Source: an uncultured Gemmatimonadales bacterium
GTDB taxonomy: Bacteria; Gemmatimonadota; Gemmatimonadetes; Gemmatimonadales; GWC2-71-9
Direction of reading: 5' to 3'
DNA: 64,000 bases
Assembly: GCA_963695555.1 (NCBI GenBank)
Contig: CAVOGR010000007.1
Location: 64,001 to 128,000, forward strand
The position numbers were made by a program, and so were the translations under genes. Positions 1 to 64,000 of the stretch are shown here, piece after piece. The number at the start of each line of letters is the position of its first letter. The stretch's first letter is position 1. The notes beneath the pieces were generated by a model. It was not told the origin of the DNA. It searched no databases and saw only the letters and a program-made list of their open reading frames with translations.

Positions 1-69
1 CAATGTTCAACCCTAGATCCCGGGCCGTGAAGGAATCGGGAAGGATACCTGAAGAGGACGTGGCCGGAG

Positions 70-2073
70 CTATTCCTCCGTCACGCGCCCGCCCCGCACC
101 GCCCACAGTCCCATGAGGCCAACAATCAGCATGATCGTCGCCAGGGCCAGGCCCTGAAGCGCCACGTTGGGCAGGTCGAGTTGCCATCCTTGAATCGGCC
201 GCCCGCCGCGCGCCACCACCCAGAGCGCCAACACGACACCCGTCAACCCACCGCCCCCAACCAGGCCCGAGCCGAACAGCACACCCTGCTCGCGCCGCCG
301 TTCGGCCACATCAGCGGGGCAGCCGCGCGTCAGGAACAAGCGGGCCATGCCACCGAGGAAGACCGCCGCCATCGTCGAGAGAGGCAGGTACACGCCCACG
401 GCAAAGGCCAACACGGGAACCCGGAACAGCGAGGCCACGAGGCCGATGCCGACACCGACGAAGATGAGCATCCAGGGAAGATTCTGGTCCAACACGCCAT
501 CGATCACGAGCTTCATCAATACGGCCTGGGGCGCCGGAAGCTCCGCGCCGCCCAAGCCCCCCGGCACACCTTGATGCAGCAGCATGACGACCAGCGCCAC
601 GACACCGGCCGAGGTAATCACCCCGACCAGTTCCCCTATTTGTTGGAATCGCGGCGTGGCCCCGAGGATGTATCCCGTTTTGAGATCCTGCGACGTGTCG
701 CCCGCAATGGAGGCCGCTATACAGACCGCCGTGCCGACCATCAGAGCGGTCGCCTTGCCGGGTAGGTCGGTCCAGCCGAGCAGGAAGAAGATAGCGCTCG
801 TCCCGAGCAGGGTCGCGATGGTCATCCCGGACGTGGGGTTCGAGGTGACCCCTACCAAGCCCACGATGCGGGAGCTGACGGTGACAAAGAAGAACGCGAA
901 GATGGCGATCAGGATCGAGGCCACCGCGCGAACCGGGATCGACTCGAGATAGCCCAAGACGCCCGGCGTGAACGTGAGGGCCAGGAGGATGGCGACAACG
1001 AAGATCCCGACCACCTTGAAAGACAGGTCCTGATCCGTCCGATCGATCGCGGCCCCGCTCTCGCCCGCCGTGATGTGCTTCAGGCCAAGCCGGAAGGACT
1101 CGATCATGGTCGGGATCGATTTGATGAGCGTGATGATCCCGCCGGTGGCCACGGCGCCGGCGCCGATGTAGCGCACGTACCGGTGCCAGATGTCACCCGC
1201 CGCCATGTCGCGGATCAAGTTCTCCGTTTCAGGAAAGAGCGGCGCGGTGAGGCCGGCGCCCCAGAAATTGATGATGGGAATGATGATAAACGCCGACAGC
1301 GCGGAGCCGGCCACCATGACCGTGGCAATCCGCGGGCCGAGGATATACCCCACGCCCAGAAGCGGGGGTGACACGGCGATCGCCACGTTGGCCTTGAAGG
1401 CGAGCGCCGCCTGAAAGGTCCCGCTCACGAGCTTGGCGCCATCGGTGATGAGCTTGAACAACATCCCGATCCCGAGTCCCCAGAACACTCCGGCGGCCTG
1501 CTTTCCGCCCCCCTCGGCGGCTACGAGCACCTCGGCGCAGGCCATACCCTCCGGGTAAGGCAGTTTGCCGTGTTCTCGCTTGATCAGGTATCGCCGGAGC
1601 GGAATCATCGACAGCACGCCGATCAATCCGCCTGCCATGGTCACCAGGGTGACCTTGGCCCAGGCCGGGCTCATGCCCCAAATGAAGAGCGCGGGAATTG
1701 TGAACAGCACGCCGGAGGCCACGGACGAACTGGCCGAGCCCACGGTCTGGGAGATGTTGCTCTCGAGAATCGAGTGGCGCAGGCCGAAGGCGGAGAACAG
1801 CCGGAAGGCCACGACCGTGAGCACCGCCACCGGAATGGACGTGCTGATCGTGAGGCCGGCTTTGAGGCCGAGGTAGGTGTTGGCAGCGCCGAAGATGACG
1901 CCGAGGATTGCACCCGTCACCACGGCCTTGACGGTAAACTCGGTGAGCGTCTGTCCGTGGGTGAAAGGGACGTATTCCTCGCCCTCTTTCAGCTCATAGG
2001 CGGTCGGCGGCAGCTTGCGAGCAGGGCCGCCCACGGGATCCTTCTCCGGGGAACTCATTGCGCGAATGTTCAC
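70..2073 (-). CDS. OPT family oligopeptide transporter
   Basis: 667-aa polytopic membrane ORF with OPT motifs YLGLKAGLTISTSIP, ESNISQTVGSA, LPYPEG, SNPTSGM, QDLKTGY, LPAPQA. Alternative ATG start at 2058. Confidence 0.93.
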   Translation of the reverse strand: MNIRAMSSPEKDPVGGPARKLPPTAYELKEGEEYVPFTHGQTLTEFTVKAVVTGAILGVIFGAANTYLGLKAGLTISTSIPVAVLTVVAFRLFSAFGLRHSILESNISQTVGSASSSVASGVLFTIPALFIWGMSPAWAKVTLVTMAGGLIGVLSMIPLRRYLIKREHGKLPYPEGMACAEVLVAAEGGGKQAAGVFWGLGIGMLFKLITDGAKLVSGTFQAALAFKANVAIAVSPPLLGVGYILGPRIATVMVAGSALSAFIIIPIINFWGAGLTAPLFPETENLIRDMAAGDIWHRYVRYIGAGAVATGGIITLIKSIPTMIESFRLGLKHITAGESGAAIDRTDQDLSFKVVGIFVVAILLALTFTPGVLGYLESIPVRAVASILIAIFAFFFVTVSSRIVGLVGVTSNPTSGMTIATLLGTSAIFFLLGWTDLPGKATALMVGTAVCIAASIAGDTSQDLKTGYILGATPRFQQIGELVGVITSAGVVALVVMLLHQGVPGGLGGAELPAPQAVLMKLVIDGVLDQNLPWMLIFVGVGIGLVASLFRVPVLAFAVGVYLPLSTMAAVFLGGMARLFLTRGCPADVAERRREQGVLFGSGLVGGGGLTGVVLALWVVARGGRPIQGWQLDLPNVALQGLALATIMLIVGLMGLWAVRGGRVTEE

Positions 2074-2386
2074 TCATCCGGGTCATGATGCAAGTTCGAT
2101 CCGCCGTCACGGAGTCCACACGACGAATCCCAAAGGAAGCGAGAAGGCCGGAGCGTTCAGTCGCGCCGACACGACGGCGAATGAGGTATGCGAAGAGTAG
2201 CGAGACGGCGACGAGGCTCGCCCAGTGCAAGTGCCTCCGACTCGGGGCGCCAGTTTCATGCCCAATCCAGCCCAGCCAAGGGATCCCCGAATCTCCACCA
2301 ATCTTCTATTCTTCAGGGACCATCCACGCGTCGGCGAGACACTACTCCGACGCGACGCACCTCATCGGCTAGCTGGAGCGCCCATC

Positions 2387-3817
2387 GTGGAGAGCAAAAG
2401 GAAAGAGGGAAACACTGCGAAAAAGACCGAGCTCACGGAGTGGACGATCGCCGCCTTCTCTCAGCTGGCCTCACGTCACCTCGCCACAGAACACCAGCCG
2501 TTCGTCCCTTCCGAGCGCTTGCCCTCCGACCTGAGAGACGAACTGGGCATTGCGCTCGCGAAGCAGGGCTCCGGTCTCGAGGAACTCGTCGGCAAGCTCG
2601 AGCGTATTCTTGCGGCGACACCGTCCTCGTCCAGCCGCCGGTTCTTCAACCAGCTGTTCGGTGGCCGAGACCCGGCCGGTCTGCTGGCCGAAATGCTTAC
2701 TCCACTCGCCAACAGCTCGATGTATACCTACAAGGTTGCTGGCCCGGCGGTGCTCATCGAGCAGGAGGTTATTGCGCGCGCCCTTCAGAAACTGGGCTAC
2801 CTGGACGGTGAGGGCATGTTTTCCCCGGGGGGGTCCCTCTCTAACCTGACCGCAATGCTCTTGGCCCGGAATGAAAAGCTGGAGGACGCGCGGGAGAACG
2901 GGCTCACGGGTCAGCATCTCACGGTGTACCTGTCCGATCAGGGCCACTACTCGATCCGAAAGAGCGCCGGGATGCTCGGCCTGGGCCGGAACAATGTGCG
3001 ACTCGTCCCGACGGATGCCAACGGATCCATGGACAGCGCGGCGGCGCGGCAACTCATCGAGCGCGACCAGCGCAACGGCGCAACACCGCTCATACTCGTC
3101 GCGACGACTGGCACCACGGTGCTCGGAGCATTCGATCCGATCGGCGAGTTGGCGGACCTCGCTCGGGAATTCGACCTGTGGCTGCATGTCGATGGCGCTC
3201 TCGGAGGCTCGGTCATGTTGTGTGACGAGCATCGTCACTTGATGGAAGGCGCCGAGCGATCGGACTCGTTCACTTGGAACGCGCACAAGATGATGGGCGT
3301 CCCGCTTTCCTGCTCCATGCTGCTGGTGAATCGCCGTGGCCTCCTGCAGCGGCACCTGGACGAACCGGCGGAGTACCTTTTTCAGACCGGCGATAGCGAC
3401 CTGAACCCCGGGCGCCGCTCCATCCAATGCGGCCGGCGGAACGATGCCCTCAAGCTATGGGCCGCCTGGCAGTTCCACGGAGACGCCGGATTTAGCCAGC
3501 GCATCGAGCGACAATTCGCCAATGCTCGGCTCTTCACGTCGATGATCCAGCATGACCCCCAACTCATCCTCGCGAAGCCGCCGCAATCGATAAATGTCTG
3601 TTTTGGGGTGAAGGGGAAGAGCAGCAGAGACATCTGTACCGTGTTGGACCGAGCGGGCCGGTTAAAGATCGGTTTCGGCACAGTGGACGGGCGAGACATG
3701 ATTCGGATGGTCTGCGTCAATCCCGACGTCACCGAGAGCGACCTGAGAACCGTCCTGGAGGAAATCAAGTCGGTGGCAGCCGAACTGCCGCCAATCTCCG
3801 ATCCCCCAACAGGATAG
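2387..3817 (+). CDS. Group II PLP-dependent decarboxylase (GAD/cysteine-sulfinate decarboxylase-like)
   Basis: Motifs FFNQLFGG, PGGSLSN, HYSIRK, GTTVLGAFDP, WLHVDGA, WNAHKMMGVPLSCS (PLP lysine), QCGRRND. GTG 2387 chosen for an upstream GGAG; the ORF is open from 2225. Confidence 0.9.
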   Translation: MESKRKEGNTAKKTELTEWTIAAFSQLASRHLATEHQPFVPSERLPSDLRDELGIALAKQGSGLEELVGKLERILAATPSSSSRRFFNQLFGGRDPAGLLAEMLTPLANSSMYTYKVAGPAVLIEQEVIARALQKLGYLDGEGMFSPGGSLSNLTAMLLARNEKLEDARENGLTGQHLTVYLSDQGHYSIRKSAGMLGLGRNNVRLVPTDANGSMDSAAARQLIERDQRNGATPLILVATTGTTVLGAFDPIGELADLAREFDLWLHVDGALGGSVMLCDEHRHLMEGAERSDSFTWNAHKMMGVPLSCSMLLVNRRGLLQRHLDEPAEYLFQTGDSDLNPGRRSIQCGRRNDALKLWAAWQFHGDAGFSQRIERQFANARLFTSMIQHDPQLILAKPPQSINVCFGVKGKSSRDICTVLDRAGRLKIGFGTVDGRDMIRMVCVNPDVTESDLRTVLEEIKSVAAELPPISDPPTG

Positions 3818-3875
3818 GCAGGCGATCCGTGCGGCACGACAAGGACATGATTGGCATCAATGGGAGGGAGATACG

Positions 3876-4412
3876 ATGACAATACGACGCATCATGGGAA
3901 CCGTGATCGCTCTGGCCTGGGCCGGGCTCGTTCCCCGCATGGCAGCGCACGCACAGACTCCATCCGAGGACGACGCTCTCCAAACCGCCGAGGGTGTCGT
4001 GAACCAACTCTACGAGCTGGTCACGATCGAGGCCGGACACAGCCCCGACTGGGACGCGGTCAGGTCACTCTTCCTCGACCAGGCGGTCATCGTATTGCGC
4101 ACCAGTCGAACCGCAACGACGGTATTCTCGGTGGACGGCTTCGTGAACGATTTCGTCACCTTCATCGAAGGGGCCAATGTGCGGGAGACGGGGTTCACGG
4201 AACGAGTGCTACGCACCAAGCCGACGGTCTTCGGCGACATGGCGCACGTGTGGGTGCTCTATGAGGCCAGCATTCCCGGATCGCCGCGGCCGCCGCAGCA
4301 GGGTGTCGACAGCTTCTCGTTGATCAAGCAGGACGGCCGGTGGTGGATTGCCGCGGTCACCAACGAGATCCCGACGCCCACGAGGCCCGTCCCGGCGCCG
4401 CTCCAGGAATAG
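3876..4412 (+). CDS. Secreted NTF2/SnoaL-like protein
   Basis: RBS GGAGGGAG, signal peptide ending AHA-Q, C-terminal GVDSFSLIKQDGRWWI typical of the NTF2-like fold. Confidence 0.78.
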   Translation: MTIRRIMGTVIALAWAGLVPRMAAHAQTPSEDDALQTAEGVVNQLYELVTIEAGHSPDWDAVRSLFLDQAVIVLRTSRTATTVFSVDGFVNDFVTFIEGANVRETGFTERVLRTKPTVFGDMAHVWVLYEASIPGSPRPPQQGVDSFSLIKQDGRWWIAAVTNEIPTPTRPVPAPLQE

Positions 4413-4451
4413 CAGCGGCGCTGGCGGCCCAGGTTACGGGTGTCGTCCGCG

Positions 4452-5075
4452 CTAGCGACGCTCCCAGCTCGCCCTGAAGTCCCGGGTCACTTGGTACACC
4501 AGGGCCTCGATCAGGTCGGAATACGCCCGGTTCGGGTCGTCGGCGTCGAAGGCGAAGTCCCCGCCCCCGAGGATCCTGACGTGACCGACCCGCCGCGTGG
4601 CCCTGGCCGAGCCGCTCCAAAGCGACGCCCCAGAGGCCGTCTCGATCAATTGCACCGCGAGGGTCGCATCGACGTCGGCGGCGACGCTCGATCGGAGGAG
4701 CCCCGGATCGATTCGGACGACGGGCCTCACATCCGAGATCTCGAGCCGCCCGGCGAAGAGGGTCTGGACCCGGTGCCGCTCGCCCAAGGCCTGGATGGCG
4801 GCCGGGTCCAGCCGCGGCCGCCCGACGTCCTGCAGCGCCGTGGACTGGGATCCAAGGTCGGTGATTCGGACCAGGCCCTGGTCCCGGCGCGCGATGTCGA
4901 TGAACCTCCGGGTCGCATAGGAGCCCAGGTCGCCTTCGCTCGAGGCCGTGAACTCGAGTACTCCCACGATTTCATGCTGGGTCAGATCGATGCGGGGCGG
5001 GATCATCACCCTGGTACCGCATCCCGTAGCGATTGCTCCCATGGCCGCTATCCCGAGCACTGGACCGTATTTCAT
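4452..5075 (-). CDS. Hypothetical lipoprotein (CsgG/TolB-N-like alpha/beta domain)
   Basis: Lipobox ATG-C, motifs VGVLEF and VQLIETASGASLWSG. Starts 3 bp after the upstream DUF2892 gene. Confidence 0.65.
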   Translation of the reverse strand: MKYGPVLGIAAMGAIATGCGTRVMIPPRIDLTQHEIVGVLEFTASSEGDLGSYATRRFIDIARRDQGLVRITDLGSQSTALQDVGRPRLDPAAIQALGERHRVQTLFAGRLEISDVRPVVRIDPGLLRSSVAADVDATLAVQLIETASGASLWSGSARATRRVGHVRILGGGDFAFDADDPNRAYSDLIEALVYQVTRDFRASWERR

Positions 5076-5078
5076 GGC

Positions 5079-5273
5079 TTACCCTCGCTGAGCGACGCCG
5101 AGCTTCTCCAGAATCTGCTCCATCAAACACCATTTGGTGATGCTCGACTGGAGGAGGTTCAGCCCGACAAACGCCGTGAAGAGGTACCAATAGGGACTCA
5201 CCCAGTATCCCAGGGCGAGCGAAATGAGGATGAAGCTTCCAGCGATAGCACGAATCGTGTAGTGCATGTTCAT
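5079..5273 (-). CDS. DUF2892 / YgaP-like small membrane protein
   Basis: IRAIAG...FVGLNLLQSSITKWCLMEQIL signature, two TM helices. Confidence 0.88.
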   Translation of the reverse strand: MNMHYTIRAIAGSFILISLALGYWVSPYWYLFTAFVGLNLLQSSITKWCLMEQILEKLGVAQRG

Positions 5274-5329
5274 GGCACACTCCCGAACGGATCGATCATG
5301 GCCGCGGGCCGCCTGGGCCCCGTCGCATC

Positions 5330-5366
5330 AAAAAACGGTGGGAGGATCGAGTCGCCTCCCACCGTT
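5330..5366 (-). terminator. Rho-independent terminator of the peroxiredoxin gene
   Basis: 12-bp stem AACGGTGGGAGG/CCTCCCACCGTT, 9-nt loop, T-run on the minus strand. Confidence 0.8.
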
Positions 5367-5389
5367 CGCATCCATCGCGCGGCAATCTC

Positions 5390-6022
5390 CTACTTGGTCG
5401 GCTGCGGTGTCACTCTGAGGTAGGGCTTCTTGGCATCGAAGCCCGGGAATTTCTTCATTGCCTCCTCGTCCGACACTCCGGTGCCGATGATCACATCCTC
5501 ACCTTCCTCCCAGTCCGCAGGTGTCGCGACCTGGTATTTGGCGGTGAGCTGGAGCGAGTCGAGCGAGCGCAGCAACTCGTCGAAGTTCCGGCCCGTGCTG
5601 GCCGGGTAGGTGAGCGTCAGCCTAACGGTATTGTCCGGCCCAACGATAAACACGGACCGCACGGTGAGCGTGTTGTCCGCGTTGGGGTGGATCATGTCGT
5701 ACAGGTCCGAGACCTTGCGATCGTGGTCCGCAATGAGTGGAAAGTTGAGCTCGTTGCCCGTGACGTCCTTGATGTCCTTGGCCCAACGCTTGTGACTGTC
5801 GAGCGGGTCGACGCTCAGGCCGATGACCTTGGTGTTTCGCTTGTCGAATTCCCGCTTGAGCCCGGCGACCCGGCCCAACTCGGTGGTGCAGACGGGAGTG
5901 AAGTCTTTGGGGTGCGAGAACAGCACGGCCCAGCCATTTCCCTTCCATTCATGGAATTCAATCGGGCCTTCGGTGGTCTCGGCGGTGAAGTTTGGGGCGA
6001 CGTCGCCCAATCGGATTGCCAT
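5390..6022 (-). CDS. 1-Cys peroxiredoxin (Prx6 family)
   Basis: LFSHPKDFTPVCTTE active site, YPASTGRNFDE and ATPADW motifs. Start at ATG 6022 (MAIRLGD). Confidence 0.95.
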   Translation of the reverse strand: MAIRLGDVAPNFTAETTEGPIEFHEWKGNGWAVLFSHPKDFTPVCTTELGRVAGLKREFDKRNTKVIGLSVDPLDSHKRWAKDIKDVTGNELNFPLIADHDRKVSDLYDMIHPNADNTLTVRSVFIVGPDNTVRLTLTYPASTGRNFDELLRSLDSLQLTAKYQVATPADWEEGEDVIIGTGVSDEEAMKKFPGFDAKKPYLRVTPQPTK

Positions 6023-6155
6023 GGGACGGTCCTCGGCACAGAGGTTAGTGAGGCGGCGCATGACCAGCGCCTCCCTCGGGCTCAGTGGGCCGAACCGGGG
6101 GCGCGGGCGCGCAGTTGCTGAGAAGATTGTAGGGTATGACGGTATTTGCGGGCTG

Positions 6156-7139
6156 TCAATTCCGGTTCGACAGCTCGGGCACCGACCCACGGATAGCCGC
6201 CTCGCGGACGTGCGGTGGCTGACTCAAGCCGACCTTCCGCACGTCGAGCGGGATCCCTTTCCGCTCGTCGAGCACCAGCGCGATCGCCCCTGTTTCGCAC
6301 TGTCCCTCACACACCCCACACCCCATGCACTGCTCCCAGGCCACGGCCGCGCGGCCATTCACCGAAATTGCGTCGAAGGGACAGGCTTCTTCGCAGTCGC
6401 CACAGGCGATGCAGGCTCCCTCGTCGACCTCCGCCACGAAGCCCGATGAGGCCACCATGGGGACCGCGTGTCGCTGCATCGCAATCAGACCGCCGCAGCA
6501 GCACCGGCAGCAGTTGCAGATCGCATAGAACCGGTGGTCGCACGCGTCCTTGAAGTACGCCGTATGTACGTGTCCACGCTCATGCTCGGCCTGGAGCAAC
6601 TCAAGCGCCTCCTGCTGCGTCGCCCGGCGGGCTCGGTCGGGGTGATGCTCCAGCACCCAGTCCCCGCCCCCAACCAGCATGCACACCTGCGTCGGCCGAC
6701 AGGGATCTTCCCGCGCCGCCCGGCACGGACACTCGAGCAGCGTCACCCCGGGGGAGCTGGTCAGCACGATATCGCGCGCCGTGGAGTACGGGATGATGTG
6801 CTCGAGGTCGGTGCGCTCGATGTCGTGATCCAGCCGGATGATCTCACAGGCCAGGTTGGTGGGCAGGACCTTGCCGTGGTAGTGCTCGGCCCAGACGCGC
6901 TTGAACCCGGACGACACCCGGGGCGCCAACCGATAGACGAAAAACTTGATGTACTGGTAGCACCACCGGCCATACACGTAGCCGTGCAGGCCGTTCAACA
7001 GGCCACCCCGCCTGCCGTCCCGGCGCGAGCTGAGCGCCTCGCGGGTGGACGGCAGCATCAGGTGGCCGCGCTCGCCGACGAGCCACAGCCCAAGGAACCC
7101 CACCAGCATCAGGCCGGGAACCAGCAGGAGCCAGAGCAT
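6156..7139 (-). CDS. Membrane-anchored 4Fe-4S dicluster protein
   Basis: N-terminal TM helix, CPCR..C, ICNCCRCCCGG, and two ferredoxin motifs (CIACGDCEEACP, CMGCGVCEGQC). Confidence 0.85.
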   Translation of the reverse strand: MLWLLLVPGLMLVGFLGLWLVGERGHLMLPSTREALSSRRDGRRGGLLNGLHGYVYGRWCYQYIKFFVYRLAPRVSSGFKRVWAEHYHGKVLPTNLACEIIRLDHDIERTDLEHIIPYSTARDIVLTSSPGVTLLECPCRAAREDPCRPTQVCMLVGGGDWVLEHHPDRARRATQQEALELLQAEHERGHVHTAYFKDACDHRFYAICNCCRCCCGGLIAMQRHAVPMVASSGFVAEVDEGACIACGDCEEACPFDAISVNGRAAVAWEQCMGCGVCEGQCETGAIALVLDERKGIPLDVRKVGLSQPPHVREAAIRGSVPELSNRN

Positions 7140-7198
7140 CGGTGCCTCCGTCCGGAGTCAGCGACCGGCGGTCGACTCCCAAGCTAGGGCCCCGCAAT

Positions 7199-7227
7199 TG
7201 AAGGTCGAATGAAGGTGACCTGAAGGT
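7199..7227 (-). promoter_or_regulatory. Triple direct repeat TGAAGGT with 11-bp period, candidate operator
   Basis: TGAAGGT at 7199, 7210 and 7221, upstream of the 4Fe-4S gene and of a TAGCTT -10-like hexamer on the minus strand. Confidence 0.55.
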
Positions 7228-7233
7228 GCGGGT

Positions 7234-9684
7234 CTATGGCTGGCCGGCGACACGCACCGGAAACGGCACAATCCCCCTCGGGCGCGACGGGTCGCCGAGT
7301 TCGCCGTAGTAGTTAGCCCCCCAACAATAGGCGACGCCGTTGGTTGATATCGCGCACGTGTGGTCCGGCCCGGCGACTATGGAACGGAAGGTGAGGCTTC
7401 CGATTACCTGGACCGGACTCGACCTGTGCTCCATCGACCCGTCGCCCAATTGGCCGCTGAAATTAGTCCCCCAACAATACGCGGCACCTGCATTGGTGAG
7501 CCCACAGACGTGATCGTCCCCGCTGCTGAGTGACGCGAACGTCAATCCCCCAGGCACAAGCCGCGGTATGTGAGGCGGGTTACCCCACCTGTTAGGCCAG
7601 CAATAAGCTTCTCCAGAATTCGTAATCCCACAGGTTGAGGCAGTGTTTGACGTCAGCTGCGTGAAGGAGTGTCCGCCTGATACCAGGACGGGCAGCGGGC
7701 TATCCGTCCGGACTCCGTTTCCGAGTTCACCATAGTGGTTGTCGCCCCAACAGTAGACCATCCCGGAGGTCGCCAGCCCGCAGACATGGTCCCTTCCAAC
7801 TGCAATCGAGTTGAACAGAATGCCTCCAGCCACTGCCACGGGAACCGGGCTGTCGGCTTGTGAGCCGTCTCCGAGATTGCCAGAGCGGTTTGTCCCCCAG
7901 CAGAACGCGGTCGAGTTCTGGGTCACTCCGCAACCGCCATTCCAGCCCACCGAAAGCTCGACAAAGGTCAGGCCGCCGGAAACCGGGACCGGTACGGGGC
8001 TGTCGATAGCCTGGCCATTGCCGAGCCCTCCGGCGTATCCACTCCCCCAGCAATAGGCGGCTCCACTAGTCGCGAGTCCGCACGTCACCCCGTACGAATC
8101 GCTCGGATGGATGCTCCGGAAGGACAACCCTCCAGCGACAAGGGTCGGCGTGGCTTGGGACCCACCAACGGTGCCGTCGCCCAGGACGCCGCCGCCATTC
8201 CATCCCCAGCAGTAGCCATCACCCGCCACCGTCACGCCACAGGAGTAGCTGCGCCCGGCCTCGATGGAGGCGAAGACAAGCCCCCCGGCGACGGGAACGG
8301 GCAGAGAGTTCGGGCCATACGTGTTGGTTCCATTCCCGAGCTGGCCGCCATCATCATCCCCCCAGCAGTAGCCGGCTCCGGTCGCCGTGATCCCGCAGGT
8401 GTGGTATCCCCCAGCGCTAATGTCGACGAAACTCAACCCGCCCAGCACCGCAACCGGCGGGGACTCCTCATTCTGCTGGTTGGTGCTTCCATTGCCCAAT
8501 TGGCCGACCACATTGGCTCCCCAGCAAAACGCTTCTCCCGCCGCAGTGAGTCCGCAGGCGTGCTCATCGCCATCAGTGATCATGGTGAAGGAGTACCCAG
8601 CTGCTTCGAGCTCCGGCACATATCCGACCTTTCCAGAGTGATGAAAGCGCTTGAACCCCCAGCATCGCACTTCACCACTCGGGGCGAGCCCACAAGTTCG
8701 AAAGATGCTCGCATCGATTTCGCTGAACGTGTGACCGCCAGAGACCGGGGTGGGAGTGAGGCTGTAGTAGGTCGTATCGTGCCCCAGCTGACCGCCGCCG
8801 TCGTATCCCCAGCAATACGCATCCCCGCCGGCGTCCAGGCCGCAAGACACGTGGTATCCCTGAGAGGAGACGGAGGTGAAGAGGTGCCCTCCGACAACCG
8901 CTGTCGGAGTGAGGCGACCCGTTCGCGTCCCGTCACCCAGCTGCCCGAAGGAGTTGGACCCCCAACAGTAGGTGGTGCCCGAGAGAGCGAGACCACACGT
9001 ATGGCTAGATGAGCCAGAGATGGCACTGAAGCTCAGCCCTCCAGCAACGGCAACCGGAGCACGTTGCGCAATCGTGGTCCCGTCACCCAGCTGACCCGCG
9101 TAGTTGTCACCCCAACAATGGGCGCGATCACTCTCGGTGATCCCGCAGGCTCCCCCCCAGCGGCTAATGAGTGTCTTGAACTGCAGGCCGCCCGACACCG
9201 CAACAGGAAACGCCGCCGATGTGGTATCGCTCGATCCGGTTCCCAGCTGTCCGTACCAGTTCGACCCCCAGCAGTACACCCTCCCCATGGTGGTCAAGCC
9301 ACAGCTGGAGCTTCCCCCGGCATGAACTTCGGCAAACTCCACGCTGAAGCTGGTGATCTCGGTGTGCCCGCTCACGTCATCAATCGTTGCCGTGATCGTC
9401 ACTACACCCTCTGCCCTCGCGGTGACCCTGCCGCCGGCCGAGACGATGGCGATCGTCGAATCACTCGTTGTCCACGCGACAGGTCGGCCTAATACAGCGT
9501 TGCCGGCGTTGTCGAACGCTTGCGCTGCGAGCGCGACTTGCCCGCCGAGTATGACCGAATCCCGGCTGCTGCTGATCGTGACCGAGGCAACCGGCACCGG
9601 AGTCGGAGCCGCGACCGGCTCCTCACCGCACGCGGCAGCGGCCACCAGGGTCAATAGAAAAACAGAGCGATCCTGCCAGGGCAT
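7234..9684 (-). CDS. Lipoprotein with Big_2 (Ig-like) domain and 14 RCC1-like repeats
   Basis: RBS GAGAGGGA before ATG 9684, lipobox AAA-C, Ig-like WTTSDSTIAIVS..G.VTA, then 14 xxCWG..GQLG-type repeats. Confidence 0.88.
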   Translation of the reverse strand: MPWQDRSVFLLTLVAAAACGEEPVAAPTPVPVASVTISSSRDSVILGGQVALAAQAFDNAGNAVLGRPVAWTTSDSTIAIVSAGGRVTARAEGVVTITATIDDVSGHTEITSFSVEFAEVHAGGSSSCGLTTMGRVYCWGSNWYGQLGTGSSDTTSAAFPVAVSGGLQFKTLISRWGGACGITESDRAHCWGDNYAGQLGDGTTIAQRAPVAVAGGLSFSAISGSSSHTCGLALSGTTYCWGSNSFGQLGDGTRTGRLTPTAVVGGHLFTSVSSQGYHVSCGLDAGGDAYCWGYDGGGQLGHDTTYYSLTPTPVSGGHTFSEIDASIFRTCGLAPSGEVRCWGFKRFHHSGKVGYVPELEAAGYSFTMITDGDEHACGLTAAGEAFCWGANVVGQLGNGSTNQQNEESPPVAVLGGLSFVDISAGGYHTCGITATGAGYCWGDDDGGQLGNGTNTYGPNSLPVPVAGGLVFASIEAGRSYSCGVTVAGDGYCWGWNGGGVLGDGTVGGSQATPTLVAGGLSFRSIHPSDSYGVTCGLATSGAAYCWGSGYAGGLGNGQAIDSPVPVPVSGGLTFVELSVGWNGGCGVTQNSTAFCWGTNRSGNLGDGSQADSPVPVAVAGGILFNSIAVGRDHVCGLATSGMVYCWGDNHYGELGNGVRTDSPLPVLVSGGHSFTQLTSNTASTCGITNSGEAYCWPNRWGNPPHIPRLVPGGLTFASLSSGDDHVCGLTNAGAAYCWGTNFSGQLGDGSMEHRSSPVQVIGSLTFRSIVAGPDHTCAISTNGVAYCWGANYYGELGDPSRPRGIVPFPVRVAGQP

Positions 9685-9724
9685 CGTCCCTCTCAAGGAG
9701 TCCCAGGGCAACGAGTGCATGGTC

Positions 9725-11053
9725 TCATTCCATGAGCACGAAGGTTGGCACCGAGCGCGCGAGCATAGTCCCGTCACCCACCGGTGGGGTTCCCCAACAA
9801 AGCAGCGCGCCGTCCGTTCGGATACCGCAGGAGTGCCACGCCCCGGCTTCGATCCGAACGAACGTGTGGCCTCCCGCGACAAGTGTTGGAGTGAGTCGGT
9901 CCGTCGTGGTACCATCTCCGAGCGCACCGTCCCAGTTCGACCCCCAGCAAAACCCCGCCCCGTCGTCGGTGACTCCGCACGTGTGAGCCCAGCCAGCCGA
10001 GATAGCCGTCATGGTATGACCGCCCGCAACGGCGGTGGGGACGAGGCGCTCGATGGCGCTGTTATCACCCACCTGGCCCGCTTCATTATCACCCCAGCAA
10101 TAGGTGACACCAGTGGTGGTAATCCCACACGAATGCCGAAGACCCGTCACGAGCGACGCGAAGGACAATCCTCCGCTCACAGGAGTCGGGACTGACCGGA
10201 ACTCAGTGGTGCCATCACCTAGCTGACCGGTGAAATTCGAGCCCCAGCAGTAGCCCAGGCGCGCGTTCGTGACTCCGCATCCATGGGAGTCACCTAGGGC
10301 AATCGATGCGAACGAAACACTCGGCCCCACAGGTAGAAGCCACCCTGCTCCCCAGCAGTGCGCCGTGCCGGCGACGATCCCACAAGTTGCGGGCCACCCA
10401 GCGCTGATATCAGCGAACGTAAGTCCACCTGCGACTGCCACGGGAGCCAGCCGGTCAATCGTCGTGCCATCGCCAAGCTTCCCGTAGGAATTATCTCCCC
10501 AGCAATACGCCTGACCCGACGCAGTGAGCGCGCACGTGTGGTCCCATGTCGTGATGGTCGTAAAAGAATGTCCTCCCGCCACCCGAGCCGGTGTGAGGTA
10601 TTCCTCTCCGAAATACCCTGTTCCCAGTACCCCCCTCCAGTTGAACCCCCAACAGAATGCCTGGCCGCTCAGGTCCAGCGCGCACGCGTGGCCTGCTTCC
10701 AGAGTAACGGCGAGGGCGCGGAAGGGTCGCCGGACCAACACATCCGCATTCCCTTGGACGCCTTCGGCCGTCGCCGTAATCATCACGGCTCCATTGTCGA
10801 GGCCAGTCACCATCCCGCTCGGTGACACCCTGGCTATGTCTGGATCGCTGCTTACCCAGAAGACCGTTCGACTTGTCAGAGTATGGCCCCCGGTATCGGT
10901 GAGGCGTGCCGAGAATTGCTGTGGCTGGCCAACAGCAAGTGTATCGCTCGCCGGGGACACTTCCACCAATGCAACCGGTTCGGGCGGCCCGGCCGGCTCA
11001 GAGCAGCCACCGAAAGCCAGGGAGACAGAGATAGCACAGAGACTGACACGCAT
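9725..11053 (-). CDS. Lipoprotein with Big_2 domain and 7 RCC1-like repeats
   Basis: Start ATG 11053 (MRVSLC), lipobox FGG-C, WVSSDPDIARVSPSG, seven CWG repeats. Confidence 0.88.
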   Translation of the reverse strand: MRVSLCAISVSLAFGGCSEPAGPPEPVALVEVSPASDTLAVGQPQQFSARLTDTGGHTLTSRTVFWVSSDPDIARVSPSGMVTGLDNGAVMITATAEGVQGNADVLVRRPFRALAVTLEAGHACALDLSGQAFCWGFNWRGVLGTGYFGEEYLTPARVAGGHSFTTITTWDHTCALTASGQAYCWGDNSYGKLGDGTTIDRLAPVAVAGGLTFADISAGWPATCGIVAGTAHCWGAGWLLPVGPSVSFASIALGDSHGCGVTNARLGYCWGSNFTGQLGDGTTEFRSVPTPVSGGLSFASLVTGLRHSCGITTTGVTYCWGDNEAGQVGDNSAIERLVPTAVAGGHTMTAISAGWAHTCGVTDDGAGFCWGSNWDGALGDGTTTDRLTPTLVAGGHTFVRIEAGAWHSCGIRTDGALLCWGTPPVGDGTMLARSVPTFVLME

Positions 11054-11218
11054 TTGGCTATCCATAGCACGGTGGAGATGAAGGATCCTACAAACTTGGA
11101 TGAAGCCTTCGTGGCTGCCGAAGCCTTCTAGTGGGGAGACGTCAGGACGGTCGGTCGATGGACCAACCAAGCAGCGGCTAGGGAAAACCCTAGTGGTCTA
11201 AGTACGCTCAGTTCCGAC

Positions 11219-11500
11219 TCACTGGCCTTGTTCTGCACCTCCGCCCCCAGACCCCGGGCGGCTCAACAGCCGCTCGGCGAAGTCGAGCCGCTCGTGGATC
11301 TCGGCCAGCTCGCCGTCCCGCGCCGCCAGCGCCCGATCGATCTCATCCCGGATGGCCTCCTGCAGCGCCGGTGTCACGTGGTCCGCCGGCAGCGTGGCCT
11401 TAGTGCGGACCCAGTAGCGCCAGCCCGAGAGCGTCATGGCGCCCAATGTGGTCACGATGACGAATATGCTTCCGAAGACCGCTAGGATATCCATGTCCAC
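11219..11500 (-). CDS. Small single-TM coiled-coil protein (paralog 2)
   Basis: GGAGG RBS, N-terminal TM, C-terminal ELAEIHERLDFAERLL. Near-duplicate of 11571..11834. Confidence 0.78.
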   Translation of the reverse strand: MDMDILAVFGSIFVIVTTLGAMTLSGWRYWVRTKATLPADHVTPALQEAIRDEIDRALAARDGELAEIHERLDFAERLLSRPGSGGGGAEQGQ

Positions 11501-11531
11501 GACATTCCTCCGGCATTCTGTTGGGCCGACC

Positions 11532-11558
11532 TACGGATGACGCGAGGGAAGAGTTTCC
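11532..11558 (-). promoter_or_regulatory. ECF-sigma-type promoter candidate
   Basis: Minus strand GGAAAC-N17-CGTA about 30 bp upstream of the 11500 start. Confidence 0.45.
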
Positions 11559-11570
11559 AGCGGGCTCGTC

Positions 11571-11834
11571 TCACTTGGGCTGTTCACCCGCCCCTAGCTG
11601 GCCGAGTACCCGCTCGGCGAAATCGATGCGCTCGTGGAGTTCGGCCAGCTCGCCGTCCCGGGCCGCGAGCGCCCGGTCGACCTCGTCTCGAATGGCGTCC
11701 TGCAGCGCCGGCGTCACATCACTGGGCTGACTGGCCTTGGTTCGGACCCAGTACCGCCAGCCGGCCAACGTCATGGCACCCCAGCTGACGAAAGCGACGC
11801 CCATGCTGATGGCCCACACCAGATCCGCGTTCAC
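11571..11834 (-). CDS. Small single-TM coiled-coil protein (paralog 1)
   Basis: GGAGG RBS, TM helix, GWRYWVRTKA and ELAELHERIDFAERVL shared with the neighbour. Confidence 0.78.
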   Translation of the reverse strand: MNADLVWAISMGVAFVSWGAMTLAGWRYWVRTKASQPSDVTPALQDAIRDEVDRALAARDGELAELHERIDFAERVLGQLGAGEQPK

Positions 11835-11934
11835 GGTGTACCTCCGAAATGTTACGGGAGATCCGATGGGTCAGGCTTCCCCTGACTATCGCACCTTCGC
11901 TCCACGAGACCAAGTCGCCGCCTTGCTGACCGAC

Positions 11935-13479
11935 TCACGACGAGCGCGTCTCCGCATCCCCCACTCCCAGCATCTGTTTGAGGTGATCGGCAAGCCGAAG
12001 CGCCAACGCGACAATCGTGAGCGTCGGATTGGCAAACCCGGCGGTGGGAAATACCGACGCCCCCGCGACATAGAGATTTTCGGTCCCATGCACCCTGGCA
12101 TCTGCGTCGGCGACACCGAAGCGCGGATCGGTATGCATCCGGGTGGTGCCGGCGTGATGATGCGCATTGGGATCGGGCCGGCCGGTTTCGACCTCCACTC
12201 GTCCGATGCCCGATGCCTCCACCCACTCGCGCAGCGTGTGCCGAAGTCGTTCCAGTTCGGCCTGCTCTTCATCGCGCCAGTGCCATTGGAGCTCAACTTT
12301 CGGCATACCGAGCGCGTCCCGGTCTCGCGCCAGCACAATCCGATTCTCGGGATGCGGCCGCTGCTCCAAGTTGATCAGCATGCGGAGTCGGTCAAAGCGC
12401 TGACGGCGAGGCGGAAGCCGGGACCAACCGTAACCAATCTCCAGACTTCGCCAGCGTCGCTCTACAAGCCAGGTACCAAGGCGTGAGACCACTGTCTGCG
12501 CGGCCGGGTGCGGCAGGAGCGTGATCGACACGTTCGGCAATTGGCTAGAGCGGATAGACTCCTCGCGGATCGCAAGGCGTCCCACAATCATGGTCCCGCC
12601 TTCGGCTCGATGCAGGTCGTAGAACTCGGCTTGGTGAACTAGGTCGGGGGTACTGGGAACTAGGGTGAGCGTGCGGTCTCGGGGATGCTCCATGAAGCAG
12701 CGACCCAGCCAGCCGTGCTCATTGCCGAGACCCCGTGCGCTCGACCCATCGGAAAGGAGAAGAAGCCTGACATTCTCGATCGCCCCTGCCGCCAGGACGA
12801 AGGCCCCCGCCCGTATCCTTATGCGGTTGCCTGATCCACTCACACATTCCGCTCCGACGAGCCGGTCTCCATTCGCTACGAGCTTGGTGACCGTCACATG
12901 ATGGTACAGACTCAGGTTACTCGCCCTGCTAACTGCGTGCACATACGTTTGGGTGAAGGGGCGGGCGAGGCCACATTGATACACTCGGGTGGTAAGGTGT
13001 TTGCCAAATGACAAGACGCGAGGCCCGGTAGAGGTCTCCCAGTCGGCACCGTCGTAGGCAAAAGCACCGAGGCCGCATACCACCTGGGCTCGTCGATAGA
13101 ACGGTTCCAGGTGCGGTCGATCGAACGGCCAGCCACTGAGAGGAACATCGGGGCGTGCCTCGAAATCGATAGGATCAAGCGGGACGTACTTTGCCCCCGG
13201 CTGGTCGGCGACGCTGGTGTTCCATGTATTCGCCGTACCACCCACTTGCCGATGGCGCGTGCGCCCCAGGCCCGCGTAAGGATCACCGACCACGGCCCCT
13301 TGGTTGAGGAGCTGCGCCTCGAGCTCGGCCTGAGACCCGCCACTCTCGAGGAGGACCACGGCGGCGGCGGAACCGATGAATTCGCGGGCCAGGGTGAGCC
13401 CCGCCGGACCTGCACCAATGATGCAGAGGTCTGCCTCGAGCTCAGTCCCACTTGCCAAGAGGCTCGCATCTTGCATCAT
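11935..13479 (-). CDS. GMC family FAD-dependent oxidoreductase
   Basis: IIGAGPAG FAD motif, LAAGAIENVRLLLLS, HHAGTTRM, NLYVAGASVFPT, ANPTLT. Confidence 0.92.
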   Translation of the reverse strand: MMQDASLLASGTELEADLCIIGAGPAGLTLAREFIGSAAAVVLLESGGSQAELEAQLLNQGAVVGDPYAGLGRTRHRQVGGTANTWNTSVADQPGAKYVPLDPIDFEARPDVPLSGWPFDRPHLEPFYRRAQVVCGLGAFAYDGADWETSTGPRVLSFGKHLTTRVYQCGLARPFTQTYVHAVSRASNLSLYHHVTVTKLVANGDRLVGAECVSGSGNRIRIRAGAFVLAAGAIENVRLLLLSDGSSARGLGNEHGWLGRCFMEHPRDRTLTLVPSTPDLVHQAEFYDLHRAEGGTMIVGRLAIREESIRSSQLPNVSITLLPHPAAQTVVSRLGTWLVERRWRSLEIGYGWSRLPPRRQRFDRLRMLINLEQRPHPENRIVLARDRDALGMPKVELQWHWRDEEQAELERLRHTLREWVEASGIGRVEVETGRPDPNAHHHAGTTRMHTDPRFGVADADARVHGTENLYVAGASVFPTAGFANPTLTIVALALRLADHLKQMLGVGDAETRSS

Positions 13480-13522
13480 GGAACTGCCCCGTTGTCTGAA
13501 GTGACCGCCGGAATCGGGAGAG

Positions 13523-14422
13523 ATGACCGCGATGTCCCAGCTGCCAGCCGTTTCCGTAATCGTGCCGACACGCGGGCTCCGTGAGCGCCACGGCTTGCTG
13601 CATCAAGCGCTGCAGAGCGTGCTCAGCCAGGAGGGTGTGGCCGCGGTGCCGATCCTCGTCATCAATGGACCCGAGCGAGACCCCGACCTCACGCGAGAGC
13701 TTCAAAACGATCGCCGGCTGAGAGTGATCGTCCTCGAGGATGCCAGCCTTCCAGCCGCCCTTCTAGCCGGCCGAAGAATAGTTGACACTCCGTGGTTCGC
13801 CGAACTCGACGACGACGACCTCCTGTTACCGCGAGCGCTTGCCGACAGGGTGGAGGCGCTCGCAGCCAACCCCGAGTGTGACGCCATTGTCTCCAACGGC
13901 CTCATGCGTGCCTCAACAGGTGACACGCTCAGTATGCGAGACACCTCATTCATCCGCCATGACCCCCTGCGGGCCCTTGCCCATGGAAATTGGCTCCTCC
14001 CTGGTTCGTATCTGTGCCGAACTGAGACGGTCGGGCCGGAGCTGTTCGAGGGTATGCCTCGATACCTCGAGTGTACCTACATGGCCATCCGTTTGGCCAC
14101 CGAGTACCGACTGCAGTTCTTGGATCGCCCAACGGTCGTCTGGCGGATGGACACGCCTCGATCCGAATCTAAGTCGAGAGCATACGTGCTTGGCCAGGCA
14201 ACGGCAATTCGACGGCTTCTGGAGCTGAACCTCCCGCCGGACATGCGAATCCGACTACGACACCGGATCGCCGACGCGTCATGCGACATTGCGAAGTTGT
14301 ACCTTCGGGAGAGGAACCTCGGCCCGGCATGGCACTGGTACTTCGGAACTCTTCGGCAAGCCGGCGGATGGCGATACCTCGGTTTCCTTCCGCGGTTGGT
14401 GGCTGCCTCACTCACGGCATGA
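13523..14422 (+). CDS. Glycosyltransferase family 2
   Basis: VSVIVPT...ALQSVLSQ N-terminus and ELDDDD (DxD) motif. Confidence 0.85.
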   Translation: MTAMSQLPAVSVIVPTRGLRERHGLLHQALQSVLSQEGVAAVPILVINGPERDPDLTRELQNDRRLRVIVLEDASLPAALLAGRRIVDTPWFAELDDDDLLLPRALADRVEALAANPECDAIVSNGLMRASTGDTLSMRDTSFIRHDPLRALAHGNWLLPGSYLCRTETVGPELFEGMPRYLECTYMAIRLATEYRLQFLDRPTVVWRMDTPRSESKSRAYVLGQATAIRRLLELNLPPDMRIRLRHRIADASCDIAKLYLRERNLGPAWHWYFGTLRQAGGWRYLGFLPRLVAASLTA

Positions 14423-14428
14423 ACTAGC

Positions 14429-16030
14429 GTGACCAGCCCTCCTTCCAAGATCCTGGTGCTGGCGATCGATGCCGCGAGTCCTGCCCTGCTCGAGCGCTGG
14501 GCAGGAGACGGGACCCTCCCCAACATCCGCTCACTTATGTCCCGAGGGCTGGTGGGACACACCCGAAGCGTGGACGGGTTCTTCATCGGATCGACGTGGC
14601 CGTCCTTCTATACCGGGGTGACACCAGCCCGGCACGGCCTGCATTACCTGGTACAGTTGGAACCCGGAACCTACGACTTCCACCGCATGGCCGACCGAGG
14701 CCTGGTAAGGAGCGACCCGTTCTGGATCCCGTTGAGCCGGGCGGGCAAGCGCGTCGCCGTTCTAGACGTCCCGCTTACCCGGCTCGACCCCACGGTGAAC
14801 GGCATCCAAGTGGTCGAGTGGGGAGGGCACGATGCAGTGTTCGGGTTTCGGGCTTGGCCTCCCCACATCGCCGACACGATCACCACACAGTTTGCTGCCC
14901 ACCCACTCGGCCCCTCATGTGATGCGATCGGACGGTCGGCGGAGCAGTATCAGGAGTTCGTCGAAAGGCTCGTTGAAGGCGTCCGCACCAAGGTGTCCGT
15001 GACGAAGGAGTTCCTCCTACGCGGCAACTGGGACTTCTTCATGCAGGTGTTTACCGAATCACATTGCGTAGGGCATCAATGCTGGCACCTGCACGATAGT
15101 GGGCATCCCGCCCACGACCCAGCACTGGCCGCTACCCTGGGTGACCCGCTCCGCCTGACCTATGCCGCTATCGACCAGGCAATCGGTGAATTGCTGGCGG
15201 TTGCCGGCGACGCGACAATTGTGGTAATGACCGCGCACGGCATGTCATACTGGTATGGCGCTCAGTTTCTCCTCCCCGAGATCCTCATCCGTCTTGGCGT
15301 CGCGCAGGCACCACCCGCGACTCCTAGAGACCGGGGACCGAGGGCACAGGCCTTCGCGGCAGCACGCTGGATGTGGCATCGGATCCCAGCCTCGCTGCGG
15401 ACCGGAATGGCTCCCATCCGCCAATGGTTACGTTCCGAGGGAACTCCTCGGCTGCCGACCATCGGTGTGGACCCAGCGGGCAGTCGCTGCTTTAGCCATA
15501 ACAACGGCCTCGCCGTCGGGGGGATCCGGCTCAACCTGGTGGGCAGAGAACCGCAGGGAACACTGGCGCCTGGGGCAGACGCCAGCGCATTCTGCGAAGC
15601 ACTTACTGCCGATCTCCTCGACATCATCGACGAGCGCACCGGTAGGCCTCTCATTCGGCGGGTCCTCAAGACCGCGGACCTCTACCAAGGCGCGTACTTG
15701 GATGACCTTCCCGACCTCCTGGTCGAGTGGAGCGACGAGGCCCCGACTGGGAGTACCGTTCTGGGGAATGGAACCGGGGCAGTCGTTCGGGCCCGCTCCC
15801 CCAAAATCGGGGTAATCGAGGGCAGCAATCAGTACGGCCGGACAGGTGAGCATCGGTCTGGAGGACTCTTCATCGCGACCGGTCCGGGTATTCGCGCCGA
15901 GACACTCGACAGGGAAACCTCGATACTCGACTATGCACCAACGTTTGCCACGCTGCTGGGTGTAGACCTACCTCAGTGCGACGGCCATCCGATCGCCGAG
16001 TTCGGGCACGCGGCGAGCGAGCCCGACTGA
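14429..16030 (+). CDS. Alkaline phosphatase superfamily (type I phosphodiesterase/nucleotide pyrophosphatase) protein
   Basis: VLAIDAA, WPSFYTGVTPARHG, HCVGHQCW, AHGM, GEHRSGG, SILDYAPT. Confidence 0.88.
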   Translation: MTSPPSKILVLAIDAASPALLERWAGDGTLPNIRSLMSRGLVGHTRSVDGFFIGSTWPSFYTGVTPARHGLHYLVQLEPGTYDFHRMADRGLVRSDPFWIPLSRAGKRVAVLDVPLTRLDPTVNGIQVVEWGGHDAVFGFRAWPPHIADTITTQFAAHPLGPSCDAIGRSAEQYQEFVERLVEGVRTKVSVTKEFLLRGNWDFFMQVFTESHCVGHQCWHLHDSGHPAHDPALAATLGDPLRLTYAAIDQAIGELLAVAGDATIVVMTAHGMSYWYGAQFLLPEILIRLGVAQAPPATPRDRGPRAQAFAAARWMWHRIPASLRTGMAPIRQWLRSEGTPRLPTIGVDPAGSRCFSHNNGLAVGGIRLNLVGREPQGTLAPGADASAFCEALTADLLDIIDERTGRPLIRRVLKTADLYQGAYLDDLPDLLVEWSDEAPTGSTVLGNGTGAVVRARSPKIGVIEGSNQYGRTGEHRSGGLFIATGPGIRAETLDRETSILDYAPTFATLLGVDLPQCDGHPIAEFGHAASEPD

Positions 16031-16136
16031 CGATCCCATGGGTTGCGGCCCCACCGACTCCTTTTCAGGCGCATTTCACGCTTCCTTATAGACCAGAGGA
16101 GAGTTTAGTAGGAGAGTAGGAGAGTAGGAGTCACCC

Positions 16137-16877
16137 TTGACACCACGCTGTTTCGTCCAGTGGACCCGAACAGTCGGGTTCACCTTCGTCACTCTCATGA
16201 TCACGTGGCCGCTCGCGGCGCAAGTGCCGGAGCTCGGCCCCAATCGGTACCGCGCCGAGCGACGGAGGATGGTCGACCTCATCGAGCGGCGCGGGGTCGA
16301 GCACCCTGCCACCCTCGCGGCCATGCGCGCTATTCCGCGGGACGAATACGTGCCGGAGGAGCACCGGAATCGCGCCTACGGCGACTATCCCGTGCCGATC
16401 GGGTATGGGCAGACCATTTCACAGCCGTACATCGTGGCCTACATGACCGAGATGCTCCGGCCGGTGCCCGGGATGAAGGTGCTGGAGGTCGGCACCGGCT
16501 CGGGATACCAAGCTTCCGTGCTCGCCCAGATTGGTTGCGAGGTCTACACCATCGAGATCTTCGAGGCCCTGGCCCGGAGCGCAGGCGCGCGCCTGAAGCG
16601 GCTGGGATTTGACGACGTGAAGATCCGGCACGGCGACGGACACTTCGGGTGGGCAGAGGCAGCGCCGTTCGATGCGGTGATCGTGACCGCGGCGGCAGGG
16701 TTCATCCCGCCGGCCCTGGTGGAGCAGCTCAAGCCGGGCGGCCGCATGGTGATTCCAGTCGGGAGTGTATACGGCATCCAGAACCTGATCCTGGTCGAGA
16801 AGGATGAGGCGGGAGAGATGCGAACCAGGAATCTCCTGCCGGTCAGGTTCGTGCCCATGCTGAGCCGGCTCCGCTGA
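16137..16877 (+). CDS. pcm: Protein-L-isoaspartate O-methyltransferase
   Basis: GQTISQPYIVA, VLEVGTGSGYQ, APFDAVIVTAA, QLKPGGRMVIPVG, VRFVPM. Start uncertain; the N-terminus looks like a signal peptide. Confidence 0.93.
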   Translation: MTPRCFVQWTRTVGFTFVTLMITWPLAAQVPELGPNRYRAERRRMVDLIERRGVEHPATLAAMRAIPRDEYVPEEHRNRAYGDYPVPIGYGQTISQPYIVAYMTEMLRPVPGMKVLEVGTGSGYQASVLAQIGCEVYTIEIFEALARSAGARLKRLGFDDVKIRHGDGHFGWAEAAPFDAVIVTAAAGFIPPALVEQLKPGGRMVIPVGSVYGIQNLILVEKDEAGEMRTRNLLPVRFVPMLSRLR

Positions 16878-16881
16878 CGAC

Positions 16882-19266
16882 GTGAGCCGCACGCCCCGCA
16901 CCATCGCCGTCATCTGCTTTTCAACGGGAACGCTCGCCTACGAGATCCTGCTGGTCCGGGTCTTCGCCATCGAGCACTTCCATCATTTCGCCTACATGGC
17001 CATCGGTGTCGCCATGCTCGGCTTCGGCGTGAGCGGCTCCGCCCTGGCGCTGGTCCGCCCGCGGGACGAACCAACCCGCAGGCGATGGTTCTTCCGAGCC
17101 GGCATCGCAACGGCGATCGCCCTGGTGGCGAGCCCTGGGCTGGTACACCAGATCGCGCTTGATCCGACGCAACTGGCCTGGGACGGGGGCCAGTGGCTCC
17201 GCCTGAGCCTGGTGTATGTCCTACTCGCCCTTCCCTTCGCCGCCGGAGCGCTCGCCATCCTCCTGGCACTCAGCATCGACCCGGAGCGGCCGGGCTGGAT
17301 ATACGGCGCGAGTTTCACGGGCTCGGGGCTTGGCGCCGGCCTGGCGATCGCGGTGCTCTGGATCGTGTCACCCACACGAGCGCTCGCCGTCCCAGCACTG
17401 GTGACGGGGCTCGGGTGCGTGGTCGCGGCATCCGGGGCCGAGCGGCGGAAGCGAGCCCTGTGGTCAGCGGGCATCGTCTGCCTGCTCACCGCAATAGCGG
17501 TGATCCGCCCCCCGTGGAGGTTCACCCTTTCTCCCTTCAAGGCACTGCCGCAGGTCGAGGCCTATCCTGACGCCATGCGGGTGGCGGAGCGGAGCAGTCC
17601 GATCGGATGGGTTGTCGCGACGATGGCGCCGGCATTCCGCTATGCGCCCGGGCTCTCACTTGGGTTCACCGGTGGATTACCGCCGCAGACGGGCTTGTTC
17701 GTAGACGGCGAGTTGACCGGTGCCGTTACTCGCTGGGGCGACCGGGACGGAGCGATGGCAGTGCTCGACTGGTTGCCAACGGCTCTGCCGTACGCCTTGG
17801 GCCGGAGCGACCGCGTGCTGGTCGTTGGCGGCGGATCCGGAATCGAAGTTGCGAACGCGGTGGCGCACGGTGCTCAACGGGTCACCGCCCTCGAGCTCAA
17901 CCCCGATATCGCGGAGCTCAACCGAGAGTTGGGCGAACTACCCGGAGACGGAATGCAAGACGTCGGGTGGGTGCTGGGAGACGCCCGATCCTACTTGGCC
18001 CGCGCCAAGGACACGTTCGATCTCATCACCATCGGCCCAGGCGGCGCGTTTGGCTCTGCGACCGGAGGAGTGCTCGCGCTGGGTGAGGACTTCCTGAACA
18101 CCCGCGAAGCGTATCGCGCCTACCTGGAGCGCCTGACCAATAGGGGCGTGCTGTCCATCACCGGCTGGCTCGCACTGCCGCCGCGCGCCAACGTCCGCGT
18201 CCTGCTCACGGTGGTCGACGCCTTGCGAGACGTCGTGCCCGATCGGGTCCCGCTCGCATTCGTGGTTGCCCGAAGCTGGGGCACAGTAACCGTCTTGGCA
18301 AAGCCGTCCGGTTTCCTTCCGGCCGAGATCGATGCACTCCGAGAGTGGGCAGCATCCCGAAGCTTCGACCTGGACTGGTATCCCGGCATCGCGGAGCCCA
18401 CCGATGGCTTCAACCAGCTGAGCGAGCCGGTCTTCTTCGAGGCCGCGATGGCGGCGGCGGCCGGCCGGGACGGCGCGAAACGGTTCGCTGAGTCGTATCC
18501 CTTTGACGTGGCACCTGCCACAGACCTCCGGCCTTACCCGCATCACTTCCTTCGGGTGCGTTCGCTGGGCGTTTTGCTGCGGAGCGATCGAGGCAACTGG
18601 TTGCCCTTCGCCGAGTGGGGAACGCTGGCACTCGTGGCCACCCTGGTTCAGAGCGTGGTCCTGGCCGGCATCCTCTTGATCTTGCCGGTCGCGGTGCGTT
18701 CCAGGAAAGTGGGCGAAGAAGGCCTGGCGCCGGTCATCGTCTACTTTGCGGCCATCGGCCTCGCCTATCTGGCGGCCGAAATTGCGGCCATTCAGCAGTT
18801 GAGCCTGTTGCTGGGTCACCCAGTGTACGCCGTGGCTGCCGTCTTGGCCGCGTTCCTACTCTTCTCGGGTGGCGGCAGCGTGTGGTCGGATCGGCTCGGC
18901 GCGGCGCGGCGAGTATGGGTACTCGGGGCGGTCGTGCCGGCCCTGCTGTGTTGGGTGTTGTTCTTGCCCTTGCTGGGCCACCTGGTACAGCCGGCCCCTC
19001 TCGTCGTGCGCGGGGCCGCAGCGCTCGTCCTCGTGGGGCCGGTTGCCTTCCTCATGGGGATGCCGTTCCCGCTTGGCATCCGGACGTTGGCGCGCGACGA
19101 CCAGCGGCGGCTGGCCTGGGCCTGGGCAGCCAATGGATTCGCGTCGGTCACGGCTGCTCCAATGGCCGCGCTGGTGGCCCTTACGTTGGGGTCCACGGCG
19201 GTGTTGATAGCGGCAGCCGCGGCCTACGGGGTGGCAGGAGGGCTGCTGTGGGCACACCTGCGATAG
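16882..19266 (+). CDS. Integral membrane spermidine-synthase-like SAM-binding protein
   Basis: Multi-TM N- and C-terminal blocks flank a class I SAM domain (VLVVGGGSGIE, GDARSYL, FDLI). Also LAYEILLVR, MGMPFPLG, WAWAANG. Starts 4 bp after pcm. Confidence 0.82.
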   Translation: MSRTPRTIAVICFSTGTLAYEILLVRVFAIEHFHHFAYMAIGVAMLGFGVSGSALALVRPRDEPTRRRWFFRAGIATAIALVASPGLVHQIALDPTQLAWDGGQWLRLSLVYVLLALPFAAGALAILLALSIDPERPGWIYGASFTGSGLGAGLAIAVLWIVSPTRALAVPALVTGLGCVVAASGAERRKRALWSAGIVCLLTAIAVIRPPWRFTLSPFKALPQVEAYPDAMRVAERSSPIGWVVATMAPAFRYAPGLSLGFTGGLPPQTGLFVDGELTGAVTRWGDRDGAMAVLDWLPTALPYALGRSDRVLVVGGGSGIEVANAVAHGAQRVTALELNPDIAELNRELGELPGDGMQDVGWVLGDARSYLARAKDTFDLITIGPGGAFGSATGGVLALGEDFLNTREAYRAYLERLTNRGVLSITGWLALPPRANVRVLLTVVDALRDVVPDRVPLAFVVARSWGTVTVLAKPSGFLPAEIDALREWAASRSFDLDWYPGIAEPTDGFNQLSEPVFFEAAMAAAAGRDGAKRFAESYPFDVAPATDLRPYPHHFLRVRSLGVLLRSDRGNWLPFAEWGTLALVATLVQSVVLAGILLILPVAVRSRKVGEEGLAPVIVYFAAIGLAYLAAEIAAIQQLSLLLGHPVYAVAAVLAAFLLFSGGGSVWSDRLGAARRVWVLGAVVPALLCWVLFLPLLGHLVQPAPLVVRGAAALVLVGPVAFLMGMPFPLGIRTLARDDQRRLAWAWAANGFASVTAAPMAALVALTLGSTAVLIAAAAAYGVAGGLLWAHLR

Positions 19267-19380
19267 GGTCCGCATTCCTCTCTGTCAATTCGAGCTTGCC
19301 AGTGAAGCGATTCCCGCCAAATTCATTGTGCTTTCAAGGTCCAGACCCTATCCTGGAATGTCTCCGACCTGGAGTGCGAC

Positions 19381-19845
19381 ATGCCACGATTCCCCACCCT
19401 AGCCCTCCCGGCCGCCCTCGTCGTCGCGCTCGGCTGCACCCCACCCGAGGTGCCAACGGACCCGGCCGAGTTCCAGCAGCATTGGGACGCGTACAGGACC
19501 GCCCTGGCATCGGCCGACGTGGACGCGATGGCCGCGTTCTATTTCGACGACGGCATGCGTATCCCGCCGGACAAGCCGCCGCAGCGAGGCCTCCCTGCGG
19601 TGCGAGACTACTTGACCCGCGTTTTCGCCGAAAACGTATACACCCTCGACGAGGCCACCCCTGACGACGTCCAGGTCTCGGGAAATCTCGCCGCCGTGCG
19701 GGCCACCTATCGCGACCACTCATACCCCAAGGCGGGCGGCGACACCACCTGGACGGCAGGCAGATGGTTGTCAGTCTGGGGGCGCGAGCCCGACGGCCGA
19801 TGGAAGATCAGAACGGAGATGTGGACCGTCGAGAGTATCGAGTAG
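19381..19845 (+). CDS. DUF4440/SnoaL-like lipoprotein
   Basis: Lipobox ALG-C, VQVSGNLA, VWGREPDGRWKI. Confidence 0.8.
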   Translation: MPRFPTLALPAALVVALGCTPPEVPTDPAEFQQHWDAYRTALASADVDAMAAFYFDDGMRIPPDKPPQRGLPAVRDYLTRVFAENVYTLDEATPDDVQVSGNLAAVRATYRDHSYPKAGGDTTWTAGRWLSVWGREPDGRWKIRTEMWTVESIE

Positions 19846-19925
19846 GCAGCGCGCCCGCCAGATCACATCCGAAAACCAGGGCAGAGATTCTCAGAAGTGA
19901 GATTCTCAGCGGCGGGCGGGCCGGC

Positions 19926-20531
19926 CTAACTGCGATTGGGCCTGAACATGCTCCAGGTATGGATCTCGCCGACGTGGGCTTCCGCGGTCACGTGGTATCC
20001 CACCCGCTCGTAATACGGCACGTTTGACGGATCCTCGGTGCTGAGCGTGACACCGGTCGAGACCGGGTCCGCCTCGGACATGGCTTGGATATGTTCCAGC
20101 AAGATCCGGCCGTAGCCGCTGCCTTGATGGCCTGGCGCCACCCCGATCATGCCGAGGAAGTAGTGCGGCTCATCGGGCTCGTGACCGGTGCTTTGGCGCT
20201 CGTACCTGGCCATACGCTCGAACGCCTCGGGGCCGATAATGGTGGCAACCCGACGGTGCTTCCGTGTGAGCTCGGGCGGTGCGAGCAGATCACGAGGCTC
20301 CGACACCAGCGCCGCTGCTACGAGATCCTCCCCTTGCCGGATGCCCAGCACCGGCCAGCCTCGGGTCAACCGGGCATCGCAGTAGAAGCCTATGAGCTCG
20401 CGGAGCCGCGCGCCGTACTCGTCGCCGGCGTCCGCCAGGGCGAAGCGCATGACAGGGTAGTCATGGAAGGCGGCGGCGAGCACGTCGATCACGTGCTCCC
20501 GATCGGCCTCGGTCAAGCGCTCAACAGTCAC
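19926..20531 (-). CDS. GNAT family N-acetyltransferase
   Basis: HYFLGMIGVAPGHQGSGYG (motif A), NVPYYERVGY. Confidence 0.9.
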   Translation of the reverse strand: MTVERLTEADREHVIDVLAAAFHDYPVMRFALADAGDEYGARLRELIGFYCDARLTRGWPVLGIRQGEDLVAAALVSEPRDLLAPPELTRKHRRVATIIGPEAFERMARYERQSTGHEPDEPHYFLGMIGVAPGHQGSGYGRILLEHIQAMSEADPVSTGVTLSTEDPSNVPYYERVGYHVTAEAHVGEIHTWSMFRPNRS

Positions 20532-20647
20532 ATTATTCCCCGCCGCAGGATGTACAGTGTTTGGGGGAAGAGACTCCTCGCTCTCCCCCCGAATTCCACG
20601 AACGGCACGCGTGTGTCAACTCGTGCCCTGCGCTCCGAATGTTGCCC

Positions 20648-20830
20648 TCAGCTCTCGGACGGCTCGATCTTCACCACGCATTCGCCCTTCACATGCGCGA
20701 CGAACACGTCGTACTTGATCACTCCGAGTTTGGTCCATTTGGGAGCTGCCGCTCGGTTGTCGGCGCAAATCTCGTTGGCCTCCCCGCATTCCCAGGTCCC
20801 GCTTGGGCAGAGCTTGCATGTCTTGGCCAT
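20648..20830 (-). CDS. Small Cys-rich hypothetical protein (60 aa)
   Basis: Strong RBS AAAGGGGA 6 nt before ATG, five Cys, lies 65 bp downstream of the kinase on the same strand. Confidence 0.55.
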   Translation of the reverse strand: MAKTCKLCPSGTWECGEANEICADNRAAAPKWTKLGVIKYDVFVAHVKGECVVKIEPSES

Positions 20831-20895
20831 GGTTGTTCCCCTTTAGTTGAGGTTGGTGGGACTATTGGAGTCAGCACTTTGCAGCGACACTCGAC

Positions 20896-23800
20896 TTAAC
20901 CGGGTTTGAGACGCCGAAGGTCGCGCCTGGCCTCGTCCACGAGCGGTTTCGTGAGTGAGTCTGCATTGGTCCACGCACTGATGAAGTGCTCGTAAGACTG
21001 GACGGCACGCTGGGTGTCTCGATTCGCTTCGTACGCTTGTGCCCGCATGAGATAGGAGAGGCTACGTAAGCCCCAAGCGTAGTCGGGACCATCCACGCGA
21101 AGCGGCAGGCTGTCGAGTCGCGCGAACAACTCGGCCGCATGGCCCTGATCGCCGATGCGGGTTGCCACAACACCAAGGATCAATGCCCTCGTCGCATCGC
21201 TTACACCCGGGACCTTCGTCCCCACGGCTTGGCGAAGCAGTGCGTGAGCGGTGACCGAGTCCCGTTTGCTCATGACGAGCGCGCGCCACAATGGGGTATC
21301 GAGTCCGAGACCGTCATCCCACGCCGCCAAGGCCGAATCATCCCATGCCAGCGCTGGTGCGATGTCAAATGTCGCGTTGCGGCGCAACAACCGGATTTGC
21401 CGCTCCGAATACTTGGGAGGTGACCAGACACGGCGAAGGGCATCCAACTCATGTCTGAGCGGTAGTCCGCCCACTCCGGTGGCACCCAATACGCGTATTC
21501 GTTCAATGATGACGTCGGCACCGCCATAGGGTATGAGAGAATCCGCAAGGCTATCCGGCATAAAGCTCTGCTTCGTGCTGTGCGACACGAGCGTCAGCGT
21601 ACGCAAGGGCTGCCCCAGGGCCAAGAAGACGTCGACGGCGAGCTGATCTGGAGGTTCAGTGCCATATCGCTCGAGCGCCTCTTCCGTCAGCCTGGCCGCT
21701 TCGGCGGGATCGCCTGCCCCTAGGTAAAGGCTCCCCAGCCGGAGGAGATCGATTGGCAGCGTGTCTCCCTTGAGCGCGAGAGCTTGAGCAGCATTCTCCA
21801 GGGCCAGTTGTGCCAGGCTGTCGATGGACTCCGGAGCGGCCAATTTCAAGCGCGCCCTCCGCGCGAGCATCGCAGCGGCGATCTCTTCCCGGGGTTGGGC
21901 CAGCCCCGGGGCGAAGTCGGCCCATCGGCGGATGGCCTGGACCGATTGGTCGAACAGCCGAGTGGCGCCTGCTTCAGCCAAGGACGGATCGAGCGAATCG
22001 AACGCCGCCTTGCTCACCCATTCGATCGAGTCCAGCGCAACCGGACAAAAGGCGCGGAGGCGATGTGGCGTCTTGTCCCCCCAAGGCGCAATGAACTCGT
22101 CACGGGGCAGTTCGAAGCCGCCGCAGACTCCGCGATCGATCGGTTCCGTCACGGCCTTGTAGATCTCAAACAGATGCCCGTAGCCAAGGTCGAATGTCGG
22201 CTGGAGTCGCACCGCCTCGGAGAATGCATGAATCGCCACGTTGAGGTTGCTACGAGGCGCTAGCCTCCCCGGTGACTTTTCTTCCAGCCATGGATCACGA
22301 TACTCCACGCTGCCAAGCATCAGCCAGGCGTAGACATCGGTGGAATCTGATTTCAGTATCGACTGGTAGCGTTGGCGAGCGGTCTCGTAATCGCCCTGCT
22401 GGAAGGCATAGAATGCAGCGATGTGCATGCTGTCCCGAATCGGCAGGCCGGCCGAATGTCGCAGGGCAAATGCACTCAGGCTCACAATCTCGGGGCCAAC
22501 GCTCTCGAGCCGCATGTCGCTTGGAGCGGCCTGCCAGTACAGGGTCTGGGCCAGGTTGTTCATCGCAGTCGCAAACGATGTGTCCAGCACGATGGCCTGG
22601 CGGAAGCTCCGCTCGGCGTCGCCGAGTCGCCAACTCGCTAGATATCGCTGCCCCTCGGTCAAGCGGGCGAGTGCCGCGGGCACGGCGGTCAGCCGACGCA
22701 ACTCGCCCGGGTCGGCGGTAACCTGATCGATGCCCAGAATCCCGTACACCACCGGCGCTACCAGCGTCGACATCTCGTTGGCGGCACCCGAGGCTTGTAT
22801 CGAGGGGCCTACGCTCTTCTGGCTTCGTGCATCAAACAGAGTGGCTTCAACGAACGCCGTGTCGCCCCGCAGGTTGAGGGTCACCGCGGCCAGGGCCTGG
22901 GCGCCCACGGTCCTCGCCACGGAGATCCCGTCCTCGATCAGCTCCAGCGTCGGGCCTGGGAGTCCCAGATCAAAGAGCGGCCCACTCAACGAGACGCTGG
23001 GAATGGCCCGGATGGATTCCCATTTGTTCAATTCCCGGGTGATGTCGTCCGCCAGATCACTCGCCATTGCTCGCTCACGCGCGGTCGAGGTGGAAGTGCT
23101 GAACGGCATCACGACCACTGACTCGGGACGGCCATCCACCCATGCCGTGGCGCGGGAAGCCCCGAGCGTCTTCCCTCCGATCACCGCCGCGGCAAGGATG
23201 ATCAACAGCCCTCCCACCGCAATCACGGGGTGGTCCCTCATCGGGCGTACCATCAGCTCCCAAGGCTTGGCCCGGCGTCGCTCGACGCGGTCCTGGATGG
23301 CACCCGACATCCCACCCACCGGCACGCCGTACTCGGGAGTGGTCAACGTGGTGAGCGCGGCGCCGAATTCGTCGGCTGTGCGATACCGATCGGCCGGCAC
23401 CTTGGCCAGTGCCTTGAATACTGCCTGCTCCAAGGGCTCCGAGATGGTTAGCCGCACCGTCCTGAGGCTCGGGACGGGATCCACGGCGTGCCGCGCGAGT
23501 ACGGCCTGTGACGTGGGGCCGGTGAAGGGCGGCTCGCCGACCAACGCCTCATACAGTACGCAGCCCAAGGCGTAGATATCGCTGCGTGCGTCGATCTCAC
23601 TCCTCCCGGTCGCCCGCTCCGGACTCATGTAGGTTGGGGTGCCCAAGGCGAGACCCGTCTGGGTCAGCTTCTCCCCTCCGGCCTCGGTCACGGCCCGAGC
23701 AATCCCAAAGTCGGCAACCACCGCCAGCTCACCCGTCAAGAGGATGTTCTCCGGCTTGATGTCGCGGTGCACGACACCGAGGCCGTGTGCGTGGTCCAAT

Positions 23801-24174
23801 GCCCGGGCGACTTGCTGGACGATCCGGACCGCCTCTCCGATGGGAAGCTGGTTCTCCCGATCCAGCCGTTGGCGGAGCGTTTCACCCTCGACATAGGGCA
23901 TCACATAGAACAGAAATCCGTCGGCCTCACCGGAGTCGATCAGCGGCAGGATGTGCGGGTGATTGAGGCTTGCGGTGAGTTTGATCTCACGCAGGAACCG
24001 CTCAGTGCCCAACGCAGCGGCTAATTCGGGGTGCATGACCTTGACCGCCACCTCGCGATCGTGCTTCACGTCGCGAGCCAGGTACACGGTGGCCATACCG
24101 CCCGATCCGATCTCCCGTTCGATGGGGTAGCGGTCGGCGAGCGCTGATTTCAGGCGGTTGAGGTCATCGAGCAC
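20896..24174 (-). CDS. Hanks-type Ser/Thr kinase with TM helix, TolB-N-like and TPR-like domains
   Basis: IGSGGMATVY, VAVKV, HRDIKPEN, DFG, GTPTYMSPE, a TM helix, SVVVMPF, then a helical-repeat C-terminus. Confidence 0.93.
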   Translation of the reverse strand: MLDDLNRLKSALADRYPIEREIGSGGMATVYLARDVKHDREVAVKVMHPELAAALGTERFLREIKLTASLNHPHILPLIDSGEADGFLFYVMPYVEGETLRQRLDRENQLPIGEAVRIVQQVARALDHAHGLGVVHRDIKPENILLTGELAVVADFGIARAVTEAGGEKLTQTGLALGTPTYMSPERATGRSEIDARSDIYALGCVLYEALVGEPPFTGPTSQAVLARHAVDPVPSLRTVRLTISEPLEQAVFKALAKVPADRYRTADEFGAALTTLTTPEYGVPVGGMSGAIQDRVERRRAKPWELMVRPMRDHPVIAVGGLLIILAAAVIGGKTLGASRATAWVDGRPESVVVMPFSTSTSTARERAMASDLADDITRELNKWESIRAIPSVSLSGPLFDLGLPGPTLELIEDGISVARTVGAQALAAVTLNLRGDTAFVEATLFDARSQKSVGPSIQASGAANEMSTLVAPVVYGILGIDQVTADPGELRRLTAVPAALARLTEGQRYLASWRLGDAERSFRQAIVLDTSFATAMNNLAQTLYWQAAPSDMRLESVGPEIVSLSAFALRHSAGLPIRDSMHIAAFYAFQQGDYETARQRYQSILKSDSTDVYAWLMLGSVEYRDPWLEEKSPGRLAPRSNLNVAIHAFSEAVRLQPTFDLGYGHLFEIYKAVTEPIDRGVCGGFELPRDEFIAPWGDKTPHRLRAFCPVALDSIEWVSKAAFDSLDPSLAEAGATRLFDQSVQAIRRWADFAPGLAQPREEIAAAMLARRARLKLAAPESIDSLAQLALENAAQALALKGDTLPIDLLRLGSLYLGAGDPAEAARLTEEALERYGTEPPDQLAVDVFLALGQPLRTLTLVSHSTKQSFMPDSLADSLIPYGGADVIIERIRVLGATGVGGLPLRHELDALRRVWSPPKYSERQIRLLRRNATFDIAPALAWDDSALAAWDDGLGLDTPLWRALVMSKRDSVTAHALLRQAVGTKVPGVSDATRALILGVVATRIGDQGHAAELFARLDSLPLRVDGPDYAWGLRSLSYLMRAQAYEANRDTQRAVQSYEHFISAWTNADSLTKPLVDEARRDLRRLKPG

Positions 24175-24474
24175 AACGGTTCTCCCAGGCTGGCCCTAGG
24201 ATAGGCCGTGGCAGCGGGAATCGCCAGAGCGTCGGGCCAAAAATACGGCACTGGGCCCTAAGCATCGCTGGTGAATGGTGGGTCGTAAGTCTCAGGGCAT
24301 GAGACAGGAGCCCGATGACCTGAGCTAGCTACTCTTGCCGTAAGCGCTCCTCGCAGGGCTCCAACAGCAAGAGACTAGTGACGAACGACTCACGCCACGC
24401 CATCTTTCTCTGAGCGCACTATGAACGGAGTGGCCTACTATATAGGATAGGCTCCAGTGAGAGGAGGCGTGGTC

Positions 24475-24999
24475 ATGCCGCAATTCAGCGTCAATCCCAA
24501 CCGATTCGATCCCTACAAGAACTTCAAGTTCCGGGTCAAGTGGGAAGGCAAGTACGTGGCCGGCGTGAGCAAGATCAGCGCGCTGGTACGTACCACCGAG
24601 GTGGTGAAGCATCGTGAGGGTGGCGACCCGAGCACCAGCCGGAAGTCGCCGGGGCGGACGGAATACGAGCCGGTGACCCTCGAGCGTGGGGTGACCCATG
24701 ACCTCGAGTTCGAGAGATGGGCCAACAAGGTGTGGAACTTTGGGTCGGGACTGGGGACCGAGGTCTCGCTCAAGGACTTCCGGAAGGATGTGATCCTCGA
24801 ACTCTACAACGAGGCTGGGCAGCTGGTACTAGCATACAAGCTGTTCCGCTGCTGGGTCTCGGAGTTCCAGGCGCTGCCCGAATTGAATGCCAATGACGGT
24901 GCCGTCGCGATCCAGAAGCTCACGCTCCAGAACGAGGGGTGGGAGCGCGACTACGACGTCACAGAGCCCGAGGAGCCGTCCTTCACGGAGCCCAGCTAG
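24475..24999 (+). CDS. Contractile injection system inner tube protein (T4 gp19/Afp1-like)
   Basis: RBS GAGGAGG. RFDPYKNFKFRVKW, HREGGDPST.RKSPGRT.Y..VTLERGVT and LYNEAGQLVLAY..FRCWVSE are characteristic of eCIS tubes. Confidence 0.93.
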   Translation: MPQFSVNPNRFDPYKNFKFRVKWEGKYVAGVSKISALVRTTEVVKHREGGDPSTSRKSPGRTEYEPVTLERGVTHDLEFERWANKVWNFGSGLGTEVSLKDFRKDVILELYNEAGQLVLAYKLFRCWVSEFQALPELNANDGAVAIQKLTLQNEGWERDYDVTEPEEPSFTEPS

Positions 25000-25010
25000 G
25001 AGGATTCGGC

Positions 25011-25622
25011 ATGCCTGGTTCACGATCGCCGAAGGTGCTGAAGGGGGCCCTCGTGCGGCTGGACGATCAGGGGGCGGGGGCGGGGGCGCCGGCCCAGGTC
25101 GTGGTCTTTCAGTACAACCCCGAGACGCTTCACCGAAGACTCGAGGAACGACCGAGCGGGCCGCCACAGGAAGTCATCACCTGCTCGCTCGCGTTCGACG
25201 CGACCGACGCCTTGGAATTCCCGGACGAGAACCCGCTCGTGGTGGAGCACGGGATCTATCCGATGCTAGCGGCGCTCGAGCTGCTCCTGCACCCGCGCGA
25301 AGCGCGGGGCGGGGGGTCCAGCTGGTGGCCGTTCTGGCCGTTCGGTTCGGGGTCGGAGGTAGAGCGCGAGCCCGTGCTCATTTTCCTCTGGGGCGACCAG
25401 CGCGCCGTCCCCGTTCGGCTCACCCGGCTCGACATCACGGAGGAGCAGCACGATCCGCAACTGCATCCGATCCGGGCTAACGTCAGGCTTAGGATGCGAG
25501 TGGTCACCGACCAGGATGTTCCTGGGGGGCACCGGGGAGCCCGGCTCTGGCGAGAGCACCTGAGCCGGATGCGGACCCTGGCGCACGGGGTCTACACGGG
25601 GGTGCCGCCCGTTCGCATCTAG
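25011..25622 (+). CDS. CIS tube-initiator-like protein (Afp7/gp48-like)
   Basis: RBS GGAGG 11 bp after the tube stop. SPKVLKGALV, FQYNPETL.R, DATDALEFPD, LAALELLL.P, LFLWG-type (LIFLWG), ITEE..DP.L.PIRA.V match a family found in eCIS loci. Confidence 0.78.
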   Translation: MPGSRSPKVLKGALVRLDDQGAGAGAPAQVVVFQYNPETLHRRLEERPSGPPQEVITCSLAFDATDALEFPDENPLVVEHGIYPMLAALELLLHPREARGGGSSWWPFWPFGSGSEVEREPVLIFLWGDQRAVPVRLTRLDITEEQHDPQLHPIRANVRLRMRVVTDQDVPGGHRGARLWREHLSRMRTLAHGVYTGVPPVRI

Positions 25623-25723
25623 GAGTGCACAGGGGCCGATCAGCTGAGAGAGTTCGAGAGCTTGATGGAGGGCGACGTCGTTTTGTTTGCTGTCCAGCTT
25701 TGTGCTTCCTACTTCCTGCCTTC

Positions 25724-26080
25724 CTACCTTCCTGCCTCCATCGTCTTCTGCCCGATCCGGAAGATCACGAACTCGGCCGGCCTCGTGGGTGCCACTCCGA
25801 TCATCGAGATCAGCCGGCCGTTATCGATGTCATCTTGGGTCATGGTCGTCCGATCGCACGTGACGAAGAAGGCCTCCTCCGCCGTGGCCCCGGAGAGTGC
25901 GCCGGTCCGCCACACGGTGGTGAGGAAGTTTGATATCGCAGTTCGAACGGCGGTCCACGTTGTCTGCTCGTTGGGCTCGAACACCACCCACTGGGTTCCG
26001 CGGTAGATCGACTGCTCGAGGTAGATGAAGAGACGCCGGACGTTGACGTACCTCCATTCCGGGTCCGACGACATGGTGCG
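25724..26080 (-). pseudogene. C-terminal domain of a contractile tail sheath protein (N-terminus missing)
   Basis: RT(M)SSDPEWRYVNVRRLFIYLE.SI..GTQWVVFEPN...AFFVTCDRTTMTQDDIDNGRLI..IGVAP.RPAEFVIFRI. Homology stops abruptly at about 26080. The frame is intact from ATG 26074. Confidence 0.85.
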
Positions 26081-26160
26081 GGGCGGAACATTATTGAGTC
26101 GCAAGTCCCAAGTCGGAGGACTTAAGACTTGGCACCCCTCAACTTCTTCCCTTTCTCACC

Positions 26161-28312
26161 CTACACCACCAACGGCAACTCCCGGAGCCGCTTACCCGTG
26201 AGCACCGCCACCGCGTTCGCCACGGCCGGCGCGCTCGGAGGCACCGCGACCTCCCCCACCCCGCCCGGCCGCTCCATGCTCGACACGATGTGGGTCTCGA
26301 CCCGGGGCATCTCCTTCAGGCGCAGGATGACGTAGTCGTGGAAGTTCGCCTCCTGCACTCGGCCTTCCTTTAATGTGAGCTTGCTATGGAGCGCCGCGCC
26401 GAGTCCAAATGCCACGGCGGATTCCATTTGCGCGGCGATGGCCTCGGGATTGACGGCAATGCCGCAATCGACGGCGCACACTACGCGGTGCACCCGAATC
26501 TTGCCGGCCTCGATCGACACCTCGGCCACCTCGGCGACGAAGCTGCCGAACGATTCGTGCACCGCCACTCCGCGCGCCCAGCCCTTGGGCAACGGTGTTC
26601 CCCAACCGGCCTTCTCGGCCGCCAGGTTGAGCACCCCCAGGTGCCGGGGATGACCTTGAAGCAGCCGCCGACGATACGCGACCGGGTCCTGACCCGCGGT
26701 CTGCGCCAACTCGTCGATCAGTGTCTCCATCACGAACGCGGTGTGAGTATGCCCCACCGACCGCCACCAGAGGACCGGGATCGCGGTCTTGGGCGAGTGA
26801 AGTCCGACCCTGCGATTCGGAATCGACGCGAGATAGGGTGAGTCGGCGACGCCCTCGACCGAGGACGAGTCGATCCCGTTTTGCACCAATGCGCCTTCGA
26901 ATGCGGTCCCGGCTGCGATCGATTGCCCGACCGCGACGTGATCCCAAGCGGTCGGCATGCCATCGTCGCTTAGCCCGACCCGGACCCGATGCACGAAGGC
27001 CGGGCGGTAGTAGCCCCCGCGCACGTCGTCCTCGCGGGTCCATACCACCTTGACCGCTTTGCCGCTCTGCTTGGCGACGTGCACCGCTTCGACCACGAAG
27101 TCCGAGGCCGGGCTGGCACGTCGGCCGAAACCGCCACCGAGGAAGGTGGTGTGGATCGTGACCTGCTCCGGCTTGAGGCCGAGGATCTGCGCCGCCAGCG
27201 GCTGATCCGGCCCCTGGAACTGCGTACCGGTCCAGATCTCGCACTTGTCGGGACTGATGCGGACGGTGCAGTTGAGCGGTTCCATCGGCGGCGTGTGCCA
27301 GGTACGGCACCGCATATTCCGCATCGATCGTCTTCGACGCCGCGGCGAACGCCGCGGTGACGTCGCCGGCCGCGACGGCTTGCATGCCAGGGGTCTCTGC
27401 CAGGCGGCTCCACTGCTGCTGCAGCTCTGCACTGTCCAGCGTCGCGCCGGGGCCGAGATCCCACTCGATCTCGAGCGCCGAGCGGCCCTGCCGAGCCGCC
27501 CAGAAGTGGTCGGCGAGCACAGCGACACCGCTCGGCACCTGCACTACGCCACGCACGCCGGGCACGGCCTTGGCCTTGGTTGCATCAAATGACTTGACCG
27601 TGCCACCGAACACCGGCGAGCGCGCAACCAGGGCGGTGAGCAGCCCGTCGAACTGGACATCCATGCCGAACTTGGCGCGGCCGGTGATCTTCTCCGGCGT
27701 GTCGAGCCGCTTGGTCGGCTTACCGATGATCTTCCAATCCTTCGGGTCTTTGAGCGTGACGCTCGCGGGCTTCGGCAGCTGGGCGGCGGCATCGGCCAAC
27801 TCGCCGAAGGTCGCGCGATTGTCCCCGGCGATGACCGCACCGTTCTCGGTGCGGCAGGCTGATACCGGAACGCCGTAGCGCTGGGACGCGGCCTCCACAA
27901 GGAGCGTGCGGGCCATGGCTCCGGCCTCGCGATAGCGCTGGAACTCGGACCACGTGGTGGTTGATCCGCCGGTGGCCTGGATGCCGAAGGCAGTGTGCGC
28001 GTAGACCGGTGCGGCTGGCGCGTGCTCCACCTTGATCTTGCTCCAATCGGCGTCGAGCTCCTCGGCGATCAGCATCGGCAGCGTAGTCCAGATGCCCTGG
28101 CCCATCTCCGAGTGCGCCAAGAGCACGGTCACGGTGTCGTCACTACCGATCCGAAGGAACGCATTCGGCACAAAAGGTTCAGTGCCCGGTATGGCCTCCG
28201 CCTGAACAAAACGTCGAGCGCCGGGCACGGCGAAGGCAATCACCAGCCCGCCTGAGACGGCGGCGCCGGTCTTCAGGAAATCGCGGCGAGTGGGGTGTGG
28301 CTTAGCGGTCAC
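26161..28312 (-). CDS. iorB: Isoquinoline 1-oxidoreductase beta-like Mo-binding subunit (frameshifted near 27291)
   Basis: Tat signal TRRDFLK, EMGQG, GGGFGRR, WWRSVG, GGVGE. One extra base in the expected YLAHAPMEP motif splits it into ORFs 26384..28330 and 26161..27528. Confidence 0.85.
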
Positions 28313-28375
28313 GGGTACGGCTCCTTTCAACGGCTCGATTAGCCATCACGATTCGCTAGCACGGCTCCGGCCGGT

Positions 28376-28831
28376 TCAACCCGCGGCCAATTCCGAGGCG
28401 CGACGCACCGCGGCACGGATCCGCTGATAGGTGCCGCAGCGGCAGAGGTTGCGCGCTAAAGCGTCGTCGATGTCCGCATCGCTGGGTGTGGGCTTGTCGG
28501 CGAGTAATGCCGCGGCCGTCATGATCTGCCCCGACTGGCAGTAGCCGCACTGCACCACGTCCAGATCGGCCCAGGCCCGCTGCACCGGGTGGCTCCCGTC
28601 GGGCGACAGCCCCTCGATGGTGGTGATCTGCTTGCCCTCGACGCTGGATACCGAGGTAACGCACGAGCGACGGGGGACCCCGTCGATGTGCACCGTGCAG
28701 GCCCCACATTGCGCAATGCCGCAGCCGAATTTGGTCCCAGTCAGGCCGACCAGGTCACGGATGACCCAGAGGAGCGGCATGTTGGGAGCGGCGTCGACGT
28801 CGTGCTGCTTGCCGTTGATGGTGAGCTTCAT
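28376..28831 (-). CDS. iorA: (2Fe-2S)-binding small subunit
   Basis: [41 protein letters not shown]. Confidence 0.92.
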
Positions 28832-28991
28832 GATTCCCTCGTGGTGGTGGCTCGGGAGCACAGCGGAGTCGCAGTCAGGTCCATTTCTGAAGCCCGGACG
28901 GCGCGACCGTTCCAACTCAATTTTAGCGATGTTCGAGAAATTTCAAGGTCCCGACTCGGCCTGCATTGGAAAGAAGACGGTAGCCCCGGCA

Positions 28992-29450
28992 TCACGTCGA
29001 TCGGCGCAACCGCGTGAGCACCCGGTCCAAGGCCGCGGCAAAGGCCTGTTTGGCTCGGGCATCGAATGGCGGCGGTCCACCGGTCACGATCCCCGCCAGG
29101 CGCGCCTGCTCCATCAGGTCGCGCACCGACAGGCGCTCGCCGATCGTTTCGGCCGTGTGCTCCTCGCCGCGCGGGTCCAGGACGGTCACCTGCTTGGGTA
29201 CTAAGAGCGCAGCCAACGGAATATCCTGCGTCACGACCAGATCGCCTGCACCGGCATGGTCCGCGATGTACTGGTCGGCCACATCGTCGCCGCCATCGAC
29301 CCGGATGGCGCTCACCAGCGGATAACCCGGAGGTGTATGGAGCCGCTGGTTCGCGACCAGGATAATTTCGATCTCCAACCGCTTCGCCGCGCGGAACACC
29401 ACTTCTTTCACATCCCGCGGAGCCGCGTCCGCATCGATCCAGATCTTCAG
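28992..29450 (-). CDS. YaiI/YqxD (UPF0178) family protein
   Basis: KIWIDADA.P, DVADQYI, DLVVTQDIPLA, RDLM, GGPPPF. Start uncertain (CTG 29450, or the ORF start at 29519). Confidence 0.88.
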   Translation of the reverse strand: MKIWIDADAAPRDVKEVVFRAAKRLEIEIILVANQRLHTPPGYPLVSAIRVDGGDDVADQYIADHAGAGDLVVTQDIPLAALLVPKQVTVLDPRGEEHTAETIGERLSVRDLMEQARLAGIVTGGPPPFDARAKQAFAAALDRVLTRLRRST

Positions 29451-29573
29451 GGTGGATTCACTCCCGTTCAGTCCGTCGTGAATACGCCTAGGAGCAAGCC
29501 CCGCTCTGTGCTCGGACAAAGCGGGGCTCCCGTCGTCGGCGTATCGCCGGCGGTTCTGCCTGGTTGTTTCTTG

Positions 29574-30221
29574 CTACTCGAACTCCACGATGTACCCGCG
29601 CGGAGCGCGTACTTCTCCGGTGAACTCGACGCCGGCTTGGGCGAAGTCGGTCACCGGGTCGTTGGGCATGTCGTTCCAGGTATTACCCCTGGCGTCGAGT
29701 CCCTCAGCAAAGAAGTTCCCGTAGTGCTCGATGCCGCCCATGTTATTGGGCTCCGCCGTCGCGGCGGTGGTTCCGCTCAGCCAGTTGGTGTAGTCCGAGG
29801 CTTCTCCGGTGACCCAGCTCCAGCCCCCGGCCGGCTCGGGTGCGCCATCGGTCTGATAGAGACCAATCCAGGGACCGATTGAGACCTGAATGGGATTCGC
29901 TTCACCGTCGGCCATGGCGGTGACGTCCAGGTTCACCCAGATATCGGCATTTTCGGCGATCAAGGCGTACACCAGCGCATTCTCTTCCGCCGACGTGATG
30001 GCGGCGAGGTGTCCGCCATCCGCCTCGGCCCGGGCCTTGGCATCCTCCCAGGTGAGTCCATCCGGGACGACGACGGCGCGATATCGCTCGCTCGCACCAC
30101 CAGCCGCGGCCGCGGCCGCGGCCTCATCAGCACGGGGCGCCCGATCATAGCCGCCGCAGCCCGCGAGGGCGACCATGCCTGCCGGCAAGAGGGCGACGCT
30201 TAGCATTCTCATGACCCGCAT
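29574..30221 (-). CDS. Lipoprotein with a bacterial C-type lectin domain
   Basis: RBS AGGAGG, lipobox LAG-C. TWEDAK..A...GGHLAAITSAEEN, WIGL, WSWVTGE...YTNW, EPNN, WND, GYIVEFE. Confidence 0.85.
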   Translation of the reverse strand: MRVMRMLSVALLPAGMVALAGCGGYDRAPRADEAAAAAAAGGASERYRAVVVPDGLTWEDAKARAEADGGHLAAITSAEENALVYALIAENADIWVNLDVTAMADGEANPIQVSIGPWIGLYQTDGAPEPAGGWSWVTGEASDYTNWLSGTTAATAEPNNMGGIEHYGNFFAEGLDARGNTWNDMPNDPVTDFAQAGVEFTGEVRAPRGYIVEFE

Positions 30222-30321
30222 GTGAGCCTCCTGGCTTTCGGGTATCAAAGCCAAGGTATGCCCAGTCTACCCGACGTCAACCACATGGGCCCTCCAACAG
30301 GCGAGGGTCCCCGGGAAGGAG

Positions 30322-30543
30322 CTAGACGGCGGGTGGAGTCGGTATCGCAGCTCTCCCGACGGCCACCCCGTCGAAAGAGAGGCCGCGCTCCTGGGCGCAC
30401 TCGGCGCAGAGGAAGACCGTTGGCTTGAGCTTCTCGACCTGGGCCTTGGTCGGGCCCCGAGCCGCGAGGGGAACAACCGGTACGCCGGTGATCTTGACGC
30501 CGCAATCGGCGCAGGTATGGTCCTGGGCTTTGGAGACGGTCAT
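30322..30543 (-). CDS. Small putative zinc-ribbon protein (73 aa)
   Basis: GGAGG/GGAG RBS before ATG 30543, CADC...CAEC pair. Confidence 0.55.
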   Translation of the reverse strand: MTVSKAQDHTCADCGVKITGVPVVPLAARGPTKAQVEKLKPTVFLCAECAQERGLSFDGVAVGRAAIPTPPAV

Positions 30544-30714
30544 AGCTCCATTCCTCCACCGATGATAATTGAACGCCCACGACATGCGGCTGCCGATCGC
30601 CGCCATATAGGGATAACTAGCCGCGGGGCCAAAGAGTTCCAGTGGCTGCTTCGCCCGAGGCCCCGGCTTGTCGCGCCCCGTCGAGGAGGCAGGGAGAGCC
30701 CACCGGAGGACACG

Positions 30715-32016
30715 TCAAAGGATGGAGGCGGCCAAGGTCGCGAGCCCCAAGAAACTCAAGAATCCCATCACGTCCGTCACCGTGGTCAGAATGATGGATG
30801 ACGCCTGAGCCGGGTCCTGCCCCAGCTTTTGAAGCACGATTGGGACCGAGGCGCCCGCCAGTCCGGCGATGGTCATCGAGATCACCATGGCCGTCACGAT
30901 CACGGCGGCGAGCCCCATTGAGCCACTCCAGATGTACACCGCCACCCCGGTCACGACCGCCACGGCCACGCCGTTGATGGCGCCGGCGCCGATCTCCTTG
31001 AGGGCGACCCGCCACCAGTGTTTCGCCCGGATCTCCCGAAGCGCCAGACCTCGCATGGTGACGGCCAGGGCCTGGGCGCCGGTGTTGCCGGATTGTCCCG
31101 CCACCACCGGCAGCAGCACGGCCAGCGCGGTAAACTGCGCGATGGTTCCCTCGAACAGCCCTACCACGGCCGCCGCGAGGAATGCGGTGCCAAGGTTGAC
31201 CTGGAGCCAGGGAAGGCGGCGGCGCACGGCGAACGTAATCCCGGACAGGGCCCGTTCATCTTTACTCGCGCCCACCATGGTTTGAACGTCTGCGCTCGCT
31301 TCCGTTTGCACGGCCGCAATCAACTGCGCCTGGCGGACGACACCGAGAACCCGTCCCCGGAAGTCGACGACGGGGATGCTCGATGCCTTGCTCTGTTCAA
31401 AGAGCTCGATGACGGCGTCCCGAGGAGCCGTCGCTTCGATGCTGGCATGCGGCTGCTGCAGGTCTCCCAGGCGGTCACCCTGTTGCGCCGCGACGAGCGC
31501 CTGCAACGAAAGGGCACCGATGAGGACCCCGTCATCGTCTATCAGGAAGACATCGGCGATCCGCCTTTCTCCCAGCTGCCGCAGCCGCTTGACCGCATCT
31601 TTCACGGTTGCTTGAGGACGAAACGTCGTGACCCTGGGGTCCATGATGCCGCCGGCACTGTCGGATGGATACGCCATGAGGGCTTCCAAATCCTCGGCGA
31701 TCACTGGGTCGAGGCTCGCCAACAGGTGCGACCGCCGGTCCGGATCGCACCGTGCGAGGACGCTCGCCGTACGGCTCGGCTCGAGATTCGGTGCCAGGGC
31801 CCCGAACACCGCAGGGGCAAGCACATCGAGCAGGTCCACGGCAGCGTCCGGCCGGAGTCGGTCGAACAGCACTGCGGCATCGGCGGCCGGGGAGTGCTCC
31901 AGAAGCTCTGCGACGTCCCGCGGTGGCAGCCGTTCTGCCAAGGACGCGAATTCATCCGGATACAACTCGGAGAACCGTCGTGTCAGTGCCTGAGCCAGGC
32001 GATCGACGCTAGGCAT
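30715..32016 (-). CDS. mgtE: Magnesium transporter MgtE
   Basis: N domain, CBS pair (YPSDSAGGIM), RRLPWL, LPVVAGQSGNTGAQ, DPAQASS..LTTVTDVMG. Confidence 0.92.
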   Translation of the reverse strand: MPSVDRLAQALTRRFSELYPDEFASLAERLPPRDVAELLEHSPAADAAVLFDRLRPDAAVDLLDVLAPAVFGALAPNLEPSRTASVLARCDPDRRSHLLASLDPVIAEDLEALMAYPSDSAGGIMDPRVTTFRPQATVKDAVKRLRQLGERRIADVFLIDDDGVLIGALSLQALVAAQQGDRLGDLQQPHASIEATAPRDAVIELFEQSKASSIPVVDFRGRVLGVVRQAQLIAAVQTEASADVQTMVGASKDERALSGITFAVRRRLPWLQVNLGTAFLAAAVVGLFEGTIAQFTALAVLLPVVAGQSGNTGAQALAVTMRGLALREIRAKHWWRVALKEIGAGAINGVAVAVVTGVAVYIWSGSMGLAAVIVTAMVISMTIAGLAGASVPIVLQKLGQDPAQASSIILTTVTDVMGFLSFLGLATLAASIL

Positions 32017-32863
32017 CGTGATGCTTCCCCTCTCCGGACTGGGATGCCGGTTCGTGAGCTTCGGAGGTGCTGGATACGCCAGGGAGAAACGTGGACAGCC
32101 CGATCCAGTAGAGCTCTCCAAGGCTGAGTAGCGTGTCGGTGATCCCGCCCGGACCCGTCGTGGTATCGAGTTGCCGCAGTTGCCGATAGCGAAGCATGCC
32201 GAGGAGTACACCGGAGTCGTCGATCACCGGAAGCGTGTCCAGGTGCCGCCAGGCCGGATGTGCCGCGGCGCTGGCGAGTCGGCTGGTGGCCACGAGACTC
32301 TCGTCCGCCGGTTGCATGATCCCGGCCAGCGTTCCCTTCGCTCTCGCACCCACCAGGTCACGTATGTGCATTACGCCCACCAGCCGCTGGGAGCGATCCA
32401 CTACATACACGTGGTGGTGCGCCGCCCGGTGGTGCCGACGAAGTTGGCGCAACGCCTCGCCGAGTGACAGATCGTGTGCCAGCGCGAGCACATCGGGGTC
32501 CGTGACGGACCCCACCGTGTTCTCGCCATACGACAGGAGTCGGCGCACCCGGTCTTGCGAGTCATCGGGCAGAGCCGACACCAGCGCGTCCTGCTCAGCG
32601 TGCGGCAACCGGCGCAGCAGCGCAACCGCCACCCGCGGCGACAGGGCAGCGATCACGGCCGAACCACGCTCCGGCTCCATCAAGGAAAGGCAGCCGACCG
32701 CCGCCACGGGATTCATCCGTTCAATGACTGCTGCCGCGGCATCTGCCGTGAGTCCGTCGATGAAGGCTGCCGCGGCCGGCGCCGCATACTGCTCGATCAG
32801 GCGTGCCGCATCCTGGGGGTGGGCTTCGGCAAACCCGCGGGCGCACACATCTTGGGCGCGCAT
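32009..32863 (-). CDS. MgtE N-terminal plus CBS-pair protein lacking the TM domain
   Basis: MgtE_N-like helical repeats, LLSYGENTVGS, VYVVDRSQRLVGV, LPVIDDSGVLLG. Stop overlaps the mgtE start by 8 bp. Confidence 0.8.
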   Translation of the reverse strand: MRAQDVCARGFAEAHPQDAARLIEQYAAPAAAAFIDGLTADAAAAVIERMNPVAAVGCLSLMEPERGSAVIAALSPRVAVALLRRLPHAEQDALVSALPDDSQDRVRRLLSYGENTVGSVTDPDVLALAHDLSLGEALRQLRRHHRAAHHHVYVVDRSQRLVGVMHIRDLVGARAKGTLAGIMQPADESLVATSRLASAAAHPAWRHLDTLPVIDDSGVLLGMLRYRQLRQLDTTTGPGGITDTLLSLGELYWIGLSTFLPGVSSTSEAHEPASQSGEGKHHDA

Positions 32864-32867
32864 GCGA

Positions 32868-33674
32868 TTACGCCTGTGTGAGGAGCAAGGATGGCTCCTC
32901 GCTGAATCGGCGGGCGGGTATCTGGATCCGACCCTCCCGCGTCGCAACGATGATGGCCGTGTGAGTGGCCTGGAGGATCTCTCCCTCGATATCGCCAATC
33001 CGAATGGTCTGACCGACGCGGTAGGTTTGGGCAACGTAGTGGGACGCGATGATGTTGCCCACAGTATCACGTGCGCCCAACGCGAAGGCGAGTCCTGCGC
33101 TGCCGAATGTGGCGGCCATCAGTACCGTCAGCAGAATCACCAGCAATTGCGCGTCGATACCGATCTGATCCAACGCCACCACGACGGCCACGACGATCAC
33201 GAGCACCTGCACGGCCCGTCCAAGACGCTCGGCATTGGGCACGCCGGCCGAGCGCGCTCCCGTGGTGGCGCCTCTACCGACGAGTCGCGCAACGACCAGC
33301 CCGCCCACCACGACCACGACGGCCGCGAGCACGTTCGGCAGATAGTACGCCACCTGGTTCAAGACGTCGGTGACGAGCGTGAACCCGAGCGATTCGATGG
33401 CCGCCGTGATGAAGAACAGCCACGTTACCCAAAACACGAAACCCGCGACGATCCGGGGAATCGTCGAGCGAATGCCCCGGTCCTCAACCGCCTCCCGAAA
33501 TTGTGTACTCCGCCTGGCGCGTTCGATCACCCGCGCGAGCAGACGGCCCATCAGAAATCGAAGGAATAGAGCGATCAGCCACCCGGCGAAGACCAGCAGC
33601 GCAGCAACCAGCAGCTGCGGCAGGAAGGCTTGCAGGCGGGCGAGGACATCGGACAACCACTGTGTGTTGGACAT
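32868..33674 (-). CDS. Small-conductance mechanosensitive channel family protein (TM_helix repeats)
   Basis: FLPQLLVAALLVFAGW and YLPNVLAAVVVVVGG repeats, LAFALGARDTVGNIIAS, GQTIRIGDIEGEI. Confidence 0.83.
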   Translation of the reverse strand: MSNTQWLSDVLARLQAFLPQLLVAALLVFAGWLIALFLRFLMGRLLARVIERARRSTQFREAVEDRGIRSTIPRIVAGFVFWVTWLFFITAAIESLGFTLVTDVLNQVAYYLPNVLAAVVVVVGGLVVARLVGRGATTGARSAGVPNAERLGRAVQVLVIVVAVVVALDQIGIDAQLLVILLTVLMAATFGSAGLAFALGARDTVGNIIASHYVAQTYRVGQTIRIGDIEGEILQATHTAIIVATREGRIQIPARRFSEEPSLLLTQA

Positions 33675-33923
33675 CGGACCCTCCGGTCATGCTGGGTGCG
33701 TGCGAATCGTCGTCCCCGTGTGGGCCGCCCGGGGCGCCGGCAATGCGGACTGGACGAGAATTGCGGGGCTTTGAAGAATACCGACAGCGCGGATCGGCCG
33801 GCACGGCCGGGGCGCGGACTGCCTAGCGTATGTGAACATGTCCCGCGCCGCATCCGGCGACGACGTGACCTTCAGGTCTCTGCGAGCCGAGCGAATCGCG
33901 TCCGAATCGCACATCCACTCGTC

Positions 33924-35714
33924 CTAGAACGCATCCTCCCACCGCTTGCTCAACCGCATGGCCGAGTTGATGAGGCCGACCATCGAATAGGTCTGGGGGA
34001 AGTTGCCCCACAATTCTCCGGTTTCCTGGTCGACGTCTTCAGAAAACAACCCGAGATGGTTCCGGTGTTCGAGCAGCCGTTCGAACAACGCCCGCGCCTC
34101 CTCGAGGCGGCCCAACGCCACCAGGGCGTCGATATACCAAAACGTACAGACCGTGAAAGCGGTTGCCGGTTTGCCAAACTCGTCCTCGGTGTAGCGGAGG
34201 AAGAGTCCTCGATGGGCGAGCTGCGCGGCCAGGCCGTCCACGGTCTTCGCGAAACGCGGGTCATCCGCTTCCAGGAAATCGAGTTCGTTCAACAGCAGGA
34301 GGCTCGCATCGGCTCCCTCACCACCCCACGTCGCGGCAAAGCGATCGATGGTGGGATTCCACGCCTGCTCGCAAATCTCGGCGTGCATGCGCTCGGCGGC
34401 AGCCCGCCAGTGGTCGGCGCGGTCGCTCAAGTTGAGTCGCGCGGCGATCTTGGCCAGTCGATCGACCGCGGCCCAACACATGACGCTCGAGAAGGTGTGG
34501 ATGGCTTCCTGGGCTCGAAACTCCCAGAGCCCGGCATCGGGCTGGTTGTAGCGCTCGAGTGCTTGGGTCCCGACCTTCTCCAATTGCTGAAACAAGAGAT
34601 CGGTGCCCTGGTGATACAGCCGCCGGTCGAAGAACACCTGTGTCGCGGAGAGCACAACGCTGCCATAGCCGTCGTTCTGCACCTGCTCCCACGCCTGGTT
34701 CCCGACCCGGACGGGACCCATGCCACGATACCCCGCGAGCGTGGTAATCTCGCGTTCCTCGAGCGGAGCCTCGGGGTTGATGCCGTACACCGGACGGAGG
34801 TACCCGTCCTTCGCCGCGGTCGCGAGGTTCGTGATGTAGGCGAGATAGCGTTCGAGCGTGCCGGTGGTGCCGAGTCGGTTGAGCGCGTGCACTACGAAAT
34901 AGGAGTCTCTGAGCCAGCAATAACGGTAATCCCAGTTGCGAGCGGAATCCGGCGATTCGGGAATGGATGTCGTCATGGCCGCGATGATCGCACCGCTTTC
35001 GTCGTAGCTGCAGAGCTTGAGTGTGATCGCGGCCCGGATCACGTCGTCTTGCCACTCGAAGGGAATCGACAGATACCGGGTGAACTCGGCCCAATAGAAA
35101 TGGGTGCGTTCGTAGAACTCGCGGGCGGTCTTTGCGACCGAATCGCGCAAGCTCTCGTCGGGACCGAGGATCATGGCGATAGGACTGGTCAGGACGAATG
35201 CGGTCTCGTCCATGATGTAGCGGACGGAGGCGTCGGTCGTGAGACGCAGGGTGATCGCGTCGCCGATAAACCGGATGTGGTTGCTGCCGGAGGTTCGCTC
35301 CGGCGTGCGCGAGCCGTATCCCGTCCGGGGACGCAGCCGGATGCGAATGCGCGGCACGCCCCCGAGGGGGCGCACCATCCGGATCAGCGTTGTGGGCCGG
35401 AAATACCGGTCGTAGTGCCGAAATCGCGGCGCGAAATCGATGATCTCGAGTGCGCCACCCGCCGTATCCCGCAACACCGTCCGCAGGATCGCCGTGTTAG
35501 GAACATATTCCTGTTCCGCGCTCGCAAAGTTTTCGATTGCGATGTCCCACAGGCCGACGCCGGTGGCTCCTTCGCCGTTCGCCCCGTCGATGAGCGAGCA
35601 GAACATCGGGTCGCCGTCGAAGTTCGGGAAACAGGCCCAACACACGCGGCCCTTCCGATCGATCAGCGCACCGTAACTGCAGTTGCCGATGACAGCGAGA
35701 TTCAGATCCGACAT
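33924..35714 (-). CDS. Glycoside hydrolase family 15 (trehalase/glucoamylase-like)
   Basis: LAVIGNC, AAMTTSIPE, RNWDYRYCWLRD, QNDGYG, PDAGLWE, LFSED, GNFPQTYS. Confidence 0.94.
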   Translation of the reverse strand: MSDLNLAVIGNCSYGALIDRKGRVCWACFPNFDGDPMFCSLIDGANGEGATGVGLWDIAIENFASAEQEYVPNTAILRTVLRDTAGGALEIIDFAPRFRHYDRYFRPTTLIRMVRPLGGVPRIRIRLRPRTGYGSRTPERTSGSNHIRFIGDAITLRLTTDASVRYIMDETAFVLTSPIAMILGPDESLRDSVAKTAREFYERTHFYWAEFTRYLSIPFEWQDDVIRAAITLKLCSYDESGAIIAAMTTSIPESPDSARNWDYRYCWLRDSYFVVHALNRLGTTGTLERYLAYITNLATAAKDGYLRPVYGINPEAPLEEREITTLAGYRGMGPVRVGNQAWEQVQNDGYGSVVLSATQVFFDRRLYHQGTDLLFQQLEKVGTQALERYNQPDAGLWEFRAQEAIHTFSSVMCWAAVDRLAKIAARLNLSDRADHWRAAAERMHAEICEQAWNPTIDRFAATWGGEGADASLLLLNELDFLEADDPRFAKTVDGLAAQLAHRGLFLRYTEDEFGKPATAFTVCTFWYIDALVALGRLEEARALFERLLEHRNHLGLFSEDVDQETGELWGNFPQTYSMVGLINSAMRLSKRWEDAF

Positions 35715-35974
35715 GTGCGATCGTGGGCAGCGGGTTTTGTCCGTGCTCGATCCATCTCCACACCTCCGCTCCGGAATTACTGCGTGGCTTCGTCCGGTCC
35801 TGTGCCTTCGAAGTCCGGCTAAATGTTCTCCGAGCGCGCTTGCGACCGCAAGGGATGTAATCTCATGCCCGGCTGCGGCCGAGCCATTGCCACCAGCCTC
35901 CAGAGGGACGGGGCATAGACGTCGGATGACGATTGAACTCTCCCATCCGTGCCGTCGATGCACTAATGTTGGTC

Positions 35975-37627
35975 ATGCCTGACATCGACCAGGCTGAGCC
36001 GCCCGAACTCCGCCCTCACCGGCCGAGCCCAGCCGAACGCGAGATCGCCTCCCAGGCGTCGGTCCGGCTGCCCTCCGACCTACTGCAGGCATCGGTTCGC
36101 AGACTTCGGATCGTGGCCCTGCTCTATGCTGCCGTGTTCTTCCTCGCGGCCATCTTCCCCAACGCCTTCTGCCTGCTTGCTGCCCAGGTGAATTCGAACG
36201 TCGTCTGCTTTCCGACGTACTTCACGACGTTTCGCACGATTGGTCCGCCAGTCCTTTCAATGGCGCTGGGGCTTACTGTGTACGGCGTCATCCGTTGGTC
36301 GGCCCTTCCGCCGGCTGGCAAGCTGCACCTCGGATTGTTCTTCGAGGTGCTTGGCAGCGTCGGGATCGCCGTCGCCGAGTTCCAGGGCGTCATCTCGGCA
36401 ATCAAGTACACCGGAATGGAGAACGTGGCCGGGGCCGGAGGCTTCGGGCTGTCGTGGGTATCGGTGTGGGTCATGTTCTTCACCGTCGTCGTTCCGAGCC
36501 CGCCGCGACGTGCCCTCGTGGCCGCTATCCTCTCGGTCAGCGCGGTCCCCGTTGCGTTCGCGATCTTATCGTCGCTAGGCATGACCACGGTCGAACTGAA
36601 TCCGTTTGGATTCTTCTTCGCGTTGATCTTTCCCTACGTACTCATAGTCGGCATGGCCTTCATCGCCGCGCGCGTGGTGTACCACCTCGGGACGGAAGTA
36701 CGCCGTGCCCGTGAAGTAGGGAGTTATCGACTGGTCGAGCGGCTGGGCGTGGGCGGCATGGGCGAGGTGTGGCGGGCCGAGCACCGGCTCCTGGCGCGAC
36801 CGGCGGCCATCAAGCTCGTGCGAGCGGAATCCATCGGGATCACCCAGGCGGAGCGGAGCCGCGTGCTCCACCGGTTCGAGCGGGAGGCGCAGGCGACAGC
36901 GACAATGCGGTGTCCCCACACGGTGGAGCTGTACGACTTCGGCGTGGCCGACGACGGGGCCTTCTTCTACGTGATGGAGCTGCTCGACGGATTCGATCTC
37001 GACACGCTGGTCCGGCAATTCGGTCCGCAGCCGGCGGAACGCGTGGTGCACATGTTGACCCAGGTGTGTCATTCATTGGGCGAGGCGCACGAGGCCGGCC
37101 TGATTCATCGTGACATCAAGCCGGCCAATATCTACACCTGTCGCTTTGGCCGCGAGACCGATTGGATCAAGGTCCTCGATTTCGGCATGGTCAAGCGGAC
37201 CGGGGCCGACCGCACCCGCGATCCACAGCTCACGGCCGAGAACGTCGTGGGCGGTACCCCGGCGTACATGGCCCCCGAACAGGCCATGGGCGGCACGATT
37301 GACGGGCGGGTCGATCTCTACGCCCTCGGCTGCGTTGCCTACTGGGCGTTGACGGGAGAGCAGGTTTTCGTAGGACGAACGCCGATGGAGACGATGATGC
37401 TCCACGTCAGGGAACCGCCGGTGTCGCTGTCGGAACGAACCGAGCTGCCGATTCCGGACCAACTGGAGGCAGCCGTCATGGCCTGCCTGGCCAAGGACCC
37501 CGCCGATCGGCCACCGACGGCGGACGCGTTGGCCTCGTGGCTCCGCTCGGTGCCGCTCGAGCGGCCGTGGAACGCCGAGCGGTCAGCCGCCTGGTGGGAC
37601 ACGCATCGCCCCCGCGGCTCGACATAG
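35975..37627 (+). CDS. Ser/Thr kinase with N-terminal multi-TM domain
   Basis: About five or six TM helices, then LGVGGMGEVW, AAIKL, HRDIKPAN, DFG, GTPAYMAPE. The ORF is open from 35933; start uncertain. Confidence 0.92.
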   Translation: MPDIDQAEPPELRPHRPSPAEREIASQASVRLPSDLLQASVRRLRIVALLYAAVFFLAAIFPNAFCLLAAQVNSNVVCFPTYFTTFRTIGPPVLSMALGLTVYGVIRWSALPPAGKLHLGLFFEVLGSVGIAVAEFQGVISAIKYTGMENVAGAGGFGLSWVSVWVMFFTVVVPSPPRRALVAAILSVSAVPVAFAILSSLGMTTVELNPFGFFFALIFPYVLIVGMAFIAARVVYHLGTEVRRAREVGSYRLVERLGVGGMGEVWRAEHRLLARPAAIKLVRAESIGITQAERSRVLHRFEREAQATATMRCPHTVELYDFGVADDGAFFYVMELLDGFDLDTLVRQFGPQPAERVVHMLTQVCHSLGEAHEAGLIHRDIKPANIYTCRFGRETDWIKVLDFGMVKRTGADRTRDPQLTAENVVGGTPAYMAPEQAMGGTIDGRVDLYALGCVAYWALTGEQVFVGRTPMETMMLHVREPPVSLSERTELPIPDQLEAAVMACLAKDPADRPPTADALASWLRSVPLERPWNAERSAAWWDTHRPRGST

Positions 37628-37693
37628 CCGCGGACTCAGAAACGACGGGGCCATACGCCAAGGTGGTCCCGAACTAATCGACTGGAGCAAAGC

Positions 37694-37729
37694 GATCGGG
37701 GGTACGCAGCCAGCGTACCCCCGATCTTT
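37694..37729. terminator. Probable bidirectional Rho-independent terminator
   Basis: 14-bp perfect stem GATCGGGGGTACGC/GCGTACCCCCGATC between convergent genes, with AAA before and TTTC after. Confidence 0.8.
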
Positions 37730-37747
37730 CTACTTGCCGGGCCTGTG

Positions 37748-39721
37748 CTACCGTGCTGCGTCTGCCAACTCGCGCACCGTCGTCGCCAGCATCCGCACCT
37801 TCTGGGCCTCGCCGGATCTGCTCGCGTCGCGCTCGAGCCCGGCCGTCAGGTCCCTGAGCGGGGCGCGTCGGGTCTCACCCGTTGCCTTTTCTGCGGTCGC
37901 CAGATCCGAGCGTGCCGCCGCAATCCGGTCCGCGGCAAGCCCTCGGGACCGCTCGAGCTGGTCGAGGTAGGCCCGCGCGAGGGCGAAGGTCGCCGGCCAG
38001 ACGAACCGCTGCTGGCCTTGGGCGTTGAAGTAATCGAGCCGGACCGACTTTGCCGCGTCGATTTCGTTCTGCGAGAGGAAGGCACTCGGCGCAAGCTCGA
38101 AGATGTCGAGCCCGCGCGCGATCTCGGAGCTCACCATCACGCCGTTGTACCAGTACACCGACCAGCTCCCGCCGCTTTCCATCTCCGCCGCGTTCACCGG
38201 TCCGCGGTCGTAGAACGCGATCTCCACCGGGTTCGCCGCATCGGTCCAGTCGAACACCGAGATGCCGCCCTGGTACCAGGCCTGCACCATCACGTCGCGC
38301 CCCGGGATCGGAATCAACGAGCCGTTGTGGGCCACGCAGTTCTCTTCCGGGGTCTGTGCGGCGGGCATCTTATAGTAGCTCTTGAACCGCATCTGCCGGT
38401 TCTCGAGGGTGAAGATGGCATCGGCACCCCATTCCATGGGGTCGGTGGCCCGGCATTTCGGCCCGCCACCGCCGCCCCACTCGTCGCTGAAGAGGACCTT
38501 GGTGCCATCGTTGTTGATGGTCGCCGAATGCCAGTAGGAGAAGTTGGTATCGCTCACGGCACCGATGCGGGTCGGATTCACGGGATCGCTGATGTCGAGC
38601 AGGAGGCCGTACCCGCCGCACGCGCCGCCGGCCAAACCGATCGCCGGATAGACGGTGATGTCGTGGCACTGCGAGGGACCGGGTCGGGGACCAGAAGGCT
38701 GCCTGCCGACCATCCGCTCGATCATGGCCTGGATCCCGCTACGCAAGGCGGCGCTATCGGCCGATGTCGGGGCACCACTTCCGCCGCGCGCGGTGACCAC
38801 GCTGTCAAGCAGCCTGGCCGCGTATCCGTCGGGCAGTACCTGGTACTGGTCCTGGATCTGGAACACGAAGGCACCACGGGCCTTCGCCTTCTCGATCTCG
38901 GCCAAGTCGGCCGGCGACGCACCGTGCGTCTCCGGGGCCATGAGGTCCTGGAAGATGCGGGGCGAGCTCACGATGGCCGCCTGCTCCGGATGCGCGAGCG
39001 GCACCCGGATCACTTCGATCCTGAAGAGGGCGGAGTTCGGGTCTTCACTCGGCGGCGCGGCCACGCACCCGGGCAGCTCGGCAGCCGGCCGCACCGGCGC
39101 GGATCCCGACACATAGATGTAAACGTTCTCGTCGTCGTTCGGGTCCTCCAGTACCGTGTGGGTGTGCGAGCCGCGGCAGGTCTGCACGTTGGTGATGTAG
39201 CGCGGGTTCCGGATGTCGGTGATGTCGAAGATCCGGATCCCGCGGAGCCGATCGGCGCTCACTGCCTCGGCCACGCCTTCGGTGCCGCAGTCGAGCCGGC
39301 CGCCGAAGTCCTCACCCGAGACGAACAAGAGATTCTGGTACACCGAGACATCGCTCTGTGAAGCTGGGCAGACGTACCCCACCACGAGCGACGGCTGACG
39401 CGGGTTCGAGATGTCCCACACCTGGATGCCGTTGTAGTTCCCCTGGATGGCGTACTTCCCGGTGAACGCGAGGTCCGAATTGGTCACGCCGAGGAAATCC
39501 TCAGGCGAGGGCGTGGTCGAGAGGACGTTCAGGTTCCACACCGCGGTCTCGGCGTCGAACAGTCCGGCTCGGAGCCCGACCCGAGGGTCAGGGCTCGGCG
39601 CGGCGGCCGCCGGAGCGGGCACGGCACCAACAGCGCTCGACGTCGAGGTCGAGGGGGCGCAGGCAGCCGTGGCGAGGCCGAGCATCCCAGCAATGAGGAA
39701 CAGAGGAGCAACACGATTCAT
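37748..39721 (-). CDS. LVIVD-repeat beta-propeller lipoprotein
   Basis: Lipobox TAA-C, NSDLAF, VWDISNP / IFDITD / LLDISDP repeats, CRGSHTHT, CHDITV, WHSA, DEWGGG, ENCVAHNGS. Confidence 0.88.
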   Translation of the reverse strand: MNRVAPLFLIAGMLGLATAACAPSTSTSSAVGAVPAPAAAAPSPDPRVGLRAGLFDAETAVWNLNVLSTTPSPEDFLGVTNSDLAFTGKYAIQGNYNGIQVWDISNPRQPSLVVGYVCPASQSDVSVYQNLLFVSGEDFGGRLDCGTEGVAEAVSADRLRGIRIFDITDIRNPRYITNVQTCRGSHTHTVLEDPNDDENVYIYVSGSAPVRPAAELPGCVAAPPSEDPNSALFRIEVIRVPLAHPEQAAIVSSPRIFQDLMAPETHGASPADLAEIEKAKARGAFVFQIQDQYQVLPDGYAARLLDSVVTARGGSGAPTSADSAALRSGIQAMIERMVGRQPSGPRPGPSQCHDITVYPAIGLAGGACGGYGLLLDISDPVNPTRIGAVSDTNFSYWHSATINNDGTKVLFSDEWGGGGGPKCRATDPMEWGADAIFTLENRQMRFKSYYKMPAAQTPEENCVAHNGSLIPIPGRDVMVQAWYQGGISVFDWTDAANPVEIAFYDRGPVNAAEMESGGSWSVYWYNGVMVSSEIARGLDIFELAPSAFLSQNEIDAAKSVRLDYFNAQGQQRFVWPATFALARAYLDQLERSRGLAADRIAAARSDLATAEKATGETRRAPLRDLTAGLERDASRSGEAQKVRMLATTVRELADAAR

Positions 39722-39744
39722 GGGGGGATTCCTAACGTTGGGGC

Positions 39745-40422
39745 TTAAGGGTTACTGGTCTCGAGCATCTGCTTCATTCGGGCGATCTCGGTACGCTGGT
39801 CCACCTGGATATCCGAGGCGAGCTTGAACACCATGTCGCCTTGGGCGGCACCATCGGTTTGGAACAGGTCGTCAACCATGGTGACGGCGCCCTGGTGGTG
39901 TTGGATCATATAGCTAAGGAACAGCCGGTCGAATTCCTGGCCGCGGGCCTGGTCGAGTTGTTCGAGCTGGGCCTGGGTGAGCATGCCCGGCATGTGCATG
40001 GCATGGTCGGCCCCGTGAATCGTCAGGGTAATACCGGCAATCTCGTATGTCGGAACCGGCTGGTTCCGGTTGCGGAGCCAGCGCTGCATGAGGGCGATCT
40101 CGTCCTGCTGGGCGTTGGTGATGCGGGCGCCGAGCGTTCGGAGTGCCGGGCTGGCGCCATGGGTGGGTATCAGGGCTGCCATGACCAGCGCCTGGGCATG
40201 GTGGCCGATCATACCGGTAAAGAAATGGACGTCGGCCGGGCTGAAGCGCATCCGAGCGCTGTCGGTCCGGGCGCGGTAGATCGCCTCGAGTTCCGCGGTG
40301 CGGGCCGTGGCAGGCTCGGGCGCCGGTGCCGCGGCTGTGCTGCCGCTCGAGGCGCAAGCAGCGGCGAGCAGCGCGGCGACGGGCAACAGAAAGCGAGCTG
40401 GGTGCCGATATCGTGGGCTCAT
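39745..40422 (-). CDS. DUF305 family lipoprotein
   Basis: Lipobox AAA-C, DVHF..GMI.HHAQAL.M, MPGM, FDRLFL..MIQHHQGA..M. Confidence 0.9.
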   Translation of the reverse strand: MSPRYRHPARFLLPVAALLAAACASSGSTAAAPAPEPATARTAELEAIYRARTDSARMRFSPADVHFFTGMIGHHAQALVMAALIPTHGASPALRTLGARITNAQQDEIALMQRWLRNRNQPVPTYEIAGITLTIHGADHAMHMPGMLTQAQLEQLDQARGQEFDRLFLSYMIQHHQGAVTMVDDLFQTDGAAQGDMVFKLASDIQVDQRTEIARMKQMLETSNP

Positions 40423-40650
40423 GGGGCCTGGGCCTAGGTTCCGGTCGTCGGGTAATCGTAAAAGATACTGACGTCTGCCCCGGAATGCGGATGTTCCCCG
40501 ATTCTACGACAGAACGACCCGGCTGGTTACAAGAGAAATAAAAGCGGTCCGTTGCCCGGTGTGATTCGGACCACCAGCTCGACGGCAGTTCTAGCCCGCG
40601 AGGTCTTTCTCGAGACCGACCGAGTTCTTCATTGGCAAATCAGAACGATC

Positions 40651-41736
40651 TCAGAGGGGTCTCTGACGCTGGTCTGATCCGGGACGTTCCTGGCGCAGCA
40701 GCCACACCAGTGCGGTCCCAGTAATGGCCCCGTAGGCGGCCCCGAGCCCAGGCGGGCCAACGATGTCCCCCAGGGGCATTCCCACCACCCAGCCCACGGT
40801 ACTGGCCAGCACCCACCAGCCCGCCCGGGGCACTCGCCGCCTGAGCACCAGCCATTGCAGCACCCCGACCACCGTTCCGAATACGCTCACGCCCGCGAGC
40901 CAGCCCACGTCCGCGTTGACCACACCCACGCCGAAGACCACGATACCGACGACGGCCGCGGCCCCGAGGCTGGCCAGCACCCACCGGCCCGCCCGGGCGA
41001 GGTGCCGCCTGAGCACCAGCCACTGCAGCACCCCGATCAGGATCCCGCCCACGGCCACACCCAGATACCCGGCCAGGATAACGCTGGGGATGGATTGCAG
41101 CGTCTTGGGTTCGGTGCCATCGAACCAACCCCAATACACACCCAGCCCCCACCCAAGTGCAGCGGCCATCAGCCACAGGAACCACACGCGCCACCCCGGC
41201 CGTCGCTGTGGCGCTATCGCCAAACGCGCCGCGATCACCATGAACCCGGCCAGGGTATTGAAGAAGATGTCGCGAACATCGAAGACGCGGCTCGGGAGCA
41301 TAGACTGGATGATTTCATCGAACGTGCCCACCAGGGCGGTCACCGCCACGGTGAGCGCGGCGGGCGCCGGCACCCGGCGGCCATTGCGCACGCGCTCGAG
41401 GAGCGCCTGGTGAATGAGGGCAGCCACGATGCCGTACTCGATCAGGTGGGTGCGCTCTTCCCAACTGCCCATCCTCCACCACACCATCAGGTAGGCCAGC
41501 GTGACGCCGAGCGCGACACCGATCTCGCCCCAGCCCAGGCGCCGCTTCACCCACCGCCGGGCGATGGCCCCCACCACCAGGAGCAGAACGAGCGCGAACG
41601 AGACTCGCAGCAGATTGTGTTGGCGCAGCAGGTCGACCAGGGTCCGCGCCGGCCCCAGCGTGGAGTAGATCGCCACCATGACGGCCACCGCCCAGAACCA
41701 GAGGCGCCGTTCCCGATCGGAAGTGAAGGCAGACAT
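40651..41736 (-). CDS. VanZ-like domain fused to a duplicated membrane module
   Basis: HLIEYG...DEIIQ.MLPSRVFDVRDIFFN (VanZ-like). The C-half has GVLQWLVLRR...AG.WVLAS twice. Confidence 0.75.
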   Translation of the reverse strand: MSAFTSDRERRLWFWAVAVMVAIYSTLGPARTLVDLLRQHNLLRVSFALVLLLVVGAIARRWVKRRLGWGEIGVALGVTLAYLMVWWRMGSWEERTHLIEYGIVAALIHQALLERVRNGRRVPAPAALTVAVTALVGTFDEIIQSMLPSRVFDVRDIFFNTLAGFMVIAARLAIAPQRRPGWRVWFLWLMAAALGWGLGVYWGWFDGTEPKTLQSIPSVILAGYLGVAVGGILIGVLQWLVLRRHLARAGRWVLASLGAAAVVGIVVFGVGVVNADVGWLAGVSVFGTVVGVLQWLVLRRRVPRAGWWVLASTVGWVVGMPLGDIVGPPGLGAAYGAITGTALVWLLRQERPGSDQRQRPL

Positions 41737-42136
41737 GAAAGAGGTCGCGGGTCCCTAGCCGGGAGGTCGCCGGTCAGGTAGCCACATCAAGCGCCAGCCC
41801 ACAACCCGTGGACAATCCGAACGCTTACTCGAAACCGGCATGATCGCTCCTTCCTCCATGCTCCCTCGGTGAAGGCAGGCCAGCCTAGCGGGAGATGTCA
41901 AAATACAGCGTACGCCCTGATGTTAACTCGTTGCTGGCACTTCGAGGCGACCGCGTGGTTGGCTTCGCGCGCCGTGCCCGCTTCGCGCCTGAGGCTCTCT
42001 GCGGAGCGGGCCGGTGGGCCGGCTGGTCGGCACGGGCCGCCAGGCGCCAGCGCCTCGTGACAAGATTGAGACAGCTTTTCGGCTTCTTCTGGTACAGGGC
42101 GGCGAAGGAGCTGCCCGGCACTCACCAGGAGGAATC

Positions 42137-42740
42137 ATGCGCGCAAGACATTTCGTTGCACCGATGCTGGCCGTGGCGTTCGCCGCGGGGTGCGCAGAAT
42201 CGCCCACGGAGGCCGACAGCGTGGCGACAGCCATCCAGACCGCGGAGCAGGCGGCCTTCGTGGCAACCAGTTCCATCGTCACCGCGACACCCCCCTTCGG
42301 TGGCGCGATCATCCCCGGCGCCGTCGGCGAGCTCGAAGCGCTTCCCGAACGGCGTGAACTTCATGCTGAAGACCAACGGGCTCACCGCTGGAGATGCGTA
42401 CACGCTCTGGGTCGCCGTCTTCAACCATCCGTCGGAGTGCAATGTCCCATATGCCTGCAATCCCGGCGACGAGTCCAACCCGGCCGTCGGCGCGGATCTG
42501 TTCAACGGCGCGGGACAGGTCGTGGGAGGAAGCGGAACGGCCACGTTCTCGGGCCGCGTCAACACGGGAGACACCGGGGATATCGGCACCGGCCTGCTCG
42601 AGGTGTTCGGAGCGCAGATCCATCTCGCCGTCCGTCACCACGGCCCGAAGCTCCCGGGCAACGCTCAGCTGAGCACGTTCAACGGTGGTTGCCCGCCCAA
42701 CACATGTGCAACCGTGCAGGTCGCGCAATTCTTGAACTGA
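42137..42740 (+). CDS. Secreted lipoprotein of unknown function (frameshifted near 42320-42335)
   Basis: RBS AGGAGG, lipobox AAG-C. The N-half is in the frame of ORF 42014; the C-half (NGVNFMLKTNGL...YTLWVAVFNHPSEC...IHLAVRHHG...CPPNTC) is in the frame of ORF 41895..42740. Confidence 0.65.
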
Positions 42741-42745
42741 GAGGG

Positions 42746-43751
42746 ATGATGACTCCGACATATCGTGCCTCGCTGTTGCTGCTCGTGCTGATGTTGGCGT
42801 GCGACGTCGGAGCGTCCGATCCCGCCGGGCTTGGAGAGCCGGTGGGGTCGGGCGCGGAAGCGTCCGCGATAGCGAGCGGACGCCCCGCGCTGGTCGAAGA
42901 GGGCCGCCGCCTGTTCTTCGAGGAGACCTTCGGCGGCAACGGCCGCACCTGCGGCAGCTGCCACCCCGCCCCCACACTCGTGCTCACCCCCGCCGACATT
43001 GCGGCCCTTCCGCCCGATGACCCGTTTTTCGCGGGAGTCATGGATTTCGATCCGGCGCAGGCCCAACAGGGCATGCTCCGCTACCCGCTTGGCGGGTCGT
43101 CGCTGTTCACGCCCGACGTGACGGTGTTCCGGGCCATCCCGACCATCCGCAACGTGCTGAAGACCGGCCCCTTCACGGCCGACGGGCGCGCCACGACGCT
43201 GCGGGAGCAGGCGCTCGAGGCCGCGATGCTGCACCTGCTGGACGGCGCGGCCAATCGTCCAGGCGAGCGGCTTCCGACTGCCGAGGAGCTGGATGCGATC
43301 GTCGCATTCGAGGAGGCGATGCGCGAGCCGGAGACCGGGGGACTGGGCCTGAAGCTCAAGACCGCCGAGGCTCGCGAGGGTCAGAAGCTGTTCTTCGGTG
43401 CGGCGCGGTGTACGGCCTGCCACCTACCGCCGATATTCACCGACAACCAGTTCCACAACATCCTGGCACCCGGCGGAGGCTCGGTGCCGGATCCGGGCCG
43501 CTGCCGCATCGGGCCGGGGCTCTCCCGACTGCTGGTCGGGCAGCGCGTTCAACACGCCGCAATTGCGCGGCATCCGGAACACAGCGCCGTTCTTCCACGA
43601 CAACAGCATGCCGACCCTGCGGGCCGTGGTAGAGTTCTACAACAGCTCCGCATTCAGTGAATCGCCGGCGGCCAAGCGGCTCGGGGTCGGCCCTCTGGGG
43701 CTCGGTACGGCCGAGGTCGATGCGCTGATCGCCTTCCTGGAGGAGCTGTAG
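42746..43751 (+). CDS. Di-heme cytochrome c peroxidase / MauG-family lipoprotein (frameshift in G-run 43516-43519)
   Basis: Lipobox MLA-C, GRRLFFE, CGSCH, DGRATTLREQA, GQKLFFG, CTACH, FTDNQFHN, FNTPQLR, TAPFFHD, ALIAFL. Confidence 0.82.
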
Positions 43752-43834
43752 CGGCGCGTTCGCGCTGAGGTGGACGAAGAGTCGGGCGACCCTGAATTGG
43801 GTCCCATCCGGATAGACGGTTATTTTACCCCCTC

Positions 43835-44446
43835 ATGGATGAGGGGAAGTCCCGGCCACTGTCGGGACCGGACCGCGAAGTCGCAGGTTCGCGCGGGCCG
43901 ACGCCGGCTGCAGGCGCGGCGGCCGGACCGCGCGAATCACTGGACGCGTTTGCGCTCAGGCTCTACGAAGAGCTCCGCAGCATCGCCCACCGCCAGTTGC
44001 GCGGCGAACGCGCCGATCACTCCCTTTGCACGACCGCGCTGGTCCACGAAGCCTATCTCAAGCTCGCACGTCTCGACCGGATGGAATGGCAGAACCGCGC
44101 CGATTTCTGCGCCGAGGCCGCCCGAGCGATGCGGAGGATTCTGGTCGACTACGCGGTCCGCCGCCGGGCGGCGAAGCGTGGAGGAGACCGGGTCCAAGTC
44201 GAACTGCACGACTCCCTTGCGCTGACCGATTCCCAGGCTGAAGAACTCCTGGCCCTTCAAGATGCCCTGACCACCTTCGAGAAAGAGTGGCCGCGCCAGG
44301 CGCGGGTCGTCGAGTGCCGCTTCTTCGCGGGCATGACGATTCCGGAAATGGCGGAAGCGCTGGGGATCGCGGAAGCCACGGTGTCGCGCGACTGGCAGCT
44401 GGCGCGGGCGTGGCTCAACCGGGCGTTGGCGACGGATACTCAGTGA
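43835..44446 (+). CDS. ECF sigma factor, TIGR02999/ECF43-like
   Basis: LYEELRSIA, HSLCTTALVHEAYLKL, AARAMRRILVDYA, KRGG, VVECRFFAG, TVSRDWQLARAWL. Confidence 0.92.
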   Translation: MDEGKSRPLSGPDREVAGSRGPTPAAGAAAGPRESLDAFALRLYEELRSIAHRQLRGERADHSLCTTALVHEAYLKLARLDRMEWQNRADFCAEAARAMRRILVDYAVRRRAAKRGGDRVQVELHDSLALTDSQAEELLALQDALTTFEKEWPRQARVVECRFFAGMTIPEMAEALGIAEATVSRDWQLARAWLNRALATDTQ

Positions 44447-44481
44447 CTGGGGTTTGACCCGACCTCTCGCTCAACCATTGG

Positions 44482-47400
44482 CTACCCGCCCATCCGGGCC
44501 AAGCCCGCGCGGCCTTCGTCCACCCAGGGCTGGAGTTCCGGGTCAGCGTCATTCCACCATTCCACGAAGATGCGGTAGTGCTCCCGGGCCTTCTCGCGCT
44601 CGCCGAGCGCTTCGTAGACGCGGCCGAGCTGGTACTGGGCGGGAACGTAGTACCGCGACTCAGGATACAGGCTGAGGAAGTACCGCTCCGCGTCGTCGAC
44701 GCGTCCGGCCTCCAGCAGAAGGCGGCCGACATCGTAGCGAAGGAATGAGCCCTCATACCCGAGACCACCGATGATGAAGACCCGTTGCGCCGCCTCGAAA
44801 TCCCGAAGTCGATCCAGATCTCCCCGTCTGAGCGCAGCATAAGTGCGCAGTACTTCGAGGAAGGCAGCGATGGAATCGGCCCGGGCTGTGGTATTGTCGA
44901 CGGCGGCCTGAGTCTCGAGCTTCCTGCAGCGCCGCGGAGAGGTCGCTCCCGCGCGACTGGTCGATGGCATACAGGCTGAGCCAGAGCTCTTTCCGGAGAG
45001 CTCTGGGTTTCCCGACAAGCGACTTCGCGAGCCGGTCGGCGGCTGATGCGGCCGAGCTATCAGAGTAGGGAGACATTCGAAGTGTGAGCGAGTTGATATC
45101 CGTATTGCCCCGGAGCGCCCGGTGATCGTCCGCGCGGCCCACGATCGCGCGGGCCGCGCGCACCTCTCCGCGGAAGAGGTGCCCTTGGGTCATCAGTCCT
45201 AGAGCCACATTGGCTGCCAACGGGGGAGATTCCGGGCGCAGCAGGGCCAGCCCGGCTCGTTCCGACGCCTCGAAGACTTCATCGGTTGCTGCGACGGCGA
45301 CGACAGACGTCCCACACGGCCCAGTCACCTCGAACGCATCGTTCGGGAGCGTATCCAGCGCAGCCAGGGCGCGCTGCCGATCGATGTCCCCACCCCAACG
45401 CAGATCGTAAACGAGTCTGAAACAGAACTGGGACTGGTCCATACCGGATGCATCGAGCAGTGAGCGGACGCGGCTGGAGTCCAGGCGGGCGAACGCATCG
45501 TCCAGCAGGTGCATGTATGGTTCAGTGGAGTGGGGAGCGAGCGCGATCACCCGCTCGAAGGCATTTCGGTATTCCGCGGGCGACCGGAAATCCCTGCCTC
45601 CCGTGTGAAAACGGAGTTCCCCCATCTCGTTCCAGCCGTCGGCGTCGTCGGGATATTTCGTCGTCAGTCGCCGGAGCGCGGACTCCGACGCGCCAGAGGC
45701 AACATTTGCCGGAGACAGCTGCACTGACAGCAGCAACGAATCTCGCTCGGGGAGTCCTGCGCCGAGAGCGGCGGCACGATTGAGATACTCTTGTGCTGCC
45801 CTGCGACCGTCACCAGCCGACAGCATCGCCGATCCGAGGCGATAAAGCGCTCGGGCGAAGGTGCTGTCGAGCTCCACCGCCTCGCGATACTGGGCGGCGG
45901 CCGGGACCACCGGCCCTGGCGATACTCCCGCTCGCCCGCCAGGTACGCCTTCAGCGCGGGGAGCGACGCTGTGGTGGCACGAGCGAGATTCGGGACAGGG
46001 TAGCCTGCATCGGTCGGGACCAGCCCGAGTCGCAGCAGCTCGACCGCGAGCCGGTCGATCAGCGCGGTCAGGCTGTCGGTCCGTCCCTCCACCTGCGTGG
46101 ACCCGAGAAGGGTGGTCGACCGGCACGCCGTACACGCTGGCTCCCAGCCGGACGATTCCCTGGTGCCGACCTGCACGGCACTTCCAATCACGGCGTAGTG
46201 GCTCCCGCCGACTCTGCCACGGCGACCGCCGTGGTCGGGTCGTCTCCTCCCTGCGCCCACCGTCCGGTTCCAAATGGTCATGATCGACTGCGGGTCGATC
46301 TTCCGCAGGCGGTACGTCGTCGAAGTTGAACGAGAGCAGGTCCACCATGCCTTCGCGGAGCTCGGCGACCTCGTCTCCGACCGTCCGGAAGGGCAGGACG
46401 GCCACACCGGGGGCGGCATCGCCGGTCGCGTCCCGGGGTCGCGCGGGGCCTTCCGCCCGCGGGCCCCGTTCCGCGGCGCAGGTCCCCGACGGCGAACCAG
46501 GCCGCGGCCACGATCAACGCGCCGCCCAGGGCGCCCGCCAGCCCGATCGGCCACCGCCGGCTGGCCGGTTGGGCCGACATGGCGTCGAGAATCGCGGGGC
46601 GGACGCTGCGCGTGCGCCGCAGGCCGCCCGGCGTCGTCTCGAAGGCCCAGGCCAGGCACGCCAGCGCCAGCGGGAAGCCCAGCAGCACCAGCCACACGAG
46701 GAGCGTGACGGTCCATGCTGGAAGCCGGGATGTGCGGAAACAGGGCGCCGGCCACCTCGATGACGGCGAAGCCCATCACCCCATACATCGCGGCCACCCG
46801 GAACACGTGGCGGCGCTTCAGCTCCGCCAGGAACCGCTGCACAGACGGCGCGGGACGCGCGTCCAGGCCCTTCCCCGCGTCGGCCAAGACCCCCAGGTCC
46901 TGGGCGAGCGAGCGAGCGTCGGGATAGCGCTCCTCCGCCGACGCCGCGAGCAGCCGGCTCACGATCTCCGCCACGGCCCGCGGTACGGACGCCAGCGCGG
47001 CGATGACTTCGTCGGGTTCGGTCGCCGGCCGGCGGCCCGTCAGCATCTCATGCAGCACGGCGCCGAGCGACCACAGGTCCGAGCGGGCATCCACTTCGCC
47101 GCCCTGTGCGCTGTTCCGGTGACATGTAACTCATCGTCCCCGGAGTCTGGCCGGTTTGTGTCAGGCTCACATCGGCCAGCTTGGCCACACCGAAGTCGAG
47201 GAGCTTCACCCGCCCGCGGTCGGTGAGCAGCAGGTTGGACGGCTTGATGTCCCGGTGGATGACCCCGCGCTCGTGGGCGGCCGCCAGGCCGCGGGCCGTC
47301 TGCAGCGCAATCTGGATCGCCTCGGACACCGGCACTGGGCCGTATGTCAGACGCCGCTTCAGGGTCTCGCCCTCGTAGTAGGGCATAACGAGGTAGAGCT

Positions 47401-47881
47401 GGCCGTCGGTCGTCTCGCCCATGTCGTAGAGCGCGCAGACGTTTGTGTGGTCGATCGACGACACAACCCGCGCCTCCACCAGGAACCGGTCCCGGGCTGA
47501 TGGATCGCGGCTCAGCCACGCGGGGAGGAACTTCAGCGCCACGTCGCGGCCCAGCTTCGTATCCCGGGCGCGGTACACATCGCCCATCCCGCCGCTGCCG
47601 ATCGGCTCGCCGATCTCGTACTGCGCGATCGTTGTGCCGGAGTGGGCGTCGGCGGAGAGGGGAGACGATCCGTGGAGCCCGATAGGCTCGGGCGCGATGT
47701 CGGCGGTTAGACGATCGAGCACACCGTCGCTGTCGTGCGCGGCCAGCAGCGACTCGATCTCCGCGGCGAGCGCCGGATCTTCACTCGAGATCTCCGCCAG
47801 CGCGGTGGCACGCGCCGCGGAGTCTAGCGGTGCCAGGCGATGGAACAGCTCCTCGGCTCGCGCCAGGTCCTCAGGTCTCAA
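44482..47881 (-). CDS. Ser/Thr kinase with TM helices, TolB-N-like and TPR domains (multiple frameshifts)
   Basis: TTG start after GGAGG. Kinase motifs IGSGGMGDVY, HRDIKPSN, DFG, GTMSYMSPEQ, then ELKRRHVFRVA TM block, VAVLPF, TTASLPALKAYL and a TPR C-terminus. Pieces lie in at least five ORFs. Confidence 0.8.
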
Positions 47882-47989
47882 GCGACGCCTCCGCCCTGTC
47901 TTTTCGCTGAACCGTCTAATGATAGGCGTCCGTCTTTCCGACTGAAAGAGCAGACTCTTCGCCTGCCCGACGATGTTTCCCACGACATC

Positions 47990-48019
47990 CACAACAAAGG
48001 CCCACCTTCGAGTGGGCCT
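47990..48019 (-). terminator. Terminator downstream of the displaced tRNA-Lys 3' fragment
   Basis: AGGCCCAC-6 nt-GTGGGCCT stem followed by TTGTTG on the minus strand. Confidence 0.7.
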
Positions 48020-48040
48020 AAGTCCGTGTCATGTATGTAG

Positions 48041-48123
48041 TGCCCCGCCTAGGACTCGACGCTGAGCGCAAGCGAGGCCGCGAGGAAGCGGCCGACCGAG
48101 CGCGAACCGAGCAGCGGTCCGCG
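48041..48123 (-). repeat. tRNA-Lys 3' fragment (att-like) with palindromic T-loop insert, copy 1
   Basis: 48041-48059 TGCCCCGCCTAGGACTCGA is identical to 52339-52357. It is followed by an insert homologous to 52206-52268. Confidence 0.85.
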
Positions 48124-48333
48124 TTTGGCTCGCGCGCTGGTGCTCTGGGTAATGATCGTGCTGGGCGTCATCGGTGCTGGCATTAGTGGCTGCGTCCACC
48201 GGGTTCGACGATCCCGCGCGTGCCCGGCAGGCGCTCGAGGCGGTCGCGCGACAGGCACTGTTCGACGTATTAGGAGCGACGCATAGGAGCTGGCGCATCC
48301 AGGGCGCCGGTTCATGAGAGGAATGGTGAAGCC

Positions 48334-48839
48334 ATGGACAGACAGTCGCTGGATCAGGTGTGGGACCAGTTCCGCCAGAAATACGGCGTCTACCTGCGCC
48401 TGCTCGAGTCGTTTCCTGAAGACCGCTACCACGGCCATCCTGTGCCGGGGATGCGCACACCCGCTCAGCTGGTGGCCCACGTCTCCGGCACCGTGGTCCG
48501 CGACATCGCCCAAGGAGTTGCGAAGGGCGCGATCACGGCGGACGAGTCGTCGGAGGACACGGTTGCGGCGGGCTTCACGACGAAGCAGGAGTTGCTCGGC
48601 TTCGCCCGGGCATGCTGGGACCAGGCGAATGCCGCCGTGGCGGGAATTCGGCGACGCGCAGCTCGAAGGCGGTGGTGGCGACGCCGTGGAACATGAGCTT
48701 CCCGGGATGGGTCGGCTTCAACATCATGAGCGACGAGTTCCTGCACCGCGGGCAGCTCTATGCCTTCCTGCGGGTGTGCGGTGTCGAGCCGCCATTCATC
48801 TGGGGCTTCGACCAGAACGCCCCCGGCTTTCGGCCCTAG
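48334..48839 (+). CDS. DinB family protein (frameshifted near 48648-48665)
   Basis: LLESFPED, PGMRTPAQLVAH, EFLH.RGQLYAFLR.CGVEPP. Two single-base insertions. Confidence 0.78.
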
Positions 48840-49060
48840 AGGTCGGCGCACGAAGGCGGCGCGGTGAGCGCCCCCCAGGAGAGCTGGCCTATCAATCTGC
48901 GTGGTACCCCGCTGCGGACTGGCACTGCCGAACCGATACCCTCGCAACGTCGTCCTGAACCACGGTCGAGGTGCGAGTGACATGACCGTGGTGACGGCGG
49001 TCGAATACTCCTCCTACGGAGTGAACTCGACCACAGCGGTCCGCGGAACGCCGTCAGCCG

Positions 49061-50012
49061 CTAGGCGCCCTCCGAGGTTGCGGGTACGTTGATGCCGAAC
49101 GTCCATTTCCACCCGTCGGCGGTGTTGACATAGACCGACGTGCCCCAAATGGGTCCCACCGTCTGGCCGTAGCAGCTGCCGTCGGCGGCACCCTTGAAGG
49201 TCAGGATACCGACGGTCGGCGAGAGCATCGTGCCCGCGGCGTCGGTGACGCTGACGCTCTTGACATCGCATCCGGTCCCCGTCCAGTCCTTCAATGCATC
49301 GGCCTTGGTGGCGAAGTAGGTGCCGAAGATGTTGATGAACGAAATCTCCCTCGCCGTCAGCTCCTCCATTCGGCTGGCGTCGTGTGCTCTCCAGGCCTCC
49401 CAGAGGGCCCTTCTCGACTTCGAGCATGGCATCGGTGCCAGCATCGCGAGCGGCCGGTTCAGACTCGACCGCTGGAGACGCCACCTTCCTGCCGCCCGGT
49501 TTCGCGGCGGCCGCTTGTGGATCGACAACAGGAGCGTTGGCGTGGAACGCGGCTCTCCACGTGTCGCCGTCGCGCACGTAGACGGTCGCCGCCCAACTGC
49601 TCGTCGGGACTTTCTGACCGCTGCACGTGCCGTCAACGGTTGCCTCATACGTGATCAGCGCCGCCTCGTCGCCGAGCGACCTCATCTGCTCGTTGGAGAT
49701 GGCGTAGCTCATGATCTCGCAGTCAGCACCGGCGTATTCCCGTGCCGCCGATTTCTTATCGAGCCTGCCGGCTGAGCCATAGCCAACGAACGCGTCAGAC
49801 AGGAAGGTATCCCAGAACCTCGCGTCCTTCGCCTTCCACGCCTCATAGGCACTCGTTTCGAGCGTCACGAGTGCATCGACGGTAGGTGCGGCTGGAACGG
49901 TCTGTTCCGTCGTGCTGGCGTCGTTCGCTCGGCTCGCCGGCGCGGGTCGGTCGCAGGCCGTGACGACGAGAGCGGCCGCCGCGGTTAGGACGAGGCACTT
50001 GATCGTGGCCAT
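49061..50012 (-). CDS. Lipoprotein with two DUF4440/NTF2-like domains (frameshift near 49408)
   Basis: Lipobox VTA-C. Two similar halves, YEAWKAKDA...ATVYVRDGDTWRAAFH and WEAWRAHDA...TSVYVNTADGWKWTF. Confidence 0.78.
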
Positions 50013-50145
50013 AGATTGTCTCCCCATGGGTTCCTGACATTGAATGCGCAGCCAAACGCGGCACGGGCCTTCCCGCGGCCGCCACCATGTCGGTCGGGGA
50101 TCAGTCCGGATTGCCGCCCGTAGCCTCGCCTGCGCGGACAATATA

Positions 50146-50253
50146 GACGAGTTCCTGCATCATCGCAGGCGGCTCTGTGCCTTCCTGCGGGTGCGCGGCG
50201 TCGAGCCGCCGTTCATCTCGGGCTTCGGCCAGAACGCGGCCGGGGTTTCGGCC
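50146..50253 (+). pseudogene. Degenerate duplicate of the 3' end of the DinB gene
   Basis: Aligns with 48732-48835 (GACGAGTTCCTGCA...TGCCTTCCTGCGGGTG...GTCGAGCCGCC.TTCATCT.GGGCTTCG.CCAGAACGC). Confidence 0.8.
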
Positions 50254-50288
50254 GCAGGGCAGTGCCGGGTCCACCGGGGCAACCGCTG

Positions 50289-50773
50289 CTATGGCAGACA
50301 GGCCCGAGGCAGACCCACCGGACTCGGTCCTACCCACAGATCGGCTTGGATGTCAGGAACGTCGCACACGAGCCGGAGCGCCCCGTCGGGGGTGACGTCC
50401 CTCAGCATATGCGTAGGGGAGGGCACTGCGCTCACTGTCAGGAAGACGTGAACTGAGGACCCTGCAAGACGCCCGAAACAGAAGCTCGTACGCGCCATCA
50501 ACCTGACTGTACGTGGATTTGAGTTCCTTCACGGTGGTGACAACTAGTCCCCTGGGATTCGGTCATACTGCATGGTCTCTTTCGCAAACCGTAACCCGGA
50601 TTCCGGGGACGGGGGTGGAGTCAAGAGACGAACAGACGGATCCCCGAATGGTGGTGACCATGGGCGGTGGATCTGGCGGAGGTCCAGCTGGACCTGTCGT
50701 CAACGCAACCAGCCGAGAGGACGGCTGCGACAGTGCCTGCTGCGATCACCGTGATGAATGGTCGGACTCGCAT
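50289..50773 (-). pseudogene. Disrupted lipoprotein gene
   Basis: GGGAGG RBS and MRVRPFITVIAAGTVAAVLSAG-C lipobox, then a frame change into GPAGPPPDPPPMVTTIRGSV. In-frame TGA at 50563-50565 and a further shift follow. Confidence 0.45.
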
Positions 50774-50810
50774 AACGCCTCCCGTGCGAGAGAGTCACGT
50801 CCGCGCGTTC

Positions 50811-51383
50811 CTAGAACGCGATGCTCAACCCGATGCCGAGTCCGTCGGGTTGTGGCACGACGCCCACGTGCACCCGGTCGAGCGGTACTTCCTCCCAGCG
50901 GTCGGACCGAATCAGCAGGCCGACCACGCCACCGAGCAGGGCCCCCGCCGGTGCGCCGATGAGGACGCCGATTCCCGCCGCCGACTGTCCACAACCGGAC
51001 CAAATGATGCAGAATTCCTGCGTCGAACCAATCACCCCTCCGATGACCCCACCGGCGATCAACCCGAGGCCGAATCCGGGCCAGAAGTTGCCTTTCTTCC
51101 CTTCGACCATCCACACCTGGGCGATGGATGACCTCGGAATAGCGAGTTCTGCGTCGGATGACTCGGCGCGGATGCGGAGCGTGTCGTCATCAACGGATTG
51201 AGCGTATCCGGTGCTGCGTCGTGGGGAACGGCTGTCGCGACACTCCGTGACTTGATTGTGCACCAGCTTGCACCGATAGGCCACGCGAACCCGCTGACCC
51301 TGCTCGAGCACCGCTGTCTGTGCGAAGCCAATCCTCGGCGTGGACAGCACAATCAGGACGATCGTTGTGAGAACGCGAGACAT
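50811..51383 (-). CDS. Secreted glycine-zipper-like protein
   Basis: GGAGGG RBS, signal peptide, GQRVRV, GLGLIAGGVIGGVIG / GALLGGVVG, C-terminal Phe (LGIGLSIAF). Confidence 0.75.
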   Translation of the reverse strand: MSRVLTTIVLIVLSTPRIGFAQTAVLEQGQRVRVAYRCKLVHNQVTECRDSRSPRRSTGYAQSVDDDTLRIRAESSDAELAIPRSSIAQVWMVEGKKGNFWPGFGLGLIAGGVIGGVIGSTQEFCIIWSGCGQSAAGIGVLIGAPAGALLGGVVGLLIRSDRWEEVPLDRVHVGVVPQPDGLGIGLSIAF

Positions 51384-51649
51384 GGGACCCTCCGGGTTTG
51401 GTCCGGCTCGACATCGGCCAGACTGAAGTTCGGACCCAGGCTCACGTTGGCCGATTGGTGTCAAGTGAAGGTCAAGTCGGCCACGACCCTGCACGGAACG
51501 GGTGCTACACGGGATGGCAGATGCGGCTTGATCTCCACTTGCCGCAGGGCTCCCAAGATGTGACTGGAGGATCTGGGTCAACCGAGAGGAAATCATGTCA
51601 CGTCTTCGTAGGCTCCACCCCGTGACCTTCGACCTGGAGGGAGGGAGCG

Positions 51650-52133
51650 ATGAGATTCGTGCGACTGTGGTGTTACTGGATTCTGTTCTGCTGCGCGTGT
51701 GGCTCAGACTCCCCGACCGCACCGATGCCACCGTTGATAGAGGGTTCAGGTATGCTGCCGCCCTTTCCCCGCCTGACTCAGTCTTTGGAAGCACGGCATC
51801 CATCTCCGGGTCACATGCATGGGCCGTCTTGGCTCAGGCGCTAGAGTGCACATGGGGCAGGGAGGTCAGGACGGAGTCACGGCCCATCTCATGCTTTCAA
51901 TGGATGTACCTGCTCTGCAGTCTGGACTCCAACTGGGCGTCCATGATGTAGGGTCAGCCGTTCTGTGGGAATTTCATGGGCTCAGAAGGTGGGGCAGGCC
52001 ACCAGGTGTTCCTTCTCCGAGCCCGGGTACCATAACAATTACGGCGGTTCGCGGTGATGGCTTCTCAGCGGACTTCTCGGTGATGCTCACGTCCGTGACG
52101 ATCTTCTGGCAGCGCCAAAGGTGCCGTGGGTGA
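51650..52133 (+). pseudogene. Disrupted lipoprotein-like gene
   Basis: GGAGGGAGGG RBS and signal plus C-GSDSPTAP. Plausible coding continues across three frames; the end is approximate. Confidence 0.4.
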
Positions 52134-52186
52134 GATCCGGTAGCCCTCATGGTCCTCCGACGTCTTGTCACACGATCTATCACGCA

Positions 52187-52298
52187 GAGCCCACCTGGGA
52201 CTCGACGCTGAGCGCGAGCGAGTCCGCCGGAGGCGGGCGACGGAGCGCGAACCGAACGACGGCCCGCGGCCAGCGGGTCGCCGCAACCTAGGACCTCC
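52187..52298 (-). repeat. Degenerate tRNA-Lys 3' half interrupted by an ~80-bp palindromic insert, copy 2
   Basis: GCCCACCTGGGACTCGA | insert 52206-52284 | AACCTAGGACCTCC, compared with the tRNA sequence GCCCCGCCTAGGACTCGA|ACCTAGAACCTCC. Confidence 0.78.
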
Positions 52299-52300
52299 GC

Positions 52301-52331
52301 AAAACAAAACGGCGACCCGCTACAGGTCGCC
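52301..52331 (-). terminator. Terminator of the tRNA operon
   Basis: GGCGACC-7 nt-GGTCGCC stem followed by GTTTTGTTTT on the minus strand. Confidence 0.8.
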
Positions 52332-52338
52332 GAGTAAG

Positions 52339-52411
<73 letters not shown>

Positions 52412-52538
52412 GAAATAGAATCTGCAAAACTGCCATGCAAAGCGCGTTCAAGTGCTATCAGCTATCGGTCGGGTGCAGCGCTAGTAGCGTTAGCTGATAG
52501 CTCTTCCCACTCAAACTCACCACGGGGAATCTCCCCCA

Positions 52539-52610
52539 TAGCCCCAAGGGGAATCGAACCCCTATTACCACCTTGAAAGAGTGGTGTCCTAACCGTTAGA
52601 CGATGGGGCC
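52539..52610 (-). tRNA. tRNA-Glu(TTC)
   Basis: GGCCCCATCGTCTAACGGTTAGGAC...CCACT-CTTTCAA-GGTGG...GGTTCGATTCC. Confidence 0.97.
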
Positions 52611-52626
52611 GGAACCACAACACGCA

Positions 52627-52698
52627 TAGCGCTAACGGGAATCGAACCCGTGTTTCCGCCTTGAGAGGGCGGCGTCCTCACCGCTAGACGATAGCGCC
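52627..52698 (-). tRNA. tRNA-Glu(CTC)
   Basis: GGCGCTATCGTCTAGCGGTGAGGAC...CCGCC-CTCTCAA-GGCGG...GGTTCGATTCC. Confidence 0.97.
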
Positions 52699-52742
52699 GT
52701 GAACAGCGGCTATTAGCTATTTAGCCAATAGCCGTTTTCCAA

Positions 52743-52815
52743 CAGGCCCGGCAGGACTCGAACCTGCAACCCCCGGTTTTGGAGACCGGTGCTCTACCAC
52801 TTGAGCTACGGACCT
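52743..52815 (-). tRNA. tRNA-Trp(CCA)
   Basis: AGGTCCGTAGCTCAAGTGGTAGAGC...CCGGT-CTCCAAA-ACCGG...GGTTCGAGTCC. Confidence 0.97.
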
Positions 52816-52935
52816 AAGCCCCGACCCCACTCTGCCTCTCCCAGTCGGTAGTGGGTAGGCAGTAGGACGCTCGGAACGATGACCTACCCTCCTACTCACC
52901 CACGCCCCGGAAGCGGGAGGAGGGGTGGCGGCAAG

Positions 52936-53010
52936 GGTGGCTGACGGGGATCGAACCCGCAACCTCCGGAGCCACAGTCCGGCGCTCTAACCGATTGAGC
53001 TACAACCACC
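52936..53010 (-). tRNA. tRNA-His(GTG)
   Basis: Encoded G-1 and C73, CCGGA-CTGTGGC-TCCGG anticodon arm, GGTTCGATCC. Confidence 0.97.
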
Positions 53011-53078
53011 ACGCACTCCGGTTCGGCCAAAAAGACCCCCCAGAGCCCGGTGAAGTTAAGGCCCGGCATCGGGTTGGG

Positions 53079-53711
53079 TCAAGGCCAAAATACCGCGACA
53101 ACACGCGCCAGATCAGGCGATTCGGGCACCGGCACCCCGTCCAACTCGGCCACCGGCACCACCCCGCGCGCGGCATTCGCCAGAAAGAGCGGCCGACCGT
53201 CGAGATACCCCCGCTCGACGTGCCGCTCCAAGAGCGGCCCCACCCGCTCGGCCAGGCGCGCCCGGGCCACACCCGGCAAGACCCCCAACGAGGACGCGGG
53301 ACACGCGATCCGATCCCCCTCCCACCAGAACACGCTCCAAATACACCCCTCGGCCACGTACCCCTCAGGCGTCAACAACAGCGCGTCATCCGCGCCGGCG
53401 GCCTTGGCTTCCGCGAAAGCCGCGTCGAATGCCGCACGAAGGGTGGTCTTGTCGGGATAGGGTTGATGGAGCGTGCGCGCGGTCACCAGTCGCACCGCTG
53501 CTGTGCTCCCCACCGGTCGTTCGCTGACCTCCACCTCGCTCGGCGAGACCTGGTATCGCACCACCCGATGGTCTCCTCCAACCGGCGGCGCCAGGTCCAC
53601 AGGAAACGGGATTGCCAACGCGGCACAGCTCCGCTCCAACCGCTCCACGTGATACGGCCAGAGCGGCGCCTGCCCGTGCTTGACCCGGACCGTCTCGATC
53701 AATGCGGTCAC
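53079..53711 (-). CDS. Aminotransferase class IV (PabC/aminodeoxychorismate lyase-like, short form)
   Basis: IETVRV..G, HVERLERS, DKTT, VAEG, GVLPGVAR, LFLANAARG. GTG start overlaps the DMT stop (GTGA). Confidence 0.83.
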   Translation of the reverse strand: MTALIETVRVKHGQAPLWPYHVERLERSCAALAIPFPVDLAPPVGGDHRVVRYQVSPSEVEVSERPVGSTAAVRLVTARTLHQPYPDKTTLRAAFDAAFAEAKAAGADDALLLTPEGYVAEGCIWSVFWWEGDRIACPASSLGVLPGVARARLAERVGPLLERHVERGYLDGRPLFLANAARGVVPVAELDGVPVPESPDLARVVAVFWP

Positions 53712-54628
53712 GAGCGCACCGGTTCCGGCACGGCACGCGCACCGATCAGGGACTTCGTCACGGTCGCCAACACGATGATGGCCCCTCCCAGGAGCGGCCA
53801 GGCGCCGGGCCGCTCGCCGTGCCAAGCCCAAGCCCAGACCGGATTGAGCACCGGCTCGATCATGAGCACGATGGCGATCTCGACCGCCGACAGGTGGCGC
53901 GCCGCCGTGATCAGGAAGATGTACGCCACCGCAATCTGGAACACGCCGAGGTAGCCCACCACCATCCAATCCGCAGCCGAGCCCACGATCGGGAGTGCAG
54001 CCGGCAGGGTCACGAGGCAGGCGAACACGTTCCCCATCAGGATGGCTCCCGCAGCCGTCCCGCCGCGACTGTCTTTCCCTTCCCTGGCGCTCATCCACCG
54101 GAGCCCCATGATGGTGAGCGCAAAGGTCACGCCGCTCGTCGCGGCGAGGATGTTCCCGCGGAGCGGATCGGGCGCCGTCGCCATGGGCGCATCGACACCG
54201 ATGAAGAAGAGCGCAAAGCCCAGCGCCACGACGGCCATGAAGACCACGTCGCGCCGGCGGATCGGCTCGCGAAGGAGCAGCGGACTCAGCAACAGGACGT
54301 AGAGGGGATAGGTCGACTGCAGGAACACGGTGTTGGCTGCAGTGGTCAGTTTGTTCGACACCACGAACAGCACCATGGTGGCCCCGAACGCGACACCCAC
54401 CATGCTGGAGCGCCAGGTGATGCCACGACGCGCGGCCGGCAGAAGGAGCAGCAACGTCAGTGCAGCAAAGCCGGAGCGGAGCGACGCCACCTGCCACCCG
54501 GTGAGTGCCGTGGCCTTGATGGCGGCGCCACCGGTCGAGAACAAGACGGCGGTCGCGATCAACTGGAGGTGTGCCAGCCGGCGAACGGATCCGCTAGCCT
54601 GCTCCTGGCCCACCGCCGTGTCTGCCAT
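53708..54628 (-). CDS. DMT/EamA family transporter
   Basis: About ten TM helices, LFSTGGAAIK, TTAANTVFLQ, IEPVLNPVW...GERP. Confidence 0.92.
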   Translation of the reverse strand: MADTAVGQEQASGSVRRLAHLQLIATAVLFSTGGAAIKATALTGWQVASLRSGFAALTLLLLLPAARRGITWRSSMVGVAFGATMVLFVVSNKLTTAANTVFLQSTYPLYVLLLSPLLLREPIRRRDVVFMAVVALGFALFFIGVDAPMATAPDPLRGNILAATSGVTFALTIMGLRWMSAREGKDSRGGTAAGAILMGNVFACLVTLPAALPIVGSAADWMVVGYLGVFQIAVAYIFLITAARHLSAVEIAIVLMIEPVLNPVWAWAWHGERPGAWPLLGGAIIVLATVTKSLIGARAVPEPVRS

Positions 54629-54631
54629 CGG

Positions 54632-55801
54632 CTACTCCTCGGTGAGCGCCTCGTAGATTCCCGCGACCCACGGCTCGGGAAAGCCTCTGGCCTTGCCCAT
54701 CGCCCTGGTCTGCTCGACGGTCTTGTCGGCGCTCACTGCCATGCGGACGAAGTCGATCAGCTCGAGGGTGGCTTGATAGGACGCGTTGAGCGACGCTGCC
54801 GGCGTCACCGGACCGTGACCCGCGATGACCTTGGTGTCGGGTGTGAGCGTCGCGAGCAGGCTGTCCATCGTGGCCACATACGCATCGACCTGCTTCCCGG
54901 GCCAGATGTACGGCGAGGCCAACGCGAAGTAGCGGTCGCCCATATGGAGCACGTTCGATCCCTCGAAGCGCACGACGAGGTCGCCTTCAGTATGGCCTGG
55001 GAGCGGGAACACGTGCACCGTCTCGCCGTTGAATTCGATGGAGACGGGGTTCTCGATTAGAAGGGTCGGCAGGGAGTGGCCGGTGTGCGGGGGCACCACG
55101 ACGCCTTCGATAAAAGTCTGCGGCTCGAGCAGGGCCTCGCGCGTCTTGGGATGCGCCATGACCGCCGCCGCCGCGCCGAGCGTGGCATTACCACCGACGT
55201 GATCCTCGTGATAGTGGGTGTTGATCACGTAGCGAATTGGAGCCTTCGTAATGCCGCCGAGCGCGCGGAGGATGGCCGGCGCGGCCAGCGAATAGCCCGC
55301 GTCCACCAGCAGGACTCCGTCCGGGCCGACCTGGGCCGCGATCTGACAGCCGGCCCCCTCGAGCAGGTACACGTTGCCCTGCACGTGGGTCGCGGTGACC
55401 TCGAGCGTGTCCACCCGTCGCATGATGTCTTTGAACGACTTGCTCCAACGCACCGGGTCGAACGCCGCATCGTAGGCTGTGTAGTAGACCATCAGCCCTT
55501 CGATCCGGTCGAGCAGCATCTGGGACAGCCACCGGGCGGCCGACAGGCTGTCGCCGGTCATGGCGTAGGCACGGGCCAGGTGGTACTGGACGAACGGGCG
55601 GTTCAAGTGCCGGGCCGGGAGGAACGGATAGGCCTCTCCGAGCGCCGTGGTGTAACCCGCGGTGTCGTCAGCGGCCAGGGCGCTCATGGCCTGCTCGAAG
55701 TGAGCCCGGAATCGATCCAGGTTGCCATCCTGGGCCTGTGCTGGCCCGGCCAGCAACCCCAAGACGCACACCACATGGACCGACCGCGGGACCCGTCGCA
55801 T
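54632..55801 (-). CDS. Secreted MBL-fold metallo-hydrolase with N-terminal TPR-like helices
   Basis: RBS AGGAGG, signal ending AQA-Q, INTHYHEDHVGGN (HxHxDH), GHTEGD, HMGD, IAGHG. Confidence 0.88.
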   Translation of the reverse strand: MRRVPRSVHVVCVLGLLAGPAQAQDGNLDRFRAHFEQAMSALAADDTAGYTTALGEAYPFLPARHLNRPFVQYHLARAYAMTGDSLSAARWLSQMLLDRIEGLMVYYTAYDAAFDPVRWSKSFKDIMRRVDTLEVTATHVQGNVYLLEGAGCQIAAQVGPDGVLLVDAGYSLAAPAILRALGGITKAPIRYVINTHYHEDHVGGNATLGAAAAVMAHPKTREALLEPQTFIEGVVVPPHTGHSLPTLLIENPVSIEFNGETVHVFPLPGHTEGDLVVRFEGSNVLHMGDRYFALASPYIWPGKQVDAYVATMDSLLATLTPDTKVIAGHGPVTPAASLNASYQATLELIDFVRMAVSADKTVEQTRAMGKARGFPEPWVAGIYEALTEE

Positions 55802-55809
55802 GACTCCTC

Positions 55810-56310
55810 CTACCACAGCGGTACCTTGGGCCACTTCCGCGCCAGGTACTGGTCCACCCCCAGCATGCGCCCCCCGGCGCCGAGCATCAGCACCAGGGCG
55901 ATGAACATCATGGGAGCGTCGTTACTCGACGGCTGCCAGAGCGTGGCACCCTTAGTGAGCAGGTAGCCGCCGAGCATGAGAATGACCGCGGCGGACGTGA
56001 GCCGAGTCGCGGTGCCGGTGATCAGGGCCAGCCCGGCCAGGAGCTCGCCCCAGCTGACCAAACCAGCGAAGAAGCCGGCATGCGGCAGCACGACACCCTG
56101 GAGGAATCCCTGGAAGAAACCGTAGCCGCGCTCGAGGCCAACGTTCTCGACGAAGCCGACCAGGCGTGGGGTGAAGCTCCCCTCGCCTGAGAGCTTGGCC
56201 CAGCCGGCCACCAGCATGACGACGCCCAGGTAGACTCGCAGGACCACGAGCAGTCCTCGGCTCACCGTTTGTTGTAGCGCGTGCGATCGGGGTCCCGGAT
56301 AATCGGTCAT
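55810..56310 (-). CDS. DoxX family membrane protein
   Basis: LRVYLG....AGWAKL, GELLAGLALITG..TR, GAGGRMLGVD. Confidence 0.88.
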   Translation of the reverse strand: MTDYPGPRSHALQQTVSRGLLVVLRVYLGVVMLVAGWAKLSGEGSFTPRLVGFVENVGLERGYGFFQGFLQGVVLPHAGFFAGLVSWGELLAGLALITGTATRLTSAAVILMLGGYLLTKGATLWQPSSNDAPMMFIALVLMLGAGGRMLGVDQYLARKWPKVPLW

Positions 56311-56369
56311 GCAACGCTCCTTCGGCGTCGTTGGTTGAGAGTTCAGGTACTGGACGGCCCACCTAGAGG

Positions 56370-56395
56370 GACGGGCAGACGCGGGTCTCGTTGCA
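56370..56395 (-). promoter_or_regulatory. ECF-sigma-type promoter candidate for the doxX-MBL-DMT operon
   Basis: Minus strand TGCAAC-N16-CGTC about 60 bp upstream of the doxX start. Confidence 0.5.
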
Positions 56396-56586
56396 CCGCG
56401 GACCGCGCCGACCGGCTCCTAATATAGGCTCCTGGCGAACAACCGGAGCCGTGGAAGCGGGAAGATTGTAAGGCTGCGGCTTGGCGGTTCGGCGGTTGGA
56501 GCATATGATGTTCGAACCGCCCATCCGACCAACCGCTGAGCGGTCAGCCGTTAGCCGATAGCGCTCGCCCACATCCGGGACACTGC

Positions 56587-57777
56587 ATGCAAAATCCTAC
56601 CGCCCTCCTGTCCGACCCGATGCTGGTCTTTGCGTACCTTGGCGGTCTTCTGGCCATCATCTTCTGGGTGAGCGGAATTCCGGCGCTCGAGAAGTTCTTC
56701 ACCGTCGTCCCGCCGCTCATCTTCGCCTATTTCGTCCCGACCATCTCGACCGCGCTCGGCATCACGCCCATCGCGTCGCCGGCCTACGACTGGATCATCC
56801 GGTTCCTCCTGCCGGTGGCGCTCTTTCTTCTGGTCATTACCATCGATGTCCGGGCCCTGGCCAAGATGGGATGGATGGCACTGGTCATGATGCTGGCCGG
56901 CACGGTGGGCATCATCATCGGCGGGCCGGTGGCGTTTCTGGCCGTCGGGCACTGGCTGCCGGACCAGGCCTGGACCGGCCTGGCCGCGCTCTCGGGCAGC
57001 TGGATCGGTGGCGCGGCCAACATGATGGCGATCGCCCAGAGCGTGGGCACGCCGGATTCGATCCTGGGCCCGATCATCGTGGTCGATACCGCGGTGGGCT
57101 ACGGGTGGATGGGCGTGTTGCTGTTCCTCAGCGCGTTCCAGCACCGATTCGACCGCTGGAGCGGCGCCAACACCACGGCCATCGAGGAGACCAACGCCCA
57201 CATGCGTGAGCTCGAGTCCCATCGTCACCCGATCGAGGTGAAGGATCTGGCCATCACCATCGGTCTGGCCTTCGCCGGCGCGGTGGCCGCGGTGTACGCC
57301 GGTCAAAGAATGCCTGATCTGGGCGACCCCACCATCATCAGCAAAACCACCTGGGCCGTCCTATTCGTGGTGACCGGAGCGCTCATGCTTTCATTCACTC
57401 CGGTGCGGAAGCTGGAAGAGGCGGGTGCGTCGAAGCTGGGATTCATGGCACTCTACTTCCTGATCGCGGCGATTGGCGCGAGAGCCGATCTTCATGCCGT
57501 GCTCCAGACCCCGATGTTCCTCCTCGCCGGCATGATCTGGATGGCCGTGCACATTGCCGTCCTGTTCAGCGTCGCGCGCCTGGTCCGCGCCCCGCTCTTT
57601 TTCATCGCCACCGGCAGCATGGCCAACATCGGCGGCGCGGCCAGCGCCCCGATCGTGGCCGGCGTCTATCATCCGGCCCTCGCCCCGGTGGGCGTGTTGA
57701 TGGGCGTCTCGGGTTACATCCTCGGCATCTACGGCGCCCTTGGCTGCGCCTGGATCCTCGGGCAGCTCGGCGGCTAG
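56587..57777 (+). CDS. DUF819 family membrane protein
   Basis: LSGSWIGGAANMMA, GSMANIGGAASAPIVA, GVLMGVSGYILG. Confidence 0.88.
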   Translation: MQNPTALLSDPMLVFAYLGGLLAIIFWVSGIPALEKFFTVVPPLIFAYFVPTISTALGITPIASPAYDWIIRFLLPVALFLLVITIDVRALAKMGWMALVMMLAGTVGIIIGGPVAFLAVGHWLPDQAWTGLAALSGSWIGGAANMMAIAQSVGTPDSILGPIIVVDTAVGYGWMGVLLFLSAFQHRFDRWSGANTTAIEETNAHMRELESHRHPIEVKDLAITIGLAFAGAVAAVYAGQRMPDLGDPTIISKTTWAVLFVVTGALMLSFTPVRKLEEAGASKLGFMALYFLIAAIGARADLHAVLQTPMFLLAGMIWMAVHIAVLFSVARLVRAPLFFIATGSMANIGGAASAPIVAGVYHPALAPVGVLMGVSGYILGIYGALGCAWILGQLGG

Positions 57778-57850
57778 CCGGGTTGCCTCAGACGCCCGCC
57801 GCGCCGACAATTCGGAACGAGAGGGCATCAACCGAGTCCGGGAGCCGTCC

Positions 57851-60034
57851 GTGAACCGTCGCGAAGGCCTGGCCAAACTCACCGGCCGCGAACGATACGT
57901 CGACGACTTGAAAGTCGAGGACTGTCTTTGGGGCATGACGGTCCGGAGTCCGGCCCCGCGCGGGCGCATTCGCGAAGTCCGGTTCGGGCCAGGGGTCGAT
58001 TGGTCGGAGTTCGTGGTGGTGGACCATCGAGACATCCCCGGCCCCAACGTGGTCAAGCTGATCGAGTCCGACCAGCCGGTCCTCGCGAGCGACTACGTAC
58101 GGCACATACACGAGCCGGTCTTGCTCCTCGCCCACCCTTCCCGCCGCATGGTCCGTCTGGCGGTTCGTGAAGTCGAGATCGTGATCGACCCCGACCCGCC
58201 CGTGCTGGATTTCCGCCTGACTCCTCGCGCCGATCAGATCCAATACAAGAGTGACAACGTCCTGAAGCATCTTCGGATCGAGAAGGGCGACGTCGCGCGC
58301 GCCTTGGCCGAAGCGCCCATCGTGGTCGAGGGCGTGTACGAAACCGGAGCCCAAGAGCACGTCTATCTCGAGCCGCAGGGGATGCTGGCCTACGTGGATG
58401 GCGACGTCTTGGTGATCAAGGGGTCACTGCAGTGCCCCTACTACGTGCTCGACGCGATGACGCATGCGCTCGCCCGTGACCAGCACCGTGTCCGGGTGGT
58501 CCACGCGCCCACCGGCGGCGGGTTCGGCGGCAAGGAGGAGTTCCCGTCGGCCGTCGCCCTACACGCGGGCCTCTTGGCGCTCAAGAGCGGACGCCCGGTC
58601 AAGGTGATCTACGACCGAGCGGAGGACATGGCGGCCACCACCAAGCGGCACCCCGCGCGGGTGCGCCACCGCACCGGCGTCGACCGCGATGGGCGGCTCC
58701 TGGCCCAGGACATCGAAGTGGTGATCGACGGCGGCGCCTACGTGACGCTGTCGCCCGTGGTGTTGAGCCGCTCCATCATCCACGCCGCCGGACCGTATCA
58801 CGCGGAGCACGTGCGGATCGACGGCCGGGCCATGTTCACCAACGCGGTCCCGTTCGGCGCCTTCCGCGGGTTCGGCGCGCCGCAGTCGCAGTTCGCTGTC
58901 GAGCGGCATATGGACGTCATCGCCGAGCGGCTGGGGATCGACCCGATCGAGCTCCGGCGGCGAAACCTGATTCGTGACGGCCAGACGACCGCGACCGGCC
59001 AAGTGGTCCGCGACGGAGTCGATCGGGTGGCCGTGCTGGATCGCGCGCTGGAGCTGTCGCAGTACCGGCGGAAGCAAGCCGGCTATGCCGCGTTCAACGC
59101 CGGCCATCCGACGCTCCGGCGCGGCATCGGGCTCGCTACGTTCTACCACGGCGCCGGCTTCACCGGTGCGGGCGAGGTGTACCTCAACTCCAAGGTCCAG
59201 GTGGCCGGCCTGCCCGACGGCCGGGTCGAGGTGCTGACCGCGTACACCGAGATGGGTCAGGGCCAGATCACCGTGTTTACCCAACTCGCGTCGGACCGGC
59301 TGGGGTACATCCCGGATGACGTGATCATCGCCGCACCCGACACGGCGCGCGTGCCCAACAGCGGCCCCACCGTCGCCTCGCGCACGGCGATGATCGTGGG
59401 CCACCTGGTGGAGCACGCCTGCGACGACCTCCGCCAGCAGGTGAGCGAAGCCACGGCACGCGGAGACTACTTGAAGCGCGCGATCGCGGCCTGGCACGAG
59501 CAGCATCCCGGTCAGTCGCTGATCGGCGAGGCCGTGTACCAGCCGCCGCCCGGCATTGTGTGGGACGAAGAGCACTACCGCGGCGACGCCTATGGGACGT
59601 TCGCGTGGGCCACCTACGTCGCCGAGGTCGAGATCGATCTTCGGACCTACATCGCCCGGGTCATCGATTTCGTGGCGGTGCAGGAAGTCGGCAAGGTGCT
59701 GAATGAGACGCTTGCGCGCGGACAGATTCAGGGCGGCGTGGCCCAGGCCATCGGCTGGGCGCTCATGGAAGAGTGCAAGTGGAACGATGGCGCCATGCAG
59801 AATGGCCAGCTCACCAACTACATCATTCCGACCAGCGGCGACATTCCGCCTATTCGCGTCGACTTTCTCGAGGAGCCCTATCGGTACGGCGCGCAGGGTG
59901 CCAAGGGCATCGGCGAGCTGCCGATGGACGGCCCCGCACCGGCCATCGTGAACGCGGTGGCGCATGCGACCGGCGCCGATCCGCGGTCAATTCCGCTCAC
60001 CCCCGAGCGGTTGATGGAGGCCATGTCTGCATGA
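57851..60034 (+). CDS. Xanthine dehydrogenase family Mo-binding large subunit
   Basis: KLTGRERYVDD, QEHVYLEP, GGGFGGKE, AFRGFGAPQ, EMGQG, SGPTVASR, GQIQGG, AKGIGE. Start uncertain. Confidence 0.93.
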   Translation: MNRREGLAKLTGRERYVDDLKVEDCLWGMTVRSPAPRGRIREVRFGPGVDWSEFVVVDHRDIPGPNVVKLIESDQPVLASDYVRHIHEPVLLLAHPSRRMVRLAVREVEIVIDPDPPVLDFRLTPRADQIQYKSDNVLKHLRIEKGDVARALAEAPIVVEGVYETGAQEHVYLEPQGMLAYVDGDVLVIKGSLQCPYYVLDAMTHALARDQHRVRVVHAPTGGGFGGKEEFPSAVALHAGLLALKSGRPVKVIYDRAEDMAATTKRHPARVRHRTGVDRDGRLLAQDIEVVIDGGAYVTLSPVVLSRSIIHAAGPYHAEHVRIDGRAMFTNAVPFGAFRGFGAPQSQFAVERHMDVIAERLGIDPIELRRRNLIRDGQTTATGQVVRDGVDRVAVLDRALELSQYRRKQAGYAAFNAGHPTLRRGIGLATFYHGAGFTGAGEVYLNSKVQVAGLPDGRVEVLTAYTEMGQGQITVFTQLASDRLGYIPDDVIIAAPDTARVPNSGPTVASRTAMIVGHLVEHACDDLRQQVSEATARGDYLKRAIAAWHEQHPGQSLIGEAVYQPPPGIVWDEEHYRGDAYGTFAWATYVAEVEIDLRTYIARVIDFVAVQEVGKVLNETLARGQIQGGVAQAIGWALMEECKWNDGAMQNGQLTNYIIPTSGDIPPIRVDFLEEPYRYGAQGAKGIGELPMDGPAPAIVNAVAHATGADPRSIPLTPERLMEAMSA

Positions 60035-60522
60035 GCGACTCCGTCCGCACAACCGCGTATCCGCATCGAATTCGTGCTGAACGGCACACCGGTTCCGCTA
60101 CCGTCTCACCGACCGACCGCCTGCTCGACATGCTGCGCTGCCAACTCGCTCTGCCGGGCACCAAGGAAGGCTGCGGCGAGGGCGAGTGCGGCGCCTGCAC
60201 GGTCTACCTCGACGGACTACCGGTCAACTCGTGCCTGGTGCCGGCGTTCCAGGTGCGCGGGTCGCGGGTCGAGACGGTCGAGTCGCTCGATCCGGCCGGC
60301 GCCTCCGAGCCACTGCTCGAGACGCGGCGCGACCCAGTGCGGCGCCTGCACGCCCGGGGTCGTCATGACCGCCTGCTGGATTCGCGGCACATCCGGAGCT
60401 GCTGCGAGACCCACACCGTGCGCGAGCTGATGGCGGGCAACCTCTGCCGCTGCACCGGCTACGACGGCATCATCGACGGGCGTCGAGGCGGCTCTCGAGC
60501 CGGCCGGGGAGCCGCATCGTGC
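60031..60522 (+). CDS. Xanthine dehydrogenase family 2Fe-2S subunit (several frameshifts)
   Basis: GTKEGCGEGECGACTV, VNSCL, GATQCGACTPG and GNLCRCTGY lie in different frames. ATG overlaps the upstream TGA. End approximate. Confidence 0.78.
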
Positions 60523-61354
60523 GACGTCCTGATGCCGGACAGCCTGGCGGAGGCCTGCGCGCTGCTGGCCGAGGCGCCCGATGCCGTGCCCGATGGCCGG
60601 CGGGACCGACCTGCTGCGTCCACTGGCCGCATGCGGCTGGACGACCATGAGCGGACGTACCTCGACCTGTCGGGCTTGCGACGAGCTGAAGCCCATCCGC
60701 TGGACCGACGGACGAGCTCGTGCTCGGCGCGCTCACCACCTACTGGGACGTGATCCGCGATCAGCGGGTCGGCGAGGAGTTCCCGCTGCTGGGCGAGGCC
60801 GCCCGGCAGGTCGGCGCGATCCAGATCCAGACCCGCGGCACCTGGGCCGGCAACATCGTGAACGCCTCGCCGGCGGCGGACGGCGTCCCGGTGCTCATGG
60901 CCTACGACGCGATCGTCGTGCTTCAAGGGCGGGACGGGCGGAAGAGGTGCCCCTCTCTTCCTTTTATACCGGCTACAAGGAGATGCGGCGCCGGCCGGAT
61001 CAACTGGTGAGCGCCATCCGCGTGCCGCGGCGTCCCTACGCGTTTCAGATGTTCGAGAAGGTCGGCTCTCGGGCGGCGCAGGCCATCACCAAGGTCGGTG
61101 TCGCTGTGACCCACTCGGCGGCAGGCTGGCGGGTGGTGGCCAACAGCATGGCGCCCACCGTGTGTCGTTGCCCGGCCTTGGAGTCATTGCTCGAGCTCGA
61201 GATGCTGGTGACCTCGCCGGAGGACCTGGTACCCTCGATTCGAAAGGACGTGGCCCCGATCGACGACATCCGCTCGACGGCCCGCTACCGCGAGACCGTC
61301 ATGGCGCGGGTGCTGTACTATGGGCTGCGAGGGACTTGCGCTTCGTTCCAGTAG
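60519..61354 (+). CDS. Xanthine dehydrogenase family FAD-binding subunit (several frameshifts)
   Basis: PDSLAEA, AGGTDLL, LGALTT, QIQTRGTWAGNIVNASPAAD, KVGSRAAQAI, PIDDIRSTARYR. Start approximate. Confidence 0.78.
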
Positions 61355-62126
61355 CCAGCACCACCATCCCACCTGCGATCAATAGCAGACACATCCACTG
61401 CGACGTCGAGAGCAGATCGTTTGCTGCGGCGCCTCCCCCAGCCGGATCGCGCAGGAACTCCCAGGGAAAGCGGGTGGCGCCGTAGATCAGCAGGAACGAC
61501 CCAAAGGTGACGCCGGGCCGGTCGCGCCAGCGCCGCCAGATCGCGGTCACGATCAGGAACACCACCAGACCGTTCACCAACAGGTACAGCTGGAACGGAT
61601 GGACCGCGAGCGACGCCTCGGCGGTGGGTGGGAGTAGTCCGGCAGCGACGTGGGCCTGATACGGCAGGCTCCCGGCTGGAAACTGCACCGCCCACGCCAC
61701 GTCGCTCACCCTCCCGAAGTCATCCCCTTTGAGGAAGCAGCTCCACCGCGCGATGAACGGCCCGAGCGCCACCACCGACCCGGCCGTGTCCAGATACGGC
61801 CAGACTGGAATTCGGCTGAACCCGGTGTAGACCACGGTCCCGATGATCCCGCCGAGGTAGGCGCCCCAGGAGGCGGTGCCGCGGGAGAGGTTGAACCAGG
61901 AGGGAACATCGAGCCGGAGGACGTCGCCCGTGGTGATCAGGTAGAAGAGCCGGGTGCCGATGACTGCGCCGACAGCGGCCGAGAGCACGATCTCGAGCGC
62001 CCGCTGGTGGTCGAGGCCGGCGATCCTCGCGCGGCGGAGAAACACAAACGTCAGGATCACCAAGGCGATCCCGTACATGAGGCCCGGCCGGGGCACCAGC
62101 TGGGCGAGCCAGTCGAAGTCCGGCAC
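61299..62126 (-). CDS. lgt: Prolipoprotein diacylglyceryl transferase family protein
   Basis: IGTRLFY, YLD, ARWSCFLKGDDFGR, WAVQFP, VHPFQLY, YGATRFPWEFLR, STSQW. Divergent paralog type. Confidence 0.78.
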   Translation of the reverse strand: MPDFDWLAQLVPRPGLMYGIALVILTFVFLRRARIAGLDHQRALEIVLSAAVGAVIGTRLFYLITTGDVLRLDVPSWFNLSRGTASWGAYLGGIIGTVVYTGFSRIPVWPYLDTAGSVVALGPFIARWSCFLKGDDFGRVSDVAWAVQFPAGSLPYQAHVAAGLLPPTAEASLAVHPFQLYLLVNGLVVFLIVTAIWRRWRDRPGVTFGSFLLIYGATRFPWEFLRDPAGGGAAANDLLSTSQWMCLLLIAGGMVVLATGTKRKSLAAHSTAPAP

Positions 62127-62289
62127 CTTCCAGATATTGCATGATGGTCGGGCGCATGGTACGTCAGCTCCCAGGGGCGCTCACTGCCTATCCTAGCGCG
62201 CCTTGGCGACTCATGGATAGGTTGTCACGGAATGATGACCTGGCTTGCCGCCAAGGTACACCGTGGTCGTCAAAAATACAGCAAGGCCA

Positions 62290-63243
62290 ATGCAAGCACT
62301 CTGGCTCGACAAGCAGCACCTGACCCTTCGGGATGATATCCCCCGGCCCAAGCCACCCAGGGGCGAGGCGCTAGTCCGGGTGCTCCGGGCCGGCATCTGC
62401 AACACCGATCTGGAATTGGTGCGGGGCTACTACCCTTACAAGGGCATTCTGGGACACGAGTTTGTGGGTTTGGTCGAAGCGGGCCCAGAGGAGTTAGTCG
62501 GCAGTAGGGTGGTAGGGGAGATCAATGCCGTGTGTCACCAATGCCGCGCGTGCCGCGAGGGCCGCCCGACCCATTGCGCGCACCGCACGGTCTTAGGGAT
62601 AGTGAATCGAGACGGCGCCTTCGCCGATTATCTCACGCTCCCAATTGAAAATCTGCACCCGGTGCCCGACCAGGTCTCGACCGATGCTGCGATCTTCACC
62701 GAGCCGCTCGCGGCGGCGCTCGAGATCCAAGAGCAGATCGCCGTTACCACCGACGACCATGTGCTGGTAGTGGGCGACGGGAAGCTGGGTCAGCTGATCG
62801 CGCAGACGCTGGCGCTCACCGGCTGCGAGCTCCTAGTGGTGGGCCGGCACCCGGACAAGCTCGACCGCTTGGAACAGCGCGGCATCCGGACCGGCCTGAC
62901 CGATCGGGTGGAGCCCGGCCGCCACGATATCGCGGTCGAGTGCACCGGCAACCCGGACGGTTTCACCCTGGCCCAGCAGGCGCTCCGGCCCCGCGGTACG
63001 CTGGTCATGAAGAGCACCTATGCTGGGCAGCTGACCTTCGATGCCTCGGCGGTCGTGGTCAATGAGATCACGCTGGTGGGATCGCGCTGCGGGCCGTTCC
63101 CTCCAGCGCTCAGACTCTTGGCCGAACACCGTGTGGACGTCCTTCCACTCATCGAAGCGCGCTACCCATTGAGCGAAGGGCTCGCCGCGATGGAGCACGC
63201 CGCCCGGAAGGGGACGATGAAGGTGGTGCTGACGATGGAGTGA
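62290..63243 (+). CDS. Zn-dependent MDR-family alcohol dehydrogenase
   Basis: GICNTD, GHEFVG, C..C..C.......C structural Zn site, EPLAAA, VVGDGKLG, GSRCGPF. Confidence 0.92.
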   Translation: MQALWLDKQHLTLRDDIPRPKPPRGEALVRVLRAGICNTDLELVRGYYPYKGILGHEFVGLVEAGPEELVGSRVVGEINAVCHQCRACREGRPTHCAHRTVLGIVNRDGAFADYLTLPIENLHPVPDQVSTDAAIFTEPLAAALEIQEQIAVTTDDHVLVVGDGKLGQLIAQTLALTGCELLVVGRHPDKLDRLEQRGIRTGLTDRVEPGRHDIAVECTGNPDGFTLAQQALRPRGTLVMKSTYAGQLTFDASAVVVNEITLVGSRCGPFPPALRLLAEHRVDVLPLIEARYPLSEGLAAMEHAARKGTMKVVLTME

Positions 63244-63315
63244 TGGTGAGCTAGTTGCCAGTCTCTGGTCGCTAGTCTCTAGTCTCGGTTCTCCTTACTC
63301 CACTACCCTCGAAGC

Positions 63316-63433
63316 TGTCATCCCGAGCGAAGCGAGGGATCTCCTCAACGGTTCCCCGAACGCGGCCCGCCATGCGGCTCCCCGACCATGCGTTAATGAG
63401 ATCCCTCGGGCACTTCGTGCCCTCGGGATGACA
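63316..63433. repeat. REP/MITE-like palindromic element
   Basis: Terminal inverted repeats TGTCATCCCGAG...CTCGGGATGACA, inner CGAGGGATCTC/GAGATCCCTCG, and a GGGCAC-TTC-GTGCCC hairpin. Lies between convergent genes. Confidence 0.85.
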
Positions 63434-63476
63434 ATTGGAGGAATGATCGACCTCCTCACTCCTCACTCCTCACTCC

Positions 63477-64000
63477 TTACTCCTCACTTCCCTCCAGTTC
63501 CCCGCACAGGGCGGCCAGCACCGCTCGCCGCACTTCCCGGCCGCGAGCGCCACGCCCCTTCATGTGCTTCTGATTCACCTCCACCTCGATCCCGAGATAA
63601 GCCGACGGGGAAAACCGGGTTCGTAGGTACTTCGTGAGGCCGTCGGTGTTGCCCCGGTAGGGATAATTCCGGCGCACGACGATCCGGGAACTCATGCCGC
63701 CGATCACCTGCTGGATGGCTTTACAGAACGATACTTCGAGCCGGCGTGCGGGATCGTATAGGAGGCCGACGTCCGCCGTGCGGGTGACACCGTGAGGACG
63801 AGGGGTGAAGCTATGCACGCTCAGGTGCACCACCCGTCGACCGTGGCCGGCCAGTCGCGCGATGCGGCCCTCGAGTTCGGTGCGGAAGGGGACGTAGTAC
63901 CGCTCGAGCACCAGGGCGCGCTCATCGGGCGTGAGACAGCGGGAGAACTCGGAGAACAGGCGCGGGTGGTGCGGTGAGCGGTTGAGCTCGACCAACAGTC
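63477..64000 (-). CDS. N-formylglutamate amidohydrolase (5' part outside the window)
   Basis: LVELNRS, YYVPFR, HLSVHSFTP, DVGLLYDP, RNYPY.G, GIEVEVNQ. Confidence 0.88.
   Translation of the reverse strand, partial: LLVELNRSPHHPRLFSEFSRCLTPDERALVLERYYVPFRTELEGRIARLAGHGRRVVHLSVHSFTPRPHGVTRTADVGLLYDPARRLEVSFCKAIQQVIGGMSSRIVVRRNYPYRGNTDGLTKYLRTRFSPSAYLGIEVEVNQKHMKGRGARGREVRRAVLAALCGELEGSEE

What the first reader, a model, noticed from the sequence alone, without database searches (positions are those of the whole stretch)
24475..26131. Minimal orphan contractile-injection module: tube, tube initiator and an inverted sheath C-terminal domain
Seen in sequence: an intact gp19/Afp1-type tube gene is tightly coupled (11-bp gap, GGAGG) to an Afp7/gp48-like initiator gene. 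Converging on them is an open 116-codon frame encoding only the sheath C-terminal domain. The window has no baseplate, spike, PAAR, terminator, ATPase or tape-measure gene. Established: in full eCIS loci the sheath is normally upstream of and co-oriented with the tube, the initiator lies several genes away, and the sheath C-terminal domain forms the tube-proximal layer. Inference: this is either a rearranged eCIS remnant or a repurposed non-contractile tube/filament system that kept just the tube-building and tube-contacting parts. The clean coupling and lack of stops favour selection on the two plus-strand genes.
Basis: partly seen in the sequence, partly recalled or inferred. Interest (0 to 1): 0.72.

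Follow-up and report, generated by a model that had tools for sequence, protein, structure and literature searches.

The report
Orphan injection-system tube and initiator pair
Two leftover genes of a phage-tail-like injection machine, the tube and its starter ring, are kept intact by selection in bacteria that have lost the rest of the machine, while the neighbouring "sheath domain" is only a broken-off end of a sheath gene from a different machine.

Summary
The three ORFs exist as described: tube 24475-24999 (+), an Afp7/Cis7-like initiator 25011-25622 (+, 11-bp gap, GGAGG), and a converging sheath C-terminal ORF 25724-26074/26104 (-). No other contractile-system gene was found in this 87%-complete genome.

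They are not one module. Tube and initiator come from one eCIS lineage ("A"). In 79 of the 80 closest tube loci a sheath lies directly upstream, and the initiator lies 6.6-10.3 kb downstream of the tube.

The sheath ORF is the last ~117 residues of a sheath from another lineage ("B"). It is cut exactly at a rearrangement breakpoint and has no Shine-Dalgarno. A near relative has it full-length (533 aa, 91% identical), and a sister species lacks it.

The tube-initiator pair recurs in at least three different flanking contexts. It is under purifying selection (tube dN/dS 0.04-0.07; initiator about 0.2). The sister genome is 98% complete and has no match to the gp25, spike, Baseplate_J or sheath C-terminal families.

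Best reading: an exapted, sheath-less tube plus initiator pair beside eCIS debris.

The parts
24377..24474 (+). Upstream region of the tube gene, with the Shine-Dalgarno GAGAGGAGG at about 24459-24467. It is a possible own promoter region of the pair.
   Evidence: Homology with metagenome locus L178 starts at 24377 although the gene upstream of it differs. Homology with G002 starts at 24460, at the RBS. The sigma-70 consensus scan found no promoter-like site.
24475..24999 (+). Tail-tube gene (gp19/Afp1/Cis1 type), 174 aa, intact.
   Evidence: PF06841 149.9 bits. TIGR02241 144.6 bits. 76-82% identical to tubes of 80 complete-looking eCIS loci. dN/dS 0.044-0.073 in three pairwise comparisons.
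25011..25622 (+). Afp7/Cis7-type tube-initiator gene, 203 aa. It belongs to a divergent subfamily and is coupled to the tube gene by an 11-bp gap holding GGAGGA.
   Evidence: The subfamily clade has 100/100 support. dN/dS is about 0.19-0.24.
25724..26104 (-). 5'-truncated sheath gene fragment: the last ~117 codons of a lineage-B sheath. Possible starts are ATG 26074 or TTG 26104, neither with a Shine-Dalgarno.
   Evidence: PF17482 72.5 bits. The best 150 library matches align from query residue 8-17, nearly all from 8-9; 146 of them are 200 aa or longer and 4 are shorter. 91% identical to residues 415-532 of the 533-aa sheath P0151. Tree. No SD.
26083..26097 (.). Breakpoint. Sheath homology ends at 26082/26083, and synteny with the sister genome's iorB flank resumes at 26097.
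   Evidence: Blastn against G002. The run X17 contig follows the window up to 26082 and then continues into sheath-coding sequence, matching P0151.
25620..25723 (.). Junction between the pair and the sheath fragment, with an 8-nt tandem CTTCCTRC x3 at 25712-25743.
   Evidence: Homology with G002 ends at 25619. Repeat D1. A run X4 contig bridges 25582-25795 with a 7-nt insertion in the repeat.

Best explanation
The locus holds two unrelated leftovers of contractile injection systems.

(1) Tube plus initiator. The tube gene and the Afp7/Cis7-type initiator gene form a two-gene operon derived from a widespread eCIS lineage ('A'). All intervening and flanking eCIS genes have been lost. Selection keeps the pair in a small group of Gemmatimonadales-like genomes where no other contractile-system gene was found. 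Inferred mechanism, not shown: the initiator forms a ring that nucleates stacking of tube hexamers. The product would be a sheath-less, baseplate-less and therefore non-contractile ring or tube, used for something other than injection. The initiator has been remodelled, with an 18-residue deletion and a new Trp-rich loop, as expected after loss of its spike and baseplate partners. The tube has stayed as conserved as tubes in complete systems.

(2) Sheath piece. The converging 'sheath C-terminal domain' is a 5'-truncated piece of a sheath gene from a second eCIS lineage ('B'). A near relative has it full-length. It is most likely a non-functional remnant and not a partner of the pair.
For: SHOWN.

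Canonical layout:
- In 79 of the 80 closest tube loci (76-82% identity, many phyla) a sheath lies directly upstream. The 80th locus is cut 55 nt before the tube.
- 79 of 80 have the p242 gene directly downstream. The 80th is cut by its contig end.
- An initiator homologue is seen in 29 of 80. In 28 it is co-oriented, 6.6-10.3 kb downstream of the tube. In one (L070) it lies in an inverted block upstream. It is never adjacent to the tube.

Recurrence of the pair in different contexts:
- G002 (same genus, 98% complete) has the pair at the syntenic place. Homology runs only from the tube RBS to the initiator stop (24460-25619, 93.6% nt). It has 5.3 kb and 4.7 kb of other genes on the two sides.
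- L178 has the pair next to the GNAT gene, without the kinase.

Selection (Nei-Gojobori):
- Tube: dS 0.26-0.29, dN 0.012-0.019, omega 0.044-0.073 in 3 of 3 pairs. For G000-G002, 5 nonsynonymous of 33 changes, binomial P 5e-14 against neutrality.
- Initiator: omega 0.19-0.24, 8 nonsynonymous of 19 changes, P 0.0025.
- Neighbouring kinase: omega 0.18 at dS 0.29.

Rates:
- Tube identity: orphan to canonical median 83%, canonical to canonical 82%.
- Initiator identity: window to canonical median 39%, canonical to canonical 56%.
- The initiator subfamily is a 100/100 clade of 17 sequences with 36 invariant columns.

No other parts:
- gp25, sheath C-terminal domain and Baseplate_J were not found in G001-G004, and the spike OB domain was not found in G000 and G002. 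Each family was found in the control genome G019.
- For G000 itself.

Sheath piece: lineage B; truncation at the breakpoint; 533-aa relative; no SD.

More debris: a truncated eCIS-type AAA domain sits on contig C3. It is 60% identical to G019's ATPase and was not found in G001-G004.

INFERRED: that the two proteins assemble together, and what the assembly is for.
Against: - G002's initiator carries a 1-base insertion after codon ~151. If real, the initiator is dispensable there. The shifted frame still reads 44 of 51 identical residues. Both assemblies also show single frame changes in the conserved iorB gene, so this may be an assembly error.
- G000 is only 87% complete.
- In relatives (the 14,124-nt contig and the run X17 contig) a full-length or longer sheath still lies beside the pair. 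The pair may therefore have lost its partners only recently in G000 and G002.
- Another relative has the initiator fused to an AAA domain (P0273).
- I could not see the surroundings of those contigs, or of the deeper subfamily members (44-77% identity). 'Orphan' is shown for G000 and G002 only.
- No assembly, binding or expression was shown. Contigs from RNA libraries cover the genes, but such libraries can hold DNA.
- The initiator's omega rests on 19-30 changes.
Confidence: 0.6

Rival explanations
1. Recent decay of a still-functional chimeric system. In the nearest relatives the lineage-A tube and initiator work with the adjacent full-length lineage-B sheath, and with further genes on that 14-kb contig. 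G000 and G002 would simply be late stages of loss, and the low dN/dS would mostly reflect the time before the loss.
For: A 533-aa sheath (91% identical to the fragment), an initiator (87%) and a tube (98%) all come from contigs of the same length, 14,124 nt. The run X17 contig spans tube, initiator and the converging sheath, and runs on into sheath sequence past the window's break.
Against: - The three compared lineages (G000, G002, L178) differ in their flanks yet each keeps tube omega at or below 0.073 over dS of about 0.27. Two of them lack the full sheath.
- The sheath is convergent and of another lineage. Lineage-B loci pair it with tubes only 24-36% identical to this one, in 61 of 80 loci with a tube hit, and 0 of 80 have an initiator hit.
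- In lineage-B loci the genes needed downstream of that sheath would lie where the pair now sits.
Confidence: 0.15
2. One reading: tube, initiator and a stand-alone sheath C-terminal domain act together as a tube-building and tube-coating set.
For: The frame is open for 116-143 codons. The PF17482 domain is complete, at 72.5 bits. GC3 is 0.84, like the neighbours. A run X3 contig at 97.7% identity carries the same truncated form next to iorB.
Against: - It is of a different eCIS lineage from the tube.
- It is cut at a rearrangement breakpoint.
- It has no Shine-Dalgarno, whereas both plus-strand genes have one.
- G002 keeps the pair but lacks it.
- Only 4 of the best 150 library matches are under 200 aa.
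- From recalled structural knowledge: the sheath inner domain also needs the N-terminal strand, which is missing here.
Confidence: 0.06
3. Pure junk: all three ORFs are decaying pseudogene remnants with no function.
For: The locus is surrounded by rearrangements. Another eCIS fragment lies elsewhere in the genome. There is a frameshift in G002's initiator.
Against: Tube: 5 nonsynonymous against 28 synonymous changes, P 5e-14 against neutrality. Initiator: P 0.0025. Both genes keep their start, their Shine-Dalgarno and an open frame in G000, and L178 keeps them as far as its contig reaches.
Confidence: 0.05
4. The pair is exapted for a role that needs no tube polymer. Examples: an Hcp-like ring that chaperones or stores a cargo, or a decoy that poisons assembly of incoming myophage tails or tailocins (defence by structural mimicry).
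For: The tube keeps canonical-level conservation on all surfaces, as a mimic of phage or eCIS parts would. The pair sits in a variable, island-like spot.
Against: There is no defence-gene neighbourhood, and no neighbour is conserved across the three contexts.
Confidence: 0.15

Closest known systems
Afp/PVC-type extracellular contractile injection systems. The closest is the widespread lineage seen here in 80 loci and in the family member G019: sheath, tube, p242, Pvc16-like cap, AAA ATPase, eCIS_core cargo, Cis7-like initiator, p375, VgrG, PAAR-like, gp25, Baseplate_J.
   Same: The tube is 76-82% identical to tubes of these loci. The initiator is 34-44% identical and keeps 24 invariant columns of the family.
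   Different: Only 2 of at least 8 core subunit types are present as whole genes. Tube and initiator are fused into one operon instead of lying 6.6-10.3 kb apart. No sheath, spike, baseplate or cap was found, and the only ATPase trace is a truncated AAA fragment on another contig. Chen et al. 2019 (PMC6899500, passages read) report that more than 85% of eCIS-like loci have at least eight subunit types.
Afp7 / Pvc7 / Cis7 tube initiators (PDB 6rao_G, 6j0n_b, 9qgl_7A, 7aeb_M, 7b5h_AK, 9gtp_M) and myophage baseplate initiators (8kea, phage P1 9vzk_2/9ay5_G)
   Different: No LysM domain was detected. There is no adjacent spike gene. The protein belongs to a separate subfamily with an 18-residue deletion and a Trp-rich loop (SSWWPFWPFG) that is modelled at low confidence, residues 101-118.
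Orphan hcp genes of type VI secretion systems (recalled, not searched here)
   Same: Tube-family genes kept away from the main machine. Hcp rings also act as chaperones.
   Different: Orphan Hcp proteins still serve a complete T6SS elsewhere in the genome. Here no machine was found in either genome.
Domesticated remnants of defective prophages and other mobile elements under purifying selection (PMC8987985, abstract seen in the listing; Bobay et al. 2014, seen only as a reference)
   Same: Parts of a phage-derived element are retained and constrained after the element has lost its autonomy.
   Different: Those cases are usually whole functional blocks such as tailocins and GTAs. I know of no described tube-plus-initiator pair kept alone, and searches listed none.

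Membership tests
eCIS locus (Afp/PVC-like; core set as in PMC6899500) | Tube protein (Afp1/5, PF06841) | tested here: met
   149.9 bits. It is the only copy in the genome.
eCIS locus (Afp/PVC-like; core set as in PMC6899500) | Full-length sheath (Afp2/3/4; PF04984 + PF17482) | tested here: not met
   PF04984 has 0 matches in the genome. Only the last ~117 residues of a sheath are present.
eCIS locus (Afp/PVC-like; core set as in PMC6899500) | Spike (Afp8/VgrG, PF04717), gp25-like wedge (Afp9, PF04965) and Baseplate_J (Afp11, PF04865) | tested here: not met
   0 matches in G000, which is 87.1% complete, and 0 in G002, which is 98% complete. The same searches found each family in G019. tblastn with eCIS frames also found none.
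eCIS locus (Afp/PVC-like; core set as in PMC6899500) | Cap/terminator (Afp16, Pvc16_N PF14065) | tested here: not met
   0 matches. That search rang in no control genome, so it is weak on its own. tblastn with stop-to-stop frames of lineage-A records (incl. G019) and lineage-B loci, which contain the Pvc16-like frames, also found none in G000.
eCIS locus (Afp/PVC-like; core set as in PMC6899500) | AAA+ ATPase (Afp15) of full length | tested here: not met
   There is only a truncated AAA domain on contig C3: a 268-aa frame with PF00004 at residues 134-258. G019's ATPase lies in an 893-aa open frame.
Afp7/Cis7 tube-initiator family | Tube-like fold matching solved initiators | tested here: met
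   Foldseek top 9 and VIA-align top 9 are all CIS or myophage baseplate-initiator chains. The model has pLDDT 80.8.
Afp7/Cis7 tube-initiator family | Pfam PF19266 CIS_tube above its gathering score | tested here: not met
   21.7 bits against a cut-off of 27. The canonical homologue in G019 is also below it, at 21.2 bits.
Afp7/Cis7 tube-initiator family | LysM domain (Afp7 is listed as a LysM protein in PMC6899500) | tested here: not met
   No LysM hit at E up to 0.1. None was found in G019's homologue either.
Afp7/Cis7 tube-initiator family | Encoded next to the spike and baseplate genes | tested here: not met
   In the window it follows the tube and precedes a sheath fragment. In 29 canonical loci its homologue precedes p375 and VgrG.
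Afp7/Cis7 tube-initiator family | Binds the tube and nucleates its polymerisation | not testable with these tools
Phage/CIS tail sheath | N-terminal strand plus middle (subtilisin-like) domain plus C-terminal domain in one chain | tested here: not met
   Only the C-terminal domain is present. The relative P0151 has PF04984 and PF17482 in 533 aa. The window aligns to its residues 415-532.

The most novel reading that the evidence does not exclude
A clade of Gemmatimonadales-like bacteria has turned two eCIS parts, the tube and a remodelled Cis7-type initiator, into an autonomous two-gene system. It would build a sheath-less, baseplate-less ring or nanotube with a cellular role unrelated to injection. 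The initiator subfamily (17 clusters at 44-91% identity, with its own Trp-rich loop) would mark this new system more widely in uncultured bacteria.
Probability: 0.33. Interest if true: 0.75.

Novelty: new variant of a known kind. Interest (0 to 1): 0.5.

Why it matters
Contractile injection systems are treated as all-or-nothing machines, and genome surveys count only loci with most core genes. A tube-plus-initiator pair under strong purifying selection in genomes with no other detectable contractile-system gene would show that single sub-assemblies of these machines can be exapted. It would also offer a natural minimal system for studying how an initiator nucleates tube polymerisation without baseplate, tape measure or sheath, which matters for engineering eCIS-derived nanotubes.

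The case is also a caution. An open, domain-complete ORF beside related genes (the sheath piece) can be debris from a different system.

Tried and rejected
Nothing was folded, so binding is untested.
- Single-protein scans for the initiator found only distant loci in genome contigs (2 loci at 35-46%) and one cut contig in metagenome contigs (L178).
- The subfamily alignment A2 found only one close locus in genome contigs. It found nothing close in viral contigs.
- Co-occurrence on those contigs rests only on equal contig lengths.
- Searching 401 genomes of the family found the divergent initiator type only in G000 and G002. It found no near-identical full sheath; the best was 62%.
- The promoter/terminator scan gave 0 promoter-like sites and one terminator-like site inside the initiator gene, no more than in shuffles.
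- The repeat search found no flanking repeats that would mark a mobile cassette.
- I considered and dropped an integron-cassette reading, because the flanks diverge immediately after the stop codon.
- The earlier-findings index had nothing for this place, sequence or these words.
- Parts of the stretch without cover in single runs are not used as evidence.
- Row L062 was dropped from alignment A1 because its frame held 2 stops. L052, L054 and L064 were left out as near-duplicates, and L038 because it is cut by its contig end.
Full report
OBSERVATION.

- a 174-aa tube gene at 24475-24999 (+);
- a 203-aa gene at 25011-25622 (+);
- a converging ORF at 25724-26104 (-), 126 aa from TTG or 116 aa from the ATG at 26074.

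The tube stop (TAG, 24997-24999) is followed by GGAGGA, and the next ATG comes after an 11-bp gap. The tube has its own GAGAGGAGG seven bases before its start. Neither possible start of the minus-strand ORF has a Shine-Dalgarno.

Family assignments:
- Tube: Pfam PF06841, 149.9 bits; NCBIfam TIGR02241.
- Minus-strand ORF: PF17482, 72.5 bits, covering profile positions 1-101 of 104.
- Second gene: only a sub-threshold PF19266 hit, 21.7 bits against a cut-off of 27.

THE REST OF THE GENOME.

The window is G000:C7:64001-128000, inside a contig of 859,215 nt. The assembly has 14 contigs, 3.57 Mb, and is 87.1% complete. Whole-genome searches gave:
- one PF06841 match and one PF17482 match, both in this locus;
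- no match for PF04965 (gp25), PF04865 (Baseplate_J), PF04984 (sheath middle domain), PF14065 (Pvc16_N) or PF04717 (spike OB domain).

tblastn with all long frames of five lineage-A and three lineage-B records hit only the three genes and one further piece. That piece is a truncated AAA domain at G000:C3:66342-67148. It is 48-50% identical to eCIS ATPases, 60% to the ATPase of family member G019, and was not found in the four other species of the genus.

WHERE TUBE AND INITIATOR COME FROM.

The 80 closest tube loci in one-genome-per-species contigs are 76-82% identical and come from many phyla. Marking them with the eCIS proteins of G019 showed one canonical layout:
- Sheath directly upstream in 79 of 80. 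The 80th locus starts 55 nt before the tube.
- A 242-aa gene directly downstream in 79 of 80. The 80th is cut by its contig end.
- Then a Pvc16-like cap and the ATPase.
- An initiator homologue within the held flank in 29 of 80. In 28 it is co-oriented, 6.6-10.3 kb downstream of the tube, followed by p375, VgrG, a PAAR-like gene and gp25. In one (L070) the baseplate block is inverted upstream.

None of the 80 has the initiator next to the tube. The window's operon therefore joins two genes that are normally far apart.

THE PAIR RECURS IN DIFFERENT SURROUNDINGS.

- G002 (same genus, 98% complete, 10 contigs) has the pair between the same kinase and iorB genes. Homology with the window runs only from the tube's RBS to the initiator's stop (24460-25619, 93.6% nt). 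It adds 5.3 kb on one side (three unknown proteins and a LuxR-type response regulator). On the other side, 4.7 kb (metallophosphatase, CAAX protease, epimerase, signal peptidase) stands where the window has 478 bp. These extra genes have no orthologues in G000.
- Metagenome contig L178 has the pair directly beside the GNAT gene that lies at 19926-20531 in the window, without the kinase.
- In G004 the iorB flank holds no pair within about 3 kb.
- In the protein collection, tubes at 89-98% identity and initiators of the same subfamily at 68-90% come from contigs of equal length: 14,124; 3,906; 12,768; 7,692; 43,497 nt. That is indirect evidence of co-location, and I could not read those contigs.
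- Among 401 genomes of the family, the divergent initiator type was found only in G000 and G002. Three others (G019, G184 and G261) have the canonical type at 40-43%. The G261 row rests on an unpublished genome.

SELECTION.

Nei-Gojobori estimates:
- Tube: omega 0.044, 0.073 and 0.055 for the three pairs of G000, G002 and L178, at dS 0.26-0.29.
- Kinase next door: omega 0.18 at dS 0.29.
- Initiator: omega 0.23 over codons 1-151 (G000-G002), and 0.19-0.24 over codons 1-117 (three pairs).

Against neutrality, the tube has 5 nonsynonymous of 33 changes (P 5e-14) and the initiator 8 of 19 (P 0.0025).

The tube is no further from canonical tubes (median 83%) than canonical tubes are from each other (82%). 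The initiator is (39% against 56%). The initiator belongs to a separate, internally diverse subfamily: 17 sequences at 43-91% identity, 36 invariant columns, split from canonical by a branch with 100/100 support. It keeps 24 columns invariant across the whole family. It has lost an 18-residue segment and gained a Trp-rich loop that the model leaves disordered, residues 101-118.

One result against a needed initiator: G002 has one extra base at the place of window 25466, which splits its gene after codon ~151. The shifted frame still reads 44 of 51 identical residues. Both G000 and G002 also show one frame change each, at different places, in the conserved iorB gene, where G004 has none. I therefore cannot tell a real mutation from an assembly error.

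THE SHEATH PIECE.

- Against 1.84 billion representatives, the best 150 matches align from query residue 8-17, nearly all from 8-9; 146 of them are 200 aa or longer, 4 are shorter than 200 aa, and identities are 63-75%.
- The 80 closest genomic loci (65-78%) are a different eCIS lineage ('B': cap, sheath 1, tube, sheath 2, tube 2 ... spike, gp25, Baseplate_J). In 75 of 80 the match lies in an open frame of 389 aa or more. Their tubes (hit in 61 of 80) are only 24-36% identical to the window's tube. None of the 80 gave an initiator hit.
- The sheaths that accompany lineage-A tubes are only 43-54% identical to the piece.
- In a tree of 71 C-terminal domains, the 29 lineage-A sequences form one clade (100/100). 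The window's piece lies outside it, among lineage-B 'sheath 1' sequences. That tree has only 115 columns, so finer placement is unsure.
- Sheath homology starts about five residues before the Pfam domain, just after the conserved WG.RT motif that full sheaths carry. Synteny with G002 resumes at 26097.
- A 2,072-nt contig from an RNA-library run (X17, about 90.6% identical) follows the window from 24529 to 26082. It then continues for 523 nt that differ from the window. The first 30 of those letters, read on the minus strand, encode the motif ESRGVRVWGA, joined in frame to RTMSSD.
- The same 16 residues occur in P0151, a 533-aa sheath with both Pfam sheath domains. It is 91% identical to the piece over its residues 415-532 and comes from a 14,124-nt contig.

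So a near relative has tube, initiator and a converging, longer sheath gene, and the window has that gene's broken-off 3' end. A run X3 contig (605 nt, 97.7% identical) bridges the truncated piece into iorB. A run X4 DNA contig bridges the initiator's end into the sheath's end. The window's arrangement is therefore real and occurs in other samples. G002 has no sheath C-terminal domain at all.

INTERPRETATION.

Shown:
- The pair is a rearranged derivative of a lineage-A eCIS.
- It persists in changing surroundings and is constrained.
- The sheath ORF is a fragment of a lineage-B gene.
- G000 also holds an ATPase fragment.
- No other contractile-system gene was detected in G000 or G002.

Inferred: the pair still does what these folds do. 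The initiator ring would template tube hexamers. With no sheath, baseplate, spike or tape measure, the product cannot contract or inject, so its use is new. The asymmetry fits an initiator that lost its lower partners but kept its upper one: the tube is unchanged while the initiator is remodelled.

The main rival is that the partners were lost only lately and that relatives still run a chimeric machine. The decisive data are the unseen contigs.

LITERATURE.

- PMC6899500 (passages read) reports that more than 85% of 631 eCIS-like loci hold at least eight core subunit types, and lists Afp7 as a LysM protein.
- PMC10598620 (passages read) treats eCIS as domesticated prophage clusters.
- PMC8987985 (abstract in the listing) reviews recruited mobile-element parts under purifying selection.
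- Searches listed no paper on a stand-alone tube-initiator pair. This covers only the held library, and I read no supplements.

VERDICT.

Noticed in passing
window 26161-28330 (-): The iorB-like molybdopterin oxidoreductase gene changes reading frame at about 27289. It reads as two overlapping ORFs of 455 and 648 aa. G004's copy is in one frame, and G002's copy changes frame at another place. This is either a pseudogene or a single-base assembly error. It bears on how far G002's initiator frameshift can be trusted.
   Followed up: partly
G000:C3:66342-67148 (-) = L199:6343-7149: A truncated AAA+ domain (PF00004 at residues 134-258 of a 268-aa frame) lies just after an acyltransferase gene. It is 48-50% identical to eCIS Afp15-like ATPases and 60% to G019's. 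It was not found in G001-G004. It is a third eCIS-derived fragment in this genome.
   Followed up: partly
proteins P0273 / P0507 (contigs of 7,692 and 7,641 nt): In another metagenome lineage the subfamily initiator is fused in frame to the C-terminal AAA domain of an eCIS-type ATPase (349-356 aa). A tube 89% identical to the window's comes from a contig of the same length.
   Followed up: partly
window 25712-25743: An 8-nt tandem repeat CTTCCTRC x3 begins at the stop codon of the sheath fragment. A contig of run X4 has a 7-nt insertion in it.
   Followed up: no
L008 (G002:C2) 4285-9120: The 5.3-kb insert upstream of G002's tube gene encodes proteins of 444, 716 and 126 aa with no Pfam family. 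The 126-aa one has a weak receiver-like NCBIfam hit. There is also a LuxR-type response regulator divergent from the tube gene. This may be a regulatory neighbourhood.
   Followed up: no
window 20896-24174 (-) and genus genomes: The Ser/Thr kinase-TPR gene next to the pair has dozens of kinase-domain paralogues (64-73% nt identity) in G001, G003 and G004.
   Followed up: no
L096 (G004:C373) 1-396 and 3161-6466: G004's contig carries a 396-nt duplicate of an internal iorB segment 2.8 kb upstream of the complete iorB gene. A kinase paralogue lies between the two.
   Followed up: no
L070 (genome contigs locus): It is the only one of 29 canonical loci in which the initiator-to-Baseplate_J block lies inverted upstream of the sheath, instead of downstream of the ATPase.
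   Followed up: no
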